From the NCBI GenBank assembly GCA_030247525.1, contig JAOTSC010000002.1, forward strand, positions 571-64,570: a DNA stretch of 64,000 bases, in the 5' to 3' direction. Shown piece after piece: positions 1 to 64,000 of this stretch. Position numbers and translations under genes: made by a program. This DNA is from a bacterium. GTDB lineage: Bacteria; Electryoneota; JAOADG01. Positions within the stretch are counted from its first letter, which is position 1, and each line of letters starts with the position of its first letter. The notes below the pieces were generated by a model. The model was not told where the DNA came from, made no database searches, and saw only the letters and a list, made by a program, of their open reading frames with translations.

Positions 1-4
1 GGGG

Positions 5-1540
5 ATGTACGACTGTGTGGTAACGAAATTTAATAGTGCATGTACGCAACTGCTATTTAGTACCTATCTTGGCGGGTCTTCCATGGACGCGCTGTTAGCG
101 ATGGCGTTAGCCAATGACGATGGTATCTATTTTACTGGCAGTTCCATGAGTCCCAATTTCCCCACGACGCGGAATGCGTATGATCGTACCTTCAATGGTG
201 GCGAAGGGGATGGCGACGCCATTATCGTACATCTCAATAGTAGCGGTAACGAATTGCTTGCCAGCAGCTTCTTCGGTGGCACCGACAACGAAAATTCTGG
301 ATTTATCCTTCGCAGTCCAAGTAACTACATTTACATTGGTGGTTATACCAAGAGCCCGGACTTGCCAGTTACTGCCGGTGCGTTCGATACATCCTTTACT
401 CCCATCACTAACTGCTATCTGGCAAAGTTCGATGCTTCGATTTCGAGTCTATTGGCTTGTACTTTTATCGGCGATTCTGGAGGTCAACTGCTCTTTCACG
501 CCGAGTTGTCCCGTGATGGCTCGATTCTCGCTGCCGGAACGACGACCTGTGCGGCTTTTCCCACAACGCCGGGAGCCTACCAAACCGAGTATCGTGGTAC
601 CACCAACCAAGTTATCGGCGGTGATGGTTTTCTACTCAAAATCGATTCTTCGCTGTCGCAATTGACATTTTCGACACTATTGGGCGACAGTGCTATCGAA
701 ATGATTTATGCATTCAAAGTGTTGAATAACGACGATATCGTCTGTACGGGCTATACGAACTCACTTCACTTCCCTATAACAACCGATGCTATTCAAGATA
801 CGTTTCAAGGGGGGGGGTGCGATGGGTTCGTAGTGAAGTTTAACGCAACGGGTACCCGGTTGCTATATAGTACCTACCTGGGTGGTAACAATTCCGACAA
901 CCTTTGGGGAATTTGTATCGATTCGACGAATAAGATTGCGATATGTGGGAGGACACAAAGTTCGAATTACCCGACGACCGCGAACGCGATTCAACCAACA
1001 TCCGGTGGCGGTTTCGACGGCATTCTCACCTATCTGGATAGCAGTTGTTCGCAGTTAGTAAATAGTACTTATCTCGGTGGTTTCAGTACCGACAATTGTT
1101 CACGCATAAGGCAGATCGGTGACGACGAATTTCTGGTCGTCGGCTTTACCGGAAGTCCTGATTTCCCCATTACCTCCACCGGTTACGATACAGCTCAAAA
1201 CGGTGATTGGGACGTGTTTCTCCTGAAAATTATTCTTGATCCAGTCTCGGTCGCTACGGAGGTTTCTTCTCATCCGAATGATTTTTATTTGTACCCCAAC
1301 TACCCGAATCCGTTCAATGCAACGACTCGCATTACTTACTCAACGCAGTTTCCTTCCCGGGTACGTTTGGTCGTCTACGACGTAACGGGTCGCAACGTTG
1401 CGACCTTAGCCGACACATTCCAATCGCCCGGTAAACACTCACAAGTCTTTTCACCGCATACCCTACCCTCGGGTGTCTATTTTGTCCAGCTCCAAGTCGG
1501 CAAGGAAGCGGTATCTCGCAAACTCGTTCTCCTAAAATAG
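5..1540 (+). CDS. Beta-propeller (SBBP-type) repeat protein with T9SS C-terminal sorting domain; 5'-truncated at window edge
   Basis: Repeating ~45-aa units (YLGGSS.D.., GIYFTGSS.S.NFPTT.NAYD..F.GG) typical of SBBP beta-propeller repeats. C-terminus NYPNPFNATTRITYS...VYDVTGRNVATL matches the T9SS Por_Secre_tail domain. Confidence 0.6.
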   Translation: MYDCVVTKFNSACTQLLFSTYLGGSSMDALLAMALANDDGIYFTGSSMSPNFPTTRNAYDRTFNGGEGDGDAIIVHLNSSGNELLASSFFGGTDNENSGFILRSPSNYIYIGGYTKSPDLPVTAGAFDTSFTPITNCYLAKFDASISSLLACTFIGDSGGQLLFHAELSRDGSILAAGTTTCAAFPTTPGAYQTEYRGTTNQVIGGDGFLLKIDSSLSQLTFSTLLGDSAIEMIYAFKVLNNDDIVCTGYTNSLHFPITTDAIQDTFQGGGCDGFVVKFNATGTRLLYSTYLGGNNSDNLWGICIDSTNKIAICGRTQSSNYPTTANAIQPTSGGGFDGILTYLDSSCSQLVNSTYLGGFSTDNCSRIRQIGDDEFLVVGFTGSPDFPITSTGYDTAQNGDWDVFLLKIILDPVSVATEVSSHPNDFYLYPNYPNPFNATTRITYSTQFPSRVRLVVYDVTGRNVATLADTFQSPGKHSQVFSPHTLPSGVYFVQLQVGKEAVSRKLVLLK

Positions 1541-1592
1541 GAACTAGTACAATCCAACGGCCTTAGGTGTATCAACCGAAGAGGAGCGCATC

Positions 1593-3323
1593 ATGAAAAT
1601 TGTCGTGAATCTTTTCGCATTAATCGTTCTCGTAGCTATATCTGCCGCAGTAGCAAACGCAGTGATCAATTTTCACGGTATGACTTGGAACGGCAATTCG
1701 GCATACGCACGGGCGTATGCGCCAAGTGGGTATTCTGGATTACAAACTGTAACGTTTTACAACGCCAAGTGGGAATGCGATCGTTGGTGGGATTCGACAG
1801 CGAGTGCGATGTGGGTCACCGGCACCTACGATTCACTGACGCATTCAGGCGATACGCTTCATTTGCGGTTCTATCGCGGCTTGAATAAGTACTATTACAA
1901 CATTGCCGATACCAATGCGACACCCGATTCGATTCGGCAATTTTACAACACATTGACTAACTATTACAATAATGATATAATGGATCCATTAAGGCGAATT
2001 TATTTTGTAGAAGATTCTCTGATGCTTGCTGCGATGGGTCGGGAATATGTCTGGTATCAGTGCGATATCCGCAGCATCGATTTCCTGCGATATGGGAAAT
2101 TCCGCTGGGATGTTCGGGCAAATTTCCTGAGCGATTTGAATGGCTACTTACATCCGGGATTGTGGATCTGGCATGACGATTCTATCAATACCAGTGCGAC
2201 ACCTGACGATACCATTTACTCGAATTGGCAACAAGCGCAAAACGAAATCGATTTTGAGTTTGGCGGATGGAGTCAACAACTTGGGGGATGGACTGACCAG
2301 AGTGGTTGGATGAATACGGCTGTCCAACCGTGGACCGGTCCGGATGCCGGGAATTGGGCTTGGTGGCCGGAACGCGGGAGAAATCTTCCGATCCAAGATG
2401 GCAGTTCGACTCATGAAATCACTTACCTACCGGAATCAATTCGATTCTTCAGTTACTGGGACACAACCGGAACCGATACATCCTGGACATTTCCCGATCC
2501 TCTGAACCCGACACCCCGCCGCGGCTACATCAATAATGCCGGATGGGGCGGTTTAGCCAGTGGTAAACCGGAACCCATTCGTACGGATTCATTAATTCTT
2601 GTGCCACGTTGCGGAATCGGCAATCGCGCCCGGATCGATTTATTGGATAAACTGCTCGGAACAGCAGAATATGACGATGGCGATTCATTCGAAATGGTTG
2701 TCACAAATTTCACGTGGACTGGCATCCCCGATCTTTCGTTTCGGGATACCGTTGGTGGGCCGTGGCCGTGGGCAACCGGTGAATGGCATCCATCGGGTTG
2801 GCATAAGTCGATGATGGTGACGACCGATTCGAATGTTACAACGACTACCATCAATTCAACCCATTCGTGCGATACCATCCGCTATGGTGAACGGGCGTGG
2901 GTGTATTGGGGGGTTCGTAACGTCGGAACCGCAACGATTCCGCCAAATGAAGGAATATCTACTTCGTTCTATGATAATGACGAATTACTCTTTACCCGGC
3001 AGCGCTTGGATTCGTTAGCGATTGGTGCAACCCTCTACGATTCGGTACAACTATCTTTAGAACCCGGCAACCACTGGCTGAAACTGATTACTGGTGTCGA
3101 GTATGGCGGTAGCAGTTTGGAAGAATTGCGGAAAAGCAATAACGCCGACTCAATCAAGATTAATGTCACTGTTCAGGACGCATCGTTAAAGAACACTGAT
3201 GGGAGTGGGTTGTCACTGCAGCGTGGCGCACACTGCACAGAAGCAAAGGTAACTGTGATGGGCACTCGATGTTTGTACTTCAGTTTGTTTACCGATTCAA
3301 TTGGCAGAACTCATTGTATGTAG
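1593..3323 (+). CDS. Secreted Trp-rich protein, possibly GH16-like glycoside hydrolase with C-terminal CARDB-like domain
   Basis: N-terminal signal peptide (MKIVVNLFALIVLVAISAAVANA). Motif NEIDFEFGGW resembles the ExDxE catalytic signature of GH16 laminarinase/lichenase. C-terminal ~120 aa resembles a CARDB/Ig-like domain. Family assignment is tentative. Confidence 0.4.
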   Translation: MKIVVNLFALIVLVAISAAVANAVINFHGMTWNGNSAYARAYAPSGYSGLQTVTFYNAKWECDRWWDSTASAMWVTGTYDSLTHSGDTLHLRFYRGLNKYYYNIADTNATPDSIRQFYNTLTNYYNNDIMDPLRRIYFVEDSLMLAAMGREYVWYQCDIRSIDFLRYGKFRWDVRANFLSDLNGYLHPGLWIWHDDSINTSATPDDTIYSNWQQAQNEIDFEFGGWSQQLGGWTDQSGWMNTAVQPWTGPDAGNWAWWPERGRNLPIQDGSSTHEITYLPESIRFFSYWDTTGTDTSWTFPDPLNPTPRRGYINNAGWGGLASGKPEPIRTDSLILVPRCGIGNRARIDLLDKLLGTAEYDDGDSFEMVVTNFTWTGIPDLSFRDTVGGPWPWATGEWHPSGWHKSMMVTTDSNVTTTTINSTHSCDTIRYGERAWVYWGVRNVGTATIPPNEGISTSFYDNDELLFTRQRLDSLAIGATLYDSVQLSLEPGNHWLKLITGVEYGGSSLEELRKSNNADSIKINVTVQDASLKNTDGSGLSLQRGAHCTEAKVTVMGTRCLYFSLFTDSIGRTHCM

Positions 3324-3792
3324 AATAAAAAATCTTCGTAGTTCAGGAGCTTATGTCCGGACATTGCTAATCCATCTGCTATCCATCTGCTACAAATTGG
3401 GGAAAGTACTGTGGTTCTGTTCGGAGCTACAGTGATCCATTTGAAAGCTGTTCCGTTTGGTTGGAGCCAGAAGGTCACCTCCATCGTTTCGACTTCATCC
3501 GGAACGCCGAGATCCCAGTACACTTTCTCTTACGATTGTCTACTCCATTCTACAACCTTCCGTTATCAAGCTCGTGAATTGGAGAAAGATTCTTAGTTGG
3601 GTTTCCTCTAAAATGAGAATGAGGAATTTTCCGCAATGATTGAGTGATATGACACAAGTTGAAAGTGTGGAAAGTTATGAGAAGGGTTTCTTGTTACTTT
3701 GGGCTCCACAATTCTTTTCTATGTACTGTAATAATAATTACATAGAATATCGTTGCGTTCTTTTTGCCGTATCGGGTGACTACACAAAGAAA

Positions 3793-3808
3793 CGGCACAG
3801 CTCTTGCA
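3793..3808 (+). promoter_or_regulatory. Sigma-54-type (-24/-12) promoter-like motif upstream of cytochrome cluster A
   Basis: cGGCAC-agctc-TTGCa with GG-N10-GC spacing, ~90 nt upstream of the GTG start at 3898 (RBS AGGAGG 8 nt upstream of the GTG). Confidence 0.35.
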
Positions 3809-3897
3809 CAGCTCAGGTTGTCAAAAAACCAAGCCCTACGTGAATTGGTTCACTTTGTCAAAGTTTTTATTTTACTTGTTTGTTAGGAGGATAATAC

Positions 3898-4548
3898 GTG
3901 AAGTCCACGCTCACCTTCGTGGTGGCAATCCTATGTTTCGCTGGGCTCTCGTTTGCGCAGATTAGCGGCACGCCGCACGATCTCTCTTCCGCTACCAGCG
4001 GTTCCAACGCTTACTACTCCAATCAATCGCAAATCTGCATTTTTTGTCATACGCCACACGCTGCCTCATCCGCTCGCACTCAATTGTGGAATCGCAGCGA
4101 ACCTGCTGGAACATTTCAAGTTTACTCCAGCCCGACGATGAATGCTTTTGATCCAACCGGTCCGATACCCAATGTGACAGGTTCTTCACTGATGTGTTTG
4201 TCCTGTCATGACGGTGTTACTGCATTAAACTCATTGGTCTATAACGGTAGACATGGTGTTCCTCAAATGACAGGTGGAAATACGCTTACCGGACTCGCCA
4301 ATTTGAATGACGCCAGTGGATTAACCAACGATCACCCGGTTTCGATTAATTATGCAACCGCTGCCGCAGCTGATGCTGAATTGCGTCCGATTGGCACTTT
4401 GCCCGGCTGGGCAATCAAAGATGGCAACTCGATTCAATGTTCAAGTTGCCATAATGTTCACTCTTTTGGCGCAACTTCGGACATGCAACCTTTCTTGAAT
4501 GCATCGAAGACGGGTTCCGCACTTTGCTTGCAGTGCCATATTAAGTAA
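3898..4548 (+). CDS. Periplasmic tetraheme c-type cytochrome (doubled-CXXCH family)
   Basis: Signal peptide. Four CxxCH motifs (CIFCHTPH, CLSCHDG, CSSCHNVH, CLQCHIK). CxxCHTPHaaS...LWNR module shared with the next gene and with the N-terminus of the 12-heme protein. Confidence 0.8.
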   Translation: MKSTLTFVVAILCFAGLSFAQISGTPHDLSSATSGSNAYYSNQSQICIFCHTPHAASSARTQLWNRSEPAGTFQVYSSPTMNAFDPTGPIPNVTGSSLMCLSCHDGVTALNSLVYNGRHGVPQMTGGNTLTGLANLNDASGLTNDHPVSINYATAAAADAELRPIGTLPGWAIKDGNSIQCSSCHNVHSFGATSDMQPFLNASKTGSALCLQCHIK

Positions 4549-4631
4549 ACCGGTAGTTTAGCTGCGTCCAGTTCAGTAAGACGAAGCGATCTTAAACGAC
4601 ATAGCTTTTTTTTTTACAGGGAATCAGTGTC

Positions 4632-5384
4632 ATGAAACGTCATTACGTCGGAATCCTAATGGTGGCATTAGCACTTTCTTTGTGCTGTGCGCTAGTTGCA
4701 AATGCCCAAATCGTTGGCACGAAGCACGACTTATCGCTAAACGGCGGTGGATATTGGGCTGGTAACGACCCGGCAAATCAAGTTTGTGTCTATTGCCATA
4801 CGCCCCACGCCGCATCGACGACCCAAAAGCCGTTGTGGAATCGTGCTGCAACCGCAGAAACTTTCATTCCGTACACCAGCTTGTCCTACAATGGTGGAAA
4901 TTACGCAGCCGACCCGACCGGACATCAACCCATGGGTGAATCGAAACTTTGCCTTTCTTGCCATGATGGTATCACGGCACTAAATGCATTACTTCACACC
5001 TATGGTCCCCCCATCCAAATGGTTGGTGGTTTCGACCAATTGGGTGATGTATATTACCCCGGTTCCCCTTACTCTACGGGAATGGGTGCGAACATCGGTG
5101 AAAACTTTCCCGGCGGCGCTGGTTCCGGCCATACGATCAACAACTTAGCAAACGATCACCCGGTTTCGTTTGCGTTCAACAACGCTTTGATTTTGGAAGA
5201 TGCAGGTGGCGGCGCAGCTCAACTGCAGTTACCAGCAACCGGCAGCGCAATCAAACTGTTTGGCACGAATGGCGACCAACTCGAGTGCAGCTCCTGCCAC
5301 AATGTTCACAGCAACACCAACGCACCATTCCTTGCGATGAGCAACAACGGAAGTGCGATCTGTTTAACTTGCCACATTAAGTAG
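4632..5384 (+). CDS. Periplasmic tetraheme c-type cytochrome, tandem paralog of 3898..4548
   Basis: Signal peptide. CVYCHTPH, CLSCHDG, CSSCHNVH, CLTCHIK, with the same motif order and spacing as the upstream gene. Confidence 0.8.
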   Translation: MKRHYVGILMVALALSLCCALVANAQIVGTKHDLSLNGGGYWAGNDPANQVCVYCHTPHAASTTQKPLWNRAATAETFIPYTSLSYNGGNYAADPTGHQPMGESKLCLSCHDGITALNALLHTYGPPIQMVGGFDQLGDVYYPGSPYSTGMGANIGENFPGGAGSGHTINNLANDHPVSFAFNNALILEDAGGGAAQLQLPATGSAIKLFGTNGDQLECSSCHNVHSNTNAPFLAMSNNGSAICLTCHIK

Positions 5385-5419
5385 TCTTAATCGGCTAAGC
5401 ATAGATAGAACTAAGTATT

Positions 5420-7126
5420 GTGAGTACCTCACCCTCTAATATCAGTTACCATCAGAGGGTACTGAATCAAAAAAAGTGCCACTCTCCAGACCTTTGGGGA
5501 GTGGTTCTTTGCTTGATTACATCATTTTTTTTTTGTGTCACGTCGGGAATTGCTCAGCCACGACTGGCATTTCAAGCCGAACTGGAATCCGGTTATCGGA
5601 CAACCCAGAACTTGAACGACCCTTCTTCAGGAAGTAAAGGCAGCGAATTTCTCCACAATTACGGATTTGGGTTGCGTGGGTATATCCTGTCCCCCAACTT
5701 TATATCCTACCGAGCCGGGATGCGGCTTCACCAATCCAATCGAAAGTATGGTGACACCTGGACGATCACCCGCACACTTGATCTTATTGATTTGAACACT
5801 CACGTTTTCCAAAACCGGCCGCTTTCGTTTAAGTTCAATTATCGACGAACACAATCGGACTTCACTTATGGTCGACAGACCGATCGGAAGTACGATAACT
5901 TTGCCGGAGCCGACATTCTCTATCAAAATCCGATACTCCCGTCGATTCAACTCAGTTATCTATACAACTCCACGGAATCCGATAAATATGGAACTGCCGG
6001 CTCGCACATCAGTTCGATTCGATTACAACGCTACACCGATTTGGCGACTGTTAGCGCATTTTTTCTGGATGAACAGCGCCGCGATTTGATTGGCGGTCGA
6101 TTTGCTCGTCACCAGCAAATCCAATTGGATGGACAAGCGAACCTATTCGACCGAACAACCACCTTGACCTCCAACTTCGAGTATGCCGGTTACAACAACA
6201 ATTACCGTTCCACTCGCTTTGGTACCCGGGTGTTAAGCATGCCCAATCCGAAGAACCGGGTGTTAGCACAATATGGCTTTAACACTACTCAAAGTATTGG
6301 TTCCTCAACATACTCAAATGTGCTCCAAGCGGATTACAAACGATTCTTTACCCCGGAGTTGACTGGAACAGTGCGGGGTAGTCTTTTTCGACAGATGCAA
6401 CTCACGAAAACAACCGAAGAAGAATTTGTCAATCGAAGCGTTAGCGCAGGTTCCGAGTATATTTCAGTAAAGCTGCATAACGACAAAACGATGCGCACGA
6501 TTGCCAACGGATTCTTCGATTACGACAAAAGCTCCACCACCGATGACAGGGTAGTGTTTCGCTCTGTTGGCGCTTACCAGATTCAACAACGGTTTACAAC
6601 AAAGTTTGCTTGGTCGAATATGTACACGCTTTCGGGGCGGGTATCGCGTACCCGACAATTGAATGATTACAACGTAAATCATACGTTTGAAAATCAGATG
6701 TCGTTTACCCCAATTCGCGTCGTTTTGCTTCAAAACATGATTACCTTGAAGGATCAAGAGGGGAGACGGTTCACGCGAGGATTTGAGAATCGTAGCAATC
6801 TTGCGTTACTCTTTTCTCATGGGTTTTCGGTTCGTACCGGCTTGATCACTAATGTAACAGTACAACCAGATTACCGACGGGTTGATTATTGGACGAGCAA
6901 TCTTGGATACGAAATCACAAGAAATCTGGTCTGGTCAGCCCAATCTTCCTACACGTTGGACCGGCAGGTAGATGTTGAATTCGGGAAGGTCGAATCGAGT
7001 CTTCGCTATCAATTGAATGAACTTGCACTAAGTCTTCAAGCTGAAGAAAGCATATCTCAAGATCGAAAAGATTTAACTCTATTCGTGAATGCATCGAGAA
7101 AGATCGGTGGTGGCCTTGCGAGATAA
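5420..7126 (+). CDS. Putative outer-membrane beta-barrel (porin-like) protein of the cytochrome cluster
   Basis: N-terminal hydrophobic signal region (VVLCLITSFFFCVTSGIA|Q). 568 aa rich in Y/N/T/S/Q/R/F with alternating amphipathic segments and no cofactor motifs. Sits between the periplasmic and the large multiheme cytochromes. Fold assignment is inferred, not proven; the ORF does not end in an aromatic residue. Confidence 0.4.
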   Translation: MSTSPSNISYHQRVLNQKKCHSPDLWGVVLCLITSFFFCVTSGIAQPRLAFQAELESGYRTTQNLNDPSSGSKGSEFLHNYGFGLRGYILSPNFISYRAGMRLHQSNRKYGDTWTITRTLDLIDLNTHVFQNRPLSFKFNYRRTQSDFTYGRQTDRKYDNFAGADILYQNPILPSIQLSYLYNSTESDKYGTAGSHISSIRLQRYTDLATVSAFFLDEQRRDLIGGRFARHQQIQLDGQANLFDRTTTLTSNFEYAGYNNNYRSTRFGTRVLSMPNPKNRVLAQYGFNTTQSIGSSTYSNVLQADYKRFFTPELTGTVRGSLFRQMQLTKTTEEEFVNRSVSAGSEYISVKLHNDKTMRTIANGFFDYDKSSTTDDRVVFRSVGAYQIQQRFTTKFAWSNMYTLSGRVSRTRQLNDYNVNHTFENQMSFTPIRVVLLQNMITLKDQEGRRFTRGFENRSNLALLFSHGFSVRTGLITNVTVQPDYRRVDYWTSNLGYEITRNLVWSAQSSYTLDRQVDVEFGKVESSLRYQLNELALSLQAEESISQDRKDLTLFVNASRKIGGGLAR

Positions 7127-8159
7127 GCGACATTTCGCATCGATTGCAATAACCCTGCTGGCCGGAGTACTTGTTATTTCGGTTATCGGATGCTTTTCGT
7201 CTCAAGAAGCAGTAATCCGGCAGCCATTGAGCCCGATAGTATGGCCACAACTACCGGAACAAGCCCGTATCCGTTTCGAGTATTCCTTTCAGTCGCCGGA
7301 AGAGCTTGGTGTAAAAAAGGGATTGTTATCTTGGTTAGCAGGAGATTCTAAACAGAATCAGTTGATACAACCGGTTGCCGTGGCAGTGTCCGATGATGAG
7401 ACGATATATGTGGTTGATGTGACGGGTGTATTGTCGTCTTATCAAGTTGCGACGAAAAAGTACCGTCAACAACGATCAACAAAATCGGGATTACTTCATA
7501 CACCAGTTTCGTTAACGTTGGGAAAAAACGACTCCGTGTATTTAGTTGATTCAGAGAGCAAAAAGATTACAGTTTACACAAACAAACTTCATCCCGTTCG
7601 TGAATTGGAAACCGGGTTAGATCGTCCAGCCGGGATTGTTTGGGATAAGTGGTCGAATCGGCTATGGATTGCCGATGCCAAAGGAAATCGAGTTGTCGCA
7701 TTCAATTTGTCCGGCAAAGTAGTTGCCCAGATAGGGGATGGGCTCGATTCATTAACAAAGTTGAATACCCCAACACATCTATGCATCGACTCATTGGGAA
7801 TTTATGTAACCGATGCCTACAACTTTCAGGTGAAAAAGTATTCATTTGCGGGTACACTGACACAAACGTTTGGTAAGTTAGGTACTAATTCCGGAGCTTT
7901 TTCGCGACCGAAGGGAATTGCCATTGACTCTGACTCGAATCTGTATGTCGTCGATGCATTATTCGGTAATGTGCAAATTTTCAATCCGGAAGGAAAATTG
8001 TTGCTCTTTTTCGGAACAACGGGCGTAACCGAGCCGGGCAACTTCAATCTACCGAACGGAATCAGTATCGATCATCGTAACCGGATCTACGTTGCTGACA
8101 CCCATCACGGGATGATCCAGGTGTTTCAGTATCTGGCAAAACAGGCGACGACAAAATGA
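7089..8159 (+). CDS. NHL-repeat (six-bladed beta-propeller) lipoprotein
   Basis: Lipoprotein-type signal (VISVIGC). Repeated NHL-like units (YVVD/YVTD/YVAD ... G.IQVF). Paralog of 20577..21626 (both end ...VQVFQY). Start uncertain because the ORF overlaps the preceding gene. Confidence 0.7.
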   Translation: MHRERSVVALRDKRHFASIAITLLAGVLVISVIGCFSSQEAVIRQPLSPIVWPQLPEQARIRFEYSFQSPEELGVKKGLLSWLAGDSKQNQLIQPVAVAVSDDETIYVVDVTGVLSSYQVATKKYRQQRSTKSGLLHTPVSLTLGKNDSVYLVDSESKKITVYTNKLHPVRELETGLDRPAGIVWDKWSNRLWIADAKGNRVVAFNLSGKVVAQIGDGLDSLTKLNTPTHLCIDSLGIYVTDAYNFQVKKYSFAGTLTQTFGKLGTNSGAFSRPKGIAIDSDSNLYVVDALFGNVQIFNPEGKLLLFFGTTGVTEPGNFNLPNGISIDHRNRIYVADTHHGMIQVFQYLAKQATTK

Positions 8160-8245
8160 TGAACGACTCGAAAATAAAGTTTCAGACTCGATTTCAAGTT
8201 GTTACTGTAACCGCTGTTTGTTCGTTGTCTTGTGGGGAGGAGCCG

Positions 8246-9949
8246 ATGGGACATCCAAGCAAGCTTACCATCCCGAGAATGTTGGCTCGCATCTTCCCGA
8301 TTATCGTCTCAATGATGATATCACTCGCATTAGCACAGCCGGAAGCGGTGACCAATACAAAGCACAACCTGTCAAGTTCCGGGACTGGCAACATTCGCGC
8401 GGTGGCTGAAACTCAGGTTTGCATATTCTGTCACACCCCGCACGGTGCTTCTTCGGAAACGCCGCTTTGGAATCGCAACGCAGTAACTACCACGTTCAGT
8501 ATTTATCCGTCGGGTGGTTCGATGCAATCGACGGTTGGACAACCCAACGGCTCAAGTCGACTCTGTTTGTCGTGCCATGATGGCACTGCCGCGATTGGTG
8601 TGGTTCGTAGTCAAGCGGGACCGATTTCACTATTGGGAACAACTGTTGGTGGGATGTTACCGGCTGGTACAAGTAATTTGGGGGTGTCGCTTACCGACGA
8701 TCATCCGATTTCATTTACTCCCTCATTGCTTGATCCTGAAATTCGAAATCCGCTGCCTACCGATCCCGTTCATCTTGATCAATCCGGTCAAGTGCAATGC
8801 CGAAGTTGCCACAATCCCCACAACAACCAGTATGACGACTTCTTGGTAGCGACTACAAATCGGGGGACGTTGTGCACTACTTGTCATATCGAAAGCGGAT
8901 GGGATGTCTCTTCCCATGGCAATCCACAAAATCCATTATTCAATCAATTGACAGAGCAAGCATGTAATAGTTGCCACGTCCAACATACGGCAGCATCTGG
9001 TCCAAGGTTACTGCGAGCGGTAGAAGAAAATCTCTGTTTAAGTTGCCACGATGGTACCCAAAATGCGAGTTGGGAAACTTCTGGTGCTGTGAATATGATT
9101 ACGGTTTTCCAAAAGACTAGCCGACATAGTGTTTCGATGAATGCCGGGGTACACAATCCAGGCGAAGGTCCCTTGAACTCGATACCAACTCCTTCGAGCT
9201 ATTTACCGGAAGAATCGCCGATTGCCCAACGCCATGTAGAATGTGCCGATTGCCATAACTCTCATGCATCTACAACCGAAGACCAAGTTGGACAAATCAA
9301 TGGGGCAATTCGGAATGTGTGGGGTGTATCGGCAGGCGGCACAAAAGTTGATCCTGCGATTTTTGAGTACCAGATTTGCTTTAAGTGTCATGGAGACTCA
9401 CGCAATCTCCCGACGAATCAAACGAATAAGCGGCTGGAGTTCGCCATTACGAATGCCAGCTTTCATCCAGTGGTCGCTCCCGGTACGAGTTCGGATGTTC
9501 CCGGTTTGCTTGCACCATGGACGACATCTTCGACGATGAATTGTACCGACTGCCATAACAGCGATGAAGATGGTTCGCCACGTGGACCCCATGGTTCGAT
9601 ATACAGCCCATTGTTAAAACGAAACTATTATACTGGAACACGTGAACCGGAAACTGCGTCACTGTATGCATCATGTTATGAGTGCCATGATCGAACGAGT
9701 CTGTACAATCCTTCGGTTTCTCATTTCGGTGAGCATTCTCGACATGTGGTTTCCCAACAATTTTCCTGTTTCCTTTGTCACAGTTCTCACGGCAGCGCAA
9801 ACAACCGACACCTTATCCGGTTTGATAGCAATAATTTGAATATCTCACCCTCATCGAGTGGAAGATTAGAATATTTGCCCAGTGCGGATGGGCACGGAAC
9901 TTGCTTCCTGACTTGTCACGACCATAATCATAATCCGGGTATTTACTGA
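8246..9949 (+). CDS. Multiheme c-type cytochrome with 11 CxxCH plus 1 CxxxCH motif (about 12 hemes)
   Basis: ORF opens at 8156, but ATG 8246 is preceded by a GGGGAGGAG RBS and gives a clean signal peptide (MGHPSKLTIPRMLARIFPIIVSMMISLALA). Motifs: CIFCH, CLSCH, CRSCH, CTTCH, CNSCH, CLSCH, CADCH, CFKCH, CTDCH, CYECH, CFLCH and C-terminal CFLTCH (CX3CH). Its TGA stop overlaps the ATG of the next gene. Confidence 0.8.
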   Translation: MGHPSKLTIPRMLARIFPIIVSMMISLALAQPEAVTNTKHNLSSSGTGNIRAVAETQVCIFCHTPHGASSETPLWNRNAVTTTFSIYPSGGSMQSTVGQPNGSSRLCLSCHDGTAAIGVVRSQAGPISLLGTTVGGMLPAGTSNLGVSLTDDHPISFTPSLLDPEIRNPLPTDPVHLDQSGQVQCRSCHNPHNNQYDDFLVATTNRGTLCTTCHIESGWDVSSHGNPQNPLFNQLTEQACNSCHVQHTAASGPRLLRAVEENLCLSCHDGTQNASWETSGAVNMITVFQKTSRHSVSMNAGVHNPGEGPLNSIPTPSSYLPEESPIAQRHVECADCHNSHASTTEDQVGQINGAIRNVWGVSAGGTKVDPAIFEYQICFKCHGDSRNLPTNQTNKRLEFAITNASFHPVVAPGTSSDVPGLLAPWTTSSTMNCTDCHNSDEDGSPRGPHGSIYSPLLKRNYYTGTREPETASLYASCYECHDRTSLYNPSVSHFGEHSRHVVSQQFSCFLCHSSHGSANNRHLIRFDSNNLNISPSSSGRLEYLPSADGHGTCFLTCHDHNHNPGIY

Positions 9950-11241
9950 TGGCATTTCGAATGATGAAACGGGTAGTTATCGTTGCAATCACTCTTCTGA
10001 TCGGGTACTTAACTCTATCGGGAGCTGGCTCTGCACCTTTGCTACAGGTGATGTATCCTTCTAAAAGCAAGATGGAAGTGTCGACGCCTCATCATTATCT
10101 CGTGGGAGATGTCGATACGTTTACGGTAACCCGATTGGAATTGTCGCGCACTACCGAGCGGATTGATCAAATGACAGCAAAGTCCGGTTCCATTCGTAGT
10201 GAGTTTGTGAAAAAGGTTAGTGGATTGTTTTCCCGTGATTTCCAGATTACTAATTTTGAAATCACAGTGTTTTCCTTGAAACCGAATACGAAAGAAGTGA
10301 AGCATTCGATTTACTTCCCCGCACAGAATCGAGTCAACCGGGATGCTTTTTGGCAATCACACGAGTTTCAATCGATTTATGAGAAGGTTTTTAAGGATTC
10401 GTTGTTCCGTGGTCTCAATTTTGTCGCGAAAGGTAATCTTGTTTCCCATGTCGAGTTATCAAAACGGCGGTTGCTGGACAAACTCGGTTCAAAATTTGTC
10501 ATGCGGGTCGATTTATCACCCGGACAAAATGATTATACGCTTCGTGCGATGGACAATTCCGACCGAATTTTAGAGGAACACCGTTACTCATTCCTGTATA
10601 AACCAGCAGTGAGCGAAGAAATCAAGAGTTTACCGGGATACGAAGCGGTGAAGTTTCACACGCCGGAACAAGAACAAAACTGTGCCAGTTGCCACCGGAT
10701 GAAACCGAATGCATCGGAGTTGACTTCGAATACGGCAACTGTCCGATTGTGTTATCCTTGCCATGTCTGGGTGACTGCCAGTACCAATGTTCACTATCCC
10801 ATTACCGAATGGAATTGTTTCTACTGTCACAGTGCACCAAAATCCGGTGAATCCGGGTTCGATGTTTCCGATAAACGCAAAAGCGATCAAACCTGTTTTG
10901 AGTGTCACGAAGACCTGAAGGATGCTTTGGCGAAAACCGATTTTCCCCATGCTCCTGCTGGTTCCGGTGATTGTCTTATTTGCCATAACCCGCACGGCAG
11001 CGATTTTCGCGGGATGTCAGTCATGAAGCCGAACGACCTTTGTCTTTCCTGCCATGAGAAGAAATACAGCAAGGATCACCCTGTGATGATGCATCCCGTG
11101 CAGGGCGTTCGTGACAGCAAGTCTCCGAAACAAGAACTATCGTGCGTAAGCTGCCACAATCCGCACTATGGAAGTAATGAGAAACTCTTTTATAAAGCGA
11201 CCGGAACCTTCCAGCTTTGTCAGGAGTGCCACAAAAAATGA
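9949..11241 (+). CDS. Octaheme c-type cytochrome, membrane-anchored or secreted
   Basis: N-terminal hydrophobic anchor/signal. Eight CxxCH motifs (CASCH, CYPCH, CFYCH, CFECH, CLICHNPH, CLSCH, CVSCHNPH, CQECH). Translationally coupled to the upstream cytochrome (ATGA overlap). Confidence 0.8.
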   Translation: MAFRMMKRVVIVAITLLIGYLTLSGAGSAPLLQVMYPSKSKMEVSTPHHYLVGDVDTFTVTRLELSRTTERIDQMTAKSGSIRSEFVKKVSGLFSRDFQITNFEITVFSLKPNTKEVKHSIYFPAQNRVNRDAFWQSHEFQSIYEKVFKDSLFRGLNFVAKGNLVSHVELSKRRLLDKLGSKFVMRVDLSPGQNDYTLRAMDNSDRILEEHRYSFLYKPAVSEEIKSLPGYEAVKFHTPEQEQNCASCHRMKPNASELTSNTATVRLCYPCHVWVTASTNVHYPITEWNCFYCHSAPKSGESGFDVSDKRKSDQTCFECHEDLKDALAKTDFPHAPAGSGDCLICHNPHGSDFRGMSVMKPNDLCLSCHEKKYSKDHPVMMHPVQGVRDSKSPKQELSCVSCHNPHYGSNEKLFYKATGTFQLCQECHKK

Positions 11242-13385
11242 ACGTACGTCTGTACAAACATCGAATTGATCAATGGCGCGACTGTCATTCCGTTCCGCTC
11301 AACTTGTCTATCCTTGTTTTGTTGTTGATTCTCGGTATTGTGCCAGCCAATGCACAAACCCTTTTCGGACAAAGTGGTGCGCTTTCCACTCCTTCCGCTG
11401 ACACCTATCCTGCAGGAAATTTCTCGGTTGGAAGTTACTTTCGTTCTTCATGTTTTCAGCCAGAACGGTTCGACGCTACCAGTGTTTATTTGATTACTGG
11501 ATTAAGTCCAACCACCGAAGCGAGTTTTTCTTTCCCGGGAATTTGGGGTAACAAAACACCACCTGCTCATTTTGAAATCCCGGCGCAAATCAGCTTCAAG
11601 CAAAAAGTGTATTCCTTACCGAAAAACCGCTTCCGCTTTGCGGTAGAAGGAATCATGCAACGCCGCCCGATGGGGGAAGATTCCGTATATGATCAAAGTG
11701 CAAATTGGGGTCTCGGTGTAATAGGCAGCAGTACATTTGGTCGAAATACCTATCATCTGTTTTACAGTCGCATGGTGTCTCGCGGCAACAAGAAGAGTCC
11801 ACAGGATTTTGCCGGCGCTGGATTGGATCGCTCGATTTCCGAGAAATTGGTTTTCAATTCCGATATTTATGTCGTGTCCGAGAATTTCTTTACCCAGCGC
11901 AAAGAAATCACTACGATGATGGGTTTTCGTTATCGGGTGAACTCCTATTTCCATGCAATTGGTGGCGGCGGTGTCGGTATTACCAAGGGTAGCAATGATT
12001 GGCAGTATTTCCTCGGACTTTCGTTTACAACCGACATCAAGAAATCCATCTATACAACCTTAACAGAAACGGTTCCACCCCCACCACCGCAAAGCGATCT
12101 TTACGAACAGCCCGGTTACGACATTGCCGCAGGTATTCCACCACCCGGATCACCGGAAATCATTGAAGCTCCGCATAAGAATGGCAATGGGAATGGTAAT
12201 GGCAACGGTAAGAAGAAACCACCATTTATTTTTACCCGGTTGTTCTTCGATGAGAATTCATTTGAGCTAAGTGAATTCGAGCAACAGAACCTCCAGTTAA
12301 TTTCGCGGGACATTAATAAAATCGGTCGCGACCAGTGTTTAACGGTTATCGGTCACTCCGATCCCACCGGTTCGAATCAAGAGAACTATGCCATTGCGAT
12401 GACTCGTGCGTTAACCGTTGCGGGAAAGATTATCGACAGTGCCGGGTTATCGCCGGAGAGCGTCATTATTGGCGGCGCGGGCGAAGTAATGTTGTCGGAT
12501 CGAAGAACGACATCGAATGCGTTGCAGATGAACCGGCGTGTCGAACTTCGCACCTGTAATCGGTTAAGTGTGCAATTGGACACGATACCTGAAGATAGTT
12601 GTACCATTCGTCAAGCAATTCAATGGCGTTCAGGCTCACACGGTATAGCAAAAGGTTTCAAACAGCTTTCCGTACAAATGGCGAACTGTCTGACGAAACT
12701 GGGCGAATTGCAACCAGAAGAATTCTATATCATCTCACCGAAGTGGGATCCCCAAGTTGATTATCGGACAACGGTTTACCGGACAGCGCTATTTTGGTTG
12801 TACACTGTGCAAACAAAGCAAATAGCACCCGAACGTTGTTTTCTTAAACTTCAGCCCGAATTGAATTTTGCCGGTGAAACTGAGAAGAATGCAGCATCGG
12901 AAGTTGGAATTGACGCACAACTCATTCATGTTGAAACTGGGTCAGACTCAGCGACCGTTCGGATTCGCTTTACCAATCAACAAAAAAGTGTCAAACGCTC
13001 GGTTTATATTGTAGTCACAGCGAATATCGATGGCAAACAAATTTCCGTTGTAGGTGATACACTACCTGAAGATGCGATTCCCGAGTACAATACGGGAAAA
13101 CGGTATCAATTCAAACACCAAATCGAACGAGAGTTTTCATTTCCACTTACTACGCAGGGAAGCAGTAAACCGGACTTCCAAGTGTACTTCTACGATGCAA
13201 ATGGAAAAACCCTTGGTACTACGCAAGCACTAAAATCGGAAGGGTTATCGCCACGATGGGCGAAGCGGTTTGCCGAAGCGCTTCATCTATCCGAAAAGGC
13301 AGTCGAACAACCGAGTGACTTGGAAATCAGTATTCGTAAGTATCGCAGCAACGATGTTAGAGATTTTAATACCGCAGAAAAGTGA
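11238..13385 (+). CDS. OmpA-family outer-membrane protein with NG-repeat and Pro-rich linker
   Basis: Signal peptide (LSILVLLLILGIVPANAQ). Central PPPPP and NGNGNGNGNG low-complexity linker. OmpA/MotB-like C-domain motif (LTVIGHSDPTGSNQENYAIAMTRALTV...NRRVELR). Start taken at the ATG just after the upstream stop. Confidence 0.65.
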   Translation: MNVRLYKHRIDQWRDCHSVPLNLSILVLLLILGIVPANAQTLFGQSGALSTPSADTYPAGNFSVGSYFRSSCFQPERFDATSVYLITGLSPTTEASFSFPGIWGNKTPPAHFEIPAQISFKQKVYSLPKNRFRFAVEGIMQRRPMGEDSVYDQSANWGLGVIGSSTFGRNTYHLFYSRMVSRGNKKSPQDFAGAGLDRSISEKLVFNSDIYVVSENFFTQRKEITTMMGFRYRVNSYFHAIGGGGVGITKGSNDWQYFLGLSFTTDIKKSIYTTLTETVPPPPPQSDLYEQPGYDIAAGIPPPGSPEIIEAPHKNGNGNGNGNGKKKPPFIFTRLFFDENSFELSEFEQQNLQLISRDINKIGRDQCLTVIGHSDPTGSNQENYAIAMTRALTVAGKIIDSAGLSPESVIIGGAGEVMLSDRRTTSNALQMNRRVELRTCNRLSVQLDTIPEDSCTIRQAIQWRSGSHGIAKGFKQLSVQMANCLTKLGELQPEEFYIISPKWDPQVDYRTTVYRTALFWLYTVQTKQIAPERCFLKLQPELNFAGETEKNAASEVGIDAQLIHVETGSDSATVRIRFTNQQKSVKRSVYIVVTANIDGKQISVVGDTLPEDAIPEYNTGKRYQFKHQIEREFSFPLTTQGSSKPDFQVYFYDANGKTLGTTQALKSEGLSPRWAKRFAEALHLSEKAVEQPSDLEISIRKYRSNDVRDFNTAEK

Positions 13386-13392
13386 GGATTGG

Positions 13393-13911
13393 ATGTTTTG
13401 TATCCCCCGTAACTGGATGTTTCGTTTGTTCGCTATTGTTGTTTTAATGATGACTGTAAGTATTGTGATGGCATACCCGCAGGGACATCCGATGGCGGGT
13501 GGTTTAAAGAAGTCGGCGGATAGCACGAAAAGTATGGATTCGATCCCCCAAACACCGCTCCCGACATTCGATAAAGTTTGGATTTCGATTCGGAAAAGTA
13601 ACGGCGACAGTTTAGCGCCAATGGCAATGATGCCGAATGAACTCTATGCACTAAAAGGAACCGATGTCTTGTTACGTGTTACCGATTGCTATAGTCATTG
13701 GATGATTAAAGGAAAAGCGGTAAACTACTCGAAAGAGGAAAAGAACCCGGCGGTGAAAGTCGAGATACTTAAGGGTGAGACGGTATTGTATACCCGTTGG
13801 GCATTCAAAAATATCCCGTTCTTTGGAATGAACAACATGATGGGACACACCCAATCGGGTGATAATCAACTCTATTTCACTTTGACAAAATATGAAGGGA
13901 TGAAGTGGTAA
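13393..13911 (+). CDS. Hypothetical secreted protein, last gene of cytochrome cluster A
   Basis: ORF opens at 13270 but overlaps the upstream gene. ATG 13393 gives a signal-anchor (MFCIPRNWMFRLFAIVVLMMTVSIVMAYP). No recognisable domain. Confidence 0.4.
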   Translation: MFCIPRNWMFRLFAIVVLMMTVSIVMAYPQGHPMAGGLKKSADSTKSMDSIPQTPLPTFDKVWISIRKSNGDSLAPMAMMPNELYALKGTDVLLRVTDCYSHWMIKGKAVNYSKEEKNPAVKVEILKGETVLYTRWAFKNIPFFGMNNMMGHTQSGDNQLYFTLTKYEGMKW

Positions 13912-14096
13912 TTGTAGTGGTGAATAATGCTTGAACTGCCGGTGTGAGATTTCACAATGCAGTTGGCAGTATTACACTACCACACCATTCGCGTAGTATT
14001 AAAGCGATCTTATAGCTAATCAATGCATCCTTTCCTTTGCGAAAATGATTCGAGGACTGCAAACGACGATTTGTTCTTGAATTCCCGGTTTCCGAT

Positions 14097-15587
14097 ATGC
14101 TAATAAAAAAATTCAGTTTGCGATACCGGATCATCGCCTCGATGGTCTTAGCAATGACGATACCCATTGCCATATCGAGCTGGATTTCGATGAACGAGCA
14201 CCGGGAGTTAATGATTGCACAACACAAGCGATATCAGCAGTCGCTGATACAACTCGCCTTGAACAGCGTCATGCTGTTTATGGACACCAACCACCCCACT
14301 GAAATCCACAACTCCCTGACAGGACTACGCGATGAAACCCACATCAAATCGATTCGAGTCATTTCCAATGAGGGTATAATTCGTTACAGCTCGAGTCATC
14401 ATGAAATCGGTTCTGCCGTTCCCGATTCGTTGTGGCGGCGCTTATCTAAGAAACCGATTGATATGAAGACGCAAGATGTCATCGATTTCACAAACCAAAC
14501 AATGACACTCGTTATGCGGATACCTAAGGAGCAGCGCTGTTTGGCTTGTCATGACGAACAAAGTCTCAACTTGGGTTACATAAGTATCGTCGACGACATA
14601 TCTAACATAAACACCGAGCTGAATATCCACCTTCGCGAATATTTAGTGTTATCGACCGGGATAATACTTACCGTCGTGTTGACGATATTTGGTATTCACC
14701 TCCGTTTTGTTCAGCGCAACATAAAGCACATGGGCGGCGCAATATCAAAAGTCGAGCGGGGCGATTTTCGCTCGCATATCCCGGTTGACGACTCAGAAGA
14801 GATTGGGACATTAGCGCGCTCGTTCAATGGCATGATCGATCGCTTGAATGTGATGCGCGAAGAGCTGCGGATTGCACACTTGAAGGAATTGGAACGTGCC
14901 GATAAACTTGCCAGTGTCGGGCAGTTGGCTGCGAGCATGGCACATGAGATAAAAAATCCGGTTGCCGGCATCTCCAGTGCGATGCAAGTCTTGATTGAAG
15001 ACCCCGATCAGGACCAGCAAAATGTCCAGATTTTTGAAGAAATCGCCCGTCAAGTAACACGCATTGATCACGCCGTGAATAGTTTGTTGTATTTTGCTCG
15101 ACCGAGTGAACCACGGATGTCATTCACTTCGGTTGACACCCTGTTGGAATTTTCGATGAAACTGATTCTTCAACAGGCACGACAAGCGAATGTAGTTGTC
15201 AAACAGCATGTGGATGAAAACATCCCGGAGTTGTATGTCGATCCCGGACAAATCGAACAAGTTCTGGTGAATCTTTCGATAAATGGCATTCAAGCAATGC
15301 CGTCCGGAGGTACATTAACGATTTCGGTGACATACCAAAAAGAGTCAGACAAGATATTCTTTCGAATCAACGATACCGGAGAAGGTATCCCACCCGAAAA
15401 ATTGAAAGAGATTTTCAAGCCGTTCTACACCTCCAAGCATAAGGGAACCGGTCTTGGACTATCGATTTGCACCGGTATCATTACCCGCCATGGCGGCGAG
15501 TTGTTTGTAGATAGTGTTGTAGGCGCTGGTTCAACATTTTCATTCGTTTTACCACGGGCTTCCCTTGCTTCCCAATCCAAGCTGTAG
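14097..15587 (+). CDS. Sensor histidine kinase with a c-type heme-binding motif (CLACH) in the periplasmic sensor domain
   Basis: Two TM segments flank a ~150-aa periplasmic domain containing CLACHDEQ. HAMP region, HisKA H-box (ASMAHEIKNPVAGI) and HATPase_c G-boxes (NDTGEGI, GTGLGLSI). Confidence 0.8.
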   Translation: MLIKKFSLRYRIIASMVLAMTIPIAISSWISMNEHRELMIAQHKRYQQSLIQLALNSVMLFMDTNHPTEIHNSLTGLRDETHIKSIRVISNEGIIRYSSSHHEIGSAVPDSLWRRLSKKPIDMKTQDVIDFTNQTMTLVMRIPKEQRCLACHDEQSLNLGYISIVDDISNINTELNIHLREYLVLSTGIILTVVLTIFGIHLRFVQRNIKHMGGAISKVERGDFRSHIPVDDSEEIGTLARSFNGMIDRLNVMREELRIAHLKELERADKLASVGQLAASMAHEIKNPVAGISSAMQVLIEDPDQDQQNVQIFEEIARQVTRIDHAVNSLLYFARPSEPRMSFTSVDTLLEFSMKLILQQARQANVVVKQHVDENIPELYVDPGQIEQVLVNLSINGIQAMPSGGTLTISVTYQKESDKIFFRINDTGEGIPPEKLKEIFKPFYTSKHKGTGLGLSICTGIITRHGGELFVDSVVGAGSTFSFVLPRASLASQSKL

Positions 15588-15728
15588 ATAACTTTTCCAG
15601 TAACCCCCTCTTAGCACTTGAATTAGAACCGTTTCTTATTAACTTACATTGCGAATCGGCTATCGAACTCACGATTCTTTTGAATCAGACCGATTAGCAA
15701 TGAAAGAACAATCATACAATTCCATTGC

Positions 15729-17129
15729 TTGTGGACAGGGGTGAGCGTGTCGGATTACAAAATCAAATTGTTGATCATCGACGATGAAAAGTTGATCGGC
15801 TGGTCGTTAGCCAAACAATTTGAAAAGGACGGTTATCAGACTTTTACAGCTTTGTCGGGGGAAGAAGGACTCGAAGTGTTCCGTCGGGAATCCCCGGAAG
15901 TGGTGTTCCTCGATAACCGGTTACCCAAGAAATCGGGATTGGAAGTCCTGAAAGAAATTCGACATCACTCACAATCCACCATCGTCATCTTTATGACTGC
16001 CTACGGATCTACCGAGACCGCCGTCGAAGCTATGAAACTCGGTGCCTACGATTATGTGAACAAACCGTTTCAATACAACGATGTCAATTCAATTGTCGAA
16101 CAAGCAGTTAAGGCAAACAAACTCGACGCGGAAGTTCTGGATATCCGTCGTAAGCTTATGAGCCGCTACGGTTTTTCCAGCATCATCGGCGAATCGAGCC
16201 AGATGATGCACATCTTTGAGATTATCCGAAAGATAACACATTCAGAAGCTTCGACAGTTTTGATTTATGGCGAATCCGGCACCGGCAAGGAAGTAGTCGC
16301 CCGGGCGATTCATTACGAATCAAATCGTTTCCAGAAACCATTTGTAGCGATTAACTGTGCAGCATTACCGGAAACCCTATTAGAGAGCGAGTTGTTTGGC
16401 TATGAGCGTGGTGCATTTACCGACGCCAAGCAGATGAAACGCGGACAGTTCGAGTTGGCGGAGGGGGGCACCCTGCTCCTCGATGAAATCGGTGAACTCA
16501 GTATCCAAATGCAGGTGAAATTACTTAGAGCGTTGGAAACCCGAACATTTAAACGACTGGGTGGTACACAGGACACCAAAATCGATGTCCGGGTCATAGC
16601 AGCGACGAATCGTGACCTTCAAGCAGCAATAGCTGAAGGGCGGTTCCGGCAGGATCTTTATTTTCGTCTGAAAGTCGTCACGGTGCAGCTTCCCCCTCTG
16701 CGAGAACGTCCCGAAGATATTCTGATACTGTCTACTTACTTCATTAATCACTTCAACAGGGAATTTTCCAAAAAAGTTACCGGACTTGATGAACCAGCTC
16801 GATGTGCAATGCTTGCGTACGAGTGGCCGGGAAATGTCCGTGAGCTCAAGAATGTGATTGAACATAGTCTCGTACTCGAAAATGATACCCTCATCCGGTT
16901 AGAGCATCTTCCAATAGAAATCCTTGGCAAAAAGCCTCAAAAAGTAGATCCCAGCGCTGTCCAATTAGAGTTTCCGGTCACCGGATTCCCTTTAGAGGAA
17001 ATCGAGAAGCTGGCAATCCAGAAAGCACTTAACTACGCCAACGGCAACCAATCAAAAGCGGCAGCTTTGCTTTCAGTCACCCGTGACACAATTCGTTACA
17101 AAATGAAGAAGTTCGGATTACTCGATTGA
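15729..17129 (+). CDS. Sigma-54-dependent response regulator (NtrC family: REC + AAA+ + Fis-type HTH)
   Basis: REC domain (LLIIDDE...FLDNRLP...), sigma-54 activator motifs (GESGTGKE, GAFTDA, ESELFGYERGAFT, LLDEIGEL) and C-terminal HTH. Confidence 0.85.
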   Translation: MWTGVSVSDYKIKLLIIDDEKLIGWSLAKQFEKDGYQTFTALSGEEGLEVFRRESPEVVFLDNRLPKKSGLEVLKEIRHHSQSTIVIFMTAYGSTETAVEAMKLGAYDYVNKPFQYNDVNSIVEQAVKANKLDAEVLDIRRKLMSRYGFSSIIGESSQMMHIFEIIRKITHSEASTVLIYGESGTGKEVVARAIHYESNRFQKPFVAINCAALPETLLESELFGYERGAFTDAKQMKRGQFELAEGGTLLLDEIGELSIQMQVKLLRALETRTFKRLGGTQDTKIDVRVIAATNRDLQAAIAEGRFRQDLYFRLKVVTVQLPPLRERPEDILILSTYFINHFNREFSKKVTGLDEPARCAMLAYEWPGNVRELKNVIEHSLVLENDTLIRLEHLPIEILGKKPQKVDPSAVQLEFPVTGFPLEEIEKLAIQKALNYANGNQSKAAALLSVTRDTIRYKMKKFGLLD

Positions 17130-17398
17130 GCGAGTTTTTCGGGAAAGCTGAGGATTTACGCGCAGGGAACTGGGTGATATTGCACAGTCCAATTCCGATG
17201 TGATAATTACCGGTCGATACCACCCCTTGGTATTTGCGGAAAAGAAGCATCTGAGTTGTCATCTTGGATGGTGTCGCCTGGCAAGAATTTTCAATAATGA
17301 TTTTATGTTGTTGTTATTATAGTGTTTATATTATACTAAGCTGATCATATCCCATTCGAGTCTTTCCTTCCCGGTCATCAGGTGAATTTCCGCATATA

Positions 17399-17414
17399 TG
17401 GCACACTCTTTGCC
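17399..17414 (+). promoter_or_regulatory. Sigma-54 promoter (TGGCAC-N5-TTGC) upstream of cytochrome cluster B
   Basis: Exact -24/-12 consensus TGGCACactctTTGCc, ~58 nt upstream of ATG 17472 and immediately downstream of the sigma-54 activator gene. Confidence 0.5.
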
Positions 17415-17471
17415 AATCTGTCGGTAGCTAAATAGGCTTTACCAACCCAAGGTATCGAAGGATTCCCAAGA

Positions 17472-18710
17472 ATGTTATATCACTCGAAACTCTCACGCAC
17501 CGGAACGATTTGCATCGTTGCACTCATGGTCGCCGTGACCATCACGTCTGCCCTTGCGCTTCCTTCCTTTATCCATGCCACTCGCACCCTTGACGGGATT
17601 ACCGTCCAGCCGGAGCGGGTCGCTGTAGCTCCCAATGGCATAGTTTATCTGTCCGAACCTCAAAGCAACCGGATCTTAGCTGTTTCGACCGAGGGGATCG
17701 TTGTGGGTTCGATTCCGGTTGCTAATGTAATCGCTGTTGGTGTTCTTCCGAATGGCTCACTACTTGCCAGCCACGGAACCCAAGTCGATTGCTACAATGC
17801 GAATGGCACTTTTCAATTCTCATTGGGTAACGGGATCGGCGAATTCAACAAGGCAGGCGAGATTGCTGTTGCAACCGATGGTTCGATCTATGTGACCGAT
17901 ACCCGCCAACACGTTGTCAAAGTATACCAACCTGATGGAACTTTCCGGTTTGCATTCGGCAGCCGTGGTTCCGCCAACGGACAATTTGTATTTCCGACCG
18001 GCATCGCCCTAAGCGCAAACGAAACCGAAGTTTTTGTTGCCGATCAAGGCAATAGCCGCATCAACGTATATAGCCGCACCGGCAGCTATCTTCGTAGTTT
18101 CGGCCGTGCAACCTATCAAGTCGGTTCAAGCTGGGTATTTGATGGTACGTTTACCCGCGTTCAGGGAATTTCGGTCGATCAACTGAATCGACTCTACATT
18201 TCTGATTTGTATCAGAATGATGTACAAGTTCTTTCAGCCCAAGGCGAATTCTTAGGCAGAATCGTTCCTGGAACCAGTCTTCCCTTCGCTCATCCTGCAG
18301 ATTTGGTCGTAAGTGGTAACCAACTCTATATCCTTTCGACTTTCTCGAATCAAGTGTTCGCATATTCCATCGATGGCGTTACCAGTGTCAACAATCCAGC
18401 CGCCGCGATTGTTTCGCACTTTGCGCTGAATAACAATTATCCCAACCCCTTTAATGGTACGACTCGAATTCCGTTCGCCCTTAAGCAAAACGGTAAAGTA
18501 TCGTTGACCATTTGGAACGTACTGGGTCAGCAAGTCGGTACTCTCATCAATGCGAATATGAATGCGGGATACCATGAAGTCGTTTGGAACACTACCTCCG
18601 GCAGCTACGGCGCAGTGACCAGCGGTGTTTATTATTGCAAACTTTCCGTTGTCGACGAATCCGGAACCTCTCTTTACCAGTCGACCGGTAAAATGCTCTT
18701 TTTGAAGTAA
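17472..18710 (+). CDS. NHL-repeat beta-propeller protein with T9SS C-terminal sorting domain
   Basis: Signal peptide. NHL-like repeats (YVTD..., VFVAD..., YISD...). C-terminal NNYPNPFNGTTRIPFALKQNGKVSLTIWNVLGQQVGTL (T9SS CTD). Confidence 0.7.
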   Translation: MLYHSKLSRTGTICIVALMVAVTITSALALPSFIHATRTLDGITVQPERVAVAPNGIVYLSEPQSNRILAVSTEGIVVGSIPVANVIAVGVLPNGSLLASHGTQVDCYNANGTFQFSLGNGIGEFNKAGEIAVATDGSIYVTDTRQHVVKVYQPDGTFRFAFGSRGSANGQFVFPTGIALSANETEVFVADQGNSRINVYSRTGSYLRSFGRATYQVGSSWVFDGTFTRVQGISVDQLNRLYISDLYQNDVQVLSAQGEFLGRIVPGTSLPFAHPADLVVSGNQLYILSTFSNQVFAYSIDGVTSVNNPAAAIVSHFALNNNYPNPFNGTTRIPFALKQNGKVSLTIWNVLGQQVGTLINANMNAGYHEVVWNTTSGSYGAVTSGVYYCKLSVVDESGTSLYQSTGKMLFLK

Positions 18711-18734
18711 CCGATTTTACTAAGTCTCTACACA

Positions 18735-20381
18735 ATGGAGCGATTCTCAATGTTTTTGAAAAAACATCTTTTCATAGCGATTGCGGTGGTATGCGCATTG
18801 ACTTCTGTTGCCCTTTCGGAAGTAAATGAGCTTCAAGCTCCGCACGATGCGACGAACGCGATGGCATGCGCCAGTTGCCACGTACCTTATAATACAGTGC
18901 CACAACCGGTTCCGGAGAATTGGTTAACCACTTCGGTTTGCCAAAGCTGCCATACCAGCGGTGGTGTTGCTTCCAACATGAAAACTCACGTCGCCAATGC
19001 CGATACCGTATGGTGCCAGACTTGCCACGATCCGCACATGCACCAGACGACGTATCCCCGTTGGTATGTCAAGAATCAGATCATCACTCCGAATAGCGGC
19101 GCTCGTCCGTCGGTAATTCGTGATTCGCTTGACCTGATGCACGGCGCCACTGGTGTGGTTCAACCCTATGATGGTGTTTGTGAAACCTGCCACACTACTA
19201 CCCCGATTTTCCGCAACAATGCTTCGGGTCTGCACCCGACTACTGCTGCGTTGATGACCCATGAAGGTTCGGACAAGTGCACGAACTGTCACCAGCACAA
19301 GAACGGCTTCCAGTCTTCGACCAGTGCAAACACCTGTTTCGCTTGCCACTCCGCTTCCACGAATTCAGTCCGCGATACATCGTTGCATTACACCGCGTCG
19401 AATATGTACAGCCGTTTCGATACGCTGCGCACCACTTCTCACCCGGTTCGCAAGCTCTATGACAATGGACGCTTTGTGTTCGCCAAGGTGGAAGGCAATG
19501 CCGCAATCACGACCAAACTACTTCGTACGCCGTCATGGTTTTCTGGTACATCTTTAACCAGTTCATCCATGATCACCTGTACGGATTGCCACGGTGACTC
19601 TGCCGCAACCGCTTCGAAGGGTATGCATGGCTTGAGCTATCCAATGATGGAAGAGACGACCGCAGTTGCACTTCAGTTGCGTGCCAGTTTACGCCTCGGT
19701 ATGAATCAGGAATACGGTCCCAACTACGATCTGACTGGTAACGCTCTGTGCTATGCTTGCCATACCCCGGAATACTATCGACTGAGCGCTTCTGCTCGTC
19801 CGACCGGTTTCATGCGTTCAGACTCGAATCGTTGGTCCCGTCACTATTCGCACGTCGTGTACCACAATGCGAATACTCAGGAACGTCAGGAAAACTGCGT
19901 GACTTGTCACGGTGTCCATGGTGGCGCCACGACAGCACAAGATACTACGTTCCCAATAAATCGTGCATACGGTCGCACAGGCTTAATCCGTTGGTCGAAG
20001 CAAGCAACCGGTTTGGTGTTTGAACACGGTCAGACTGGTCCGGACTCCATTACCGTTCCAGACTCTACCTTGAAGACTGCGTTAACCGGCGGTTCGCCGC
20101 AAATCGCAACTGGTTATAAATCAGCTGCGTACGGATATTTCAAGTTCAAGAACAAGACCTATGATCGCACAATTCCACCGTTGTTACAAACAATGTGGAA
20201 TCTACGAGATACCGCTATCGTGAACGTAGCTGGTGATACCATTGCTGATTACTACCTTGGCTTCTGCTACGTCAATTGCCATACTGGTAAGGATCTTCCA
20301 ATGGTTGCTGGTGACACAGTTGGTACAAAGCATCCGAATAATCACTACGGTCGCTCTGTTTCCTATCGCATTTGGCGATAA
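18735..20381 (+). CDS. Multiheme c-type cytochrome with 9 CxxCH plus 1 CxxxCH motif
   Basis: Signal peptide. CASCH, CQSCH, CQTCH, CETCH, CTNCH, CFACH, CTDCH, CYACH, CVTCH and C-terminal CYVNCH (CX3CH). Confidence 0.8.
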   Translation: MERFSMFLKKHLFIAIAVVCALTSVALSEVNELQAPHDATNAMACASCHVPYNTVPQPVPENWLTTSVCQSCHTSGGVASNMKTHVANADTVWCQTCHDPHMHQTTYPRWYVKNQIITPNSGARPSVIRDSLDLMHGATGVVQPYDGVCETCHTTTPIFRNNASGLHPTTAALMTHEGSDKCTNCHQHKNGFQSSTSANTCFACHSASTNSVRDTSLHYTASNMYSRFDTLRTTSHPVRKLYDNGRFVFAKVEGNAAITTKLLRTPSWFSGTSLTSSSMITCTDCHGDSAATASKGMHGLSYPMMEETTAVALQLRASLRLGMNQEYGPNYDLTGNALCYACHTPEYYRLSASARPTGFMRSDSNRWSRHYSHVVYHNANTQERQENCVTCHGVHGGATTAQDTTFPINRAYGRTGLIRWSKQATGLVFEHGQTGPDSITVPDSTLKTALTGGSPQIATGYKSAAYGYFKFKNKTYDRTIPPLLQTMWNLRDTAIVNVAGDTIADYYLGFCYVNCHTGKDLPMVAGDTVGTKHPNNHYGRSVSYRIWR

Positions 20382-20412
20382 TTCGCACTACTTTGTTGTA
20401 ACTTTCTAAAAG

Positions 20413-20442
20413 CAGGGTATCGGGCAACCGATACCCTGTTTT
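20413..20442 (+). terminator. Rho-independent terminator after the 10-heme cytochrome gene
   Basis: CAGGGTATCGG-gcaa-CCGATACCCTG followed by TTTTA. Confidence 0.5.
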
Positions 20443-20492
20443 ACATGGATTTGTTCCCACAAGTGATAAAGCAGTATTGATGCAAAGGAACG

Positions 20493-20508
20493 TGGGTGTT
20501 ACATTGCA
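20493..20508 (+). promoter_or_regulatory. Possible sigma-54-type promoter upstream of the NHL lipoprotein gene
   Basis: TGGgtg-ttaca-TTGCA with GG-N10-GC spacing, ~70 nt upstream of ATG 20577. Weaker match than the other two. Confidence 0.3.
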
Positions 20509-20576
20509 GTTCATGTTATGAAGGTATCGTTTCGGAGCTGACGACTCCACATCCATTTTGACGGGAGTTACTCGTA

Positions 20577-21626
20577 ATGAATCCGGCAAAGACTTTTTTG
20601 CTTTTCACCTTGTTTACCTCACTCACACTTTTTTCTGTGGGTTGCGCTCCCAAACAGGCAATCAAACCCGATTTAGTCTGGCCGTCGGCACCGGAAAAGC
20701 CAAGGATAAAATTTCTACGAAGCATCCAAGGTAAGAGCGATTTCACTACATCCAAGATGGATGCTTTCAAGAAGACGTTAGCGGGTGAAACATCATTAGA
20801 ACGGGTAGTGAAGCCCTACGGATTAGCGATTGACAGCAAGGGACGCCTACTTGTAGCTGATGCCGGAAATCGTTGTGTGTTGGTGTTCGATGAGAATGCG
20901 AAGAAATCAGGCGACATCCTCACTTATATCGGAACAAGCGGTGCCGGTCAATTGACAGAGCCGGCAGGAGTTGCGGTCGACGATGAGGATCGAGTTTACG
21001 TGACCGATGTTCGACTAAATGCAGTGTTTGTTTTCGATGCAGAAGGAAACTTACTTCGCAATATCAAAGACACAGTAGCGTTTCAACGTCCTGCAGGTAT
21101 CGCCTATAACAAAGTCACACAGGAGATTATCGTCGTCGATACGAAAGCGTATCACGCGAAATGCTTTCGGAAAGATGGCTCGTTCGTTCGGACGATTGGA
21201 ACAAAAGGAAGCCGGGAAGGTGAGTTTAATCTTCCCAGTAACATCGTTTGTGACACCGATGGGTACATTTATATCGTCGATACAATGAATTTCCGGGTAC
21301 AGGTTTTCGATAAAGATGGTAAATTTGTTTCGACCTTTGGACAAGCGGACAACGTACCCGGCAGTTTTTCGCGGCCACGTGGCATCACTGTCGACAGCGA
21401 TAACAACATCTATGTCGCCGACGCGGCTTTCGATAACATACAGATATTTCAGCGTGACGGGTCATTGCTTTTATACTTCGGGGCGGCTGGTAAAGGGGAT
21501 GGACAGTTTCAGTTACCGGCGGGTTTATGTTTCGATCAAAAAAACCGCTTGTATGTCGCCGACCAGTACAATGGTCGGGTACAGGTTTTCCAATACATCC
21601 AATACAAAGCGGAAACGGGCAAATAG
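20577..21626 (+). CDS. NHL-repeat lipoprotein (paralog of 7089..8159)
   Basis: Lipobox (FSVGC). Six NHL-like repeats. C-terminus ...RVQVFQYIQYKAETGK parallels the paralog. Confidence 0.7.
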   Translation: MNPAKTFLLFTLFTSLTLFSVGCAPKQAIKPDLVWPSAPEKPRIKFLRSIQGKSDFTTSKMDAFKKTLAGETSLERVVKPYGLAIDSKGRLLVADAGNRCVLVFDENAKKSGDILTYIGTSGAGQLTEPAGVAVDDEDRVYVTDVRLNAVFVFDAEGNLLRNIKDTVAFQRPAGIAYNKVTQEIIVVDTKAYHAKCFRKDGSFVRTIGTKGSREGEFNLPSNIVCDTDGYIYIVDTMNFRVQVFDKDGKFVSTFGQADNVPGSFSRPRGITVDSDNNIYVADAAFDNIQIFQRDGSLLLYFGAAGKGDGQFQLPAGLCFDQKNRLYVADQYNGRVQVFQYIQYKAETGK

Positions 21627-21640
21627 TCTTTAGTACTACT

Positions 21641-23017
21641 CTATTCTTCCAGTTTCTTTCGCTGTCGGGTTTGGAATAAGACCACTGTGAGACCGACCAT
21701 TAAAACGATACAACCGGCGTACACAATGGTGGTTCCCGGGTCGTAGGATACGGTAAACACCGATATTTTCGGCGGTCCGGGTATCACGCTGTATTGGTAG
21801 ATTTTCCAACCGTGATACGTTAACGGCGCGTTCATTTCGATGTCATACGCGAAGGAACTCGCCGATCCCTCATTCACCGTCACCTCACTCGAGATCCCTG
21901 CAGCGATTTTGTTGCCGGGATAATACTTCTGATTGACTTTGTTTAGACGTAGTGCAAATCCCAATTCATCGGTGTGGGAAGTCAAACGAAACAGAACATC
22001 GTTGTGGTTAGAAGCGAGTTCCGAATTCTTCTTCATCCAGAATGCATTTGATCGCCCGCCCGTAGGATCTTCGATTCGGAATTTTAATGCAAACTCGCCT
22101 TCGCCGCTTTTTGCCGGGACAAAATTCCTCATCTGCACCGCAAAACTCTCTAAGGAGCGTACCGTAACGGTATTGATACTGTCAAGTACCAGTTTCTGTC
22201 CAAGCGAAATCGGTTGCAGAATGGGCTGTGGCGCATGGACGGCGAGATAGGATAAATCGGATTCGGTTGCAACCAGTAAATAATCTGCAGGCGCTTCCAG
22301 CAGATAGGACATATCCATTTTATCGCGGGGAACAAAGGCGAACAGCAGTTTTTTGCCATTCGGCAACATGACTTCGCCATCCGGTCCATCGCCACACCAC
22401 AATTGCTTATCGACTTCTTTTCCCAGTGCTTCCAACGTTACATCAATGAGCGGTACACCGGTTGGATCGGAGACGTAGGTGAGTTTTCCCACTCCCGATG
22501 GGAGGTAGCGGAGTAGTTCGATCCGGCCTTTATTGAAGGGGAGGTCGATACGTTTCGGTCGTCCGTCTTCTGAGCGCGGAATTGTCTCAAAGCGAAGCGG
22601 TAACACCGCCGAACGACCATCGGATAACTGAACTTCCAGTTGATAAGAGTTGCGGTTGAGTAGCCTTGTTGACTCGCCTTCCGCTAACTTAATTGTTCCC
22701 TCGATACTGTATTCCCGACTGATAACCGCACCAATTAACACGACAAGTACACCGGTATGAGTCATCAACCACCCGATTTGCCCGATCCGATAGGGAAACC
22801 GTTGTACGGTACATGCGATGAGATTGACTGCTAATAAACCCAACAGAAAGTCAAACCAGATGCTATGGTAGATGTCGAGTTGTGCCAGCAAAGTTCCTGC
22901 CGTTGCTTCATACGCAGTCCCGGTCATCATCGCAAGCGCAATGACGACGAGCAGGACAATCGTCAACTGGATCGAGGCAAGAAAGCGATAAATCTTGGCA
23001 AGCAATGTTACTCCCAT
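21641..23017 (-). CDS. ResB/CcsB-like cytochrome c biogenesis (System II) protein
   Basis: ResB-like topology: three N-terminal TM helices, a large periplasmic domain, and a C-terminal TM (TIVYAGCIVLMVGLTVVLFQ). N-terminus resembles ResB (..IVLLVVIALAMMTGT...). No ccsA/resC partner in the window. Confidence 0.5.
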   Translation of the reverse strand: MGVTLLAKIYRFLASIQLTIVLLVVIALAMMTGTAYEATAGTLLAQLDIYHSIWFDFLLGLLAVNLIACTVQRFPYRIGQIGWLMTHTGVLVVLIGAVISREYSIEGTIKLAEGESTRLLNRNSYQLEVQLSDGRSAVLPLRFETIPRSEDGRPKRIDLPFNKGRIELLRYLPSGVGKLTYVSDPTGVPLIDVTLEALGKEVDKQLWCGDGPDGEVMLPNGKKLLFAFVPRDKMDMSYLLEAPADYLLVATESDLSYLAVHAPQPILQPISLGQKLVLDSINTVTVRSLESFAVQMRNFVPAKSGEGEFALKFRIEDPTGGRSNAFWMKKNSELASNHNDVLFRLTSHTDELGFALRLNKVNQKYYPGNKIAAGISSEVTVNEGSASSFAYDIEMNAPLTYHGWKIYQYSVIPGPPKISVFTVSYDPGTTIVYAGCIVLMVGLTVVLFQTRQRKKLEE

Positions 23018-23373
23018 GACGGTTTACGTCGATTCGACAATAGGTGCAGCTGGCTGCTTGGCACAAGGTCGTGATTATTTGTCAACAAATCCAGTCGCTG
23101 ATTTCACAACCAATTGCTATCAGAAGCACAGCCGGCAACGGTAGATAGGATTAGCAGATACCGTACCAAAGCTTTGTCAGTGGTTGTTTGACTCTGGCTA
23201 ATCCCGAGTTACATACGTAAACATCGGCTCGGTAGTATTTCTGCAACTTTTCGATGATTTAGCACCTCACACTGGTAAGAATCTGTGATTGCAACTTCGT
23301 TTGTGGCGAAATGTTTTTTTCTCGCAAACGGAGTTCAATTGCAATGAGAACCAATTGCAATCGTGAGGATGTC

Positions 23374-25533
23374 ATGACACACTGGATACGCTACTTAACA
23401 GTTTGTTGCATCGCGCTCGGAATTCTCTGCTCGAGCAGTTTTTCCACATCGGCGCCGTTGGGTGAGATTACCGCTTTGCGAGTCGATCACCCACCGAAAC
23501 TGGATGGGGTACTGAATGACCCAGTGTGGCAACAAGCACAGTTGGTGGGGGATTTCATCCAGCAAATGCAGAAAACCGGCGAGCCGGCGACCGAGCGTAC
23601 CGAGTTCCGGGTTATCTATACCGACCGGGCGCTTTATATCGGTGCGACTTGTTACGATAGTGAACCGGATAAGGTCACTGCCCACTCGATGGCGCGTGAT
23701 TTCAGTATTTATTCGGATGATGTCTTCGCCGTTGTTTTGGATACTTACTTCGATCACTCGAATAGTTTCTTCTTTTGCACCAATGCGAATGCTGCCTTAT
23801 ACGATGCGCAGTGCGAGCAGGATGGAAATATTGTGAATGACCGCTGGAACGGAGTGTGGGATTGTCGGTCGACCAGGCATTCCCAAGGCTTTACGCTTGA
23901 AATCGAAATTCCCTTTTCGACGTTGCGGTTTCCCGATAAACCGGAACAAGTTTGGGGATTGAACATCGAGCGGGATATTCAACGGCGTCAGGAAGTCACA
24001 ACATGGCAACCGGTATTGCCAAATGAATTTATCGCGGCAGCTTCCCGATGTGGAAAATTGGTAGGACTCAAGGACATCAAGCGGGGAGGTGATATCGAAA
24101 TCAAACCGTATGGTGTGGCGGGAATTAGCGAATTAAATACCCCAACCGGTGACGGTCAAACTACTTTGACGAAAGCCGGTGTAAATGCCAAGTTTCCGGT
24201 AACTTCCCGCATGACAGTCGATGTGACCATCAATCCCGATTTCGCACAAATCGAAGACGATCAAGCGGTTGTGAATCTAACGCGATTTCCGCTCTTTTTA
24301 TCGGAGCGACGTGAGTTCTTTTTAGAGAGCGAGGCGAACTTCGGATTCAACACCAGTAGCAACAATCCGGTGTTCTATAGCCGCCGCATCGGTTTGTACC
24401 AAGGAAAAGCGGTTCCTATCATTGGCGGCGTCCGGTTGGTTGGACGAACCGATAAGTATACGGTTGGTTTTCTCGATATGGAAACCGATAAAAAATATGG
24501 ACAGCCAAACACAAACTTCGCCGTAGCACGGTTTAAGCGGATTCTGCCAAACGGTTCTTACATCGGTATCATCGGGACGAATAAAGAGCAGCCGGAACAT
24601 TTCAACCGGACGTTTGGTTCCGATGCCCATTTCCGGTTCTGGAATGCGAATCGAACGATTGCCTATGGCGGCGGTGGGGCAGTCGCATTTTCCCATACGA
24701 ACAACATTCCCAACGAACACAATGCTTGCTATCGCGGATATCTCGAGTACCCCAACGACCGGTTGAATGCGCAGGTTTCGTTTCGGCGGGTCGAACGCAA
24801 TTACAATCCCGAATTGGGGTATGTGATTCGCTACGGCGATGCGCTTGCTGGTTCGCTGGTGCGTTCGTGGCGGCGGCAGAATTCATGGTTCTACTCGTTT
24901 TCAGTAACGCCCGTTTCGGTAACCAGGATTTGGGATCTTGACCATGAATTGGAATCGGAGAATTACTCGGTTACGCCGTTTCGTGTAACATTCAACGATT
25001 TATCGTCGTTACAATGGTCGGTTACCCGGGCGTATGACCGGGTTGATTATCCTTATCCTTTGGCGGGTTCGGTGGTTATTCCAGTTGGGAAATTTTGGTC
25101 GACCACCTCGAGTTTGAATTTCAATTCTAATGTCACTCGCACATTTTTTGGCGGATTCGGATTAGAGGGGGGCGATTTTTACGCCGGTGAGTATAAATCG
25201 TACTCGACCTATGGTGGATTCCGGGTCGATCCTCATTTCTCCTTCGATTGTTCTTATAAATTGACCGAAATCGATTTCGACGATGGGAAAGCGAACACGA
25301 TCGAAGTCACCTCCGGTGCGGCGTATGCGTTTAGTACCCATTGGCAGACGACCCTTTATTCACAATGGAACAACGAAGATAAAAACTTGGGTTTGAATTA
25401 TCGGCTGCACTGGATTCCATCGGCGGGGAACGACGTATATCTCGCTTACAACAATCGGATAACCACTGAAGATAAGTTGAAGAGTGAAGAGTCCACGGTA
25501 CTACTCAAAGCTGTGTATCGTTTTGTCATTTGA
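23374..25533 (+). CDS. Secreted DUF5916-like protein with N-terminal CBM9-like domain
   Basis: Signal peptide starting at the internal Met (MTHWIRYLTVCCIALGILCSSSFSTSA). LDGVLNDPVWQQAQ motif typical of CBM9-like/DUF5916 proteins. Beta-rich ~700-aa body. Start may be 23311. Confidence 0.45.
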   Translation: MTHWIRYLTVCCIALGILCSSSFSTSAPLGEITALRVDHPPKLDGVLNDPVWQQAQLVGDFIQQMQKTGEPATERTEFRVIYTDRALYIGATCYDSEPDKVTAHSMARDFSIYSDDVFAVVLDTYFDHSNSFFFCTNANAALYDAQCEQDGNIVNDRWNGVWDCRSTRHSQGFTLEIEIPFSTLRFPDKPEQVWGLNIERDIQRRQEVTTWQPVLPNEFIAAASRCGKLVGLKDIKRGGDIEIKPYGVAGISELNTPTGDGQTTLTKAGVNAKFPVTSRMTVDVTINPDFAQIEDDQAVVNLTRFPLFLSERREFFLESEANFGFNTSSNNPVFYSRRIGLYQGKAVPIIGGVRLVGRTDKYTVGFLDMETDKKYGQPNTNFAVARFKRILPNGSYIGIIGTNKEQPEHFNRTFGSDAHFRFWNANRTIAYGGGGAVAFSHTNNIPNEHNACYRGYLEYPNDRLNAQVSFRRVERNYNPELGYVIRYGDALAGSLVRSWRRQNSWFYSFSVTPVSVTRIWDLDHELESENYSVTPFRVTFNDLSSLQWSVTRAYDRVDYPYPLAGSVVIPVGKFWSTTSSLNFNSNVTRTFFGGFGLEGGDFYAGEYKSYSTYGGFRVDPHFSFDCSYKLTEIDFDDGKANTIEVTSGAAYAFSTHWQTTLYSQWNNEDKNLGLNYRLHWIPSAGNDVYLAYNNRITTEDKLKSEESTVLLKAVYRFVI

Positions 25534-25541
25534 GTTCCCGG

Positions 25542-25799
25542 TCACTGTAACGTTGGATGATAGGTTGAAAAAGTCGGGTGTCCTTTGTGGCAATTTTGGT
25601 GATTGGTCCGAATCACAGCCATAAAGTCACCCGGTTTTGTTAGGAACATTAATCGTGACTCGATCACTAGCCCGGTGTACTTTTGGGTACGCCAGTTATG
25701 GAAAAAGTGTTCTTTGTGATAGATACTGAGCTGTTCGATGGGGTTCAGTTCGGATGAGTGATTCGGCAGATACTTCGGTTCAATGTGATGGCATTGCAA
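25542..25799 (-). pseudogene. IS630/Tc1-mariner family transposase relic (C-terminal fragment only)
   Basis: LPNHSSELNPIEQLS matches the hallmark (Y)SP(D/E)LNPIE(H/Q)LW motif and the C-terminal tail of IS630 DDE transposases. The remaining ~250 aa are missing. Adjacent 25800-26390 is AT-rich and ORF-poor, consistent with a decayed element. Confidence 0.55.
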
Positions 25800-26393
25800 C
25801 GACTTAACTTTGTGCCATCAGCATTTGAAGACTGTAATTGCTGATGGCTTCTACCAGTTCAGTTAAATTGACATTTTCGGGGATTAATCGATCTGCCGCA
25901 TTAAGAAAGCTAAACAACGCATGTGTGATTATTAAATCACATATCGGAAAAGTCAATGTGTTATGCCAAAACCTCCAATTGAAATGCTTGCTTATCGTTC
26001 CTACTACGTATCACTATTGTAATCGATCCTCACCATTGCAAAGTTTTGAAACAAACCGCGATCGACTTTTCTAAAAGTCTCGACGAAAGAAAACGCAAAT
26101 TTTATCGAAGTCAACTAACACAAGTCAGTTGACTAAGTCGCATGAAAAGTGTATTCGCGTTCATTTCATTCTATTGAATACATAGCTCTCAAACGAAAAA
26201 TTGGCATCTATGGCATGATTTGAAATTGGGATGGTTAAATAATGGAGTAGTGTCGGTTATCGGATCTATAATCCCCTCAATAAATTCTCTGAGAAGAGAA
26301 TTGTGAAAGTGTGACTTGAATCCGAATCATCGGAATTGAGTATGTATCAAACCTATCCAACACCAACGAAGGTTAAACAATCAAGGAGAAACC

Positions 26394-26786
26394 ATGAAAG
26401 GTTTCATTAATGACATCGAAGATCTCACGATTAGTAACATCGAATTTCGCCGGGTACTCTACACGGCAAAACAAATCCAACTTGTAGTGATGACATTGAA
26501 TCCCGGCGAAGAGATCGGTGAGGAAGTTCATGAAGGAGACCAATTCTTTCGAATCGAAGAGGGTTCAGGCGATGCGGTCCTCGACCATGTCCGAACGGAG
26601 ATTAAAGCAGGATTTTCTGTTGTGATACCCGCAGGAACGAAGCACAACATCATCAATACCAGTACTGTTCCGCTGAAGGTCTACACTCTGTATTCGCCGC
26701 CGCATCATCGGGATGGTGTTGTTCACCATACCCGTGCCGACGCAGATTCCGACCCGGAAGAGTTCGATGGTAAAACAACTGAATAG
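26394..26786 (+). CDS. Cupin-domain protein
   Basis: Cupin_2-like motifs (GEEIGEEVHEGDQFFRIEEGSG ... VIPAGTKHNIINTS). Confidence 0.65.
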   Translation: MKGFINDIEDLTISNIEFRRVLYTAKQIQLVVMTLNPGEEIGEEVHEGDQFFRIEEGSGDAVLDHVRTEIKAGFSVVIPAGTKHNIINTSTVPLKVYTLYSPPHHRDGVVHHTRADADSDPEEFDGKTTE

Positions 26787-27024
26787 TCGGTTGGTAATTG
26801 CAGTACTACCATAATCCTGAAGTCGATTCAACGGGTTTCTGGTAGCTCTCGGTCTCATGTTTCGCTGCTTTGTTCAGGTAGCCGGGGCTTTAGACCGCAC
26901 TGACACCAAATTCGAGATCGCAGGCAAAAGCCTGCGGCTACCATTTGAGTCAAAGTAATTCGTTAAAGGCTTACGCCCGCGGCTACCCATTCGTGAGTGA
27001 GATATCAGAAAGGAACAAACGCAA

Positions 27025-27426
27025 ATGAAGATTGAGGTATCCAAGAATGATGTAAACTCTTACTTGAGTAAACACCAACTAACAGCGATTGAGTTGTATC
27101 TTGATTCGATTAGCTCAGAAACAGTACATTTGAAAGCGACCGGAAGTATCCCATGCGTGCCAGTAAAAATCAGTTTCAATCTGATTCTCAAAAACTTGAC
27201 AGCTACGATGAAAGATGGATTGACGGGATCTTTTGCCATGGAAATTCCATTACTCTTGCGACCGTTTCGAAGTCTGATTGAGAGTTACATCCAAGGCAAA
27301 ACCACGCTGGTGAATTTTCAGACGAACCGGTTTTCCATTCCACTACCGATTGAACTTTGGAGCTACATTACAACAGTGACAATCGCTTTGTACCCAGATG
27401 AAGTCGTTCTAACCGGTGACTTTTAG
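27025..27426 (+). CDS. Hypothetical protein
   Basis: ORF only; no recognisable motif. Confidence 0.3.
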   Translation: MKIEVSKNDVNSYLSKHQLTAIELYLDSISSETVHLKATGSIPCVPVKISFNLILKNLTATMKDGLTGSFAMEIPLLLRPFRSLIESYIQGKTTLVNFQTNRFSIPLPIELWSYITTVTIALYPDEVVLTGDF

Positions 27427-27553
27427 CGTTACTGCTTAATCAAACTTTGTAGTACTTGTCGTCGAAGGAGCTACCCTTAAAACAACATCATAGTGTTCCT
27501 CAAAACTGGTAGCTGCAATTGCTATTCTATCAATAAACGAATCGTATCGATCT

Positions 27554-28402
27554 ATGCGTAATAAATGGGACATCGCAAGAAGTAACGCTTGGTCAATTGT
27601 AAAGTTCTCGTGGAGCCGGTTTTCCGAGATTGATGGAGCGCAGCGGGCAGGTGCTTTCGCCTACTACGCATTCTTCGCGTTGTTCCCGCTGATCATCCTG
27701 ATTGTTTCGATTGCTTCTTTATTTATTGACCGGGATCAGGCTGGTCATTCTGTACTCAACTTTATCCAGAGTTACATTGCAATCAGTGGAGACATGAAAC
27801 AACAGATCATTGACAACATAACCAGTGTGATCAATGCCCGTGGGCAGGCGGGAGCGATTGCGTTTCTGATGTTACTTTGGGTGTCGACACAATTTTTTAC
27901 CACAATGATATCTGCAACGAACAGGGCTTGGGGTAGTGAAGATTACAACTGGTGGAGAATGCCCTTCCGAAGTCTCATCTTGTTAGCAGTAACAGTTGGT
28001 TCCGTGTTTATGGGTACTGGAATCCCGATGTTAGTCCGAATGGTAAAAAATTGGATTTTACCCCAGCTTGCCCAAAACTGGGGATACAACTTACTTCTAT
28101 ACACGATTTCGTTGTCAGTAGTTTTTCTATGCATGCTTATGTTTTACAAGTTAGCTCCACGCCGATACACCCGGTTTTCTGAAGTTTGGTTACCTGCATT
28201 AATCGTTACTCTACTACTTCAATTGGGAGAAGCTTTGTTCATCGTGTACTTGAACAAGTTTTCAACATTTAATGCAGTTTATGGTACAACTGGCGGCGTA
28301 ATGGCGTTACTGCTATGGATTTATTTATCGGGGTGCATCTTCATTTTTGGTGCTTGCTTGTGTGCGGCACAAGCGGAAGGGAGGATTCAAATCAATCAAT
28401 AA
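27554..28402 (+). CDS. YihY/BrkB-family membrane protein
   Basis: GAFAYYAFFALFPLIILIVSI signature and six predicted TM helices. Confidence 0.7.
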   Translation: MRNKWDIARSNAWSIVKFSWSRFSEIDGAQRAGAFAYYAFFALFPLIILIVSIASLFIDRDQAGHSVLNFIQSYIAISGDMKQQIIDNITSVINARGQAGAIAFLMLLWVSTQFFTTMISATNRAWGSEDYNWWRMPFRSLILLAVTVGSVFMGTGIPMLVRMVKNWILPQLAQNWGYNLLLYTISLSVVFLCMLMFYKLAPRRYTRFSEVWLPALIVTLLLQLGEALFIVYLNKFSTFNAVYGTTGGVMALLLWIYLSGCIFIFGACLCAAQAEGRIQINQ

Positions 28403-28674
28403 TCACATGCGCCTCACATAAACAAAAAGCGTAATCTGTCATTTTCAAAATTGGTTTAAACCAATGCCACAGATAAATTATGGATAAAGCATTAGGCCTC
28501 CGAAGGTGGTTGGAATGAGATTGCTTTTCACAGGGGGAGGTTCAGTCAAAAAGAGGGGAGAACCTCATCGATCACAGATGATCAATTACTGAAAGCTGAA
28601 ATGATTCTACGAGGGTGGATTCACTACAAGAGTTTTCATCGAATTTTCTCAATTTAGTAGAGGGAGAATGAACC

Positions 28675-29505
28675 ATGCGAATAGTAATTGCATTATTTTC
28701 AATTCTTCTCATGATTAATATATTGCATGCCCAACCGACCCTCGAGTGGACATCGCCGACTGTACCGAGTACTGGGCAAGCGGGCTGGTTCTATTATACC
28801 GTCGATACATGGCGGTTCTATACGATGGATGGCACGAATCTACGGGTGATGTCCGGCCCGGAATCGAGTACTCCCGCCTTAACGATTCCGTTGCAGACCG
28901 GGGAGTACAACGCCTACTCCTACATCGAAGTAACCGGCGACGGGATATACGACATCGTGATTTTCAAATATGTGACAGTAGGCAGTAACATCAAGTTCTC
29001 ACTCCGAATCGTCGATCAAACGAATGGCGCGAATGTCATTACGTTCGACAATGCCAATTACTCCTATTTATTGAATACCGTCCTCGACATCGATCACGAT
29101 GGCTTCACCGAATTGGTAGTGGAACGTTCCCCCTTTCCCCCGGCTTCCCCTGACAATTTCAATTTTCTGGTCTACCAAACCAACGGGACTTCGGTCGAGC
29201 AACGTGAGATTCCCACTTTGCCACAGCAAATCGGTCTCGCGAATTATCCTAATCCCTTCAATCCTGCAACCAAGATTACTCTCACGCTGTCGCAACCGGC
29301 GTTGTCACTAACCGCCACGATTTACGATGTCAGTGGTAGGCGGATCAAACAACTGATGCTGGGACAACGGGTAGCAGGTACACACGAGATTGGGTGGGAT
29401 GGTACCGACGAGAACAACCTCCCGGTCGTCAGCGGTACCTACTTTTGCCAAATCAGTGAGGGAACTACTACCTTACAGGCACGTATGATGCAACTTGTTC
29501 GGTAG
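28675..29505 (+). CDS. Secreted FG-GAP-like protein with T9SS C-terminal sorting domain
   Basis: Signal peptide. GDGIYDIVIF / DHDGFTELVV FG-GAP-like motifs. C-terminal NYPNPFNPATKITLTL...IYDVSGRRIKQL (T9SS CTD). Confidence 0.6.
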   Translation: MRIVIALFSILLMINILHAQPTLEWTSPTVPSTGQAGWFYYTVDTWRFYTMDGTNLRVMSGPESSTPALTIPLQTGEYNAYSYIEVTGDGIYDIVIFKYVTVGSNIKFSLRIVDQTNGANVITFDNANYSYLLNTVLDIDHDGFTELVVERSPFPPASPDNFNFLVYQTNGTSVEQREIPTLPQQIGLANYPNPFNPATKITLTLSQPALSLTATIYDVSGRRIKQLMLGQRVAGTHEIGWDGTDENNLPVVSGTYFCQISEGTTTLQARMMQLVR

Positions 29506-30784
29506 TTCAATGACCCTTCTCTTTATCATGATAGCAGTATTCGTAGTGTTGACATTCACTGCGAAGATTCCGCGCGGCATCGCGTTATTTCTTGCCGGCG
29601 TTGTTGGTGCGCTGCTCGGCGGTTACGGCATTCCGTTCCGCGACTTGGTCGAAGGGATGTTTATCTTCTTCGATCCGTTGCTGATTGTCGCCTCGGCGCT
29701 GCTTTTCCTGCGGATGCTGGAAGAGGCAGGCGCGCTCACCGTACTCCGTACTATATTTCTTCGCCTAACACAGAAATCTCCGGCAGCATTTCTTATCGCC
29801 ATTGTCATTTTCCTGATGCTGCCCGGCGCGATGACCGGACTCTCTTCCTCCGCCGTACTGACGACCGGAGCTCTTACCGCTCCTTTATTAATGGCATTGG
29901 GATTGGAGAAACGAAAAACCGGCGCTTTGATTGCGTTGCTGGCGATCTATGGTATGATCGCTCCCCCGATCAACTTGCCGGTAATGATGCTCGCCAATGG
30001 CGTCGATATGCCATTCATCGGATTTGAGAAACCGCTACTCCTTATTACTGTTGTTCCAGCAATCGCCACCGCTTTTGGGATGGCATATCCGACACTCCGG
30101 CGGGCAGTAAAGGAGCGAGGTACGCTCCTGCTGCCGGAATTTGCCGAACCGATTACACAACGCGCCCTCTTCTCATTACTGCCGCTAATCGTTGTTGCCT
30201 TGCTACTCGTTATCATTCGCATCATCCCGGAAAAACTGCCTGATCCGGGTGTGCCCGCCCTCTTCCTGCTTGGTACTGTGCTTGCCTTACCGTTTGTGCC
30301 TGCTGGGCGGAAAGTCGCCGCAACAGTGTTGGCGTATCGCTCGACGCTACCGGTTGCCGCAATTTTGGTTGGGATTGGAACCTTTCTGCAGATTCTTGCA
30401 CTGATTGGCGCGCGAGGTGATTTGGTCGTGACAACGATTATGTTACCGAAAGCGTATCTCCCGATAGCGGCTGCGGTAGTTATGCCTCTGTTTGGCGCAC
30501 TTTCCGCATTCGGCTCGGCAACGGTGTTGGGGGTTCCGATACTGCTCGCACTGCTGGGAAAAAACGAAATCGTGGTCGGAGCCGCCCTCTCAATGTTTGC
30601 CGGATTAGGGGATATGATGCCGCCAACAGCATTAGCAGGCACTTTTGCTGCAGAAATCGTCGGTGAATCGAACTACTTGACGCTTCTGAAACCGGCATTG
30701 CCATGGTTAGTGGTAGGCATCTTATGGGCATTGGTGATTCTCTGGTTTGCCCAGCCGGTGTCGCAGTTGTTGGGAATGCAGTAA
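29495..30784 (+). CDS. Polytopic membrane permease (DctM/ion-transporter-superfamily-like)
   Basis: About 12 predicted TM helices over 429 aa with Gly/Ala/Leu-rich repeats. No DctP/DctQ partners adjacent, so family assignment is tentative. Confidence 0.45.
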   Translation: MFGSSMTLLFIMIAVFVVLTFTAKIPRGIALFLAGVVGALLGGYGIPFRDLVEGMFIFFDPLLIVASALLFLRMLEEAGALTVLRTIFLRLTQKSPAAFLIAIVIFLMLPGAMTGLSSSAVLTTGALTAPLLMALGLEKRKTGALIALLAIYGMIAPPINLPVMMLANGVDMPFIGFEKPLLLITVVPAIATAFGMAYPTLRRAVKERGTLLLPEFAEPITQRALFSLLPLIVVALLLVIIRIIPEKLPDPGVPALFLLGTVLALPFVPAGRKVAATVLAYRSTLPVAAILVGIGTFLQILALIGARGDLVVTTIMLPKAYLPIAAAVVMPLFGALSAFGSATVLGVPILLALLGKNEIVVGAALSMFAGLGDMMPPTALAGTFAAEIVGESNYLTLLKPALPWLVVGILWALVILWFAQPVSQLLGMQ

Positions 30785-30798
30785 GTGGATAGCAAATA

Positions 30799-31824
30799 GT
30801 GTCGCATACTCATACGGTAACCCGTTGGAAACACGATCACACCTTTGGTCAGGATGTCCGAAAATCGGGTGAACTGAAGACACGAATCGTCATTGTTATC
30901 ACCGCGATTACGATGGTGGTTGAGATATTCGCCGGGGTGTATTTCGGATCGATGGCGCTGCTTGCCGACGGTCTCCACATGGGCTCCCATGCGTTGGCAT
31001 TGGGGATTGCCGCCTTCGCCTATTACTTCACCCGCAAGTATGCCAACGACCGCAGTTTTAACTTTGGCACCGGCAAAGTCAATTCATTGGCGGCATTTGC
31101 CAGTGCGATTTTACTGGTTGTTGTCGGTCTCGCGATGGCGTGGTAAAGCGTCGCTCGATTACTTAAACCGATAGATATCGAATTCGATCAAGCAATCATT
31201 GTCGCAATCATTGGGTTGATTGTCAATGGAATTTGTCTATTGATCCTTGGAGCGAAACATCACGACCATGACGTATCGACTTCCCACGATCATCATCACC
31301 ATCATGACCATGAACATGAGCATCCGCACTCCCACGATCATCATCACGACGACCACGACCATGAACACCAACCCGATACTAACGAGTTAAAACACGACCA
31401 CAATTTGCTCGCGGCGTATCTCCATGTGCTAACTGATGCCTTGACTTCGGTCTTGGCGATTGTTGCCTTGCTTGCCGGGAAGTATTTCGGGTGGGTGTGG
31501 CTCGATGCCGCGATTGGATTGCTGGGAGCGGTACTCGTCGCTAAATGGTCAATCGGATTACTCTTTTCTTCGGCGAATGTACTACTCGACAAACAGGCGC
31601 CGGCGGAAATGCACGAGCAAATTCGGTCCGCCATTGAAATCGGTGAGCAGAAAGTAACCGATCAACATATCTGGTCGGTTGGACCGAATATCTATGCCGC
31701 CGAGATTTCGATTGTCACCTCCGACCCCCGCGAACCGGAATACTACCGAGGACTATTGCCACAACATTTACGGTTGGTTCACGTTACGATTCAGACTCAT
31801 CACTGTAAAGACCAATCGTGTTGA
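30799..31824 (+). pseudogene. Cation diffusion facilitator (CzcD/ZitB-like) metal efflux gene interrupted by an in-frame TAA (31144..31146)
   Basis: ORFs 30799..31146 and 31216..31824 share one frame and together form a complete CDF: TM1-4 (..ALLADGLHMGSHALALGIAAF..), His-rich loop (HHDHDVSTSHDHHHHHDHEHEHPHSHDHHHDDHDHEH), TM5-6 (LAAYLHVLTDALTSVLAIVALLAG) and C-terminal domain. The single TAA falls where CDFs have a conserved Glu (..MAW[*]SVARLLKP.., expected ..AWESVERLL..), consistent with a GAA-to-TAA change. Confidence 0.65.
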
Positions 31825-32723
31825 CAGTCGCAATCACCGGCGCCAGTGGCTTCGTTGGTTCCGCATTACTCCGGCACCTGTCCAATTCCGGTTACCGGGT
31901 GATTCCGGTTTTGCGCAAGAAACCGATTGCGACTTCGCAAGCGATCCAATGGAACCCCTACGATATCGCTGGCACCAATCCCCAACAATGGGAGTATCTC
32001 GATGGGGTGATTCATCTCACCGGGGAAAGTATCGCTGGCGGCCGCTGGACACCTGAACGGAAACAACGGATTCTCGATAGCCGGATTCGCAGCACGGCGA
32101 CCTTGCAGAAAATTCTTGCCCGACTGCAGCATCCACCGAAAAGCGTGATTTGTGCATCGGCTACCGGGTTCTATGGTAATCGGGGGAGCGACTGGGTCGA
32201 TGAATCATCCGAGCGGGGAGTAGGGTTTCTTGCCGATGTCTGCGATGCGTGGGAACGGGAAGCCCGAACGATTGAAGCGTTGGGCATCCGCGTTGTTCAG
32301 TTGCGATTAGGGATGGTGTTGTCGATCGAGGGCGGCGCACTTGCGAAGATGTTGACGCCGTTTCGGTTTGGTCTAGGTGGGAAATTCGGCAACGGACAAC
32401 AATATATGAGTTGGATAACGCTCGAAGATTTGGTTGCCGCGTTTTCGTTTCTTCTGCGTACCGAATCGATTCACGGAGCGGTGAATGCGGTAGCTCCTCA
32501 GCCGGTCACCAACACCGTCTTCACGAAAACGCTGGCAAGTGTTTTGCACCGCCCGGCATTTGCTACCGTTCCAGCAGTAGTTCTTAAAACAATCCTCGGA
32601 GAAATGGCGCAGGAGCTATTGCTCGACGGTGTTCGGGTCAAACCCCAAGTACTTCTTGATCACGACTTTCCATTTCGCGATCCCGATCTCCGCACCGCGC
32701 TGCAGCATCTACTCAGTCGTTAA
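31818..32723 (+). CDS. TIGR01777/YfcH-family NAD-dependent epimerase-like protein (SDR fold with DUF1731 C-terminus)
   Basis: N-terminal MLTVAITGASGFVGSALLRHL Rossmann motif. ~300 aa with the characteristic C-terminal region. Confidence 0.7.
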   Translation: MLTVAITGASGFVGSALLRHLSNSGYRVIPVLRKKPIATSQAIQWNPYDIAGTNPQQWEYLDGVIHLTGESIAGGRWTPERKQRILDSRIRSTATLQKILARLQHPPKSVICASATGFYGNRGSDWVDESSERGVGFLADVCDAWEREARTIEALGIRVVQLRLGMVLSIEGGALAKMLTPFRFGLGGKFGNGQQYMSWITLEDLVAAFSFLLRTESIHGAVNAVAPQPVTNTVFTKTLASVLHRPAFATVPAVVLKTILGEMAQELLLDGVRVKPQVLLDHDFPFRDPDLRTALQHLLSR

Positions 32724-32740
32724 TTCTGTCCTCAGTTCGC

Positions 32741-33652
32741 TCACAGTCCCACCATCTGAAATGAAAAGAGGGAATCGCTCCCTTGCGCGAACCGGTATTT
32801 TCCACGATAGGTTCCGGTAACGACGTCAAAGTTGGTGAAGAAATAGGAACAGAACAGCTCGCCGCCGACCCGCAAATATCCGATGGAATCGTTGGCAGTT
32901 GCGCTGCCAGATACGCTCCACTGTCCCTCGAAATTGTAAGTAGTACTTTCCCCGGTAGTGGAGTCGCGGGATAACTCACTGGTACCGATTGCCGAATAGT
33001 CGCCACGCGGTGAGGAATAGTTAGAGCCGGTTTTCCGGTTATCGAGAAAGCTCCAGGTCAATGGAGCGCCATAGGTTATCGTCCGCGCCGGAAATCCGAG
33101 AACACTAACCTGCAATTGATACTGTACATTCATCGAACCGTTGTGGTACATTCCGCTCCGGACATTATTCAACACCGTTGCCACGGTGGTAGTCGTTACA
33201 TCGAATGTATCGGTATAGCTGAGCCGCAGTTCTTGATCGATTACATCGGGTACACCGCCCGGCAACCGGAAAGGATTGGGAGTGTACTTCCAACGTACTG
33301 CAATCGACCCACCGTATAAGGTATCGCTGGTGCGGGTGTACCAGCCATCGGTATAAACAAACCCAACTGTATCGTTTAAGGTATAGTTATCGAGCTGGTA
33401 CGCAGTTCGCCGTGCCGCAAGGAGTCCGGTATTCAACATCGCAAGAAAGCCGGGCGACGTATCGGTATCGGGGAGTGCGGTGTTAAGTCCGGCAATCTCA
33501 TGCCATCTCGACAGTGGCTGATTCGTAAAGATTTCCGTTGCGGTTGGTCCGGCATTTGGATTCGGAGTGATTGGCGTCGATTCGTCGCAACCCGAAACCA
33601 GAATGGTAGCCAACACCGCCACAGCAATTAACTGGGAAAAGTTACTCTGCAT
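32741..33652 (-). CDS. Hypothetical lipoprotein
   Basis: Lipobox (ILVSGC). T/S/N-rich beta-type secreted protein with no identifiable domain. Confidence 0.4.
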   Translation of the reverse strand: MQSNFSQLIAVAVLATILVSGCDESTPITPNPNAGPTATEIFTNQPLSRWHEIAGLNTALPDTDTSPGFLAMLNTGLLAARRTAYQLDNYTLNDTVGFVYTDGWYTRTSDTLYGGSIAVRWKYTPNPFRLPGGVPDVIDQELRLSYTDTFDVTTTTVATVLNNVRSGMYHNGSMNVQYQLQVSVLGFPARTITYGAPLTWSFLDNRKTGSNYSSPRGDYSAIGTSELSRDSTTGESTTYNFEGQWSVSGSATANDSIGYLRVGGELFCSYFFTNFDVVTGTYRGKYRFAQGSDSLFSFQMVGL

Positions 33653-33961
33653 ACGAAACCTCTCATTCCAGTACTAAGGCAATTCTCATCCTTAACTACT
33701 TGAAAATCCTTGCCGAAATCTGTCGTTTTCGTGCATTTTGTTTGTCATGATATTAACGTCGAATAAACAAAATGCTCCTCACCGAGATTTCAACGAGAAA
33801 GGCAACAACAAGCTGCCAATTACCTCGCGCTTTAGCAATATACTGTCGTAAAATTGAAAATTCTCTTGGATTGGTTTGCATAGCTTCTTACCTTTCGACA
33901 TTAGGTGAATTTTTTCTTTCACCACGGGAAACTTTGCATTGTCTATTGGAAAGGAGACGGA

Positions 33962-36028
33962 ATGAAAATTCGCGCTTTGATAATGTCCGCAGTCGCCTTG
34001 GTGCTCATGCTGAATGTGAGTGCTGAAGCGTATCCGCGAAGCGCTGTGATGATCGAAGATTACACCAGCACGACTTGAGGCCCCTGTGCGTCGGCCCATA
34101 ACTGGCTCGACCCGCTCCTCACGTCGTGGGGAACGAACGCTCAATATGTTGGTTACCACATGAATTGGCCGTCTCCCGGAAACGATCCGTGGTACGCTGC
34201 CAATCCGACCCAGAGTCTCGAACGAAGAAACTACTATGCAGTGAATGCTACGCCTACGTTTAAAGTGGACGGAGCTACTGCATCGATTTCTTCCAGTTCT
34301 ATTTCGAATTTGTACAATCAACGACGCGCCGTCAATTCACCGGTATGGTTTGATCTGAGCGCTCGGATGACCACTGGTGATTCGCTGGTGTTAACAGTCC
34401 GCGCGGTTGCCGAATCTCCGATTAGCGGCAACTATCGTCTCAAGACTTACTTACTGGAAGTCCATGAGCAATGGAGCCCCGCCGCACCCAATGGTCAAAC
34501 CAGTTTTGATTATCCGTTTGTGATGGCAGCTCCCTCGGTCGCAGGTGTTCCCTTTACTCATAGCGGTAGCACCTCCGATACGTTAATCTTCGAGTCGCGT
34601 TTTCCACCTCGCACGACCGGTCAACAACCCTACACCGTCGATAATTGCGGATTCATCGTTTATCTCCAGAACGAAACAGCAGTCGGTACAACCAAGGAAA
34701 TCGTGCAGGCGAAGTTCCTCCGGATGCCGTTAGACTTCCCAAGCTTATCGATTGCAACAACTGCTGCAGTTGATTTAAACGGGAATTTGGACGGTCGTAT
34801 CGACGATGGAGAAAATGGTAGAATCACTGCTTCTATTACGAATGGTACCTATTTCGCTCCGGCGGCGAATGCGCGTGCAATTCTTCGCACAACGGTACCC
34901 GGGATAATCATTACCGATAGCACGTCTACTTTTGGTTTGGTGAATCCGGGTGCAACGATTTCCAATGATGCCGATCCGTTCCAAATAGCTGTTACGGCTG
35001 GAACACCGGTACAATGGGCGACCTTTACATTGGTGATGTTAGCTGATGGCGATTATGTCAATTCATCTACTTTCCGGGTACGAATCGGTAGACCGGATTT
35101 GCTCCTGGTGCAAGCGGACTCTTCTTTTGACTTCAGTTCGCAATACACCACTGCATTGACCAGTTCGCTGATCGACTACGACCTCTGGGATAAAGATGTA
35201 AGCCCACTTGACGAAGTGGAAATGAATCGTTATCCCAATGTCATTTGGTTCACCGGTATGCGTTCGACAAACGTTCTCACGGTTGTCGACCGGACGATGA
35301 TAGGCGATTACATCGATGATGGCAAAAACTTCATGCTTTCGAGCCAGAATGCCTTGGAGTATCTGATGTCGGTCGATTCGGTGTGGGCACAAACCTATCT
35401 CAAGGCGAACCTTGTGATGAGCCGTTTGACGAATTACACTATGAACGGCATTGTGGGCGATCCCTTCTTCGGGAATCTGACGGTACGTACGGCAGGTGCC
35501 GGCGGTGCCGGTAACTGCGACAATGCGACGGTAATGACGCCCCGCGCTGGAGCGACTGGTATCTTAATGTACAATGGCCGTGCCGACTTCGCCGGTGTGT
35601 ACTACTACACCCCGAGTACCAGCGGTCATGTTCTTTTCCTCGGAATTCCTTTCGAAGCGATTAGTGGAGCCCAAAGCACAATGACCCGCGAATTGTTTAT
35701 CCAACGCGCGATGTTGTTCTTGAACTCGACCAACGACGCACCGGAATCTCCGACGGAACTTCCGACTTCTGTTCGCCTCTCGGAAGCATATCCCAATCCG
35801 TTCAACCCGACGTCTACGGTGAAGCTCTCATTACCGCGAACATCGGTTGTGAATGCTGTCGTTTATGACCTAGCCGGACGAGAAACAAAATCGATTACTC
35901 GCGCTCCGTTCGCGGCTGGCGAGCATACGATTGCAGTCGATCTCAACAACCAACCAAGTGGGATTTACTTCTTGCATGTGGAAGTAAACGGCGTAACGAA
36001 TATTCGAAAACTCGTGTTAATGAAGTAA
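33962..36028 (+). CDS. Candidate selenoprotein: secreted thioredoxin-fold domain (UGA-encoded Sec in T-U-G-P-C motif) fused to a large T9SS-sorted body
   Basis: ATG 33962 encodes a canonical Sec signal peptide (MKIRALIMSAVALVLMLNVSAEA). It is in frame with ORF 34160..36028, separated by one TGA (34076..34078). Read-through gives ..AVMIEDYTSTT-U-GPCASAHNWLDPLL...VGYHMNW...YYAVNATPTFKVDG, which aligns with a thioredoxin fold (beta1 -> CGPC -> helix; cis-Pro loop IPTLLLFKNG). Candidate hairpin 34086..34115 lies 8-37 nt after the TGA. C-terminus YPNPFNPTSTVKLSL...VYDLAGRE is a T9SS CTD, and the 34160 ORF alone has no signal peptide. Confidence 0.5.
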
Positions 36029-36048
36029 GAGTTTTCTTATCAGCCGAG

Positions 36049-36087
36049 AGCGAGGCGTCCTTCGAGAGGACGCCTCGCTTTTTTTCT
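36049..36087 (+). terminator. Rho-independent terminator
   Basis: Perfect 12-bp stem AGCGAGGCGTCC-ttcgaga-GGACGCCTCGCT followed by TTTTTTTT. Confidence 0.65.
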
Positions 36088-36604
36088 CTCCGGTCTAATC
36101 GATCCTTGCTCGGTCGCAACGATGAGGAGTGAAGATAAATCATCACATCTTCGGAAGTGCTTTGATGAAGCGGCTTTGCTGTCTCATCCCCGTGATTGAA
36201 CATCAGATTTACTCGTTTCTAACAGTCAGTAATTTTGCGTTTGAGGTTAAAAAGCAAAGATATTTCTCTTCGCTACGTGGAGAATTTTGACGAAAAATTT
36301 CTCATTGCCTCTTGCATTCGCGCGTAAGATGAAGTATCGTTAGGAAGTGTTGAGGATGCGTCCACATTTTCACTTTGAAGAAGAGGATTTGCATCGAACC
36401 GGAACCGGGAAATTCGCTTTCACGCTTCCGAAAACACAACCGAATCATTGTACGCGAAACCTTCCCCAGTTCGTCGACAATGCTTCGGAGCAGGGCACCA
36501 CGATCGGAAGAGGAGAGCCGGTCACGGTGATTAGCTAAAGGGGACGAGGCACCACACGGTGCGTCGCTAGTTACTGAACTGACAAACCTCGTAGGGAGTG
36601 AACG

Positions 36605-37066
36605 ATGGCAGAAATGGCAAAGAAGCCGGCAGTCAAGAAGCCCGCAGTTAAAAAACCTGCAGCGAAAAAAGCCGCGCCGAAGAAAGCCGTAGCAAAGAAG
36701 GCTGTTGCACCGAAGAAGGCAGCACCCAAGAAAGCTGCACCGAAAAAAGCCGTAGCACCGAAGAAGGCTGCGCCGAAGAAAGCTGCACCGAAGAAGGCAG
36801 CACCGAAAAAAGTAGCACCGAAGAAGGCAGCACCGAAAAAAGCGGTAGCACCGAAGAAAGCTGCACCGAAAAAAGCTGCACCGAAAAAAGTAGCACCGAA
36901 GAAGGCAGCACCGAAGAAAGCAGCACCGAAGAAGGCAGCCGCTCCGAAGAAGGCAGTTGCTCCGAAGAAAGCAGCGCCGAAAAAAGTAGCACCAAAGAAA
37001 GCTGCACCGAAGAAGGTTGCACCGAAGAAGGAAGAAGTTCCGCCTGCACCACCGCCGGTGATGTAA
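36605..37066 (+). CDS. Histone H1-like / AKKAAP-repeat nucleoid-associated protein
   Basis: 153-aa protein made almost entirely of (A/V)(A)PKK(A) repeats, as in Hc1/Hc2, BpH1 and AlgP H1-like proteins. RBS GGAGTGAA upstream. Terminator immediately downstream. Confidence 0.7.
   Translation: MAEMAKKPAVKKPAVKKPAAKKAAPKKAVAKKAVAPKKAAPKKAAPKKAVAPKKAAPKKAAPKKAAPKKVAPKKAAPKKAVAPKKAAPKKAAPKKVAPKKAAPKKAAPKKAAAPKKAVAPKKAAPKKVAPKKAAPKKVAPKKEEVPPAPPPVM
36620..37030 (+). repeat. DNA tandem repeat (units of about 15/30 nt: GCACCGAAGAAGGCAGCACCGAAAAAA...) encoding the AKKAAP repeats
   Basis: About 27 near-identical in-frame repeat units are visible directly in the sequence. Confidence 0.7.
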
Positions 37067-37088
37067 TTCGGTCGCTTCTAATTGATTG

Positions 37089-37128
37089 AACAACCCCTGT
37101 CGCTTCCGATGGGGGTTGTTTTTATTTT
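37089..37128 (+). terminator. Rho-independent terminator of the H1-like gene
   Basis: CAACCCC-tgtcgcttccgatg-GGGGTTG followed by TTTTTATTTT. Confidence 0.55.
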
Positions 37129-37171
37129 ACTTCGTGGTGTAGATTGCAGAATTGAGTTTGTGGGGATTCTT

Positions 37172-37945
37172 GTGAGTGGTTGGATTGATACGCATTGTCA
37201 CATAACCGACGCCGCATTTACAGCGGATCGTCTGCTTGCGCTCAATCGGTGCAGGGAGCAGGACGTCGCCCGCGTTGTTACCTTGGGAATTGATATCGCT
37301 ACGAGTTTCCTTGCCCGTAACCTCGCCCGGTTACACCCATCGGTTTACTTCTGCGCCGGGGTGCATCCCCATGATGTTGATCGCGAAAATGCCGAGGATC
37401 GCAAACAAGAACTGATGAGATTATGGAGTGACCCTAAGTGTGTCGCTATCGGGGAAATCGGGATGGACAACTTCCGAGATTACTCTTCTCCAATTGCACA
37501 GGAACGAAGTTTCCGCTGGCAGCTTCGCATGGCAACGGAAATCGGGAAACCGGTTGTTATCCATAATCGTTCTGCCGGTATGGAAATACTACGTATACTG
37601 GAGGAGGAAAATTTCACGAATGGTGGTATTTTTCACTGTTTCTCCGAAGACGCCGAGTATGCCGGGAAAGTTATTGCACTTGGTTTTTATGTTAGCTTTG
37701 CCGGGAATGTAACCTATGAGAATTCGCCTTTGCTTGCCGTAGCCAAAGCGATTCCGACGGAACGTATTTTAATCGAGACCGATTCACCTTGGCTGGTTCC
37801 GAAACCGTTTCCGAAACGCGACCGTAACGAGCCGTCCTATGTTGCCCATACCGGACTCTTTTTAGCAAATGCACTGGGAATCGAACCCGCTGTTTTACAA
37901 CAGCAGTTGTTTGAAAACACGATAACCTGTTTTCGGATGAAGTAG
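37172..37945 (+). CDS. TatD-family metal-dependent hydrolase (DNase)
   Basis: WIDTHCHI, AIGEIGMD, VVIHNRSA, GIFHCFSE and ETDSPWL motifs. GTG 37172 is proposed as the start; the ORF itself opens at 37082. Confidence 0.75.
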   Translation: MSGWIDTHCHITDAAFTADRLLALNRCREQDVARVVTLGIDIATSFLARNLARLHPSVYFCAGVHPHDVDRENAEDRKQELMRLWSDPKCVAIGEIGMDNFRDYSSPIAQERSFRWQLRMATEIGKPVVIHNRSAGMEILRILEEENFTNGGIFHCFSEDAEYAGKVIALGFYVSFAGNVTYENSPLLAVAKAIPTERILIETDSPWLVPKPFPKRDRNEPSYVAHTGLFLANALGIEPAVLQQQLFENTITCFRMK

Positions 37946-37984
37946 TTCTTCGATAAAACAATCAATCCTATTTCGGATCTTACC

Positions 37985-38878
37985 ATGAAACTTATCGCAT
38001 TCTCGCTCGACGGACACCAACGTCGGATCGGCATTCTCCACGATAATCTCGTTTACGATTTGCGCGATCTGTTTGTCGCATTGGCAAAGCAGCGCGATTG
38101 GCCGGTATTGCCGGTTTTCGATTTCGCCGATTTCTTTGACGCACCCACCTATGCAAACTTCGACACGTTGCAGGCTGCTTATGAGTTGTCGCAATCGCAA
38201 GGGGTTACCACCTATGAGCTTGACCGGGTAAAGCTATTGGCGCCATTTGCAAAAGGGGCAAAGATGATTGCGATTGGCCGCAACTATGGCGCTCATGCCC
38301 GCGAACTTGGCAACGAACTGCCGACCGAACCGATGTACTTTGCGAAATTAGCAAGCTGCGTAATCGCGCCGGGTGAACCGATTGTTTTGCCACCGGAATC
38401 GAATCGGGTCGATCATGAAGGTGAACTTGCCGTTGTTCTTGGAAAGCGATTGTCGAAGCCGAAATTACTCGATGAGGCATTGGCGGCGGTCTTTGGATAT
38501 ACTTGCGCCAACGATGTCACTGCCCGCGATATCCAGAAAGCGGCAGCGGCAAAGGGACAGCCGTGGACCCGCGGCAAGAATTACGATACGTTCTGTCCCA
38601 TCGGCCCCTGCATTGTTACTGCCGACTCCTATGATGCGTCGGCGGTGGATGTCCGTTGTCGAGTCAATGGTGAGATCAAGCAAGATGGTAATACCCGTGA
38701 CTTTATCTTTTCGGTAGGTACATTGTTACATTACGTATCACAACATATCACCTTGGAACCGGGTGACGTTTTGTTAACGGGAACCCCCGAAGGAGTATCG
38801 CCGTTATCGAATGGGGATATTGTGGAAGTGTCGATCAATGGAATCGGCTCGCTCACCAATCCTGTGAAAGCGTTGTAG
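37985..38878 (+). CDS. Fumarylacetoacetate hydrolase (FAH)-family protein
   Basis: HEGELAVVLGK, GYTCANDVTARD and KNYDTFCPIGP motifs of the FAH / 2-keto-4-pentenoate hydratase family. Confidence 0.8.
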   Translation: MKLIAFSLDGHQRRIGILHDNLVYDLRDLFVALAKQRDWPVLPVFDFADFFDAPTYANFDTLQAAYELSQSQGVTTYELDRVKLLAPFAKGAKMIAIGRNYGAHARELGNELPTEPMYFAKLASCVIAPGEPIVLPPESNRVDHEGELAVVLGKRLSKPKLLDEALAAVFGYTCANDVTARDIQKAAAAKGQPWTRGKNYDTFCPIGPCIVTADSYDASAVDVRCRVNGEIKQDGNTRDFIFSVGTLLHYVSQHITLEPGDVLLTGTPEGVSPLSNGDIVEVSINGIGSLTNPVKAL

Positions 38879-38879
38879 C

Positions 38880-38930
38880 GGCGTATGGCATACGCCAAGT
38901 TAAGAGGGCGGACAGGGCGTCCGCCCCTAC
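38880..38930. repeat. REP-like extragenic palindromes (GTAG + GGCGTATGgCATACGCC, then GGGCGGAC-agggc-GTCCGCCC followed by CTAC)
   Basis: The same 17-nt palindrome GGCGTATGGCATACGCC recurs at 59882..59898. GC-stem + CCCCTAC units also occur at 55576..55599, 55699..55721, 59951..59973 and 60141..60165. Confidence 0.45.
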
Positions 38931-38972
38931 TGTATGACAATTCGATAACCATCAATCAAAGAAATCTAACCA

Positions 38973-39851
38973 ATGAATCGATTTCCTTTTTGGAAACTGG
39001 AAGGTACCGGTAACGACTTCATTCTATTCGATGGAATGAATGAGTCAACTCGTACCCAATTACTTACGTTATTGACGACTGAGCGGATCGTCGCACTCTG
39101 TGATCGGCACTTCGGCGTCGGCGCCGATGGCATTATTGTTCTTACTGCCGGCACGCTTGGTAAATTCCGAATGAATTACTGGAACGCTGATGGTAGTATC
39201 TCTCAGATGTGTGGAAACGGACTGCGTTGTACGGCGCACTTTGCCCGGTTGCGCGGCTATCACACCGAAACACAAGTTTACGTCGATTTACCGAGCGGCG
39301 AACAATGCGTCGAAATCGAAACCAAAGACGAGAATATTTACTGTGTAGCAATGCCGACGGCAAAGTTTGACAGAAGTTCTATTCCGATGACAGGCATTGG
39401 CGACTCCCGCACGACGATCGCTATCGGCGACCGTTCTTTCGAGGGAATCGGGGTGAATGTCGGGAACCCACATTTTATTGTACTAACTGGCGTAACGTCA
39501 CGTACATTGGCGGAAAAATTCGGCAGCATCATCGAAACCGATCCGCTGTTCCCGGAAAAAATTAATGTCGAATTCGCAGAAGTGTTGAACCGTACCGAAG
39601 TGAACCTCTGGGTTTGGGAACGCGGTTGTGGTATCACCCTTGCTTGCGGTAGTGGTGCGACGGCAACTGCGGCGGCATTGGTCAAAGTTGGCAAACTCGA
39701 TGCCGATAAACCGGTATCCATTCATTTACCGGGGGGAACTCTTTACGTTACCGTTGCATCGAACGGGGAAACGATTTCGATGTATGGACCTGCCCGTGAG
39801 GTATTTGCCGGCGAGGTCGATTTTGACGAACTAAAAGTAGGCGGGTCGTAA
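38973..39851 (+). CDS. dapF: Diaminopimelate epimerase
   Basis: NRFPFWKLEGTGNDFILFD, MCGNGLRC, VNVGNPHFIV and ERGCGITLACGSGATA signatures. Confidence 0.85.
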   Translation: MNRFPFWKLEGTGNDFILFDGMNESTRTQLLTLLTTERIVALCDRHFGVGADGIIVLTAGTLGKFRMNYWNADGSISQMCGNGLRCTAHFARLRGYHTETQVYVDLPSGEQCVEIETKDENIYCVAMPTAKFDRSSIPMTGIGDSRTTIAIGDRSFEGIGVNVGNPHFIVLTGVTSRTLAEKFGSIIETDPLFPEKINVEFAEVLNRTEVNLWVWERGCGITLACGSGATATAAALVKVGKLDADKPVSIHLPGGTLYVTVASNGETISMYGPAREVFAGEVDFDELKVGGS

Positions 39852-40618
39852 TGGGCTATCCGTTAGGAGAAGGGGTAAAAATTCTACTCATCGCGATGGG
39901 TGGAATTTTTGGTTTGGAGTGGATTCTCAACGCCGATTGGTCGATGTTCGGTATTGTTCCGGCTTTAGTCTTACGGGGACATGTTTACCAACTCGTAACC
40001 TACATGTTTCTGCACGGCGGCTTCATGCATCTATTACTGAATGCGATGGGACTGTTTTTCTTTGGACCGACGCTCGAGATGCGGTGGGGAACCGGAAAGT
40101 TTCTGCTCTTCTTCTTTGCTTCCGGCATTGTCGGTGGTTTGACAGCAACTCTCTTGTCGCCCGATTCGTTAGTTCCGATTATCGGCGCATCCGGTTCGAT
40201 CTATGGCATATTAGCAGCAAATGCGATCCTCTACCCCGATGCGATTGTGTACCTCTACATGATTATTCCCGTGAAAGCGAAGTGGCTGGTGATTGGTCTT
40301 GCTGCGATGGAATTCTTAGGACTGTGGCGCGGCGGCGGAAATACGTCCCATGAAGCACACTTGGGCGGTTTGTTTGCGGGGACCATCTTCGTGTTGGCTA
40401 CCGAACGGTATTTCGGCTACCGGATCAAACAGTGGTTCCGGAAACGAAGCTACGAGCGGGAAGCGGCGCAGCGTGAGCGCGAATGGGAACGGACAAACGC
40501 CTTGCGCAGCGAAGTCGATGAACTACTCGATAAAATCAATCGTGAAGGAAAAGACGCCCTCTCTCCAAGCGAGCGCAAGCGGTTGGACGATGCCTCTCGT
40601 AAACTGCGCGGTGAATAG
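39851..40618 (+). CDS. Rhomboid-family intramembrane serine protease
   Basis: GASGSIYGILAA (GxSG catalytic Ser) and AHLGGLFAG (catalytic His) motifs. About 6 TM helices. Charged C-terminal tail. Confidence 0.8.
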   Translation: MGYPLGEGVKILLIAMGGIFGLEWILNADWSMFGIVPALVLRGHVYQLVTYMFLHGGFMHLLLNAMGLFFFGPTLEMRWGTGKFLLFFFASGIVGGLTATLLSPDSLVPIIGASGSIYGILAANAILYPDAIVYLYMIIPVKAKWLVIGLAAMEFLGLWRGGGNTSHEAHLGGLFAGTIFVLATERYFGYRIKQWFRKRSYEREAAQREREWERTNALRSEVDELLDKINREGKDALSPSERKRLDDASRKLRGE

Positions 40619-40676
40619 TACTTGTAACCCGAGTACAATGTTTGGTTTATAGCATTGTACTCAATATCATTAGCGA

Positions 40677-40716
40677 CTCCGCCAAAGCTCGGACTTTTTG
40701 GCGGAGTTTCGTTTTA
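40677..40716 (+). terminator. Rho-independent terminator after the rhomboid gene
   Basis: 10-bp stem CTCCGCCAAA-...-TTTGGCGGAG followed by TTTCGTTTTA. Confidence 0.55.
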
Positions 40717-40836
40717 TCGAAATATCGTAAATTCACTTGAGAAATTGTTGTAAACTCGCTTGCAGTAAGTTTGATGCAATCCTTGTAAGTAAAGATTATT
40801 TAATAAGTTGTCGATAAAGAGCTAAGCCCTGAGGGA

Positions 40837-41352
40837 ATGGAGTTTCCAGAGTACCGGCAGGGTGAGTTCAACCGGATGCGTTGGGGGCTCGCGCCCTCCC
40901 CATTGCTATGGTCTCAACGCGGGGACATAGTAATGGAACTAATCAATAACAATGCTCCTGTGGAGGGGTTCACACCCGCACAGGTGCATGCGCTAACCGG
41001 CGTTCCCCCGAATACCCTGTCACGGTGGGAACGGGAATTCCGCGATTACTTACAGGCAGCGCGTACCGAAGGTGGTCATAAACGGTATGCTCCCGAGGTG
41101 ATCCAACGAATCGAAATGTTAAAGGAGATGATCCTTGACCATGGACTTTCGTTGCAGGGGGCAAAACGTCACTTGGAAGTACCGCCGCGGGAAGCAACTT
41201 CGCAAGGGGAGATCCAATCGGCAGTGAAGTCGGTGGCGTCCGAATGGGCGCAGGGCCGTACCGAGTTGCTGGACAAACTGGCGGAGCGGATGGCAAACCA
41301 TATGCTAAAGCAATTGGCGCAAGACACGCTTCCTTCGACACCTGCAGGCTAA
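40837..41352 (+). CDS. MerR-family transcriptional regulator
   Basis: HTH FTPAQVHALTGVPPNTLSRWEREF...GHKRYAPEVIQRIEMLKEMILDHGLSLQGAKRHL. The true start is probably the internal ATG 40933 (MELINNN..). Confidence 0.6.
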   Translation: MEFPEYRQGEFNRMRWGLAPSPLLWSQRGDIVMELINNNAPVEGFTPAQVHALTGVPPNTLSRWEREFRDYLQAARTEGGHKRYAPEVIQRIEMLKEMILDHGLSLQGAKRHLEVPPREATSQGEIQSAVKSVASEWAQGRTELLDKLAERMANHMLKQLAQDTLPSTPAG

Positions 41353-41373
41353 TCAACCGGTCATGCCACTAAG

Positions 41374-41402
41374 AACGCCCAATGAAAGTTGGGCGTTTTT
41401 TA
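41374..41402 (+). terminator. Rho-independent terminator
   Basis: AACGCCCA-atgaaagt-TGGGCGTT followed by TTTTTAT. Confidence 0.55.
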
Positions 41403-41495
41403 TGCAAAGTAAAAACAACATTCCCCTCTGTAAACAAAACGCTCCCTGCCGGGGTATTCCCAGTAACCAACCATTCACCCGAGAGGAGAGTTCTC

Positions 41496-41906
41496 ATGAA
41501 ATCGTTCTATAAAATCGTCTTCGTCGCGGTTCTTATTGTCGCTATCCAAGCTCTGTGCTTAGCCGAGCCAGCTGGAGATAACGCAGTAACGAAAGCCGTT
41601 GACGAAATCATAATGCCTACCCCCGATGGCGGGATGGCGGCATTAGCCAAGCAAATCAAGTATCCCGATGCGGCGCGCAAAGAAGGCATCACCGGAACGG
41701 TGTATGTCTCCGCGGTGATTGCGAAAGATGGCACCGTTACCAAGACGACCATCGAAAAAGGAGTGAATAACGAGCTGGACGCGGCGGCTGTGGAGGCGAT
41801 AACCGCAACAAAATGGATTCCGGCGAAAAAAGCGGGGGAAGCCGTCGAAGTATCGGTTACGATACCAATTTCCTTTAAATTAGATTGCAAGGACAAAGTG
41901 AAGTAA
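41496..41906 (+). CDS. Small periplasmic TonB C-terminal-domain protein
   Basis: RBS GAGAGGAGAG precedes ATG 41496. Signal peptide, then the TonB_C fold motif (KYPDAARKEGITGTVYVSAVIAKDGTV...LDAAAVEAITATKWIPAKKAGEAV). No Pro-rich spacer or TM anchor. Confidence 0.6.
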   Translation: MKSFYKIVFVAVLIVAIQALCLAEPAGDNAVTKAVDEIIMPTPDGGMAALAKQIKYPDAARKEGITGTVYVSAVIAKDGTVTKTTIEKGVNNELDAAAVEAITATKWIPAKKAGEAVEVSVTIPISFKLDCKDKVK

Positions 41907-42019
41907 TCGCTCGATACTCGCACTCGATGTACAATTAGTGCACTCAGCGTTTGCCGCTTGGACGCTGCAAAAAAACAACGCGAAGTCTTTGCGAGTCGTC
42001 ATTCTAAAAGGATAGCAGC

Positions 42020-42538
42020 ATCCCACCACTACCGGACATCATCGCCGCCATTCTTGGCGGCGATTCCGAGCAGTATCGTAACGTCATCCGGGAATGGCGC
42101 GACGAGCTGCTGAAAACGGCGTATCATTTTACCGGTAGTTGGGACGATGCGGAAGACATCACCCAAACGACATTTATTAAAGCATATTACAACTTGGCAA
42201 AATTCGATGTGAGTCGTCCATTTCGCCCGTGGTTGTTTCAGATTCATCTGAATAATTGCCGTAGCTTTTATCGCCGGCGGCGATGGGAACTACTCTTGCG
42301 GATGCCGTTGCAGAAGGCGGAGGCGAAGCTAACTGGCAAGGCAGCAGACCCCGATAGCGAAGAGAAAATCCGTGCGCAGATTGATCGGCTTTCGTGGCAG
42401 CAACGTGCGGCATTTCTACTGCACGAAGTGGAAGGGTATCCGCCTGAAGAATGCGCAGAGTCGATGAAGTGCTCGGTCGCAACGTTCCGGGTTCATCTGT
42501 TTCGCGCGAAGCAGACCCTGCAAAAACGATTACGTTAA
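42020..42538 (+). CDS. ECF-type sigma-70 factor lacking a canonical start codon
   Basis: Region 2 (AEDITQTTFIKAYYNLAKFD...FRPWLFQIHLNNC) lies upstream of the annotated ATG 42194. Region 4 is LSWQQRAAFLLHEVEGYPPEECAESMKCSVATFRVHLFRAKQTL. Between the in-frame stop at 42005 and region 2 there is no ATG/GTG/TTG, only ATC/ATT codons, so the start is uncertain. Confidence 0.6.
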   Translation: MPPLPDIIAAILGGDSEQYRNVIREWRDELLKTAYHFTGSWDDAEDITQTTFIKAYYNLAKFDVSRPFRPWLFQIHLNNCRSFYRRRRWELLLRMPLQKAEAKLTGKAADPDSEEKIRAQIDRLSWQQRAAFLLHEVEGYPPEECAESMKCSVATFRVHLFRAKQTLQKRLR

Positions 42539-42551
42539 ATAGGTATTACCG

Positions 42552-42875
42552 ATGAAACGATGGAATGATTTTCTCGACCAGCGTCGCGCCGATGTCCCGC
42601 CCCCCTTTTCGGGCAAACGGGTCGAACGCAACGTTATGGCTGCGATTACCGGAAACCTCCGCTCTTACAAACCGCAACGTTCCCGTGCTGTTCCGTTTGT
42701 TCTGGTCGGTTCGACGCTTGTTATAATGCTTTTCGTGATAGGGTTACTCCAGCATAGACCGCGACCGCAGGAATTGAGTGCTGTCAGCGCTTATTCCGCA
42801 GTAGCGGTAACCAGCGGCGACCATACCGCAATTTGGCTCTTTCCCGAAAACACACCAGGCAAACAAGGGGAGTGA
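42552..42875 (+). CDS. Putative anti-sigma factor (single-pass membrane protein)
   Basis: Immediately downstream of the ECF sigma. One TM (VPFVLVGSTLVIMLFVIGLL). No other domain. Confidence 0.4.
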   Translation: MKRWNDFLDQRRADVPPPFSGKRVERNVMAAITGNLRSYKPQRSRAVPFVLVGSTLVIMLFVIGLLQHRPRPQELSAVSAYSAVAVTSGDHTAIWLFPENTPGKQGE

Positions 42876-42877
42876 AC

Positions 42878-43909
42878 ATGAAACATCTAAACATAAAACT
42901 ACTCTTGTTGGCACTGGGTTTGTTGCTGTGCGTTGGCTGCGAGCGCATCGGCGCTCCCGCGAAGTATCTCATTTCCGCCCGGGTCACCAGTTTCGCCACT
43001 CAAAGCGGTTCCAGTCAAATTCACTTTCCCGTGATGGCACAACGCATCGGCAGCGACGAATTGGTGCGCGAAATCGATGAAGCGGAATACTATTATAAGA
43101 AGCTGTCGGCACTCTACGATTTTAAAACTTTCGCCCTGCTTGGCACCCAATCGCTGGATACAGTTTTGCAAGGAGAAGCGTCATTACCAAACCCGGTAAC
43201 GCTACTGCCCGCCAAGTTATCGGGCACAAAAGTCACGGTGAAACTGCTCGCCATCAATGCGAAAAAGGGGGAGTTTCAGTGGTCGATGCAGGATAGCGGG
43301 AAATCGGACAAACAGTATTTTTTTCCGGTGGAAAACGGGAAATCGTCCTCAATTGGCGTCATCGTCGATTCATTGAAAAATGCTGGTGTGTTAACCGTGG
43401 TATCGTTCTGGGTAATGCCCATCGATAAGAAGACTACCCCGGAAATGGTGAAGCAGTTTCTCGCCTCCAAGAATCGCGTCAAAAACCCGGCAAATCCGAT
43501 TCTTAGCGAATTCAGCGAGACCGACCAATCTCTGCTTGATCAGTTATTCGGGGCAGGCAAACTGAATCTCCCGATGCCTGCGAGAACCGATTCACTGTCC
43601 GAAAAGGAAGTACCCTTCATTAACCTCGACCAACCGCCGCTCCCGATTGGTGGCATGAGCGCCATCGCCAAGCGGTTTCACTATCCCGACATCGCGCGCG
43701 ATAAACAGATACAGGGGACGGTTTTTCTTTCGTTACTCATCGATTCCACCGGAAAGATTGCCCGTAAAAAAATCCTCCGCGGCGTTCATCCCGAGCTGGA
43801 TCGAGCGGCATTAGCGTGTATCGATTCGGTGCAATTCTCGCAACCGAGAGCGGCGAATAAACCGGTAAACGCGTGGGTAACGCTTCCCATTTCCTTCCGC
43901 TTACAGTAA
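42878..43909 (+). CDS. Lipoprotein with C-terminal TonB-like domain
   Basis: Lipobox (LLLCVGC). C-terminal TonB_C motif (IGGMSAIAKRFHYPDIARDKQIQGTVFLSLLIDSTGKI...LDRAALACIDSVQFSQPRAANKPVNAWVTLPISFRL). Confidence 0.6.
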   Translation: MKHLNIKLLLLALGLLLCVGCERIGAPAKYLISARVTSFATQSGSSQIHFPVMAQRIGSDELVREIDEAEYYYKKLSALYDFKTFALLGTQSLDTVLQGEASLPNPVTLLPAKLSGTKVTVKLLAINAKKGEFQWSMQDSGKSDKQYFFPVENGKSSSIGVIVDSLKNAGVLTVVSFWVMPIDKKTTPEMVKQFLASKNRVKNPANPILSEFSETDQSLLDQLFGAGKLNLPMPARTDSLSEKEVPFINLDQPPLPIGGMSAIAKRFHYPDIARDKQIQGTVFLSLLIDSTGKIARKKILRGVHPELDRAALACIDSVQFSQPRAANKPVNAWVTLPISFRLQ

Positions 43910-43942
43910 AAAAAAGAGGTGCGGTCACCGCACCTCTTTTAT
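43909..43942. terminator. Bidirectional rho-independent terminator between convergent genes
   Basis: AAAAAAGAGGTGCGG-tca-CCGCACCTCTTTT, A-tract on one side and T-tract on the other. Confidence 0.6.
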
Positions 43943-43960
43943 GAATGTTCAAACCGAAAA

Positions 43961-44974
43961 TCAGTCGTTCAATGGCAATCCGAGGCTCTCATCGCCATGA
44001 AAACAGACCCGGTTCCGACCAGTTTGCTTCGCTTTGTATAACGCTTTGTCCGCCGCCTCAACCAATGTTTCAACATCTCTGCCGTCGTCGCCGAAGGTGG
44101 CGACTCCCATCGACATCGTGAGATCGCCCTGCGGCTGTTTCTCTTCGTGAGCAAATTGATATTCTTGAATCATTTTCCGTAACGACTCGGCGACTCGAAT
44201 TGCTGCATGTTTTGCCGTCATCGGAAGCACGAGCAGAAACTCCTCACCGCCGTATCGCGCCGGTATATCGCTCGCTCGTAAACGAGTGCGCATAATTGTC
44301 GCAATCGACCGCAGAACTTCATCACCTGCGGGATGTCCAAAATTATCGTTATAATGTTTAAAGAAGTCGACATCGCACATTACAATCGAAAGTGGTTCTT
44401 CAAACCGAATGACACGGGCAACTTCTTTCGATAAGATATCATTCAACTCGCGGCGGTTTGCGAGTCCTGTCAACCCGTCGGTGGTTGCCAACGATTGCAG
44501 CCGGCGGTTTTGCGTGAGCAGCGTCTTTATCTGCTGCTTCAGCTCTTCTTTATCCTCTTGCTCTGCGAGTTCAGCGTCGTGGACTTGTTCCATGTGATAA
44601 TGAATTTCCTGCACAGTGCAGATGTGTAGCACGACCTCCACTATCCGGGCAATATCGCACTTGATAGATACCAACCGACTGATGACACCGGCTTCTACCA
44701 GCGGTAGCAATTGTTGCCATTCTGAATCCTGAAACAAACAAAGCCGTTCACAAGACGTTTGTTGTGGTGAAAAGGTTTCGACAATTTCCCTGCGATACTT
44801 TTCGGCATAATCGAAAGACATTAAGATTGTCGAATAGGAAGAGTCTTTTAGACACTCCTCAACAGAATGCTCCGAACTCGGAACCACAATCGACGCTCGG
44901 TGACTCAACACTTGGTTGAGTTGAGTTCGCAATGCATCATCGGTAACTATGAGTAATATGCGAGCGGTCTTCAT
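43961..44974 (-). CDS. GGDEF-domain diguanylate cyclase with N-terminal receiver-like domain
   Basis: DGLTGLANRREL and RYGGEEFLLVLP (GGEEF active site) motifs. N-terminal REC-like domain. Confidence 0.8.
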   Translation of the reverse strand: MKTARILLIVTDDALRTQLNQVLSHRASIVVPSSEHSVEECLKDSSYSTILMSFDYAEKYRREIVETFSPQQTSCERLCLFQDSEWQQLLPLVEAGVISRLVSIKCDIARIVEVVLHICTVQEIHYHMEQVHDAELAEQEDKEELKQQIKTLLTQNRRLQSLATTDGLTGLANRRELNDILSKEVARVIRFEEPLSIVMCDVDFFKHYNDNFGHPAGDEVLRSIATIMRTRLRASDIPARYGGEEFLLVLPMTAKHAAIRVAESLRKMIQEYQFAHEEKQPQGDLTMSMGVATFGDDGRDVETLVEAADKALYKAKQTGRNRVCFHGDESLGLPLND

Positions 44975-45576
44975 GATCCAGAGCTCCTCGCTTCGGGTGG
45001 TAGTATCGCAACGTATGGCAAGTCTCGATGTTGTTCGGCATAATCCAAACCATAGCCAACAACAAAGTGATCGTCGATGGGAAATCCGACAAAATCCGCC
45101 GTCATCGGCACATTCCGCCGCGATGGTTTATCCAGCAATACGACAACATGACAAGAAGCCGGGTTCTCTTTGAGGATTTGCTCTTTCACCTTCGAGAGTG
45201 TTAGACCGGTGTCAAGAATGTCGTCGATTAGCAGCACCCGTTTCCCGGTAAGTGGTGATTTTCCCAGCCAATGCATCGTAACCTGACCAGTCGAATACGT
45301 GCCAGCGCCATAACTGGAAGCGATTAAAAACTCTATCTCCGATGAAACACCGTGTTGCGACAGTGATCGGATAAGGTCTGCCGCAAAAACAAATGCCCCT
45401 TTTAACAAAGCGACAACGACGATTGGTTGTGTTCCGAGCGTCGAAACGATTTCACCGGCGAGCGCTTTAACTCGCTGGGCTAACTCAGATGGTTCGATAA
45501 GGGGAGGGAACTGATAGTGCAAATCGGTTTCCAAGATAACTCCAACAATGCATCCCGGTCTATTTCGAGTATGCAA
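44971..45576 (-). CDS. hpt: Hypoxanthine-guanine phosphoribosyltransferase
   Basis: PRTase motif VLLIDDILDTGLTLS and the HGPRT signature FVVGYGLDYAEQHRDLPYVA. Confidence 0.75.
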   Translation of the reverse strand: MHTRNRPGCIVGVILETDLHYQFPPLIEPSELAQRVKALAGEIVSTLGTQPIVVVALLKGAFVFAADLIRSLSQHGVSSEIEFLIASSYGAGTYSTGQVTMHWLGKSPLTGKRVLLIDDILDTGLTLSKVKEQILKENPASCHVVVLLDKPSRRNVPMTADFVGFPIDDHFVVGYGLDYAEQHRDLPYVAILPPEARSSGS

Positions 45577-45816
45577 ACGAGTAATGCGGGAACCAAACTG
45601 GATGGTTGCCGCTGGTCAATATGTACTTGCGCGTTGTCACAAAGGTAGAATCGACTTTGTACTGGATTCGTCGTATTGTACATTTCCAAGATTAGAAAGT
45701 ACAATGTGAAGTAACGTCGATTAACATAGTCACTACAATAGTACTACAAACTTCTGTAGTCAAGTATTGTGACGCGATATTCACATGAATAGTGTCTTTT
45801 GTTTGAAGGAGTGACA

Positions 45817-46170
45817 ATGAAAGTATCTACCATCTGGTATTGGGTAAGCGATTTAGAGAGCATGACCGCGTTTTACCGTGATCTGCTTGGTTTTCAACTA
45901 AAACGTCTCGACGATGAAGGGGGTTGGGCAGAACTCACTTCCGATAATGGCGTAAACATTGGACTTAACCGGGTCGATGACGAAGACGAGTTGGAAACCG
46001 GAATCGGCGCGGTGCTAACACTGGAAGTTACCGATCTGGATAGTTTTCACAGCCTACTCGTCAAGAATGATATCGAAGTCACCGAAATTGAAGCGGTGCC
46101 GGGTGATGTTACCCTATTCAATTTCTGGGATCCCGAAGGAAATCCGTTGCAGGCAATGAAACCGCGGTAA
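45817..46170 (+). CDS. VOC/glyoxalase-family protein
   Basis: Glyoxalase-like beta-alpha-beta-beta-beta modules (WYWVSDLESMTAFYRDLLGF...). Start taken at the internal ATG with RBS GAAGGAG. Confidence 0.6.
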   Translation: MKVSTIWYWVSDLESMTAFYRDLLGFQLKRLDDEGGWAELTSDNGVNIGLNRVDDEDELETGIGAVLTLEVTDLDSFHSLLVKNDIEVTEIEAVPGDVTLFNFWDPEGNPLQAMKPR

Positions 46171-46193
46171 GAGCACTATTCACATACAATGGC

Positions 46194-46991
46194 ATGCTAA
46201 CACAACCATCCGATAACACGATAGCGCTTACTACCTGCGAACTTTCAAAAAGCTTCGGCGGTGTTCATGCCGTAAGAAAGCTATCGATTGAGGTACCGGC
46301 TGGTCAGATTTTCGGAATTCTCGGACCGAACGGTTCCGGGAAGACAACGCTGTTTAATTTGATCAGCGGCATTACGAAAGCCGACCACGGAGAAATCGAA
46401 ATCTTCGGTAAGCGAGTTACCGGGCTTCCTCCGCATCGAATGGCGGAAGCTGGTTTGGCGCGAACCTTTCAAAATCTTCGTCTGTTTGCCGGGATGTCGG
46501 TGTTGGAAAATGTTCTGACCGGTGGGCACCGTACCGTTCCCACTGGTTTTCTTGCCGCCGCTGGTCACACTCGGCGGCATCGAGAATCCGAAAAGGCATT
46601 ATTGCAACGCGGTCGAGAACTTCTAACAAAGGTGAGTCTCCACGATCAACAGCATCAAATCGCTTCACAGCTCCCGTATGGCGCTGCCCGCCGGTTGGAA
46701 ATCGCCCGGGCGCTCATGACACAACCCCGCTTGTTACTGCTCGATGAACCGGCAGCGGGGATGAATCCACAGGAAGCTCAGCAATTAGCGATCTTGATTC
46801 GCGACATTATTGCGATGGGAATCACCGTAATGGTCATCGAACATAATGTGCGGCTCATGGTTACGCTGTGCGATTACATCGTCGTACTCGATCACGGGGA
46901 AAAGATTGCGGAAGGAACTCCGGAAGCGATTGTACAACATCCCGCGGTGATTGAAGCATACCTCGGAGCACCGGAGGCAGTTGCCTCATGA
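46194..46991 (+). CDS. livG: ABC transporter ATP-binding protein (LivG-like)
   Basis: Walker A GPNGSGKTT, ABC signature LSYGAARRLEIARAL, Walker B LLLDEPAAG. Confidence 0.75.
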   Translation: MLTQPSDNTIALTTCELSKSFGGVHAVRKLSIEVPAGQIFGILGPNGSGKTTLFNLISGITKADHGEIEIFGKRVTGLPPHRMAEAGLARTFQNLRLFAGMSVLENVLTGGHRTVPTGFLAAAGHTRRHRESEKALLQRGRELLTKVSLHDQQHQIASQLPYGAARRLEIARALMTQPRLLLLDEPAAGMNPQEAQQLAILIRDIIAMGITVMVIEHNVRLMVTLCDYIVVLDHGEKIAEGTPEAIVQHPAVIEAYLGAPEAVAS

Positions 46992-47701
46992 GTGACGATT
47001 TACTGACAGTCGACGGCTTAACGGTCATGTATGGCGGCATCATTGCGGTACGGGACATTGCATTCACTGTGGCGAAGGGGGAAATCGTTGCCCTGTTAGG
47101 CGCGAACGGTGCGGGAAAAAGCTCCACGTTACAGGCGGTAGCCGGCGCGGTCTCCGCAACCGGTGCCGTTCGGCTTCGGAACGAAGAGATTCAGACCCTG
47201 ACCCCTGCCGAACGGGTAGCGAAGGGGATTGTGTTGTGTCCCGAAGGGCGAAGAATTTTCCCCTATTTAACCGTACAGGAAAATCTTCTTGCTGGCGCAT
47301 TTCTAAGTAAAAGTCCTAAGGAAACCGCGGAACGGATGGAATACGGGCTGTCGTTGTTTCCCTTGTTGCGCGAACGGTTGCAACAGCCGGGACGAACCCT
47401 CTCCGGCGGTGAGCAGCAAATGTTAGCGATTGCCCGCGCTTTGATGGCGAATCCTGAACTATTGCTACTCGACGAGCCTTCGTTGGGTCTTGCCCCAGTC
47501 GTAGCGAAAACTATTTTTCATACTCTCAATGCTTTGCGGGATGCCGGTGTCAGTCTATTGTTGGTAGAACAGAATGCCAACGCAGCGTTAAAGCTTGCTG
47601 ACCGTGCCTATGTGCTGGAAACTGGAATTATCACCCATAATGGCGCTGCCGATGAACTCGCCCGCAACGTCGAAGTCCGAAAAGCGTATCTTGGCGGGTA
47701 G
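46988..47701 (+). CDS. livF: ABC transporter ATP-binding protein (LivF-like)
   Basis: Walker A GANGAGKSS, signature LSGGEQQMLAIARAL, Walker B LLLDEPSLGLAP. 4-nt overlap with upstream ATPase gene. Confidence 0.75.
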   Translation: MSDDLLTVDGLTVMYGGIIAVRDIAFTVAKGEIVALLGANGAGKSSTLQAVAGAVSATGAVRLRNEEIQTLTPAERVAKGIVLCPEGRRIFPYLTVQENLLAGAFLSKSPKETAERMEYGLSLFPLLRERLQQPGRTLSGGEQQMLAIARALMANPELLLLDEPSLGLAPVVAKTIFHTLNALRDAGVSLLLVEQNANAALKLADRAYVLETGIITHNGAADELARNVEVRKAYLGG

Positions 47702-48303
47702 TTATTCATTCGATATCGGTTTAACTCCATCCTTAGCAAACCTCTCCCCTCCCAGAGTGTTAACTTCCGAATTCTGAAACTCTTAGAGCACATACCTCAT
47801 CAAATCAGCCCGCCATCCCGCTTCAGTCTGCTCAAACTGCCACTTGAAAGCGTCTCAAAACCGTCAATTTGGAAACAAAGGCAATGCCTACGTACAACTA
47901 ACAACGCAAGTGGTCGATAATGTATGCTTGTTAAGCTAACATTTTACTAACAACCACCCCTGTTTATGAGAATAAGTGTAGTTAATGTTATGTAATATCA
48001 ACTATTTATAATAAGCAGTAAGAAAACTTGCTTTTCGGTTGACTTCGATTAGCTTAGCAGGAATTCAAGGGCGGAAGAATCAAAACTCGATACTCAAAAA
48101 CGATCACTTGTTGAGAGTCTCTGTGTTTTCATTCGGCCATAACCACTGACTTTTTTCAACCATAACTACTGAATGAGTATTTACCATTCACACGAATCGA
48201 CAAAGTGTAATTGGAAGTGCGAATGGGAAGATTTTCGTTTTAGAAATACACCTAAATCGATAGCAATAAAGTAATTGAATTAGTCCTAACTTTTGGGGGA
48301 TAT

Positions 48304-50445
48304 GTGAAGAGAATGAGATTGCTTACAGCGGTTGCGCTGTTAGCGTTCGCCGGGTTGGCATTCGGGCAATTGACCGGTGCAAAGACGATTAATTTTGCCG
48401 CGCCGACCGCTGGAAATAACTACCAAACCTTTGCCGCTGCAATCACAGCCTTGAACGCTTCAGGTGTCGGTGCTGGCGGCGTTACGTTTACTGTCGCTTC
48501 GGGAACTTATGCCGAAGCAGCTTTGATAATAACTACTCAGACAGGAACCGCCGCCAATCCGATTAAATTCGTGAAGGGCAGCGGCACCGTAACGATTAAC
48601 TCCTCGGCGAGTGGTGTAGGATCCGCTGCGGTTAGATTATTCGGCGCAAGGTATGTTGAATTCGATGGTATCGATGTCAGTGCCGCAAACGCCATTTACG
48701 GTTACGAGATGCTCAACACTGCCGCAGCAGGTGCTGGTGCAAGAAATAACACGATCCGTAATTGCACAGTCACGGTGAACAAAGCAAGCGCAGCAACTCG
48801 TGTCTTGATCTCCAACTCGAATTCTGCTACCAACGCGAGCGCCATCAATCACAACAACTCGTTTATCAACAACATCGTTCATAACGGAGTTGGTGGTATT
48901 CGTCTTACCTCCGCTCCCGGCTTCCTTCAGACCGGAAATGTCGTAATGGGAAATCAAGTCGGTGTTGGCGTAGCCAACGACATTAGCGGTACCAGCTATG
49001 TGAAGGGTATTCACGCCGCGTACCAAAATGGCGTCACGATTACCGACAACATCGTTGCCAATGTAACGACAACTTCGGCTGGCGCAGCTGCCGCAATTGG
49101 TCTCGAAGATGCCGCTGGTATCCATGTCGAATTATCGAGCGGTACGATCACCATCGCGCGAAATGAAATCTCGGCGATTTCCTCCACTGGTAACAACTCT
49201 TTCCGTTCGACCTTTGGAATTATTGCTGTTCCGAATGTCGGTGGCGGTAACGTTGCCAATATCTACAACAATATGATTACTGGTATTACGCACAGCCGCA
49301 ACGTCGCTACCTCGACGTTTTCCGGTGCGCCGACTAACACGAACCCGGGTTATGGTTGCTTCGGCATCTATGTAGCAACCGGTACTGCCAACGTCTATCA
49401 CAATAGCGTTTTAATGAATGGCTCCAACTTGGTGTCGTCGGCCGCTTACTGGAACGGTGGCGCAACAGCCAATGTTCGTAACAATATTTTCGCGAACATC
49501 GTTGCCGCCCAACTGACACCGAAGCACTACGGCTTCTGCCGTACTGCCGGCACAGTAACCGCCGATTACAACAACATCTATGTAGTGAACGCCAACGGTT
49601 TTGTCGGTCGCGATGGTACCACTGACAAGGTGGACGAAATTGCTTGGAATGGAACTGGTTACGGCGCGAACAGCGTTTACACGGATCCGTTGTTTATCAG
49701 CGGCACTGACTTGCATATCCAAGTCGCGAGCGATTCGCCAGTATCGAATGCCGGTGTCGATCTTAGCGCAACCGTTGCCGACGACATCGACGGTGATGTT
49801 CGTACGATCACGCCGGATCTGGGTGCGGATGAAGGTGAATTCAGTGTCGTACTTCCAGTTGAATTATCTTCTTTCCTTGCTACTGCCACGGCAGAAGGTA
49901 TTGAGCTACGCTGGCGAACCGAAACCGAAACCGATAACGACCACTTCGTCCTTGACCGCTGGGTTGATGGCAACGAAGAAGATATTCAAACGGTTTCGAT
50001 TTCAAGCTTGAGCCGGAATGGAAACAGCAGTGTCGCATTGAATTACTTCTACCGCGATACTCGCAACTTACTTCCCGGCAACATCTACCATTACCGTTTA
50101 TCGGATGTCAGCCTTTCCGGTGACCGTCGATTGTTGCAGGTGATTACTGTCAACAATTCCGCCACCGAAATCGTTGTCCCCCGTGGGTTTGGTTTAGTGG
50201 AAGCGTTCCCGAATCCATTCAATCCGACTTCGACGATAAAAGTGCAGTTGCGTAATCCCGGTTTAGCCACGGTAGCTGTCTACAATGCCGCTGGTCAATT
50301 GGTACAAGAACTGTATCAAGGCAAAATGGGTATCCAACCCATGAGCTTCCAGTTCGACGCCAGCAGCCTTGCTACCGGCGTATATCTGGTACGGGTGACC
50401 AGCAGCGATTTCTCCACCCAGAAGAAAATTGTCTTAATGCGATAG
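48304..50445 (+). CDS. Secreted right-handed beta-helix (pectate-lyase-fold) protein with T9SS C-terminal sorting domain
   Basis: Signal peptide (MRLLTAVALLAFAGLAFGQ). Parallel beta-helix repeat signatures (NNIVHNGVGGIRL, GNVVMGNQVGVGV, ITDNIVANV). C-terminal AFPNPFNPTSTIKVQLRN...VYNAAGQLVQEL. Confidence 0.65.
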   Translation: MKRMRLLTAVALLAFAGLAFGQLTGAKTINFAAPTAGNNYQTFAAAITALNASGVGAGGVTFTVASGTYAEAALIITTQTGTAANPIKFVKGSGTVTINSSASGVGSAAVRLFGARYVEFDGIDVSAANAIYGYEMLNTAAAGAGARNNTIRNCTVTVNKASAATRVLISNSNSATNASAINHNNSFINNIVHNGVGGIRLTSAPGFLQTGNVVMGNQVGVGVANDISGTSYVKGIHAAYQNGVTITDNIVANVTTTSAGAAAAIGLEDAAGIHVELSSGTITIARNEISAISSTGNNSFRSTFGIIAVPNVGGGNVANIYNNMITGITHSRNVATSTFSGAPTNTNPGYGCFGIYVATGTANVYHNSVLMNGSNLVSSAAYWNGGATANVRNNIFANIVAAQLTPKHYGFCRTAGTVTADYNNIYVVNANGFVGRDGTTDKVDEIAWNGTGYGANSVYTDPLFISGTDLHIQVASDSPVSNAGVDLSATVADDIDGDVRTITPDLGADEGEFSVVLPVELSSFLATATAEGIELRWRTETETDNDHFVLDRWVDGNEEDIQTVSISSLSRNGNSSVALNYFYRDTRNLLPGNIYHYRLSDVSLSGDRRLLQVITVNNSATEIVVPRGFGLVEAFPNPFNPTSTIKVQLRNPGLATVAVYNAAGQLVQELYQGKMGIQPMSFQFDASSLATGVYLVRVTSSDFSTQKKIVLMR

Positions 50446-50468
50446 TTTTCGCCTTATGTGCAATCGGG

Positions 50469-50497
50469 AAAGGAGCGCAGCAATGCGCTCCTTTTTC
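50469..50497 (+). terminator. Rho-independent terminator
   Basis: AGGAGCGCA-gcaa-TGCGCTCCT followed by TTTTCAT. Confidence 0.6.
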
Positions 50498-50588
50498 ATT
50501 ATCTGCATTCTTGGACTTACCTCGTAATCCATGTGGAATTCTGATCGTACCGAGTGTGTCTTTCCTCTCTCACCAACTATATTACGGC

Positions 50589-51734
50589 ATGTCGAATATC
50601 GCCTGGGATGCACTGCATCCAAATGTCCGCAAACTGTTCCAATGTCAATCGCGCCCTGTGCTTGCGCTCGCGCCAATGGAGGATGTTACAATCCTCCCGT
50701 TCCGACGCATCATGAAGCGGAACGGCGCTGATCTGGTGTATACGGAGTTCATCGCCGCCGCCGGATTGGTGCGTGAAATTGCCTCCTGTATCAAGAAACT
50801 CGAGTATGAAGAATCCGAGCGACCACTCACCGTTCAAATATACGGCTCCAATCCCGATGAAATGGCGCGGGCGGCTAAGATGGTCGAACGCTTAGTACAG
50901 CCGGAATTCATCGATATCAATCTCGGTTGCCCGGTGAAGAAAATTGCCGGGCGTGGTGATGGCGCCGGTCTCTTGAAACCCGACAGTTACAATTCTCAGA
51001 TTCATACTGGAGCCCCCACTGACCTCCCACCCAAAAACCTCGAAGCGGTCGTCTGCTCTGTGGTGGATGCAGTATCGACCCCAGTTACAGTGAAAATGCG
51101 GCTCGGTTGGGATGAGCGCACGATCTATGTGGTTGAATCAATGCCGTGGTTTAAGTCGTGGGGTGTGCAATTCATTGCACTTCATGCACGTACCCGCGCA
51201 CAAGCCTACACCGGAAAAGCCAATTGGGACTATGTGAAATTGGCTAAAGCGGCAAGCGAGCTTCCCATCATCGGAAATGGTGATTTAGTGTCGGCTGAGT
51301 TGATTAAACAACGGTGGGAAGAAACCGGTTGCGATGGATTGATGATTGGTCGAGGGGCGATAACGCAACCGTGGCTGTTCCGTGACGCTGTGGCGTTGTT
51401 GGAAGGGAAGCCGTTACCGCCAGCGCCGACATTGCGCGAACGGGTGGAGCAGTACATTGGAATGATTGTCGAATCGATTCCAATGAAAGGGGAGTTCAAA
51501 GCTGTTATCGAAATGCGGAAGTACCTCCCCGGCTTCTTGAGTGGAGCGTACAACGCCGCCCATGTTCGCCGTGAGATTGTCCAGATGAATACTCTATCCG
51601 AAGTGGAAACGAGATTATTTGCCTACGTTACAGAACGGGAAACTGATCAAGAACATCAATTTCAGGCGCACCTCGCCCGCGAAATTGATGCTGAGTTTCA
51701 GCAGAAATTCTTCACGTCCCATTGCAGTGGGTAG
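50589..51734 (+). CDS. tRNA-dihydrouridine synthase (Dus family)
   Basis: PVLALAPMEDVT, IDINLGCPVKKI and VTVKMRLGWD motifs of the Dus TIM barrel. Start taken at ATG 50589. Confidence 0.7.
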   Translation: MSNIAWDALHPNVRKLFQCQSRPVLALAPMEDVTILPFRRIMKRNGADLVYTEFIAAAGLVREIASCIKKLEYEESERPLTVQIYGSNPDEMARAAKMVERLVQPEFIDINLGCPVKKIAGRGDGAGLLKPDSYNSQIHTGAPTDLPPKNLEAVVCSVVDAVSTPVTVKMRLGWDERTIYVVESMPWFKSWGVQFIALHARTRAQAYTGKANWDYVKLAKAASELPIIGNGDLVSAELIKQRWEETGCDGLMIGRGAITQPWLFRDAVALLEGKPLPPAPTLRERVEQYIGMIVESIPMKGEFKAVIEMRKYLPGFLSGAYNAAHVRREIVQMNTLSEVETRLFAYVTERETDQEHQFQAHLAREIDAEFQQKFFTSHCSG

Positions 51735-51999
51735 CCGATTTATTGCATTGTTTGGTGATTTTTCGCAACGTAATTTGCAAATAACTTTATGTAAATTATT
51801 AAATTACAATGCTACTATCTATTGTGATATGCGTAAACACATACAAAGAATCACTGAGCTACGGTAAAAAAAACAATTAGGAAGGCGCTCTCGAATTTCG
51901 CTTGCCCGAGATTTGACAACTGCCAAAACTGATTACAATCGATTTAGAATCGATTCAGTTTGAAAACATTACCGGCTGCGTCATAAATTTAATGTAATA

Positions 52000-53109
52000 T
52001 TAAAATGATCTACTAATTAAAAACTCCGCCCAACTTCGAAGCAGTGACCGGTACTGGGTGTCTGGTAGCGCATTGAGCAACGGCAGAGCTTCCTTGATAT
52101 AACCATTCGCCAAATCGAGGGTATATTGCACGCCGCCCGAGGCGATGAGCCACTCCGTGACCGCTTGAACATCTTCCGGGGTCGCTTGACTATTGCCGAG
52201 TACGCGATCCATCCGGTTCCGTTGCTCGAATGATGCTCGATGATAGGCATAGCTCGCAATCGTCGTCCGCTTCCCTTCCCGTAAATCGCTGCCGACCGGC
52301 TTCCCAAGTTTTTTCTCATCACCTGTGATGCCAAGAATATCGTCCTGCAATTGGAAGGCGATGCCACACAACGAAGAAAAGCGTCCGAGTGCATTGACAG
52401 ACGGATGATCCGGCTCATGCTTCCCAAGACCAATCAAGGCGCCGGCTTGGGCACAGAATTCGTATAACACGCCGGTTTTCCGCCACAACATATCAACGAT
52501 TTGCTTTTCATCGACCTTTTCGATGGGGAGGTGAGAGAATTGGACATCGAGGACTTCCCCCTCGACCAGAGTATTCAACACCCTTGTATCGAGCAGGTTG
52601 ATGAGATGCAACGTGGTAAGTGGGTCGACCCCGTTTCGGGTCGTCAACTCGGTCATCATCGAGATGCCCCAGCCATGTTGCACATCGCCGGCGAGGATTG
52701 CAATCGATACGCCATAGTGCGCCGCTTCGTTACTCGAGAGCGGGTACTGCGGACGCATATTCATGCTTTTGCGGAATCGCTCGTGTACGGTATCTTCGCC
52801 ACGGCGCGTCCCGTCGCGGTCGATAATATCGTCGTGAACAAGCGTCCACGTGTGGAATACTTCGACGGCGGAGGCTGCCGGGATTGCGAGTTTTTCATCG
52901 CCGCCAACCGCGCCACAGGAAAAGAGAAGAATTGCCGGACGCAGCCGTTTTCCGCCATAGCGGATATACGCGGCGACCCCCTCGCGGATATCGTCGGGCG
53001 CGAATCGCGAAAGAAAGCGATCCTGTAGTAAGAAATCTTGAATCCATCCGACCCGCTCATCGAGTGCGGCGAAAAAATTCTGTTCGTTGGTTAGGGAAGT
53101 TTGTGTCAT
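52000..53109 (-). CDS. Polyprenyl diphosphate synthase (trans-isoprenyl diphosphate synthase family)
   Basis: First Asp-rich motif LVHDDIIDRDGTRRG and second motif FQLQDDILGITGDEKKLGKPVGSDLREGK. Confidence 0.8.
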   Translation of the reverse strand: MTQTSLTNEQNFFAALDERVGWIQDFLLQDRFLSRFAPDDIREGVAAYIRYGGKRLRPAILLFSCGAVGGDEKLAIPAASAVEVFHTWTLVHDDIIDRDGTRRGEDTVHERFRKSMNMRPQYPLSSNEAAHYGVSIAILAGDVQHGWGISMMTELTTRNGVDPLTTLHLINLLDTRVLNTLVEGEVLDVQFSHLPIEKVDEKQIVDMLWRKTGVLYEFCAQAGALIGLGKHEPDHPSVNALGRFSSLCGIAFQLQDDILGITGDEKKLGKPVGSDLREGKRTTIASYAYHRASFEQRNRMDRVLGNSQATPEDVQAVTEWLIASGGVQYTLDLANGYIKEALPLLNALPDTQYRSLLRSWAEFLISRSF

Positions 53110-53278
53110 AATGCGGGTAAATTAACACAATTTCTTCGAGAAAGTAAACAGGAATGGTCGTAACGCATTTCTGAGATTTGGTTCGGGATCGTGTTGAGTA
53201 TGTAGAAATATCGCATCGATAATAGATTAAAAGAGGGATGGGGAGTGTTCGCTATGAAACACCCCCCGTCCTATTCGA

Positions 53279-54268
53279 TTACTGTATATGGGACAAATAC
53301 TCTTGTAAACAATCTAAGTGCGAGTGCGCGCCTTCGATTGCGTGGAATTGTGTCACCACTTCGTCGCGCTTTTCAATGGTTGTGAACACCGAGTGCATCG
53401 TCAATTTGGTATCGGCGCCGTGATCCTCCAACGTCATCGTAACAATGAAATCGACATCCGCTTCCTCGTCGCAATTGTGTGAGTAGACCAATCGCTCATT
53501 CATAACGACTTCCCGGTACGCAACATAATTTTCGTAGGTTTCGCCGGCTGGACCATACATAACAAACCGCCACACTCCACCGGGTCGAACGGTCATGTTC
53601 CGATTGGTTACGGTATAACCTTTCGGACCCCACCAATTCACGACATGATTCGGATCGGTCCATGCCCGATAGACTAATTCCCGTGGCGCTTTCAGAATTC
53701 GCGTCACGATGATGCTGCGGGCGGCAAACTCCGCTTCTGTCTCATCGCTGCGTTTTGCAAATTCGCCGGGGTCTCTCACTGATTTCCGCTCGGTTTTCAT
53801 GCTGGCGTTCGCCAATTCTTCGGCACATTCCGCAAAGTGCAGCATCAGGGTCGACCAACCTTCGCGTTGTTGCTCCTCACTATGGGTTGCTTCCAACATC
53901 AGTATCAACGTGAGTCTTGTTTTTCCCGCAATCTCCTCAAAGGCAGTAACAAGCGCTCTGCCATCGGCAAGCACATAGTAAAGAAGCGCTGGTTCCCGGA
54001 TGTCGTGATAGACCCCTTCATATACAAAACTATGGGCATTCTCCGGTGACGCCATGCCAATGCGAAACGTGCCGCCGGGACGAACATCGGTTTCCGCAAA
54101 CGGCACCGTCCAGCCATCGGTAGCGTAATGCCATTTCACGATGTGCTTCGGATCGGTAAATACTTGATACACCAACTCCCGCGGTGCATCGATGTCCCGG
54201 GAGATGACAATCACACGATTGTCTACTCCCGACGGTTGTGGTTGATTTGCTTCCAAGTTTCCCCCCAA
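53279..54268 (-). CDS. Tandem SRPBCC / AHSA1-like (Activator of Hsp90 ATPase homolog) domain protein
   Basis: Two ~150-aa repeats each with the AHSA1-like signature (I.R.IDAPRELVY..FTDP..I.KW...G). Confidence 0.65.
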   Translation of the reverse strand: MGGNLEANQPQPSGVDNRVIVISRDIDAPRELVYQVFTDPKHIVKWHYATDGWTVPFAETDVRPGGTFRIGMASPENAHSFVYEGVYHDIREPALLYYVLADGRALVTAFEEIAGKTRLTLILMLEATHSEEQQREGWSTLMLHFAECAEELANASMKTERKSVRDPGEFAKRSDETEAEFAARSIIVTRILKAPRELVYRAWTDPNHVVNWWGPKGYTVTNRNMTVRPGGVWRFVMYGPAGETYENYVAYREVVMNERLVYSHNCDEEADVDFIVTMTLEDHGADTKLTMHSVFTTIEKRDEVVTQFHAIEGAHSHLDCLQEYLSHIQ

Positions 54269-54338
54269 AAATATCCTGATTACGTGATACGACCGGAATC
54301 GCGAAGAAAATCGCGCAGGATACTGTTGCGCGACGTAC

Positions 54339-54692
54339 TCATTTAAGCTCGTTCGTCTGTAATGATTTTAGATATTCCTCAAGCCGGTCCAGTCGTTGTT
54401 CCCAAAACGCACGGTACTCGTCCACCCAACTTGCGACATCCTGTAATGGCTTTGCCTCGAGTCGGCAGGGACGCCATTGTGCATGGCGGCTTTGGGTAAT
54501 GAGTCCTGCGCGCTGGAGCACTTTCAAGTGCTTCGTTACCGCTGGCAGCGTCATGTGAAATGGCGCGGCGAGTTCGGAAACCGTCGTCTCACCGGATGAG
54601 AGGCGTTTCAGAATCGCGCGGCGGGTCGGGTCGGCGAGCGCCGCGAACGTATTACTCAGTTGATCCGTTGGCATCGTAGTAAACCGATTCAT
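54339..54692 (-). CDS. ArsR/SmtB-family transcriptional regulator
   Basis: LADPTRRAILKRLSSGETTVSELAAPFHMTLPAVTKHLKVLQRAGLI winged-HTH signature. Forms an operon with the SRPBCC gene. Confidence 0.8.
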   Translation of the reverse strand: MNRFTTMPTDQLSNTFAALADPTRRAILKRLSSGETTVSELAAPFHMTLPAVTKHLKVLQRAGLITQSRHAQWRPCRLEAKPLQDVASWVDEYRAFWEQRLDRLEEYLKSLQTNELK

Positions 54693-54825
54693 TAATTAAC
54701 CATACGGTAAAATAACAAAAACAGAGATGCTTGTCAAGTATTGGCAATGAGGTTTTGTTCTTACAAGATGGTGCGTATTTTACGACTAAGGATATTTCAA
54801 CGAATAGTCTATCGGTTGGTGCAAC

Positions 54826-55542
54826 ATGAAAGAAAGATTCAAAAAGAGTTCGTTTATATGGTTAATACGCATTAGCATCTATTGCGTAATTTCTTTGGTT
54901 CTATTCCAGGGTTGTGACAATCTTACTACATCAAAAAAATACCAAATCGTGATTGACGATAGTAATGTTGGAGGTATTAACGTTTGGAAAAAATTCTTTT
55001 TGATGAAGAATGTCGAGAACGCAATCGATAGAGTAACTCAATATTTTGAAATTCCCCTTAAGGATGCATTTTATGTTATTATATTAAATAGTAAAAAGTA
55101 CGAAGGGGGAAGGAAGGCAGTTTACTTAGACAAAGATGGTTATAATAAAAAAAGTATGATTGTGCACGAAGTTACACATGCCCTACTCAAACTGAAAGAA
55201 CACAATTTCGAACTGGAAGGGATAGCAATGTTAATGGAATACAAGTTTATCAATGATACAAAAGTGGAAAAGGAACGATACATAAGATTCAGAAACAGAA
55301 ACGATTGTGATACCTATCCCATCCAATATTTGATTGAAAACGATCAATTATATTACCCTAATACAAAAATCGGGCGAAGTGTATATATGCAGTCTGGTCT
55401 ATTTTATCTTTTCTTGGATGAAAAATATGGAAGAAAGAAAATGCTCGAATTCTACACACAAGGAGTTCGGAGAATCGAATCGGTTTATGGGGTTCCACTT
55501 GATAGTTTAGATGCCGCTTGGCAAAAGTGGCTATTGCAGTAG
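54826..55542 (+). CDS. AT-rich gene for a putative HExxH (zinc-metallopeptidase-like) lipoprotein
   Basis: Lipoprotein-like signal (..VLFQGC). HEVTH motif. Noticeably lower GC than the flanking genes. Confidence 0.45.
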   Translation: MKERFKKSSFIWLIRISIYCVISLVLFQGCDNLTTSKKYQIVIDDSNVGGINVWKKFFLMKNVENAIDRVTQYFEIPLKDAFYVIILNSKKYEGGRKAVYLDKDGYNKKSMIVHEVTHALLKLKEHNFELEGIAMLMEYKFINDTKVEKERYIRFRNRNDCDTYPIQYLIENDQLYYPNTKIGRSVYMQSGLFYLFLDEKYGRKKMLEFYTQGVRRIESVYGVPLDSLDAAWQKWLLQ

Positions 55543-55547
55543 TGTAG

Positions 55548-55721
55548 GGGTTCGATTCATCGAACCCGACTCAAAAGGGCGCAATGAATTGCGCCCCTAC
55601 GAAAGAAGATGAAAATTACCTTCGATGAGCCCTTCGGGTGTTGCCACGTCGCTACGGTCGCACAAGGTTGTGATCAGCTCTCCACACAACGACAAAAAGG
55701 GCGGCTGCCAGCCGCCCCTAC
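55548..55721. repeat. Cluster of REP-like palindromes (GTAGGGG + GGTTCGA-ttca-TCGAACC; GGGCGCAAT-ga-ATTGCGCCC CTAC; GGGCGGCTG-c-CAGCCGCCC CTAC)
   Basis: Three GC-rich hairpins each flanked by GTAG/CTAC. The third is the same palindrome as 59955..59973 with the central base inverted. Confidence 0.45.
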
Positions 55722-55798
55722 TATGAAACTTCGGGCTTGGAGCCCTAACCACCAACCATCTATCACCTATTCCTCAGCACCCAAACCCAACACCAACA

Positions 55799-58381
55799 TC
55801 ACCCCATCGCTTTCGCCCAACGTACGAGATTACAATCGTGGCGGTGTGCAAGTTCGGGATGGCTCGGTACTACCCGCACCGAGAAGCCATGACGACCGCT
55901 CTGAGTACACGTTAACACGCTACGATATAAATAGGTGTTGTCGGGGAGTTTCGATTCGAGTCCCATCGACATTGCTTCCCCTTGATGCAATTTGCCGTCG
56001 GTATTCACCGCGCCGAAGAATACTTCGATCGCGACATCTTCCGGAGTCAGCCCATTCAAATTGACCCGCGCCGAAATCGAAATCGGATCGTCGACGATTA
56101 GTTCAATCGTCGGATCGGCAGAGATTTTGAGAATCGATACGCCATCCCATTGCCGCCGTACCCGCTGTTTCCATTGCGATAGCGACCGCAACTCGGCCAT
56201 CCCATTGGCGCTAAGCTTTGCCATGTGCTCCCACGCCGGCTGGTAATACTTCTCGGTGTAGTCGCGCACCATCCGGTTCGTATTGAACATGCGCCCCAGT
56301 GTTTGCATCGAGTGTTTCATTTTATTCACCCAATCGCGCGGCAGACCGTCGTTGGTGCGGTGATAGAACAACGGAATGACGTCTTTCTCGAGCAAATCGT
56401 ATAACGCACGCGACTCGACATAATCCTGATAAGCGGAATCGTCGTAATCCTCCCCGGCGCCAATTGCCCAACCGGTATCGGGCTGATATCCTTCGACCCA
56501 CCAGCCATCGAGAATCGAGAGGTTGATACCACCGTTGAATACGACTTTCATACCGCTGGTGCCCGATGCTTCATAGGGGCGGCGCGGATTGTTGAGCCAA
56601 ACATCGACCCCTTGTACCATATACCGGGCAACGCCCATATCGTAATCTTCGAGGAAAACAAACCGGCGGCGGATATCCAAATCCCGGGTAAAGTGGACAA
56701 TCCGTTTGATGAGTTCTTTCCCTTCGACGTCGGCGGGGTGCGCTTTCCCCGCAAAAATAAACTGGACGGGACGGTCGCGATTCGTGAGAATCCGCTTGAG
56801 CCGGTCGGGATCGTGCAGCAGTAAATCGCCGCGTTTATACGTAGCAAATCGCCGGGCAAATCCGATGGTGAGAATCGAACCGTCGAGTACTTCGCGCGCC
56901 GCCTCGATTTCCGATTTCGGTGCGCCGCGGCGATCCAATTGCGTCCGTAACCGGCGCCGAGCGTAGGCAACGAGCCGTTCCCGCCGTCGCTCGTGGGTTC
57001 GCCAGAGCTCCTCGTCGGGAATCTCATGAACGGCATGCCAGGTATCTTCTTCAGTCTGCTTATTCTGCCAATCGAGTCCCAAATATCTTCCCAATAACTC
57101 GTGCATATCGCGGCTTATCCAAGATGGAGCATGAACACCATTGGTGATGTGACCGATTGGTACTTCATCGACCGGAAGCTCGCTCCAGATGTTATGGAAC
57201 AATTTCCGCGACACTTGCCCGTGCAATTCACTCACGCCATTGGCACGGGTCGACATCCGCAGGCAGAGTAATGCCATATTGAATTCGCCATCGAATTGCC
57301 CCTGCCAACGGCCAAGACTCAAGAATTCCTGCTTGGTAATGCCGAGCGGTCCATACAAATAGGAAAAGTACTTTTCGACCAACGATTCGGGGAATTGATC
57401 GATCCCTGCCGCCACGGGGGTATGCGTCGTGAAAATCGTACTGTGACGCACCGCTTCCGCGGCATCGGCAAAGGTGACCCCTTGCCGGCGCATGGTGAGA
57501 ATGCGCTCTAATGCTAAAAATCCGCTGTGCCCTTCGTTCATGTGATAGATGGTGGGGTGAAATCCCATTGCATGTAATGCCCGTACGCCGCCCATTCCCA
57601 ACAGAATCTCTTGCTTGATCCGCATTTCCTTATCGCCGCCATAGAGCTGGTCGGTGATGTCGCGATCTTCCGGCGAGTTTTCCGGGATATTGGTATCGAG
57701 CAACAGCAGTGTCACCCGTCCCACATTAGCGACCACGACGCGCGCTGTGACCGTGCGGCCGGGATACTCGACCTCAATTTTAATCCATCTGCCATCGGGT
57801 CCGTGGGGCGGTTCAAGTGGTAATTGGTAAAAATCGTTGTTGGGGTAACTTTCCTGCTGCCAACCGTCGGGATTCAGGTATTGATGGAAATACCCCTGTT
57901 GATACAACAACCCGACCCCCACCAAGGGAATCCCCATATCGGAAGCGCTTTTCAGGTGATCGCCGGCGAGGATACCCAAGCCGCCGGAATAAATCGGGAG
58001 CGATTCGGTCAATCCAAATTCGGCGGAAAAGTAGGCAAATTGCGGCCCTTCGGTAACACCGAATTTTTTCTCATACCATTTCGCTTCGGTGAGATAGGAA
58101 CGAAGAGCGTTTCTCGTTCGTTCATAGAGTAAGAGGTACCCTTCGTCGACGGCGGCTTCATTTAATTTCTTTTGGGAGATTTCGCCCAGCATCCGAATCG
58201 GATTACGGCCGACTTCATCCCATAAGTTGCGGTCAAGGCGGCGGAAGAGATCGATGGTGTCGTGATTCCAGCACCAATGGAGATTCAACGCCAGATCGCG
58301 CAATCCAACCAGTTTTTCCGGCAGTCGCGGGATAATATTGAACGTCAGCAATGTGCGATTCATCTCGGCAGTAGTAGCCAT
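55799..58381 (-). CDS. glgP: Alpha-glucan (glycogen/maltodextrin) phosphorylase, GT35
   Basis: 860 aa. YFSAEFGL...LPIYSGGLGILAGD, FTTHTPVAAG, FARRFATYKR and EASGTSGMK (pyridoxal-phosphate Lys region) motifs. Confidence 0.85.
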   Translation of the reverse strand: MATTAEMNRTLLTFNIIPRLPEKLVGLRDLALNLHWCWNHDTIDLFRRLDRNLWDEVGRNPIRMLGEISQKKLNEAAVDEGYLLLYERTRNALRSYLTEAKWYEKKFGVTEGPQFAYFSAEFGLTESLPIYSGGLGILAGDHLKSASDMGIPLVGVGLLYQQGYFHQYLNPDGWQQESYPNNDFYQLPLEPPHGPDGRWIKIEVEYPGRTVTARVVVANVGRVTLLLLDTNIPENSPEDRDITDQLYGGDKEMRIKQEILLGMGGVRALHAMGFHPTIYHMNEGHSGFLALERILTMRRQGVTFADAAEAVRHSTIFTTHTPVAAGIDQFPESLVEKYFSYLYGPLGITKQEFLSLGRWQGQFDGEFNMALLCLRMSTRANGVSELHGQVSRKLFHNIWSELPVDEVPIGHITNGVHAPSWISRDMHELLGRYLGLDWQNKQTEEDTWHAVHEIPDEELWRTHERRRERLVAYARRRLRTQLDRRGAPKSEIEAAREVLDGSILTIGFARRFATYKRGDLLLHDPDRLKRILTNRDRPVQFIFAGKAHPADVEGKELIKRIVHFTRDLDIRRRFVFLEDYDMGVARYMVQGVDVWLNNPRRPYEASGTSGMKVVFNGGINLSILDGWWVEGYQPDTGWAIGAGEDYDDSAYQDYVESRALYDLLEKDVIPLFYHRTNDGLPRDWVNKMKHSMQTLGRMFNTNRMVRDYTEKYYQPAWEHMAKLSANGMAELRSLSQWKQRVRRQWDGVSILKISADPTIELIVDDPISISARVNLNGLTPEDVAIEVFFGAVNTDGKLHQGEAMSMGLESKLPDNTYLYRSVLTCTQSGRHGFSVRVVPSHPELAHRHDCNLVRWAKAMG

Positions 58382-58696
58382 TGTCGGTACCCTCAGACTT
58401 AACGATTGAATTTACAAGATACGTGGTACGTTCGGGTAGCGAAAGGGGAACGCTTAACCCAATCGATTTGCTGTTGCAAGAGTAGCAACAGCATTCCTAT
58501 CCTTGCCTCTTTCCATCGGGAGAACGACTCGAACTCCCAAGTCCACAAATTGTTAGAAAGGATTCGTTCCACCTTGCAAGGGGAGCACGGTTTTCGTATC
58601 ATTTTATGATGAAGAGTTCATTCACGGTAGCCACCCCGTTTTGCAATCTCCCCTACAGTCCGCTGCGTCAGTGCTGTTCCGATAACACCAATTGGA

Positions 58697-59785
58697 GTGC
58701 TTATGTACACGTTTAATCCCTTAGGGATTATCGATTTCGACCACATTCAGTTTACCGTTCAAGATGCCACCGCCATCGATGCTTCGTACGATGCGATGGG
58801 ATTTACCCGCACCGAAGTAAAGGTTGCAAGAGGTTACTCCTCTCATCTATTCAAACAAGGGGCAATTCGGGTTATTGTAAGCGTGAATGCACCGTTAGAT
58901 TCGTTTCCCGGGAAGTACCGGGAAGAGCATGGAGACGGTGTTTGTACGATTGGCTTTCGGGTTCATTCAGCGGAACATGCGCTCCAAGAGGCAGTGCACC
59001 GCGGAGCGAAAATGGCGGAACCGGTATCCGAACGAAATGTCAATGGCGCATTGTATCGAACTGCCTCAATTCAAGGCTTCGGAGCAGTCCGAAATTTATT
59101 CGTCGAACGCCCTGATGATGGCGGTCCCGTATTTCTGCCGGGTTACACTCACCTACACCACCCAATGGCAAAACAACCACTAAAATTTGGACTCGAGCGG
59201 ATCGACCACATGACCAATAACGTCCCTGAAGGGGAGATGGATGTTTGGGTCGAGTTTTACAAACGGATTTACGGTTTTGAAGTCGTTCGCGATTTTGATA
59301 TCAAGGGTCTCGAAACCGGGTTGTTAAGCAAAGTAGTAGCAAGCCACGACCGGAAAGTGATTATCCCGATTAACGAACCGCAGAAGATGAGCGGTAAAAA
59401 AGGGCAAATCGAGGAATTTCTCGATATGAATCACGGACATGGGGTACAGCACGTCGCGTTCCGGACAGCTAATTTGATGTATGTGATTCAGACCTTACGC
59501 GAGCGCGGTCTCGTTTTCCTCGATGCACCGCCGGACACCTATTACGATACGATTCCAAACAGGGTACCGGGCGTCCGTCAACCACTCGATGAATTGAAGG
59601 CGTTAGGTATACTGGTCGATGGCGATCCCGATGGATACCTGTTGCAACTCTTCACAAAGTATATGGTTGGACCGCTCTTCTACGAATTCATCCAGCGGGA
59701 AAAACATGATGGATTTGGCGAGGGGAACTTCCAAGCGCTCTTCGACTCCATCGAAGCCGACCAACGACGACGTGGTGTATTGTAA
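58697..59785 (+). CDS. hppD: 4-hydroxyphenylpyruvate dioxygenase
   Basis: Two VOC modules. HPPD signatures (NHGHGVQHVAFRT, GYLLQLFTK, FYEFIQREKHDGFGEGNFQALFDSIE). Confidence 0.85.
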   Translation: MLMYTFNPLGIIDFDHIQFTVQDATAIDASYDAMGFTRTEVKVARGYSSHLFKQGAIRVIVSVNAPLDSFPGKYREEHGDGVCTIGFRVHSAEHALQEAVHRGAKMAEPVSERNVNGALYRTASIQGFGAVRNLFVERPDDGGPVFLPGYTHLHHPMAKQPLKFGLERIDHMTNNVPEGEMDVWVEFYKRIYGFEVVRDFDIKGLETGLLSKVVASHDRKVIIPINEPQKMSGKKGQIEEFLDMNHGHGVQHVAFRTANLMYVIQTLRERGLVFLDAPPDTYYDTIPNRVPGVRQPLDELKALGILVDGDPDGYLLQLFTKYMVGPLFYEFIQREKHDGFGEGNFQALFDSIEADQRRRGVL

Positions 59786-59830
59786 GTAGCTCAGACAATC
59801 TTGTCTGAGTCATTCGTTCCGTCTCCCATC

Positions 59831-60090
59831 CGTACGTTGGACATTCTTGTCCAACGGGCGTTAAATAGCATTGGACGGGAGGGGCGTATGGCATACGCCC
59901 CTTCTTTTTTTGGGGGAGTCGTGTGGTGGTTACGGGCTTCCAAGTCAGTTTGTAGGGGCGGCTGGCAGCCGCCCGTGAGTAAGGGCGAATCTTGTGTTCG
60001 CCCTTTTTACAGGTCTGGAGACCTGTCAGTACCCGAACCATAATAAACTCATGTACTCATCTCGCCCGTTGGACAAGAATGTCCAACGTA
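59831..60090. mobile_element. MITE-like element: 260 bp bounded by perfect 29-bp inverted repeats, full of REP-like hairpins
   Basis: GTACGTTGGACATTCTTGTCCAACGGGCG at 59831..59859 and its exact reverse complement at 60062..60090. Interior holds GGCGTATGGCATACGCC, GGGCGGCTGgCAGCCGCCC, GGGCGAATCttgtGTTCGCCC and AGGTCTggAGACCT. No ORF. Lies between convergent genes. Confidence 0.45.
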
Positions 60091-60161
60091 CTGAAAAATG
60101 CAACGGGCTTGGAAGCCCGTAGCCACCATCTCTGATTTTCGGGGTGCAAGTGTCTGCGCCC

Positions 60162-60653
60162 CTACTTGATATCAAACCAGAGGTCGTTGTTCATATCGCT
60201 TAGGAATTGGTCGCGGTCGCCTTGTTCCTTGATTTGTTCGACGGAATGCAGTGCGAGTTCGCGCCACTTCAGTGCTTCGTCCCGATTCCCCGCAGCCGCG
60301 TACGCTCTTGCCATTCCTTCGTAAGCATACCCCAAATCGAAGTCGGTGAAATGATGTTCCATCGTCAAATCGTAACAGCGTTTCGCATGGTGCAGCGCTT
60401 GCTCGGGACGCTTTAGCACTGCCGCGACATGGGAAATCATCCATTCGCCGCGTTGTGTGTTGAGGGTCGTACCGACATAACTCCAGTGTTGTGCCGAAGC
60501 ATAAGCGAGCCGTAATGCGGTCTCCCCATCTTCGATCTCCTTCGATGCGACATATTTATCTAAAAAGTCCCACGACTGATTGAAGAATTCAATCGCATAA
60601 TACTTGTGCATCTCTTCTTTGGTCGGCACTTTTTTCTCGGGTTGCTCACTCAT
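60162..60653 (-). CDS. Hypothetical helical (TPR-like) protein
   Basis: 163-aa ORF, helical composition, no specific motif. Confidence 0.45.
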   Translation of the reverse strand: MSEQPEKKVPTKEEMHKYYAIEFFNQSWDFLDKYVASKEIEDGETALRLAYASAQHWSYVGTTLNTQRGEWMISHVAAVLKRPEQALHHAKRCYDLTMEHHFTDFDLGYAYEGMARAYAAAGNRDEALKWRELALHSVEQIKEQGDRDQFLSDMNNDLWFDIK

Positions 60654-60655
60654 GT

Positions 60656-61279
60656 TTATCCTTTCTTTTCAACACCTTTCCAACGCAAAGGGCCCTCAAC
60701 AAATCGCCGATACAAGTTCTTCAAGGTTTCCCCATTTCCCCACGCAAACAATTGATACACTTTATCAAATTCCGGTTTCGCCTCCCAGCCGCACATCGAG
60801 ATTATTACTTTAGTATTATTCGCATCAATGGGATGAAACTCGATAACCGTTGCGATTTTTGCTGCGACTTCCGGATTGGGAAAACCGGGCGGGGTGCGTT
60901 TTATCCGAATCGAAAGCAATCGCTCCGGGACAAACGATAGCACTTCATTCTGGATGTTTGTGGTATCACCGATGCGGTGGGTGGGGTCGTAACTCGCTTC
61001 CCAGACTCCTCCAACCCGGAAATCGATTTCGACAACCGGCGCGACAAAGGAACGCAACCCTTCAGTCGTTGTAAAAGCATTCCAAACTTCTTTGACTGAG
61101 GTGGGTATCACCGCTTCGTGTTGCAGCAGTTTTCCGGTGGCGTGTTGAAAGGAGGTGTTTTTTACGACCGAGTCCGGCAGTGTAAAAGCGAACAAAGAAC
61201 TTGCTAATGCGAGTAACGTGAGCAATCCGAGCCCTACCGCTCTTATTGACATCTTCCTCCCCCCTGAAAACCGAATCAT
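60656..61279 (-). CDS. Secreted SRPBCC-like protein
   Basis: Signal peptide, then EVWNAFTTTEGLRSFVAPV..DFRVGGVWEASYDP, resembling SRPBCC/AHSA1-type ligand-binding domains. Confidence 0.45.
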   Translation of the reverse strand: MIRFSGGRKMSIRAVGLGLLTLLALASSLFAFTLPDSVVKNTSFQHATGKLLQHEAVIPTSVKEVWNAFTTTEGLRSFVAPVVEIDFRVGGVWEASYDPTHRIGDTTNIQNEVLSFVPERLLSIRIKRTPPGFPNPEVAAKIATVIEFHPIDANNTKVIISMCGWEAKPEFDKVYQLFAWGNGETLKNLYRRFVEGPLRWKGVEKKG

Positions 61280-61280
61280 A

Positions 61281-63947
61281 CTACTTCAATAACAGTACTT
61301 TCCGGGTTTGTTCAATTTTTCCGGATTGCAATCGTACGAAATAAACCCCGCCTGCACAAGCATTCGGACGCCAAGTCAACGAATGATTTCCCGCCCGCAT
61401 CGGTTGATTCACCAAAGTTGCCACGGAACGTCCGGTAACATCATGGATGGTCAACGATACTTGTTCGTACTGCGGCAATGCGAACCGAATCGACGTCAAT
61501 GCATTGAACGGATTCGGATAATTTCCCAGCAATCCGAATTCATGAGGAATCACGGAAAGCGTCTCAATCGCGCGGTTGATAATCAACTCGTAGAGTGCAA
61601 ATTCATTCGGTTCGATGTTGCTGTTTCCTGTCACCGGGGCAGGGATTTGCGAAACCAGTGCGCCACCATCGTTGGTTTGGTACGAGGCGAATGCCAGCCA
61701 TATCCGTTCACGGGTACCACCCATTTCCGCCGTGAGGTTGAGCGCTCCTTCCACCACGTTTCCTGCTGCAACTCGCGCGTTCGCATTAGCAGCTTGATTG
61801 AACCAACCAGCCCAGTTATTGGAGCTCTCGTTGCCGATATATGCCGCGGATTGCATCACTTGTCCCTGCTTCGCCCACGGTGCCGCGACCATAATGCTGG
61901 TACAATCGCCGAGCATGAGGAAATGATCGCGTCCGTGGCTGCGAGCACTGGTCGCCGCGATATACAATTCCTCCCCGTTCCAATCGGCGTATAACGTAAC
62001 CGAATCGCGGCTGCCGATGGTTGTTACCCATGATTCGAGTAGTCCATCCATTACATACTCGCGCGTCCCGCCGCCGCCGCCGCCCGTAACCGGTACGTTC
62101 CAATTTTGACCGTTGTTGTTATCCCACCGGTTTTGTGCATCGCGGAAAACGAAGTTCACCGAAACAGCATTCGCGGGAATGATGTAACGATACCACCAGC
62201 GATGAGCGCCGGTGTCCGGTTGCATGGCGGGATCGGGTGTAATAGTTCCCTGCCAGTTGCTATGCCCGATATGGATATATACCGGATTTGTTGTATCGGC
62301 TAATGCACCAGCAACCGCATCGTAACGAATGGTGAGAGTGTCGCCAACCTGTGGCGCTTGCGGAGTCCATGTGACGGCATTTCCACTGCCGCTTCCCGTA
62401 CCATTTCCGATATAGGTGTGCTGCAGCGGGGACCGTTTCGTAAAACCAAGACTATCGATTGCCTCGACATAATAATCGATGAGCACATTACCGCTATCGG
62501 TTATAGCGGGATCGGTCACATGGAGATAATACTCGTCGGCAATGGCTTGTGGCAGCTCGAAGAAATTGATTTCCGGGCTATTGAAAAAGTTTCCACTCGG
62601 AAAGATTCTTCGTGTCATCGGTCGGGTTACCCAGGTCCCGACTTCATTCCCGTTGGCATACACTTCGTTCTGATTGCTGCTTAACGGATTTACACCATCC
62701 TGGTCGATCCGGTATTTGAAATTCACCGTTTGGATACCGGATACATCGTATGCGAAGGTCCATATCCAGAAATCGCGATTATTCATTACCTGCCGATACC
62801 CATACTGCGGTCCGAACCCAATGCTGCCTGGATTATGCGGATACTGTTGCGGCAACCAAATCGTCGGCGGTGTTTGATCGATACCGGAATTTATCACTAT
62901 GTTCGCATGTTCGATCGCGTTGTTACAGGTAATCGTCGCTTTGACTTCCATATCGAGCGAGGCGCCATAGTACATGAAATCACTGGCAGTGCCGGGAAGG
63001 AAGAAGTGCCAAGCTAGTTCGGCATGAGTCGCATTGTTCGCAATCGGATCGCGAATCGCTTCGATCCGGACATTGCCCGCAATCTGTTCCGCGGTTTCGA
63101 CGTGATTTTGTGCCGCCGTAATCACAGCCCAATTCCGTTCATCCTCCGCCCAGCCATTCGCGATATCGATTTGTCCGGTTGCATTCACCAGCGGCCAATT
63201 CCAATTGATGTAATCGGGGGAACCGAAATCCCCATCGGCATTCACCCATGCACCATCCTCGACATGGATGACATCGTTTTGCGCAACTGGATATTGCGTG
63301 AGATAGGTTTGGACTGTGGTCGGGACATGCCCTGCCGCCACTGCCGCCGTCGTAAAATTATGGACACTCTCCATGTAGTAGGAGTAGCCGCCACCATAGG
63401 CATTATCGCCATCGTGTCCGAGTACGATGAGCATAGGATGATTCGGCTCATTCGCTGGTGCGATGGTATTGATATCGGTGATCCCGTAGGATTGATAACC
63501 ATCGACCCAACTCATCGCCATCTCGACTGGTACGACGATAATCCGGTAGACCGTTCCGCTATCGGGATCGACATACTGCGCATAGTGTGGACGCATTGAA
63601 AACGGATACGCATTGCGGGGGGTACACCCCCGGTCGATAGTGCGGGCAAACCAATTCGTTTGCGAAGGATTGATTTGATCGGCACGATTCGGTGGATCGC
63701 AATTCTCACCGCCGGTGCCGAAAACCATTGGGAAATTCTCGCAGGCACGGGAGAGATGATTGTTTGCGACAAAGACCCATTGCACTCCGGCTTGCACAAG
63801 CGCTTTAATGTTCCGCTCACTGAATGCAAGTTCGGGCGGCATCAATCCATTGGAATGGGCAGGGGTGTTTCCCCAAGCAGCCGAATAACCACTCTGATAC
63901 AACTGTACCGATTTTATTACGGTAGCTTCATCAAGCAACGGAATCAA
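61281..63947 (-). CDS. Large secreted protein with T9SS C-terminal sorting domain (possible glycoside-hydrolase-like N-terminal region); N-terminus may extend beyond the window
   Basis: C-terminal NYPNPFNALTSIRFALPQYEQVSLTIHDVTGRSVATL. TTG-initiated ORF is still open toward the window edge. No signal peptide within the annotated start. Confidence 0.55.
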   Translation of the reverse strand: MIPLLDEATVIKSVQLYQSGYSAAWGNTPAHSNGLMPPELAFSERNIKALVQAGVQWVFVANNHLSRACENFPMVFGTGGENCDPPNRADQINPSQTNWFARTIDRGCTPRNAYPFSMRPHYAQYVDPDSGTVYRIIVVPVEMAMSWVDGYQSYGITDINTIAPANEPNHPMLIVLGHDGDNAYGGGYSYYMESVHNFTTAAVAAGHVPTTVQTYLTQYPVAQNDVIHVEDGAWVNADGDFGSPDYINWNWPLVNATGQIDIANGWAEDERNWAVITAAQNHVETAEQIAGNVRIEAIRDPIANNATHAELAWHFFLPGTASDFMYYGASLDMEVKATITCNNAIEHANIVINSGIDQTPPTIWLPQQYPHNPGSIGFGPQYGYRQVMNNRDFWIWTFAYDVSGIQTVNFKYRIDQDGVNPLSSNQNEVYANGNEVGTWVTRPMTRRIFPSGNFFNSPEINFFELPQAIADEYYLHVTDPAITDSGNVLIDYYVEAIDSLGFTKRSPLQHTYIGNGTGSGSGNAVTWTPQAPQVGDTLTIRYDAVAGALADTTNPVYIHIGHSNWQGTITPDPAMQPDTGAHRWWYRYIIPANAVSVNFVFRDAQNRWDNNNGQNWNVPVTGGGGGGTREYVMDGLLESWVTTIGSRDSVTLYADWNGEELYIAATSARSHGRDHFLMLGDCTSIMVAAPWAKQGQVMQSAAYIGNESSNNWAGWFNQAANANARVAAGNVVEGALNLTAEMGGTRERIWLAFASYQTNDGGALVSQIPAPVTGNSNIEPNEFALYELIINRAIETLSVIPHEFGLLGNYPNPFNALTSIRFALPQYEQVSLTIHDVTGRSVATLVNQPMRAGNHSLTWRPNACAGGVYFVRLQSGKIEQTRKVLLLK

Positions 63948-64000
63948 TGGATGATGATAGGGGAAGAGAACTAAATCGAGGCGGGGGAGATTTGCACTGG

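Follow-up and report, generated by a model that had tools for sequence, protein, structure and literature searches.

Genes and features of the locus

In the window, i.e. the whole 64-kb stretch of DNA that was analysed, eight genes running in one direction were found as open reading frames where a preliminary description had placed them (Table 1). That description ended the cluster at 13911; this end proved wrong, as the functional continuation extends to about 21626-23017. Downstream of 13911 follow, to ~23 kb, a kinase, a sigma-54 activator, an NHL propeller with a T9SS tag, a candidate 10-haem cytochrome, NHL lipoprotein B and ResB. The number of haem motifs also had to be corrected: instead of the 32 claimed we counted 28 (4 + 4 + 12 + 8), i.e. 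27 CxxCH and one CxxxCH (CFLTCH). A six-frame scan of the whole window gave 41 CxxCH motifs, with 27 in the four cluster genes and nine in 18735-20381; the motif density at the cluster is far above background.

Table 1. Features of the electron-transfer locus, in positions of the window
Feature	Coordinates	Strand	Properties
Sigma-54-type -24/-12 promoter-like site cGGCACagctcTTGC	3793..3807	+	Intergenic; 91 nt upstream of first gene
OmcE-family tetrahaem cytochrome, short paralogue	3898..4548	+	216 aa; Sec signal peptide; 4 CxxCH and 4 conserved distal His
OmcE-family tetrahaem cytochrome, long paralogue	4632..5384	+	250 aa; conserved insertion of ~25 aa
Outer-membrane beta-barrel, plug-less, 28-strand	5420..7126	+	Predicted structure; mature protein ~520 aa
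NHL-repeat beta-propeller lipoprotein A	7089..8159	+	Pfam NHL E 2.6e-25; lipobox ...VISVIGC
Dodecahaem cytochrome c12	8156..9949	+	Likely start ATG 8246; 11 CxxCH and 1 CxxxCH
Octahaem cytochrome c8	9949..11241	+	~230-aa N-terminal domain without known family, then MtrA/DmsE-related 8-haem domain
OmpA-domain protein	11217..13385	+	722 aa; signal peptide; Pro-rich linker; peptidoglycan-binding OmpA domain 343-445
Small predicted secreted protein	13270..13911	+	Hydrophobic N-terminus; likely start further downstream
Sensor histidine kinase	14097..15587	+	HAMP/HisKA/HATPase; CxxCH (CLACH) in periplasmic loop
NtrC-type sigma-54-dependent response regulator	15729..17129	+	Response_reg, Sigma54_activat (E 4.8e-71), HTH_8
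Sigma-54 -24/-12 consensus site TGGCACactctTTGC	17399..17413	+	Perfect match, intergenic; 59 nt upstream of second operon
NHL beta-propeller with T9SS C-terminal sorting domain	17472..18710	+	NHL E 2.4e-15; Por_Secre_tail E 6.2e-6
Decahaem-candidate cytochrome c9	18735..20381	+	9 CxxCH and CYVNCH
NHL-repeat beta-propeller lipoprotein B	20577..21626	+	NHL E 3.1e-37; lipobox ...FSVGC
ResB-like protein, system II cytochrome c maturation	21641..23017	-	ResB E 6.1e-26; convergent with cluster

The first two proteins, described earlier as paralogues, are indeed 48% identical. Along its full length the short one matches 7tfs_A, the OmcE filament of Geobacter sulfurreducens (E 2.8e-33; 7TFS was confirmed as the OmcE nanowire structure), and it also matches 9yuq_N, OmcE of D. 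soudanensis (E 1.1e-25; 10.1101/2025.10.22.684050); the long paralogue matches 7tfs_A with E 1.3e-30. The identity of the short paralogue to the two OmcE proteins is 43% and 37%, respectively; the two proven nanowire subunits share 41%. Eight Cys and eight His are invariant between the tetrahaem proteins and the solved OmcE subunits, and the insertion of the long paralogue, VGGFDQLGDVYYPG...GMG.NIGE, is kept in orthologues of loci L001, L005, L007 and L009 (L numbers denote loci of other genomes). Both proteins had been described as periplasmic tetrahaem cytochromes; the tetrahaem character stands, while the periplasmic assignment does not agree with homology to OmcE, an extracellular filament subunit. 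OmcE-like tetrahaem proteins are very common, with at least 594 matches among GTDB species representatives.

The proposed reuse of the tetrahaem module at the N-terminus of the 597-aa ORF of c12 was confirmed (42% identity): in c12 an OmcE module is joined to a C-terminal domain with eight haems. Its residues 49-244 match 7tfs_A with E 2.2e-27, and 7tfs was the single match in a Foldseek search against the PDB, again on the N-terminus; the structural model, computed haem-free, is of moderate quality (pLDDT 68.5, low in the OmcE module). Across the homologues compared (38 and 47) none of the 12 haem motifs varies, nor do 14 additional His; bis-His ligation of 12 haems would require two His fewer. 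Since the 12th (CxxxCH) site is invariant in the family, c12 is a dodecahaem cytochrome. A search at E<=1e-20 gave at least 7545 protein clusters.

The genes on both sides of c12 had been described as overlapping it, that of c8 in ATGA. The ATGA overlap with the stop of NHL A exists in the longest ORF only; it fails for ATG 8246, the start that has ribosome-binding-site support and is also the NCBI start, with which an 86-nt gap separates the two genes. The overlap of c12 and c8 does exist, but the junction is a 1-nt TGATG rather than ATGA.

The reading of 5420..7126 as an outer-membrane barrel, for which a soluble or non-barrel prediction had been named as refutation, is borne out by a confident 28-strand model with no plug (pLDDT 90.9). 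The protein is homologous to the barrels of widespread clusters and is a compact member of the barrel family seen in OmcE-like/12-haem clusters. NHL repeats and the lipobox VIGC agree with the description of NHL A as a lipoprotein; in relatives its gene always lies between that of the barrel (before) and the 12-haem gene (after).

Residues 240-411 of c8 match MtrA of the Mtr complex (6r2q_A, E 6e-12), and c8 is homologous to the octahaem cytochrome of L017, a classical Geobacter-type omcE locus (E 8e-42). The next protein is of the OmpA family, as proposed (Pfam OmpA E 1.9e-11), with Pal-like structures as matches; a family search with the N-terminal region and the C-terminal domain flanking the OmpA domain found no family. 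In L005 and L009, too, the gene after c8 encodes a homologue. Family searches with the small secreted protein gave no match; the contigs of relatives stop short of its position.

Downstream genes and sigma-54 sites

The kinase is, by its sequence, a candidate c-haem redox sensor; its match to Mcp40H-20_sensor is weak and misses the cut-off (E 5.7e-4). In L010, L012, L018, L035 and L044 the cluster is flanked by a kinase homologue that has one CxxCH and is paired with the regulator; regulator homologues lie close to the clusters of 15 loci, which belong to several phyla. The site cGGCACagctcTTGC has one mismatch to TGGCAC-N5-TTGC (a consensus match only), and L001, L007/L008, L022, L025, L026 and L046 have an equivalent site before their first omcE-like gene. 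The second site, TGGCACactctTTGC, is the sole perfect consensus match in the 64-kb window, with ~0.12 expected by chance according to our own calculation.

The propeller of the second operon is a predicted surface-exported protein; its T9SS tail scores 26.9 bits, just under the Pfam cut-off of 27. In L009 its homologue lies beside that of c9, immediately before the omcE-like genes. Cytochrome c9 shows weak kinship to the C-terminal domain of c12 (BLASTP to residues 408-579, E 5e-6); in L007 and L009 its homologues are part of the cluster. NHL B represents the most widely conserved propeller type, matching the propeller of L017 at E 1.7e-61; ResB is present near L017 too.

Conservation and relation to known clusters

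Lack of a conserved gene order had been named beforehand as a possible refutation. All informative relatives have their genes in the order of the window, from small cytochrome(s) through barrel, NHL, 560-aa cytochrome and 425-aa cytochrome to OmpA; the barrels of these syntenic relatives are only 17-54% identical. The quartet of OmcE-like protein, NHL protein, homologous barrel and 12-haem cytochrome was found in 38 of 80 genome loci, representing about a dozen phylum-level groups.

Published omcE clusters, reported from five phyla, comprise two multihaem cytochromes, two beta-propeller lipoproteins, OmcE and a large beta-barrel, often beside resB/ccsB (Petersen et al. 2025 preprint, 10.1101/2025.10.22.684050). 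Every element of this definition was found in the window, whose host (probably of the FCB group) is outside the five phyla. With the omcE cluster of Desulfuromonadia (G. sulfurreducens OmcE/GSU0618, 7TFS; D. soudanensis WTL OmcE, 9YUQ) the window shares the tetrahaem subunit with four CxxCH and four conserved His, NHL lipoproteins, an octahaem cytochrome homologous to c8, a large gene at the barrel position beside the subunit gene, and ResB nearby. The gene order differs; two conserved OmcE paralogues are present instead of one, there is no glycosylation island, and no homology was detected between the compact 28-strand barrel and the protein of 806 aa that takes the barrel position in L017. 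The window adds the 12-haem cytochrome with its fused OmcE module, an OmpA-type anchor and the T9SS-tagged propeller.

The undecahaem electron transfer cluster uetABCDEFGHIJ of Ca. Tenderia electrophaga and some Gallionella (10.1101/2022.05.06.490989; PMC10734462) shares with the window, by description of its parts, a tetrahaem cytochrome (UetA), a barrel predicted with 28 strands (UetC) and system II maturation genes (ccsAB in uet). Two NHL propellers (UetH, UetI) directly precede a cytochrome with 11 CXXCH (UetJ); NHL and multihaem parts are found in the window as well, though its large cytochrome family has the invariant 12th site. The window has no PPIase (UetB), trihaem c7 (UetDEG) or cupredoxin (UetF); it has, beyond uet, the MtrA-like octahaem cytochrome, the OmpA protein, the second OmcE paralogue and a dedicated kinase/sigma-54 regulator. 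NHL proteins accompany cytochromes also in D. ferrophilus IS5 (DFE_0448-0451, DFE_0461-0465; Deng et al. 2018, PMC5815863; PMC9769857), compared by description, where, unlike in the window, no porin or barrel gene is apparent. NHL partners, which had been presented as a distinguishing feature, are defining in omcE, uet and DFE clusters; as a hallmark of omcE/uet-type clusters they were already known and are no novelty.

Electron-transfer machinery and alternative readings

The region is a gene cluster for extracellular electron transfer with a barrel and multihaem cytochromes; this part of the preliminary description is upheld by the barrel prediction, the lack of catalytic-type cytochromes and the kept synteny. 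We consider it likely that the region encodes the core of an electron-transfer machine in the outer membrane, of OmcE type and probably also of Uet type, with sigma-54 apparently controlling it.

The same hardware could work inward, oxidising Fe(II), sulfide minerals, cathodes or a partner cell, and not be a metal-reducing system. This possibility, to which we give somewhat less than an even chance, concerns the direction of flow only and is compatible with the architecture of an OmcE-type machine. Both uet of Ca. Tenderia and the D. ferrophilus clusters with NHL and cytochrome genes have been proposed to serve electron uptake; the latter are induced under electron-donor limitation. The parts of the window correspond, by description, to those of uet (tetrahaem, 28-strand barrel, two NHL, 11-CXXCH cytochrome, maturation genes). 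The gammaproteobacterial locus L039, with the window's protein families, carries two trihaem cytochromes (three CxxCH each), read as c7-like and resembling UetD/E/G; and many carriers, including Planctomycetota, Bacteroidota and Gammaproteobacteria, are not known metal reducers. On the other hand, the window has no oxidase, carbon-fixation or reverse-electron-flow gene, and nothing there indicates direction; Geobacter OmcE is linked to Fe(III) oxide reduction, and haem chains are reversible in principle.

The preliminary description drew a parallel to the porin-cytochrome conduits Geobacter Pcc (OmaB-OmbB-OmcB) and Shewanella Mtr. In a classic conduit of this kind the tetrahaem proteins would be monomeric periplasmic shuttles, one large cytochrome would sit in the barrel and another outside, and no polymer would form. 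The parallel holds in so far as one operon contains a barrel and several multihaem cytochromes, the haem domain of c8 shows distant kinship to MtrA, and structural neighbours of the barrel include MtrB. Since the tetrahaem proteins carry Sec signals only, with no T9SS tag, the periplasm is their default destination; and as the OmcE module also occurs fused in c12, where it can serve as a non-polymeric domain, homology alone does not imply polymerisation. Both solved OmcE filaments are from Desulfuromonadia, whose cluster has another order. Membership in Pcc or Mtr is nevertheless not supported: scores are far below cut-offs (DmsE/MtrA family model, 76.5 bits against 192; OmcA/MtrC, 24 against 209), a Pfam search with the barrel gave no MtrB/PioB match, MtrB has 26 strands, not 28, and none of the cytochromes has a lipobox, unlike OmcB and MtrC, which are lipoproteins. 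OmcE-type subunits and NHL propellers are absent from Mtr and Pcc, and a single haem wire needs less width than a 28-strand barrel. With the tetrahaem proteins matching G. sulfurreducens OmcE as closely as the second proven nanowire subunit does, all haem ligands conserved, and part-for-part agreement with the published omcE definition, we judge the conduit unlikely. The closest known systems are the Desulfuromonadia omcE nanowire cluster and the Ca. Tenderia uet cluster rather than Pcc or Mtr.

A further reading, in which the cytochromes form a periplasmic multihaem enzyme like the reductases of nitrite, hydroxylamine, sulfite or tetrathionate and the genes for barrel, NHL and OmpA proteins are unrelated neighbours, is effectively refuted: weak matches to NCBIfam models of NrfB, NrfH and octahaem tetrathionate reductase are all 5- to 20-fold under cut-off, no CxxCK or other catalytic-haem signature was found in the cluster cytochromes, conserved non-motif His suffice for bis-His ligation of every haem, and barrel, NHL and cytochrome genes remain adjacent across about a dozen phyla.

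In the OmcE-type machine, with roles of the NHL, c12, c8 and OmpA proteins that we infer from context, haem would be attached in the periplasm via system II maturation (ResB), and folded OmcE-like holo-proteins would pass to the surface through the wide barrel or be mounted on it, with the propeller lipoproteins helping in assembly or serving as a scaffold. Once outside, the OmcE-like proteins would probably polymerise, with inter-subunit His-to-haem ligation, into an insulated haem wire like that of OmcE. The best candidate for a barrel-spanning element or filament base is c12, whose OmcE module could dock on the polymer while its 8-haem tail could extend the haem chain towards the periplasm; there c8 may hand electrons on or off, and the OmpA protein may tie the complex to peptidoglycan. 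The haem of the kinase could sense the periplasmic redox state and turn on both operons via the sigma-54 activator. The window cluster is a variant of an OmcE-type (probably Uet-type) cluster that is found in many phyla.

Gene content and the OmcE-like tetrahaem proteins

We characterized the cluster as a variant of the OmcE-nanowire cluster, probably also of the Uet cluster, and not as the analogue of Pcc or Mtr conduits proposed in the preliminary description. The eight same-direction ORFs of that description were found where it had placed them (see the table below), and Pfam and NCBIfam confirmed the NHL propeller, the OmpA domain and the doubled-CXXCH cytochromes. There was no family match in either database for the ORFs at 5420-7126 and 13270-13911 and, at relaxed Pfam thresholds, none for the N-terminal domain of the octahaem cytochrome (c8), the domains flanking OmpA or the small ORF.

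The four cytochrome genes contain 28 haem motifs rather than the 32 counted initially: 27 are CxxCH (4, 4, 11 and 8 per gene), and the 597-aa protein has, in addition, a CxxxCH (CFLTCH) at its C-terminus. As 27 of the 41 CxxCH found by a six-frame scan of the whole window are located in these genes and 9 more in 18735-20381, the density of haem motifs is not due to chance. The ATGA overlap between the genes of NHL lipoprotein A and the 12-haem cytochrome (c12) exists for the longest ORF only; it disappears if translation starts at ATG 8246, which has a strong ribosome-binding site (GGGGAGGAG) upstream and is the start annotated by NCBI (567-aa c12). The 12-haem and 8-haem genes do overlap, though by a 1-nt TGATG and not by ATGA. 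Scans for sigma-70 promoters and terminators gave fewer sites than in shuffled sequence.

Coordinates (window positions) of genes and sigma-54-type sites in the cluster and its downstream extension
Feature	Position	Strand	Remarks
Sigma-54-type site, one mismatch	3793-3807	+	91 nt upstream of gene 3898; start of the cluster as first delimited
OmcE-like tetrahaem protein, short paralogue	3898-4548		
OmcE-like tetrahaem protein, long paralogue	4632-5384		
Predicted barrel	5420-7126		
NHL lipoprotein A	7089-8159		
12-haem cytochrome (c12)	8156-9949		
Sigma-54-type site	9890-9904		inside 3' end of c12 gene, just upstream of c8 gene
Octahaem cytochrome (c8)	9949-11241		
OmpA protein	11217-13385		
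Small secreted ORF	13270-13911		
Histidine kinase	14097-15587	+	CLACH (single CxxCH) in periplasmic loop; sensor loop ~residues 30-185
NtrC-type sigma-54 activator	15729-17129	+	
Perfect TGGCAC-N5-TTGC	17399-17413	+	only perfect one in the window; 59 nt upstream of gene 17472
NHL propeller with T9SS sorting domain	17472-18710	+	
Cytochrome c9	18735-20381	+	9 CxxCH + CYVNCH
Second NHL lipoprotein (B)	20577-21626	+	lipobox SVGC
ResB	21641-23017	-	convergent

Both tetrahaem proteins, the short and the long paralogue, matched over their full length a chain (7tfs_A; E 2.8e-33 and 1.3e-30) of PDB entry 7TFS, the OmcE nanowire of Geobacter sulfurreducens. Matches were also observed to 9yuq_N (E 1.1e-25 and 4.8e-24) from the bundled OmcE nanowire of Desulfuromonas soudanensis, PDB 9YUQ (10.1101/2025.10.22.684050). 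In a joint alignment, the short paralogue is 43% identical to G. sulfurreducens OmcE and 37% to that of D. soudanensis; the G. sulfurreducens and D. soudanensis proteins, both proven filament subunits, are 41% identical to each other. Across the two paralogues, the N-terminal module of c12 and the two solved OmcE proteins, 8 Cys and 8 His are invariant in this alignment. The conserved OmcE signature reported by Petersen et al., four CxxCH and four other haem-ligand His (10.1101/2025.10.22.684050), is present in both window tetrahaems, and their mature N-termini start, like that of OmcE, a few residues ahead of the first conserved His. The same authors filtered the OmcE family by gene neighbourhood, looking for a beta-propeller lipoprotein and a large outer-membrane beta-barrel encoded alongside (10.1101/2025.10.22.684050); in the window, a predicted barrel and an NHL lipoprotein are encoded beside the tetrahaems. 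Judging from sequence, we consider the chances that the OmcE-like proteins of the window form filaments to be evenly balanced.

The two paralogues, 48% identical, are distinct conserved types. The long one has an insertion of ~25 residues (about 138-165; VGGFDQLGDVYYPGSPY..GMG.NIGENFPG), found also in its orthologues from related loci L001, L005, L007 and L009. This insertion is better conserved than the remainder of the protein, has no equivalent in the solved OmcE subunits and may be an interaction loop.

The barrel and the 12-haem cytochrome

The proposal that 5420-7126 encodes an outer-membrane beta-barrel agrees with an AlphaFold2 model (14-sequence alignment, pLDDT 90.9), in which 28 antiparallel strands are connected by short turns and a plug domain is absent. 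By standard barrel geometry, with an assumed strand tilt of ~40 degrees, the C-alpha diameter of a 28-strand barrel works out at about 5 nm, in agreement with the roughly 5-nm pore modelled for 28-strand UetC (10.1101/2022.05.06.490989; PMC10734462). A folded holo-cytochrome of ~20 kDa could fit into or go through a pore of this width, which is relevant given that haem attachment takes place in the periplasm. The barrel represents a rare compact subfamily: a word-index search returned only itself and one relative (54% identical), and among 1.84 billion representatives, searched exhaustively with a HMMER profile, there were only 16 matches at E<=0.001. The gene organization proved to be conserved in related contigs, where barrel homologues of 17-54% identity are still flanked in the order small cytochrome(s), barrel, NHL, ~560-aa cytochrome, ~425-aa cytochrome, OmpA protein. 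ORFs of 650-720 aa from other loci are homologous to the window barrel (hhalign 98.9%, E 1.4e-17, 504 columns).

Reuse of the tetrahaem module at the N-terminus of c12, also suggested earlier, was borne out: residues 49-244 form a third OmcE module, 42% identical to the short paralogue and matching 7TFS with E 2.2e-27. For the remaining ~350 residues, with 8 more haem sites, there was no match among solved structures by sequence or by fold; the AlphaFold2 model of c12 is moderate (pLDDT 68.5). Alignments of 38 and of 47 homologues, drawn from many phyla, show no variation in the 11 CxxCH, the CxxxCH or 14 other His. As all 12 motifs are retained, the c12 family is dodecahaem; two conserved His are beyond the need of bis-His ligation. 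At E<=1e-20 the family numbers 7545 protein clusters or more, with named members carrying generic names ('hypothetical protein', 'predicted CXXCH cytochrome family protein', 'cytochrome c3 family protein'); the c12 of 'bacterium BMS3Bbin04', described as FCB group, is 55% identical to that of the window. The c12 gene is usually directly 3' of an NHL lipoprotein gene; in many loci the stop codon of one adjoins or overlaps the start codon of the other. A 28-strand-type barrel is always near.

We put forward, as a possible but rather doubtful reading, that c12, in which an OmcE subunit is joined to an 8-haem rod, supplies the base or primer so far missing from OmcE-type nanowires. Seated in the barrel, it would cap the open haem of the polymer and connect the filament to the periplasm. 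According to the Petersen preprint, the omcE operons of Desulfuromonadia do not encode any candidate for a base or a tip (10.1101/2025.10.22.684050).

Known systems and distribution across phyla

All parts of the omcE cluster of Desulfuromonadia, i.e. two multihaem cytochromes, two propeller lipoproteins, OmcE and a large barrel, have counterparts in the window: c12, c8 and c9; the NHL lipoproteins at 7089 (lipobox VIGC) and 20577 (SVGC); the two OmcE-like genes; and the predicted 28-strand barrel. A classical locus of this type from a Geobacter MAG (L017), with the order ResB, CcsB, decahaem, octahaem, NHL, OmcE, 806-aa protein, glycosyltransferases, agrees with the description by Petersen et al. 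(10.1101/2025.10.22.684050); two of its proteins, the octahaem (E 8e-42) and the propeller (E 1.7e-61), have homologues in the window. No homology was detected between the window barrel and the 806-aa protein in the barrel position of L017 (hhalign probability 2.7%); as the target was a single sequence, a very remote kinship is possible.

The Uet cluster of Ca. Tenderia consists of a tetrahaem cytochrome, a 28-strand barrel, two NHL proteins, an 11-CXXCH cytochrome and ccsAB (10.1101/2022.05.06.490989; PMC10734462). The window has the same parts list, a likeness by composition only, whereas domains such as those of the PPIase UetB, the trihaem c7 proteins UetD/E/G and the cupredoxin UetF were not found at 3.8-23 kb of the window. 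In a gammaproteobacterial locus with the window's protein families (L039) we observed, between tetrahaem and barrel, two trihaem cytochromes with 3 CxxCH each, which we read as c7-like. Because of these cytochromes and the common parts list, Uet is probably a member of the same cluster family. The DFE clusters of D. ferrophilus have NHL proteins and multihaem cytochromes in common with the window, but no apparent porin (PMC5815863; PMC9769857).

The parallel with Mtr did not survive comparison with family models: scores were at most 76.5 bits for TIGR03508 (DmsE/MtrA, cut-off 192) and 24.4 for TIGR03507 (OmcA/MtrC, cut-off 209). The window barrel, with no Pfam hit, does not match MtrB/PioB; c8 has 8 haems, not 10, and consists of a 230-aa N-terminal domain without assignment and an MtrA-related haem domain (6r2q_A, E 6e-12), its score being well under the DmsE-family cut-off. 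The parallel with Pcc failed as well, as a surface lipoprotein cytochrome is absent: c12, c8 and c9 have Sec-type signal peptides without lipobox Cys, lipoboxes in the cluster occur in NHL proteins only, and the GSU2203-family decahaem model gave at most 68.8 bits (cut-off 325). Nor are NHL partners an unusual feature, given that the omcE and Uet clusters carry NHL propellers. Catalytic multihaem reductases (NrfA, HAO, octahaem tetrathionate/sulfite types) were rejected, since a motif scan found no CxxCK, a catalytic haem signature, and all scores were far under the cut-offs of the family models.

To find related loci, we ran the OmcE-module alignment against a single genome from each GTDB species, which gave at least 594 relatives; 80 loci were kept. 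The recurrent module in them consists of an OmcE-like tetrahaem, NHL, a small pentahaem, a 650-720-aa ORF (ending ...R-x-F), NHL and c12. Barrel homologues were present in 64 of 88 loci, and the quartet of OmcE-like protein, NHL, barrel and 12-haem cytochrome occurred together in 38 of the 80 genome loci. By record titles, the latter belong to Planctomycetota, Acidobacteriota, Bacteroidota, Ignavibacteriota, Calditrichota, Zixibacteria and Chlorobiota, as well as Gemmatimonadota, Poribacteria, Alpha-, Beta- and Gammaproteobacteria and Geobacter. Among the loci recovered are those of Geothrix fermentans DSM 14018 (L011), the sole cultured strain in the set, and of a MAG with the label Ignavibacterium album. 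The omcE clusters described by Petersen et al. come from no more than five phyla (10.1101/2025.10.22.684050), and our literature search found no paper linking OmcE to FCB/PVC phyla. To us, the more interesting result is how widely and uniformly the quartet occurs across phyla, along with the fusion of an OmcE module into the 12-haem protein.

In most other phyla (L016, L022, L025, L031, L033, L044, L072, L073 and others), the gene of a small pentahaem cytochrome (~190-230 aa) separates the first NHL gene from that of the barrel, and a 13-14-CxxCH cytochrome often follows or is near the 12-haem gene; the window's clade has neither, and in their place are the MtrA-like octahaem and the OmpA protein. 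In four Acidobacteriota loci (L010, L011, L023, L027), ~590-600-aa ORFs adjoin the OmcE-like genes, with 7-haem relatives of c12 nearby. These ORFs, ending ...W(F)DT...W(R) or similar in L011, L023 and L027, match neither barrel profile; a 42-CxxCH cytochrome is present in L023 and L027. The four loci may represent a third cluster type with another barrel.

Downstream genes, export and significance

The cluster does not end at 13911, as had been thought: the system extends into the downstream genes, from the kinase through ResB. In the closest related locus (L009, with a 60% identical OmcE-like protein), homologues of the last three plus-strand genes are directly upstream of the omcE-like genes, and the same association was seen in L004 and L007; therefore, we consider the downstream genes a part of the same system. 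The kinase sensor loop gave a sub-threshold match to Pfam Mcp40H-20_sensor, which we take to derive from Geobacter c-haem chemoreceptor sensor domains.

From its sequence, the cluster looks regulated by sigma-54. Similar sites, including several perfect ones, are located ahead of the first omcE-like gene in loci of Zixibacteria, Phycisphaerae and the window's clade, and pairs of a single-CxxCH kinase and a sigma-54 regulator occur beside related clusters of Acidobacteriota, Chlorobiota, Calditrichota and Deltaproteobacteria (L010, L012, L018, L035, L044). Given this recurrence in several phyla, the regulator pair and the sites are not specific to the window variant. In L001, L007, L008, L012, L022, L025, L026 and L046, from several phyla, such GGCAC-N5-TTGC elements are 50-140 nt away from the first omcE-like gene, on its upstream side.

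Immediately upstream of the cluster is a gene for a 576-aa secreted protein without family (1593-3323); just beyond ResB is a gene for a 740-aa protein with CBM9 and DUF5916 domains (23311-25533). A 2-kb stretch (25540-27550) has lower GC (0.43) and no ORF >=150 aa. Scans for tRNA and Rfam families had no matches in the whole window, this stretch included.

The host relies heavily on T9SS: sorting domains (Por_Secre_tail) were found in five window proteins (5-1540, 17472-18710, 34160-36028, 48304-50445 and, on the minus strand, 61281-63947); a FlgD Ig-like domain is encoded at 28675-29505. Taken with the c12 of 'bacterium BMS3Bbin04', the sorting domains suggest a host from the FCB group. For the glucan phosphorylase of this host, the nearest homologues were 69-70% identical, and those at 57% or less came from mixed phyla. 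None of the cluster cytochromes has a T9SS tag. We suggest that the OmcE-like proteins would be exported through, or mounted on, the dedicated barrel, since they have Sec signals and no T9SS tail though the genome uses T9SS widely. The NHL lipoproteins would assist assembly, the OmcE module of c12 would dock on the polymer while its haem chain is carried through the barrel, c8 would connect the complex to the periplasm and the OmpA protein would tie it to peptidoglycan, with expression controlled by the haem-containing kinase and the sigma-54 activator.

Beyond the identities, conserved synteny, conserved haem ligands and predicted barrel fold, which the analysis establishes, we hold it very probable that the cluster is an OmcE-type or Uet-type extracellular electron-transfer machine. 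Distinctive features of this variant are the rare compact barrel subfamily, the OmpA-type anchor and the T9SS-exported propeller.

With regard to the export, anchoring, initiation and termination of cytochrome nanowires, the window presents the machinery in a compact and complete form, in a lineage distant from Geobacter, and with c12 it gives a concrete candidate for the base. If c12 is indeed such a base, cytochrome wires mounted on a barrel would be an organelle of nearly all Gram-negatives and not a Geobacter speciality, with Uet being one instance, because c12, barrel, NHL and OmcE-like proteins co-occur in about a dozen phylum-level groups. Our observations suggest that the omcE nanowire and uet electron-uptake clusters, so far handled separately, are one widespread family; if so, the marker set of OmcE-like protein, NHL, 28-strand-type barrel and 12-haem cytochrome would flag electroactive potential in many uncultured phyla.

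Follow-up and report, generated by a model that had tools for sequence, protein, structure and literature searches.

A predicted heme-c sensor kinase and sigma-54 activator between two cytochrome operons with conserved promoters and candidate activator sites

Gene organization of the locus

The window, by which we mean the whole stretch of DNA that was analysed (64,000 nucleotides), contains a sensor histidine kinase gene followed by the gene for a sigma-54-type response regulator, and this pair lies between two multiheme cytochrome clusters, here called A and B (Table 1). All of the features that a preliminary description of this DNA had named are present in the sequence where it had placed them. 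In the kinase, two hydrophobic segments bracket a loop of ~150 residues, giving a two-pass membrane protein, and the CLACH motif that had been reported for this periplasmic loop is found within it. For the activator, the longest open reading frame begins at 15729; the GTG at 15747 is the probable start, picked by alignment with the 460-residue orthologue of a related locus, L001.

The order of genes in cluster A is kept in three related loci (L001, L003 and L006) and that of cluster B in five (L001 and L003-L006). The succession of kinase, activator, NHL gene and multiheme cytochrome is retained in loci whose kinases are as little as 41% identical. By their composition (multiheme cytochromes, NHL beta-propellers and predicted outer-membrane proteins), clusters A and B probably encode an extracellular electron-transfer apparatus. 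Downstream of cluster B, a 46-nt stretch (20405-20450) containing a terminator-like hairpin folds with -26.7 kcal/mol (z = -7.7), and hairpins of other sequence occupy the equivalent place in L001 and L006; this hairpin probably ends the cluster B transcript. A ResB-like gene further downstream is found at the same position in L001. Periplasmic CXXCH proteins depend on a cytochrome c maturation system for their heme attachment, and we regard the ResB-like gene as context.

Table 1. Features of the locus, in order of position in the window
Feature	Position	Strand	Basis or remarks
Candidate UAS-A: two 16-bp dyads, TGAGGAATTTTCCGCA (3620-3635) and TGAGTGATATGACACA (3641-3656)	3620..3656	.	Starts 21 bp apart
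Sigma-54-type promoter A (-24/-12), CGGCACagctcTTGC	3793..3807	+	One mismatch; conserved
Cluster A, putative regulated operon	3898..13911	+	Pfam, NCBIfam, heme-motif counts
Cluster A, 4-heme cytochrome	3898-4548	+	
Cluster A, second 4-heme cytochrome	4632-5384	+	
Cluster A, conserved ~537-aa protein	~5513-7126	+	Without Pfam or NCBIfam match
Cluster A, NHL lipoprotein	7089-8159	+	
Cluster A, lipoprotein cytochrome	8156-9949	+	11 CXXCH and 1 CX3-4CH; lipobox-like SLSC near N-terminus
Cluster A, 8-heme cytochrome	9949-11241	+	8 CXXCH
Cluster A, 722-aa OmpA-domain protein	11217-13385	+	
Cluster A, small conserved secreted protein	~13393-13911	+	Small-ORF alignment
Sensor histidine kinase, 496 aa	14097..15587	+	HAMP, HisKA and HATPase_c domain matches; hydropathy
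Kinase TM1	Residues ~12-31		Hydropathy
Kinase periplasmic heme-c sensor domain (predicted)	Residues 32-182, nt 14190-14642	+	Homology to 3B42/3B47, model, fold search
Met62 codon, predicted distal heme ligand (equivalent of GSU0935 Met60)	14280..14282	+	Alignment with 3B42
CLACH (Cys148-His152), c-type heme attachment motif	14538..14552	+	Motif location; C148, C151 and H152 invariant
Kinase TM2	Residues ~181-203		Hydropathy
Kinase HAMP	Residues 204-251		
Kinase HisKA	Residues 275-337		Contains His283
Kinase HATPase_c	Residues 382-488		
NtrC-family sigma-54 enhancer-binding response regulator, 460 aa	15747..17129	+	Domain matches, motifs
Activator motifs (460-aa numbering)	Receiver Asp ~56; Walker A GESGTGKE 175; GAFTDA 222; Walker B DEIGE 246		C-terminal Fis-type HTH
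Candidate UAS-B: two 16-bp dyads, TGAGGATTTACGCGCA (17149-17164) and TGGGTGATATTGCACA (17171-17186)	17149..17186	.	Starts 22 bp apart
Sigma-54-type promoter B (-24/-12), TGGCACactctTTGC	17399..17413	+	Exact TGGCAC-N5-TTGC; conserved
Cluster B, putative regulated operon	17472..20381	+	Pfam, heme-motif counts
Cluster B, NHL beta-propeller with type IX secretion C-terminal tail	17472-18710	+	
Cluster B, cytochrome	18735-20381	+	9 CXXCH and 1 CX3-4CH
Intrinsic-terminator-like hairpin	20413..20442	+	11-bp stem, GCAA loop, then TTTT
Third motif, TGGGTGttacaTTGC	20493..20507	+	Three mismatches; unsupported as sigma-54 promoter
ResB-like cytochrome c maturation protein (System II)	21641..23017	-	Pfam ResB, E=6e-26

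The periplasmic sensor domain

The kinase had been likened to the Geobacter sensors GSU0935 and GSU0582, a resemblance that is backed by sequence, by profile and by predicted fold, as well as by the CXXCH motif and an equivalent of Met60. In a single-sequence search, the window sensor alone matched PDB 3B42 with E=3e-4, pairing PKEQRCLACHD with PNEQRCQSCHD. A 22-sequence family profile matched 3B42 with E=6.9e-14 and 3B47 with E=1e-8, with positions 7-137 of its 149 covered. Among the 22 aligned homologues, 20 match the Pfam family PF21563 (best E=4.4e-8) and 10 match PF11845, while the window kinase alone scores 19.4-21.5 bits for PF21563 against a gathering cut-off of 27. When the AlphaFold model of the sensor domain (pLDDT 89.5) was used in a Foldseek search, the top match was again 3B42, followed by the Cache domains of WalK, DctB, DcuS and CitA. 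In the model, the CXXCH motif sits on a short helix (114-118) between strands 103-111 and 126-135, and a short CXXCH-bearing helix inserted between beta strands has been described for the single-Cache/PAS-like fold (PMC12889525). The same 2026 preprint groups GSU0935 and GSU0582 with Tll0287/DUF3365 as 'sCache_heme' (PMC12889525).

The kinase family is widespread, with 2690 representatives at 50% identity, most of them ~480-525 residues long, and the CXXCH motif is retained in 143 of the 146 top representatives. Across 23 homologues, whose sensor domains are as little as ~15% identical, only Met62, Cys148, Cys151 and His152 are invariant in this domain. Met62 aligns with chain residue Met26 of 3B42, which corresponds to Met60 (chain number + 34), a heme ligand of GSU0935 (PMC8396549). 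His152 aligns with chain residue His110, equivalent to His144 of GSU0935, the proximal ligand. Judged from these alignments and the predicted fold, the periplasmic domain is a single-Cache/PAS-like member of the GSU0935/GSU0582 family that possesses both the CXXCH motif and the methionine equivalent to Met60. We infer that heme is attached covalently at Cys148 and Cys151, with His152 as one axial ligand.

Sigma-54 activator, promoters and tandem dyads

The partner of the kinase had been described as an NtrC-family sigma-54 enhancer-binding response regulator, and its receiver (REC), AAA+ and Fis-type HTH domains agree with this, with Pfam matches to Response_reg (E=6e-27), Sigma54_activat (E=5e-71) and HTH_8 (E=4.5e-14) and with catalytic motifs that are invariant in 7 orthologues. 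Its sigma-54 contact loop, though, reads GAFTDA where the canonical sequence is GAFTGA, keeping the Phe and Thr and replacing Gly5 with Asp. This variant loop is present in every activator that is paired with the kinase family (in the window, L001, L003-L008, L091 and L092), and in one case an unrelated GAFTDA activator, encoded in L013, also precedes a TGGCAT-N5-TTGC site.

Before cluster B, the perfect TGGCAC-N5-TTGC noted earlier is present 58 nt upstream of the ATG at 17472, with a predicted transcription start near 17425. The 64-kb window has no other exact match, and shuffles give an expectation of 0.09. L001, L003, L006, L004, L005 and L007 also have the motif between the activator gene and the gene that follows it, so that it is conserved in 7 of 7 loci. 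In an intergenic alignment of 40% mean identity, it is the sole conserved block. The sigma-54 variant that had been proposed before cluster A lies 105 nt upstream of the GTG at 3898 (predicted transcription start near 3819) and deviates from TGGCAC-N5-TTGC at the first base only (CGGCAC). At the orthologous position in L088, L089, L090 and L005, GGCAC/GGCAT-N5-TTGC is found 64-139 nt upstream of the first cytochrome gene, such that promoter A is conserved in 5 of 5 loci. Because each of the two motifs has been kept at its orthologous position across diverged loci, we consider them to be more than chance matches.

The same cannot be said of the motif at 20493-20507, which had been put forward as a promoter of the second NHL gene. 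It has three mismatches, lacks an equivalent in L001, L003 and L006, the closest three syntenic loci, and has no activator-type dyad nearby in a position-weight-matrix (PWM) scan of the window; being no better than chance, it was rejected as a sigma-54 promoter. The kinase and activator genes are without such a promoter of their own, and no RpoN box was found within the 64-kb window.

A search for inverted repeats of the upstream activator sequence (UAS) type, as proposed in the preliminary description, revealed tandem dyads before promoters A and B, and these candidate activator-binding sites are an addition to what had been noted before. The dyads share the consensus TGnGn-N6-nCnCA, in which G at position 4 and C at position 13 are conserved, and the two pairs lie 173 nt (UAS-A) and 250 nt (UAS-B) upstream of the respective -24 elements. 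The window contains a single copy of the UAS-A tandem pattern, TGNG-N8-CNCA-N5-TGNG-N8-CNCA, and none of 100 shuffles contains it; the same counts were obtained for the tandem pattern of UAS-B; both dyads of UAS-A are among the window's top PWM matches. The UAS-A arrangement also precedes the orthologous promoters of L088 (2714) and L089 (2673), and in L001, L003 and L006 the UAS-B tandem is again found, 250-252 nt ahead of the promoter. Each of L001, L003, L005, L006, L088 and L089 has one tandem upstream of a sigma-54 motif, with no further tandems found elsewhere in ~208 kb. The dyad pattern was first spotted by eye in the same sequences in which it was later counted, a circularity that is partly removed by a held-out test: a PWM built solely from the close group detected sites scoring 9 bits or more in 6 of the 7 promoter regions held out from L004, L005 and L090, against a background of 0.028 per region.

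At the level of sequence, both operons carry a conserved -24/-12 promoter together with a conserved pair of 16-bp dyads 170-250 bp upstream. The dyads are absent in homologues from Desulfuromonadaceae (L007) and Nitrospirota (L008 and L092), and two of these three loci are without cytochrome genes in the downstream DNA examined; the link to cytochromes is therefore lineage-specific.

A possible heme-to-sigma-54 circuit and its relation to known systems

We propose that the two-component system makes sigma-54 transcription of the two flanking cytochrome operons dependent on the state of a c-type heme in the periplasm, a reading to which we assign a probability of roughly 0.7. If the domain behaves like its Geobacter counterparts, the sixth heme ligand, Met62, would be exchanged when the heme is reduced or a gas binds. 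Met62 would lie at the end of the long helix that continues from TM1, so that a ligand switch would move the TM/HAMP helices, and this movement would alter the autophosphorylation of His283. Once phosphorylated (Asp ~56), the activator would assemble on the paired dyads, reach sigma-54 RNA polymerase at promoters A and B through DNA looping, and use ATP hydrolysis to open both promoters. The redox- or heme-sensing sigma-54 circuit outlined in the preliminary description survives for clusters A and B, where conserved promoters have dyads upstream, but not for the second NHL gene.

In a possible though doubtful alternative with unchanged architecture and regulon, the signal would be a diatomic gas (NO, CO or O2) that displaces a heme ligand, in place of the periplasmic redox poise, and the circuit would then serve to protect the cytochrome apparatus, or to repress it, when conditions are nitrosative or oxic. 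The sensor domains of GSU0582 and GSU0935 bind NO whether oxidized or reduced, and CO in the reduced state, with replacement of Met60 (PMC8396549), family members are described as NO-binding sensors in the 2026 preprint (PMC12889525), and Met62 is invariant. However, the regulated genes encode electron-transfer proteins and not NO detoxification, and the Geobacter heme-c sensors also show a redox-linked switch of spin and ligand (PMC8396549). Gas sensing overlaps with the best explanation, the signal being the only difference, and sequence does not discriminate between a redox and a gas signal.

It is improbable that the activator controls cluster B only, with the motif and dyads of cluster A serving another sigma-54 activator encoded elsewhere. 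Although promoter A is off consensus at its first base and the distance between dyads and promoter is unequal at the two operons, the A and B dyad pairs share half-sites, spacer length and the 21-22 bp repeat, and their first dyads, TGAGGAATTTTCCGCA (A) and TGAGGATTTACGCGCA (B), are nearly identical. The window contains no second activator gene. L004 and L005 have a rearranged operon order, and in both of them every cytochrome operon around the pair has sites of this type in front of it.

We see hardly any chance that the -24/-12 matches are fortuitous, with housekeeping-sigma promoters reading the operons and the activator acting elsewhere: an exact motif does appear at least once in 8 of 100 shuffled windows and rpoN was not seen in the 64 kb, but the orthologous positions are conserved in 5-7 diverged loci with flanks near random identity, the promoters co-occur with conserved tandem dyads, and a sigma-70 scan gave fewer matches than shuffles and none before cluster A or B genes. 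Just as implausible is a relic or chance CXXCH in an ordinary heme-free ligand-binding Cache, since the motif and Met62 are invariant among homologues of such low sensor identity, the motif persists in nearly all top representatives at exactly the position seen in heme-bound crystal structures, and a ResB-like maturation gene adjoins, even though the window protein alone falls under the PF21563 cut-off and its fold also resembles the heme-free WalK, DctB and DcuS.

The heme-c sensor kinase and the sigma-54 activator are both of known types, and what does not seem to have been described before is the wiring of promoters and activator sites around them, which related metagenomic bacteria share. 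GSU0935 and GSU0582 (3B42 and 3B47; PF21563) are like the window sensor in whole-length homology, fold, CXXCH helix and His and Met ligands, and have the same placement between two transmembrane helices and before HAMP. In contrast to the histidine kinase output of the window protein, they are chemotaxis receptors, and sequence identity to the window sensor is only ~16-18%. The same heme-c periplasmic sensor, HAMP and kinase core are found in the G. sulfurreducens heme-c sensor histidine kinases GSU0283, GSU0303, GSU0356, GSU1302, GSU2314, GSU2816 and GSU2916 (PMC8396549) and in the sCache_heme-HK architecture, which has already been described (PMC12889525). Target promoters or a regulon for these kinases were not found in the literature searched, whereas for the window system the comparison of loci points to promoters, candidate activator sites and target operons.

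NtrB/NtrC, ZraS/ZraR and AtoS/AtoC share the REC, AAA+ and Fis-type HTH domains, and the transmitter of the window kinase resembles those of AtoS and ZraS. The classical layout of NtrB/NtrC-type systems is the same, with paired dyads about two helical turns apart and 100-250 bp upstream of the -24/-12 element. The window activator differs in its GAFTDA loop, and sensor and target genes differ too. We rejected orthology to AtoC, ZraR, NtrC or AtoS because the NCBIfam equivalog scores fall well short of the cut-offs (490 against 714 for AtoC, 374 against 760 for ZraR and 260 against 646 for AtoS).

The upstream activator sequence of NifA is TGT-N10-ACA, likewise a 16-bp dyad with TG...CA ends, and several sites of the window type (TGTGT-N6-ACACA) also fit it. 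The window consensus TGnGn-N6-nCnCA differs from it, as does the pairing 21-22 bp apart, and NifA is a GAF-domain activator whereas the window activator is a response regulator. Finally, the porin-cytochrome (Pcc) clusters of Geobacter carry a different regulator, of the TetR type. The Pcc recipe found in Geobacter and Ignavibacterium album calls for an 8-heme cytochrome in the periplasm, a 12-heme cytochrome in the outer membrane and a porin-like protein (PMC4245776). Cluster A likewise encodes an 8-heme cytochrome, a lipoprotein cytochrome with 12 heme motifs and a family-less protein of ~540 residues with a putative porin role, and goes beyond the Pcc clusters in its NHL propellers, the 722-aa protein with an OmpA domain and a further two cytochromes with 4 hemes each.

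Predicted heme-c sensor domain of the kinase

Every feature listed in the preliminary description was found where it had been placed, and we judged the meaning of each by comparison with other sequences, including fetched loci that carry related kinases, activators or cluster A (loci numbered with L; Table). Hydropathy placed two membrane segments in the kinase, at about residues 12-31 and 181-203, with a loop of ~150 residues between them. For the periplasmic part alone, the sole significant PDB match was 3B42, the sensor of Geobacter sulfurreducens GSU0935 (E=3e-4), with PKEQRCLACHD of the kinase standing opposite PNEQRCQSCHD. In this alignment H152 corresponded to His144 and M62 to Met60 (3B42 chain number plus 34 gives the published GSU0935 numbering), which are both axial heme ligands of GSU0935 (PMC8396549). 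When 23 full-length homologues spanning 66% to 26% identity were aligned, M62, C148, C151 and H152 were the only invariant residues of the sensor part. A profile of 22 sensor domains matched 3B42 at 6.9e-14 and 3B47, the other solved member, at 1e-8, covering the whole domain. PF21563 was matched by 20 of these 22 members and PF11845/Tll0287 by 10; the window kinase alone reached 19.4-21.5 bits against PF21563, under the cut-off of 27.

The AlphaFold model of the sensor domain, built from the 22-member alignment (pLDDT 89.5), has a long N-terminal helix terminating at the methionine and a short helix, flanked by two strands, that carries CXXCH. Foldseek returned 3B42 as the best match to the model, followed by the Cache domains of WalK, DctB, DcuS and CitA; the large rmsd to 3B42 is expected, because a monomer model was compared with a domain-swapped crystal chain. 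Given the homology to 3B42 and 3B47, the invariant ligand residues and the fold, the kinase belongs by homology to the established family of heme-c sensors, in line with the proposed likeness to GSU0935 and GSU0582. Searching 1.84 billion representatives with the profile yielded 2690 proteins at E<=1e-3, most of which are 480-525 aa long and have the domain near residues 30-180. CXXCH was retained in 143 of the 146 top matches. The family was renamed sCache_heme in a 2026 preprint (PMC12889525).

Some family members carry extra sensors (P0020, P0366, P0368, P0383 and P0398): P0020 has a second RCLACH inside an insertion of the sensor domain, and several proteins of 715-726 aa show three tandem matches to the sensor profile. 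A separate scan of the genome collection with a back-translated generic kinase H-box returned 80 kinases, most of them unrelated and none closely related; its one useful result was L008.

Table. Coordinates of the regulatory genes, putative target operons and DNA sites in the window and in comparison loci
Feature	Coordinates	Strand	Details
Cluster A	3898-13911	+	two 4-heme cytochromes; ~540-aa conserved protein; NHL lipoprotein; 12-heme-motif lipoprotein cytochrome; 8-heme cytochrome; 722-aa OmpA-domain protein; small secreted protein
Conserved 537-572-aa protein	5513-7126	+	between small cytochromes and NHL lipoprotein
Conserved secreted protein, ~170 aa	13393-13911	+	directly upstream of kinase in window, L001, L003 and L006
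Sensor histidine kinase, 496 aa	14097-15587	+	HAMP 204-251, HisKA 275-337, HATPase_c 382-488
CLACH, c-type heme motif in kinase loop	14538-14552	+	residues 148-152
NtrC-family activator, 460 aa	start GTG 15747	+	Response_reg, Sigma54_activat (E=5e-71), AAA_lid_14, HTH_8
GAFTDA sigma-54 contact loop	16410-16427		activator residues 222-227
Cluster B	17472-20381	+	secreted NHL propeller; cytochrome with 10 heme motifs
Terminator-like hairpin	20413-20442	+	after cluster B cytochrome gene; -26.7 kcal/mol, z = -7.7 (46-nt stretch 20405-20450)
ResB-like heme-attachment gene	near kinase locus	opposite	by homology
Tandem candidate dyads, promoter A	3620-3656		with the next, the only two in the window
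Tandem candidate dyads, promoter B	17149-17186
AT-rich DNA between dyad pair and promoter B	17187-17398; L001 12936-13148; L003 13730-13943; L006 13221-13432		near-random identity
Promoter A motif, window	3793-3807		CGGCACagctcTTGC
Promoter A position, L088			AGGCACgcctcTTGC
Promoter A position, L089			CGGCACacttcTTGC
Promoter A position, L090			TGGCATattagTTGC
Promoter A position, L005			TGGCACattaaTTGC
Promoter B motif, window	17399-17413		TGGCACactctTTGC
Promoter B position, L001			TGGCATactctTTGC
Promoter B position, L003			TGGCACactatTTGC
Promoter B position, L006			TGGCATactatTTGC
Promoter B position, L004			TGGAATgttctTTGC
Promoter B position, L005			TGGAATatactTTGC
Promoter B position, L007			TGGTATccccaTTGC

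Activator and sigma-54 contact loop

The kinase gene is followed, as had been described, by a gene for an NtrC-family sigma-54 activator, whose start was set by orthologue alignment and whose catalytic signatures are all present and invariant across seven orthologues. NCBIfam scores against AtoC, ZraR and NtrC were far under the cut-offs, and orthology of the pair to AtoS/AtoC or ZraS/ZraR was rejected on such scores. Each readable activator paired with a heme-sensor kinase (window, L001, L003-L008, L091 and L092) has GAFTDA, not GAFTGA, and these carriers span FCB-like, Desulfuromonadaceae and Nitrospirota genomes. Among ~36 activators beside other kinases in the fetched loci, GAFTDA was found in one, that of L013, with TGGCAT-N5-TTGC downstream. 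We take GAFTDA to be a working natural variant and a putative marker of the kinase-activator module. A published regulon survey retained exact-GAFTGA proteins only (PMC12316311), and surveys of this kind would overlook the whole GAFTDA group.

Sigma-54-type promoters, candidate activator dyads and putative target operons

The motif before cluster B is the sole exact TGGCAC-N5-TTGC in the window (0.09 expected; at least one in 8 of 100 shuffles), and that before cluster A has one mismatch. The region separating the activator gene from the gene after it contains GG-N10-GC with at most two mismatches in 7/7 lineages; in the aligned intergenic regions of the four closest, which share a mean identity of 40%, only the promoter B motif stands out as a cleanly conserved block. 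In five loci the orthologous first cytochrome gene of cluster A has the motif 64-139 nt ahead of its start codon; with GG/GC fixed and no more than one mismatch allowed, we calculate for such a match a chance of ~1.8e-5 per position, or ~0.008 per 450-nt upstream region. Conservation in orthologous loci thus upholds two of the sigma-54 motifs originally proposed. The third, TGGGTGttacaTTGC at 20493-20507 ahead of the second NHL gene, has three mismatches, no counterpart in L001, L003 or L006 and no dyad, and was rejected as a promoter. One-mismatch motifs at 9890, 17753 and 19666 were taken as chance because they lie inside genes.

The strong hairpin after the cluster B cytochrome gene has counterparts of different sequence at the corresponding position in L001 (~16530-16570) and L006 (~16620-16655). 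Transcription of the second NHL gene (20577) should accordingly start from a separate promoter, and none was identified. No -24/-12 motif or dyad precedes the kinase and activator genes, and in a scan of 3300-23200 for sigma-70 promoters and terminators matches were rarer than in shuffles, none accounting for expression of these two genes. The Rfam scan of 13-21 kb gave no matches, and rpoN is absent from the 64 kb window.

Inverted repeats upstream of the promoters, which the preliminary description had proposed as a check, came to light as candidate activator sites when promoter-upstream regions were compared side by side. A 16-bp dyad, TGnGn-N6-nCnCA, recurs in pairs whose starts lie 21-22 bp apart. 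The single core TGnG-N8-CnCA is about as common as expected by chance (19 copies in the window, ~15 in shuffles); the tandem was seen at neither spacing in 100 shuffles. L001, L003, L005, L006, L088 and L089 have exactly one tandem each, upstream of a sigma-54 motif, with none elsewhere in ~208 kb. Because the dyads were counted in the very data in which they had first been noticed, which makes their discovery partly post hoc, a PWM was trained on the close group alone and scanned on distant loci. A site of at least 9 bits was present in 6/7 promoter-upstream regions of L004, L005 and L090, against a background of 0.028 per region. In L091, dyads lie directly after the activator gene together with TGGCACggagtTTGA, 73 nt ahead of a cytochrome gene; the PWM scan found no dyads in L007 and L008.

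The tandem lies 250 nt from promoter B in the window, L001 and L006 and 252 nt from it in L003, and the DNA between has diverged, which suggests a looping constraint or an unrecognised site for a bending protein. In L003 an insert at 12993-13700, between the activator gene and the dyads, contains a 175-nt direct repeat (95% identical, 244-nt period) and shorter C-rich repeats, with the 252-nt distance still kept.

Judged by their composition, the putative target genes probably encode an extracellular electron-transfer apparatus. The product of 5513-7126 has no Pfam or NCBIfam match and is a candidate for the outer-membrane porin of a porin-cytochrome conduit. The protein encoded at 13393-13911 has a conserved block, D-x-Y-x-H-W-x-I-K-G-K-x-V-N, with no family match; it may assist the sensor as a periplasmic accessory protein, or its gene may be the last of cluster A. 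Elsewhere in the window, a type IX secretion sorting domain ends five proteins (5-1540, 17472-18710, 34160-36028, 48304-50445 and 61281-63947), tails that point to an FCB-group-like organism, and the closest homologues of the alpha-glucan phosphorylase are 70% identical. A GGDEF diguanylate cyclase gene (43961-44974, -) adjoins a TonB-C protein gene (42833-43909) and is seemingly unrelated to the kinase circuit.

Lineages, proposed circuit and comparison with known systems

Loci with kinase homologues of 61%, 51% and 49% identity (L001/L002, L003 and L006) share the arrangement of the window: cluster A, small secreted protein, kinase, activator, NHL protein with type IX secretion tail, multiheme cytochrome and second NHL protein. 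In L001 these are followed by the ResB-like gene, encoded on the opposite strand; in L003 the gene at that place lacks a Pfam match, and L006 ends earlier. At 41-45% identity (L004 and L005) the pair still lies ahead of an NHL gene and cytochromes, with the cluster-A-type operon moved downstream and a cytochrome-TPR operon upstream. Both loci have a stand-alone receiver-domain gene ahead of the second NHL gene (L004 20137-20629; L005 17553-18125), absent from the window; that of L004 lies 64 nt downstream of a TGGCGCgtattTTGC motif of its own and has no dyad above threshold. In L091 (30% identity), the pair lies downstream of NHL and cytochrome genes and upstream of a small cytochrome gene. 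In L007 (Desulfuromonadaceae, 13242-21503) the pair is followed by the promoter B-position motif and then by genes for a PEGA/FG-GAP protein (917 aa) and a cytochrome of >1690 aa (GSu_C4xC__C2xCH motif), a different pairing of beta-propeller and cytochrome under seemingly the same kind of control.

The Nitrospirota pairs of L008 and L092 have no cytochrome genes downstream in the sequence examined, which by sequence comparison argues that the kinase-activator module is older than its link to cytochromes. In L008 (7989-12504; Nitrospirae MAG JAJYJM010000012.1), the heme-motif kinase and GAFTDA activator come after a row of pilin-like genes (N-terminal GFTLLELMVV) and precede an exact sigma-54 motif, TGGCACgcagtTTGC, ahead of a heme-less secreted protein of 424 aa. 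Evidently, the module is wired to non-cytochrome targets in other phyla.

At the level of sequence comparison, the sensor family, ligand residues, activator type, two conserved promoters, two dyad pairs and gene order are established. By analogy with Geobacter work, heme would be attached at Cys148 and Cys151 and ligated by His152, and reduction or the binding of NO or CO would alter whether Met62 serves as sixth ligand. Because Met62 ends the helix running out of the first membrane segment, this change would be carried to the HAMP domain and the kinase core; phosphorylated activator would then gather on the dyads and open promoters A and B with sigma-54 polymerase. We tentatively propose, at a probability of roughly one in three, that the heme shares the periplasmic electron pool with the cytochromes it controls, making the pair a direct electron-acceptor gauge that tunes synthesis of the outer-membrane conduit; that heme-c kinase and GAFTDA activator form an old co-inherited module of FCB-like, Desulfuromonadota and Nitrospirota lineages; and that this would be the first heme-c sensor kinase for which DNA site, promoters and regulon are defined.

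Periplasmic heme-c sensors have been familiar ever since the structures from Geobacter were solved, and NtrC-type systems with paired upstream sites belong to textbook knowledge. To our knowledge, what determines when bacteria assemble a machinery for extracellular electron transfer is little understood except in Geobacter and Shewanella. Heme-c sensor kinases have been listed for Geobacter (PMC8396549), and the architecture of heme-c sensor plus kinase has been catalogued (PMC12889525); no regulon, target genes or DNA site for any such kinase was found in the literature searched, coverage of which was incomplete and is not proof of absence. What is useful and new here is that the wiring is conserved, together with the dyad consensus and the GAFTDA signature. 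The locus offers a complete predicted wiring diagram in an uncultured lineage, from Cys148, Cys151, His152 and Met62 through the activator and the 16-bp dyad consensus to two promoters and two target operons, and domain, DNA sites and promoters are each short enough for work in a heterologous host. Among known systems, porin-cytochrome clusters (PMC4245776) resemble cluster A, in which an unassigned protein accompanies the 8-heme and 12-heme cytochromes.

Follow-up and report, generated by a model that had tools for sequence, protein, structure and literature searches.

The window analysed here is a 64-kb stretch of bacterial DNA in which genes for NHL-repeat beta-propeller proteins lie beside genes for multiheme cytochromes. 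The region 17472-23017 raises the question of whether such neighbours form a second, repeated propeller-cytochrome module, as the original prediction held, and what role the propellers may play.

Four genes downstream of the two-component system

All four predicted open reading frames were found at their expected positions, and profile and motif matches confirmed the assignments NHL, multiheme cytochrome, NHL and ResB (Table 1). The first product, NHL_CTD, matched Pfam NHL with 56 bits. Its C-terminal part scored 27.1 bits against the T9SS sorting domain TIGR04183 (cut-off 23) and 26.9 bits against PF18962, just under the cut-off of 27. The final ~95 amino acids could be aligned with those of five further CTD proteins from the window, which encodes six CTD-bearing, cargo-type ORFs; the aligned proteins share an NYPNPFN motif, a G-x-Y motif and a K-x-x-L-x-K end. 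In the AlphaFold2 model (pLDDT 82.9) a signal helix is followed by the propeller (34-300), whose strand count is consistent with six blades, a low-confidence linker and a beta-sandwich (313-409). Foldseek comparison with the PDB returned the NHL domains of TRIM2, TRIM71 and Thin as top matches (TM-score 0.80-0.85). The C-terminus of NHL_CTD is a genuine T9SS type-A CTD. Like Bacteroidota type-A cargo (TIGR04183/PF18962), the protein combines an N-terminal Sec signal with a C-terminal beta-sandwich of ~90 amino acids carrying the family motifs, but its passenger is a propeller from a putative extracellular-electron-transfer operon. With TIGR04183 above its cut-off in NHL_CTD and lipoboxes on NHL_A and NHL_B, the predicted split between one T9SS-tagged propeller and two lipoproteins held. 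In NHL_B, whose family motif is VWPxxPExPRI, the lipoprotein assignment follows from the Cys of 'FSVGC', which is invariant in four orthologs.

The cytochrome cyt10 has ten heme sites, nine CXXCH and one C-terminal CX3CH (CYVNCH). Scanning of its sequence revealed neither a lipobox nor a CTD, Sec being the sole recognisable export signal. The C-terminal part varies, in contrast to the conserved six-heme N-domain (amino acids 29-205), and in remoter lineages only ~200 N-terminal amino acids are conserved. Only 55 relatives of the N-domain were found at E<=1e-10 among 1.84 billion representative proteins.

Orthologs of NHL_CTD that carry a real CTD are present in nine lineages: the window, L001, L003/4/18, L007, L019 (a Zixibacteria MAG), L024 (an Ignavibacteriae MAG), L075, L097 and L098. 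In all nine, a cytochrome with the cyt10-type N-domain starts 12-50 bp downstream (24 bp in the window); the CTD-tagged propeller and this cytochrome family are thus strictly paired. The propellers are better conserved (NHL_B 51-58% identical, NHL_CTD 39-52%) than cyt10.

Table 1. Features of the window discussed in the text
Feature	Position	Strand	Details and basis
Second sigma-54-like box, CGGCACAGCTCTTGC	3793..3807	+	91 nt before first OmcE-like gene
Two OmcE-like tetraheme cytochromes	3898-4548 and 4632-5384	+	PDB 7TFS/9YUQ matches
Putative outer-membrane barrel-family protein	5420..7126	+	568 aa; iterative HMM search
NHL_A, second propeller lipoprotein of core cluster	7089..8159	+	NHL match, lipobox
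12-site (11+1) cytochrome with OmcE-like N-terminal module	8156/8246-9949	+	
8-heme cytochrome	9949-11241	+	
Sensor histidine kinase, CxxCH in periplasmic loop	14097..15587	+	Domain matches
Sigma-54-dependent response regulator (REC, AAA+, Fis-type HTH)	15729..17129	+	Domain matches
Sigma-54 (-24/-12) promoter, TGGCACACTCTTTGC	17399..17413	+	59 nt upstream of NHL_CTD start codon
NHL_CTD	17472..18710	+	412 aa: Sec signal peptide (~aa 1-30), NHL propeller (aa 34-300), linker, T9SS type-A CTD (aa 313-412, nt 18408-18710); domain matches, CTD alignment, AlphaFold2 model, Foldseek, orthologs
cyt10, secreted multiheme cytochrome	18735..20381	+	548 aa; Sec signal peptide
NHL_B, six-bladed NHL propeller lipoprotein	20577..21626	+	349 aa; NHL 125 bits; lipobox Cys23
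ResB/CcsB-like System II cytochrome c biogenesis protein	21641..23017	-	458 aa

A probable single gene island in place of a repeated module

The two genes of cluster A named in the original prediction, NHL_A and the 11+1-site cytochrome, proved to be real. The first OmcE-like gene of this cluster matched, over its full length, the OmcE filament structure 7TFS (E 2.8e-33) and 9YUQ (E 1e-25), and four CXXCH motifs and four further His are invariant in seven OmcE-like sequences, including both from the window. Iterative HMM search linked the barrel-family product to proteins of 560-740 amino acids in 52 loci; many family members end in ..RRF, ..RSF or ..RPF. Judged by its sequence, cluster A (3793-13385) represents a nanowire cluster of OmcE (Uet-like) type. 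This feature of cluster A was absent from the original prediction; propeller lipoproteins have already been described as hallmark genes of such clusters.

The notion of a second or repeated module did not stand. Each of the three propellers falls into an orthologous group of its own, with 25-33% identity to the other two and 37-58% to its orthologs. In a relative (L004/L018) the genes form one continuous cluster, in the order NHL_CTD, cyt10 type (two copies), response regulator, NHL_B, OmcE, OmcE, barrel, NHL_A, 12-heme cytochrome, 8-heme cytochrome and OmpA-like. In a related genome of 4.34 Mb the loci L014 and L001 are 4 kb apart and repeat the order seen in the window. On the simplest reading, NHL_B is the other propeller lipoprotein of the core cluster, from which a rearrangement has moved it away.

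The NHL_B family comprises at least 567 genome loci, and linkage was counted in the 80 best of these, which come from many phyla. A multiheme or OmcE-like ORF was present within 6 kb of the NHL_B-type gene in 75 of the 80, an OmcE-like ORF in 72, a barrel-family member in 51 and a second NHL gene in 48. Together with the 9/9 pairing of NHL_CTD, these counts upheld the predicted co-conservation of propellers and cytochromes. The figure of 75/80 is not valid for NHL proteins in general, because the 80 loci are the best matches of a single orthologous family; distant NHL homologs (L010-L013) do not adjoin cytochromes. The lipoprotein propellers, OmcE-like subunits and the barrel-family protein belong to a widespread cluster type. 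NHL_CTD and cyt10 are an accessory pair to it.

Regulation and the ResB-like gene

No sequence in the 64 kb other than the box TGGCACACTCTTTGC matches TGGCAC-N5-TTGC perfectly. A box with at most one mismatch was found 40-70 nt upstream of the NHL_CTD ortholog in L001, L007, L097, L019 and L098, so that the element preceding the NHL_CTD/cyt10 pair is conserved in six lineages. In L014, L004, L024 and L075, boxes similar to CGGCACAGCTCTTGC precede the omcE-like gene or the first gene of the cluster. The sigma-54 regulator is 59-69% identical in L001, L003 and L007, where its gene lies directly upstream of NHL_CTD. In the sensor kinase, the CxxCH of the periplasmic loop is invariant across six lineages, which makes this protein a putative heme-c sensor.

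The ResB-like gene is convergent with NHL_B, the stop codons being 14 bp apart. Its predicted identity was borne out by profile search (Pfam ResB, 91.7 bits, E 6e-26), and no CcsA-type WWD motif was found in the six frames of the window, in line with the prediction of a ResB without CcsA. The protein matches, in two blocks (E 1e-26), only the CcsB half of the CcsBA structure 7S9Y. It keeps the CcsB topology, with three N-terminal and one C-terminal transmembrane helices, and the conserved transmembrane His (H87), but it is short and has no CcsA within the 64 kb. Its position and orientation are shared by a ResB-like gene of L097/L017 (39% identical) and by one of L001, which is a degenerate paralog. 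Two such genes lie within the island of the 4.34-Mb genome, one of them after a CbcL-like cytochrome cluster and the other degenerate, with Gln replacing the His. The gene is a conserved orphan in its clade, duplicated in a relative.

It is quite possible, at somewhat less than an even chance, that this is a housekeeping CcsB whose gene is separate from ccsA, as it is in cyanobacteria and plastids, and that its adjacency to the operon is accidental. The retained topology and His would fit such a protein, as would its location on the opposite strand with an upstream region of its own. ResB is absent from most OmcE-type loci; ResB-like genes were seen in just 2 of the 80 best NHL_B-family loci, in one case with CcsA beside, and because of this rarity the position of the gene may carry little functional meaning. 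An accidental adjacency is harder to reconcile with the same convergent position in three lineages (the window, L097/L017 and L001) whose neighbouring genes are just 50-60% identical, with the two copies inside the island of the 4.34-Mb genome, or with the complete ResB+CcsA pairs embedded in the OmcE/Uet clusters L063 and L085 and in the Uet cluster of Tenderiales (bioRxiv 10.1101/2022.05.06.490989).

Relation to known clusters and the role of the propellers

The minimal omcE cluster consists of OmcE, two multiheme cytochromes, two beta-propeller lipoproteins and a large beta-barrel, and five other phyla with omcE clusters are listed (bioRxiv 10.1101/2025.10.22.684050). The window resembles the Desulfuromonadia cluster (Geobacter sulfurreducens OmcE, 7TFS; Desulfuromonas soudanensis OmcE) in the four CXXCH and four distal His of its OmcE homologs, in having a barrel-family protein, two propeller lipoproteins and at least two multiheme cytochromes, as in the published 'smallest cluster', and in a nearby resB. 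Moreover, NHL_B relatives (37-41% identical) directly precede OmcE-like genes in the Desulfuromonadales MAGs L074 and L081. The window differs in its presumably T9SS-using, probably FCB-group host, its two OmcE paralogs, a second propeller lipoprotein ~12 kb away behind a two-component system, the added CTD-tagged propeller and cyt10-type cytochrome, the lack of glycosylation genes in the island, and a ResB without CcsA beside it.

The uet cluster encodes the NHL proteins UetH and UetI, tetraheme UetA, barrel UetC, undecaheme UetJ and ccsAB (bioRxiv 10.1101/2022.05.06.490989). Compared with this cluster of 'Ca. Tenderia electrophaga', Tenderiales and some Gallionella, the island has UetA-like tetraheme and UetC-like putative barrel genes, two NHL genes corresponding to UetH and UetI, a UetJ-like cytochrome with 11 CXXCH (8156-9949) and, likewise, adjoining System II biogenesis genes, although with ResB only and not ccsA. 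Triheme c7 genes (UetDEG) were not seen in the island, PPIase (UetB) and cupredoxin (UetF) genes were not evident without a targeted search, and no Uet counterpart has been described for the T9SS-tagged propeller or cyt10. NHL genes are also contained in the cytochrome clusters of Desulfovibrio ferrophilus (PMC9769857); compared by description, DFE_0448-0451 and DFE_0461-0465 of strain IS5 resemble the island in combining outer-surface multiheme cytochromes with NHL-repeat propellers (DFE_0451, DFE_0463), but this member of Desulfobacterota has no T9SS. Linkage of NHL and cytochrome genes is therefore already published. Apparently new are the T9SS tag on a propeller, the sigma-54 regulon and the orphan ResB; full-text literature searches found no paper on T9SS (type IX secretion) and multiheme cytochromes together.

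Since the propellers have no heme motifs, they are likely to be accessory partners and not electron carriers. Their function is read here from linkage, which also suggests the mineral or partner docking proposed originally; linkage and the absence of redox motifs point to a scaffold or docking role. NHL_CTD and cyt10 might instead form a stand-alone extracellular terminal reductase or oxidase, merely co-regulated with the OmcE-like filament and functionally independent of it, the propeller binding a substrate (a mineral surface, metal chelate or humic material) and cyt10 delivering or accepting electrons. The pair is missing from most of the 80 OmcE-type loci, lies on either side of the core or divergently from it (L075), and has its own sigma-54 promoter, and the cytochrome varies from 10 to 17 hemes around a constant N-domain. 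We nevertheless consider such independence unlikely: the pair adjoins OmcE-type cluster genes in every one of the nine lineages with enough sequence, no substrate-binding feature was identified in the NHL_CTD propeller, and cyt10 has no export signal beyond Sec.

Another reading makes the propellers transient chaperone- or usher-like factors for secretion and polymerisation of OmcE-like subunits via the barrel protein, the CTD version acting at the outer face, and not stable partners of the large cytochromes. The commonest gene order, in which an OmcE-like gene comes right after that of an NHL lipoprotein (46 of the 80 best loci for 4-7-heme forms, 68 for any OmcE-domain protein), agrees with it, but the neighbour of NHL_CTD is always of cyt10 type and never OmcE-like, and in profile comparison the cyt10 N-domain is not OmcE-like; we regard this role as rather improbable. 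That the NHL proteins are unrelated lactonase, SGL or hydrolase-type enzymes near cytochrome genes by chance is extremely improbable. The weak Pfam matches to SGL, arylesterase and lactonase families reflect generic propeller similarity, the gaps of 12-50 bp and the shared sigma-54 promoter speak against it, and co-occurrence over many phyla in the NHL_B-family loci (75/80) and NHL_CTD lineages (9/9) effectively refutes it.

The reading that we favour, with modest confidence, is that 17399-21626 is a sigma-54-driven operon (NHL_CTD, cyt10, NHL_B) which, with cluster A and the kinase and activator genes (14097-17129), forms one OmcE-nanowire (Uet-like) extracellular-electron-transfer island in an uncultured host, probably of the FCB group, whose predicted use of T9SS agrees with the six CTD-bearing ORFs of the window. 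The periplasmic heme-c sensor kinase would activate the sigma-54 regulator, which would switch on both operons. The cytochromes would leave the cytoplasm through Sec and be supplied with heme in the periplasm, where ResB/CcsB would contribute to the attachment together with a CcsA encoded elsewhere. T9SS would carry NHL_CTD across the outer membrane, after which the CTD would be removed. The mature protein, on or near the surface, may dock or organise its partner cyt10; a stable partnership would be impossible if cyt10 stays periplasmic and NHL_CTD is exposed at the surface. NHL_A and NHL_B would serve as non-redox outer-membrane scaffolds, helping the OmcE-like filament and the large cytochromes to be mounted or assembled on the barrel protein.

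Composition of the OmcE-type island

All four ORFs that the original prediction had placed between 17472 and 23017 were present (Table). Its framing stood in part: the NHL propellers are co-conserved with cytochromes, but the genes do not make up two separate modules, since they belong to one OmcE-type (Uet-like) island, which is of a known kind and encodes 39 heme-attachment motifs. Cluster A (3793-13385), which had been described as an NHL propeller with a multiheme cytochrome, was incompletely characterized by that description. It opens with two tetraheme OmcE-like paralogs that share 40% identity. The first aligns over its full length with the Geobacter OmcE nanowire subunit (PDB 7TFS, E 2.8e-33) and also with 9YUQ (E 1e-25), a further homolog that forms filaments. 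Four CXXCH motifs and the histidines H27, H54, H146 and H188 are invariant in seven sequences including both window genes. The two proteins are candidate nanowire subunits, and filament formation is predicted.

Features of the island and of its surroundings in the window
Feature	Position	Strand	Properties
Further T9SS C-terminal domain (CTD) ORF	5-1540		
Sigma-54 box	3793-3807		one mismatch; before first OmcE-like gene
OmcE-like tetraheme, first	3898-4548		
OmcE-like tetraheme, second	4632-5384		
Putative barrel-family protein	5420-7126		568 aa; no Pfam hits
NHL_A	7089-8159		NHL propeller lipoprotein with lipobox Cys; Pfam NHL 88 bits
12-site cytochrome	8156-9949		likely start 8246; 11+1 heme sites; N-terminal OmcE-like module
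8-heme cytochrome	9949-11241		8 heme sites
OmpA-like protein	11217-13385		722 aa; OmpA domain
Small protein	13270-13911		family size 167-213 aa
Histidine kinase	14097-15587	+	CxxCH in periplasmic loop (aa 148)
Sigma-54-dependent response regulator	15729-17129	+	
Sigma-54 box	17399-17413		perfect match
NHL_CTD	17472-18710	+	412 aa; Pfam NHL 56 bits and T9SS CTD
cyt10	18735-20381	+	Sec-exported; 9 CXXCH and one C-terminal CX3CH; no lipobox, no CTD
NHL_B	20577-21626	+	NHL lipoprotein, Pfam NHL 125 bits; lipobox Cys invariant in four orthologs
ResB/CcsB-like	21641-23017	-	PF05140 91.7 bits
Further CTD ORF	28675-29505		
Further CTD ORF	34160-36028		
Further CTD ORF	48304-50445		
Further CTD ORF	61281-63947	-	

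The putative barrel protein belongs to a family of 560-740-aa proteins encoded at the equivalent position in 52 related loci. Many members end in ..RRF, ..RSF or ..RPF (..R-x-F), resembling the outer-membrane beta-signal; proteins of the window's clade continue for a short stretch beyond this motif. The AlphaFold2 model of the window protein, made from the single sequence with no alignment, had a pLDDT of 29.8. In the 12-site cytochrome the OmcE-like module takes up the first ~200 residues of the mature protein, shares 32-38% identity with the tetrahemes and precedes eight more heme sites; this protein may serve as the base of a filament or as an adaptor. The OmpA-like protein and the small protein come after the 8-heme cytochrome, a position kept in the related loci L001 and L097, and are 29% and 52% identical, respectively, to their counterparts in L001.

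The smallest omcE clusters were reported always to encode, besides OmcE, a large beta-barrel and two each of multiheme cytochromes and beta-propeller lipoproteins, with resB nearby in Desulfuromonadia (10.1101/2025.10.22.684050). The window resembles them in having OmcE-homologous tetrahemes with four CXXCH motifs and four further ligand histidines, two propeller lipoproteins (NHL_A and NHL_B) and two additional multiheme cytochromes (the 12-site and 8-heme proteins). The uet cluster of Tenderiales encodes the tetraheme UetA, the barrel UetC, the NHL proteins UetH and UetI and the undecaheme UetJ, followed by ccsA and ccsB (10.1101/2022.05.06.490989). By gene content alone the window is similar, with a tetraheme, a putative barrel, two NHL proteins and an undecaheme, whereas the three triheme c7 proteins, the PPIase and the cupredoxin of Uet were not found: there were no 3-heme ORFs at 3.8-23 kb, and no PPIase or cupredoxin Pfam hits among the scanned island ORFs. 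NHL genes also lie within cytochrome clusters of D. ferrophilus (PMC9769857) and Dethiobacter. With these reports, linkage between NHL propellers and cytochromes is already published.

The three window propellers are 25-33% identical to one another and closer to their own orthologs (NHL_B 51-58%, NHL_CTD 39-52%, NHL_A 37% with one ortholog); by these identities they are separate orthologous groups. A VWPxxPExxRIxY(L) segment directly follows the lipobox or signal peptide in NHL_A, NHL_B and most family members, and is absent from NHL_CTD. An alignment scan with NHL_B, limited to one genome per species, yielded at least 567 relatives, and the best 80 of these loci were analysed by ORF calling and HMM searches. 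Their labels include Nitrospirota, Acidobacteriota, Gamma- and Alphaproteobacteria, Desulfuromonadales, Aquificota, Bacillota, Planctomycetia, Ignavibacteria, Zixibacteria and Calditrichaceae, among others. The predicted co-conservation of propellers with cytochromes was borne out: a multiheme or OmcE-like ORF was found within 6 kb in 75 of the 80 best loci (an OmcE-like ORF in 72), and the five cytochrome-less loci are mostly contigs shorter than 5 kb. A second NHL gene lies within 6 kb in 48/80, and a member of the putative barrel family occurs in 51/80. An NHL gene is directly followed by an OmcE-like-domain gene in 68 of the loci; in 37 an OmcE-domain protein with at least eight hemes follows an NHL gene. 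Because of these linkage counts the simplest reading of NHL_B is that it represents the cluster's canonical 'second propeller lipoprotein', which a rearrangement in the window's lineage moved ~12 kb past the core.

In a marine MAG (L004/L018) the island genes are contiguous in one run, in the order NHL_CTD, two cyt10-type cytochromes, small response regulator, NHL_B, OmcE, OmcE, barrel-family protein, NHL_A, 12-heme cytochrome, 8-heme cytochrome, OmpA-like protein. The gene order of the window recurs in a closed 4.34-Mb genome (ENA ERZ21878129 contig_1). This genome carries another cluster (L014 3868-11392) some 8 kb upstream of its OmcE genes; the cluster encodes an 870-aa CbcL-like fusion of a 19-heme part with cytochrome b (Ni_hydr_CYTB), an uncharacterized 419-aa protein, three small cytochromes and a ResB ortholog. 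The pathway's entry point at the inner membrane is likely this CbcL-like cluster, which the window lacks.

The T9SS-tagged propeller and its cytochrome partner

That one propeller carries a T9SS tag, as originally proposed, was corroborated by profile scores and by motifs shared with other ORFs of the window. The sorting domain of NHL_CTD scores 27.1 bits with TIGR04183, above the NCBIfam cut-off of 23, and 26.9 bits with PF18962, 0.1 bit under the Pfam threshold of 27. Its C-terminal 95 residues can be aligned with those of five other window ORFs, with NYPNPFN, G-x-Y and a K-x-x-L-x-K end common to all six, and the CTD motifs are kept in all NHL_CTD orthologs. The N-terminus is hydrophobic, with a Sec signal peptide ending ...SALA|LP. 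The AlphaFold2 model (20 homologs in the alignment, pLDDT 82.9) comprises a signal helix (9-25), a propeller (34-300) with a number of strands that agrees with six blades, and, after a disordered linker, a beta-sandwich (313-409). Foldseek matched it to the six-bladed NHL domains of TRIM2, TRIM71 and Thin with TM-scores of 0.80-0.85. Indirect evidence for a T9SS in the host comes from the six CTD ORFs of the window, and secretion of NHL_CTD is predicted. This cargo density is unusually high for 64 kb; the passengers of the five further CTD ORFs mostly lack a Pfam hit.

Propellers of the CTD-bearing NHL_CTD type were found in nine lineages: the window, L001, L003/4/18, L007, L019 (a Zixibacteria MAG), L024 (an Ignavibacteriae MAG), L075, L097 and L098. 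Each of the nine has, as the adjacent downstream gene after a gap of 12-50 bp, one for a 10-17-heme cytochrome of 520-805 aa, and the partner cytochromes share a conserved six-heme N-domain. This pairing, too, agrees with the co-conservation that had been anticipated. As a control check, distant NHL homologs (27-30% identical to NHL_CTD) were inspected as possible cytochrome neighbours and showed no linkage: L010/L011 are in a polysaccharide locus, and there are no cytochromes at L012/L013.

The N-domain of cyt10 is rare, with 55 relatives at E<=1e-10 in 1.84 billion representative proteins. An exact-sequence look-up of the window's cytochrome gave no match because the NCBI start codon is 5 codons downstream. 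No PDB relatives of cyt10 were found by sequence, and assignment of the N-domain to the OmcE type was rejected (profile-profile probability 45% over 21 columns). In more distant lineages the C-terminal part and the heme number of the cytochrome vary freely, whereas the propellers stay conserved, in line with published accounts in which outer-surface cytochromes are the fastest to evolve. Near its C-terminus cyt10 has a conserved C[YF]V[NK]CH (CX3CH) motif (aa 511-516, window 20265-20282), found also in L001, L007 and L017/L097. A CX3CH or CX4CH motif occurs within the last 90 aa in 31 of 43 OmcE-domain large cytochromes of related loci.

Weak, CTD-less NHL relatives stand upstream of cytochromes with the cyt10 N-domain in Kiloniellales and Thermodesulfobacteriota MAGs (L028, L058, L063); the CTD has thus been observed in T9SS-type lineages alone. 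In ~100 loci checked, neither a CTD on any cytochrome nor heme motifs in the propellers were found.

The ResB-like gene and regulation of the island

Profile search upheld the ResB-like assignment of the gene convergent to NHL_B. Against the solved CcsBA structure 7S9Y it matches the CcsB half only (E 1e-26). It has three N-terminal transmembrane segments (12-30, 49-67 and 81-99), a large loop and one C-terminal segment (430-448), and its transmembrane H87 aligns with a His of 7S9Y and 25VK. Together these features make a CcsB identity credible. The claim that no CcsA is adjacent also held, as the CcsA-type WWD motif was absent from all six frames of the 64-kb window; it was likewise absent from L001, L014 and L097. 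CcsA may be encoded elsewhere in the genome.

A ResB-like gene convergent to NHL_B occurs in three lineages (the window, L097/L017 and L001). The L097/L017 gene is an ortholog of the window's (39% identical). At the equivalent position L001 carries a ResB-like paralog (13868-15190, minus strand, 28% identical) with Gln in place of the transmembrane His, possibly a non-heme-binding derivative. In this closed genome the true ortholog (43% identical) is within the CbcL-like cluster of L014. L016 has a canonical ResB+CcsA pair, and in L063 and L085 such pairs lie within OmcE-type clusters. The idea that the cluster type generally includes ResB was rejected, as it is present in only 2 of the 80 best NHL_B loci. 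The window's ResB may be a housekeeping or a dedicated copy. A tie between the ResB-like gene and the non-canonical CX3CH/CX4CH heme motifs is speculation.

The only perfect match in the window to the sigma-54 promoter TGGCAC-N5-TTGC lies 59 nt upstream of the start of NHL_CTD. In five other lineages a box with 0-1 mismatch lies 40-70 nt upstream of the NHL_CTD ortholog, and one-mismatch boxes precede the first OmcE-like gene of the window and the first cluster genes of L014, L004, L024 and L075. Scans of 17.1-23.4 kb for sigma-70 promoters and intrinsic terminators returned fewer sites than shuffled controls. Directly upstream of NHL_CTD are the histidine kinase and the sigma-54-dependent response regulator, a pair kept in relatives. 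The CxxCH in the periplasmic loop of the kinase is invariant in six lineages, which suggests a covalent heme-c redox or ligand sensor that probably controls the island.

Proposed function and significance

The identities of the island's genes, their cluster membership, their pairings and the promoter boxes are the observations from which a working model can be drawn. The heme-sensing kinase would activate the sigma-54 regulator and thereby turn on both operons. The cytochromes would mature in the periplasm, with a contribution from ResB and an unlinked CcsA. The lipoprotein propellers would act at the outer membrane as non-redox scaffolds or assembly factors, serving the OmcE-like filament and the large cytochromes, and NHL_CTD, exported by the T9SS, would serve cyt10 as a partner on the cell surface.

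As cyt10 is without an evident outer-membrane route, three other readings are conceivable. NHL_CTD and cyt10 could form a stand-alone surface module. The role of the propellers could be a transient one in assembly. Finally, the propeller could take the cytochrome with it. The broadest form of the proposal, which we put forward tentatively and consider rather unlikely as a whole, is that the T9SS of the FCB group was recruited into extracellular electron transfer: exported NHL_CTD would either anchor a cyt10-type cytochrome and/or the OmcE-like filaments to the cell surface, or take the CTD-less cyt10 along through the outer membrane in a complex already formed in the periplasm ('piggy-back' holo-cytochrome export).

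Searches of the literature that combined T9SS or type IX secretion with multiheme cytochromes, or looked for 'OmcS-companion', found nothing. As far as the searchable literature goes, four elements appear to be new: the pairing of a T9SS-tagged propeller with a rare family of cytochromes, the sigma-54/heme-sensor regulon, the conserved orphan ResB, and the OmcE-type cluster in FCB-group MAGs. The last were Ignavibacteria, Zixibacteria, Bacteroidetes-labelled bins and Calditrichaceae, groups that are not among the five phyla of the omcE preprint (10.1101/2025.10.22.684050).

The locus bears on the way in which cells export cytochrome nanowires and large outer-surface cytochromes, mount them and anchor them. 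It also points to a simple regulatory circuit for such islands, in which conserved -24/-12 boxes are joined by a heme-c sensor kinase and a sigma-54 activator. Among the conserved hallmark genes of these clusters are those for beta-propeller proteins. The T9SS-using lineages offer a natural experiment, in which one propeller gained a secretion tag that would take it outside the outer membrane. Acquisition of the tag suggests that at least this propeller works at the cell surface, and makes the role of the propeller experimentally testable.
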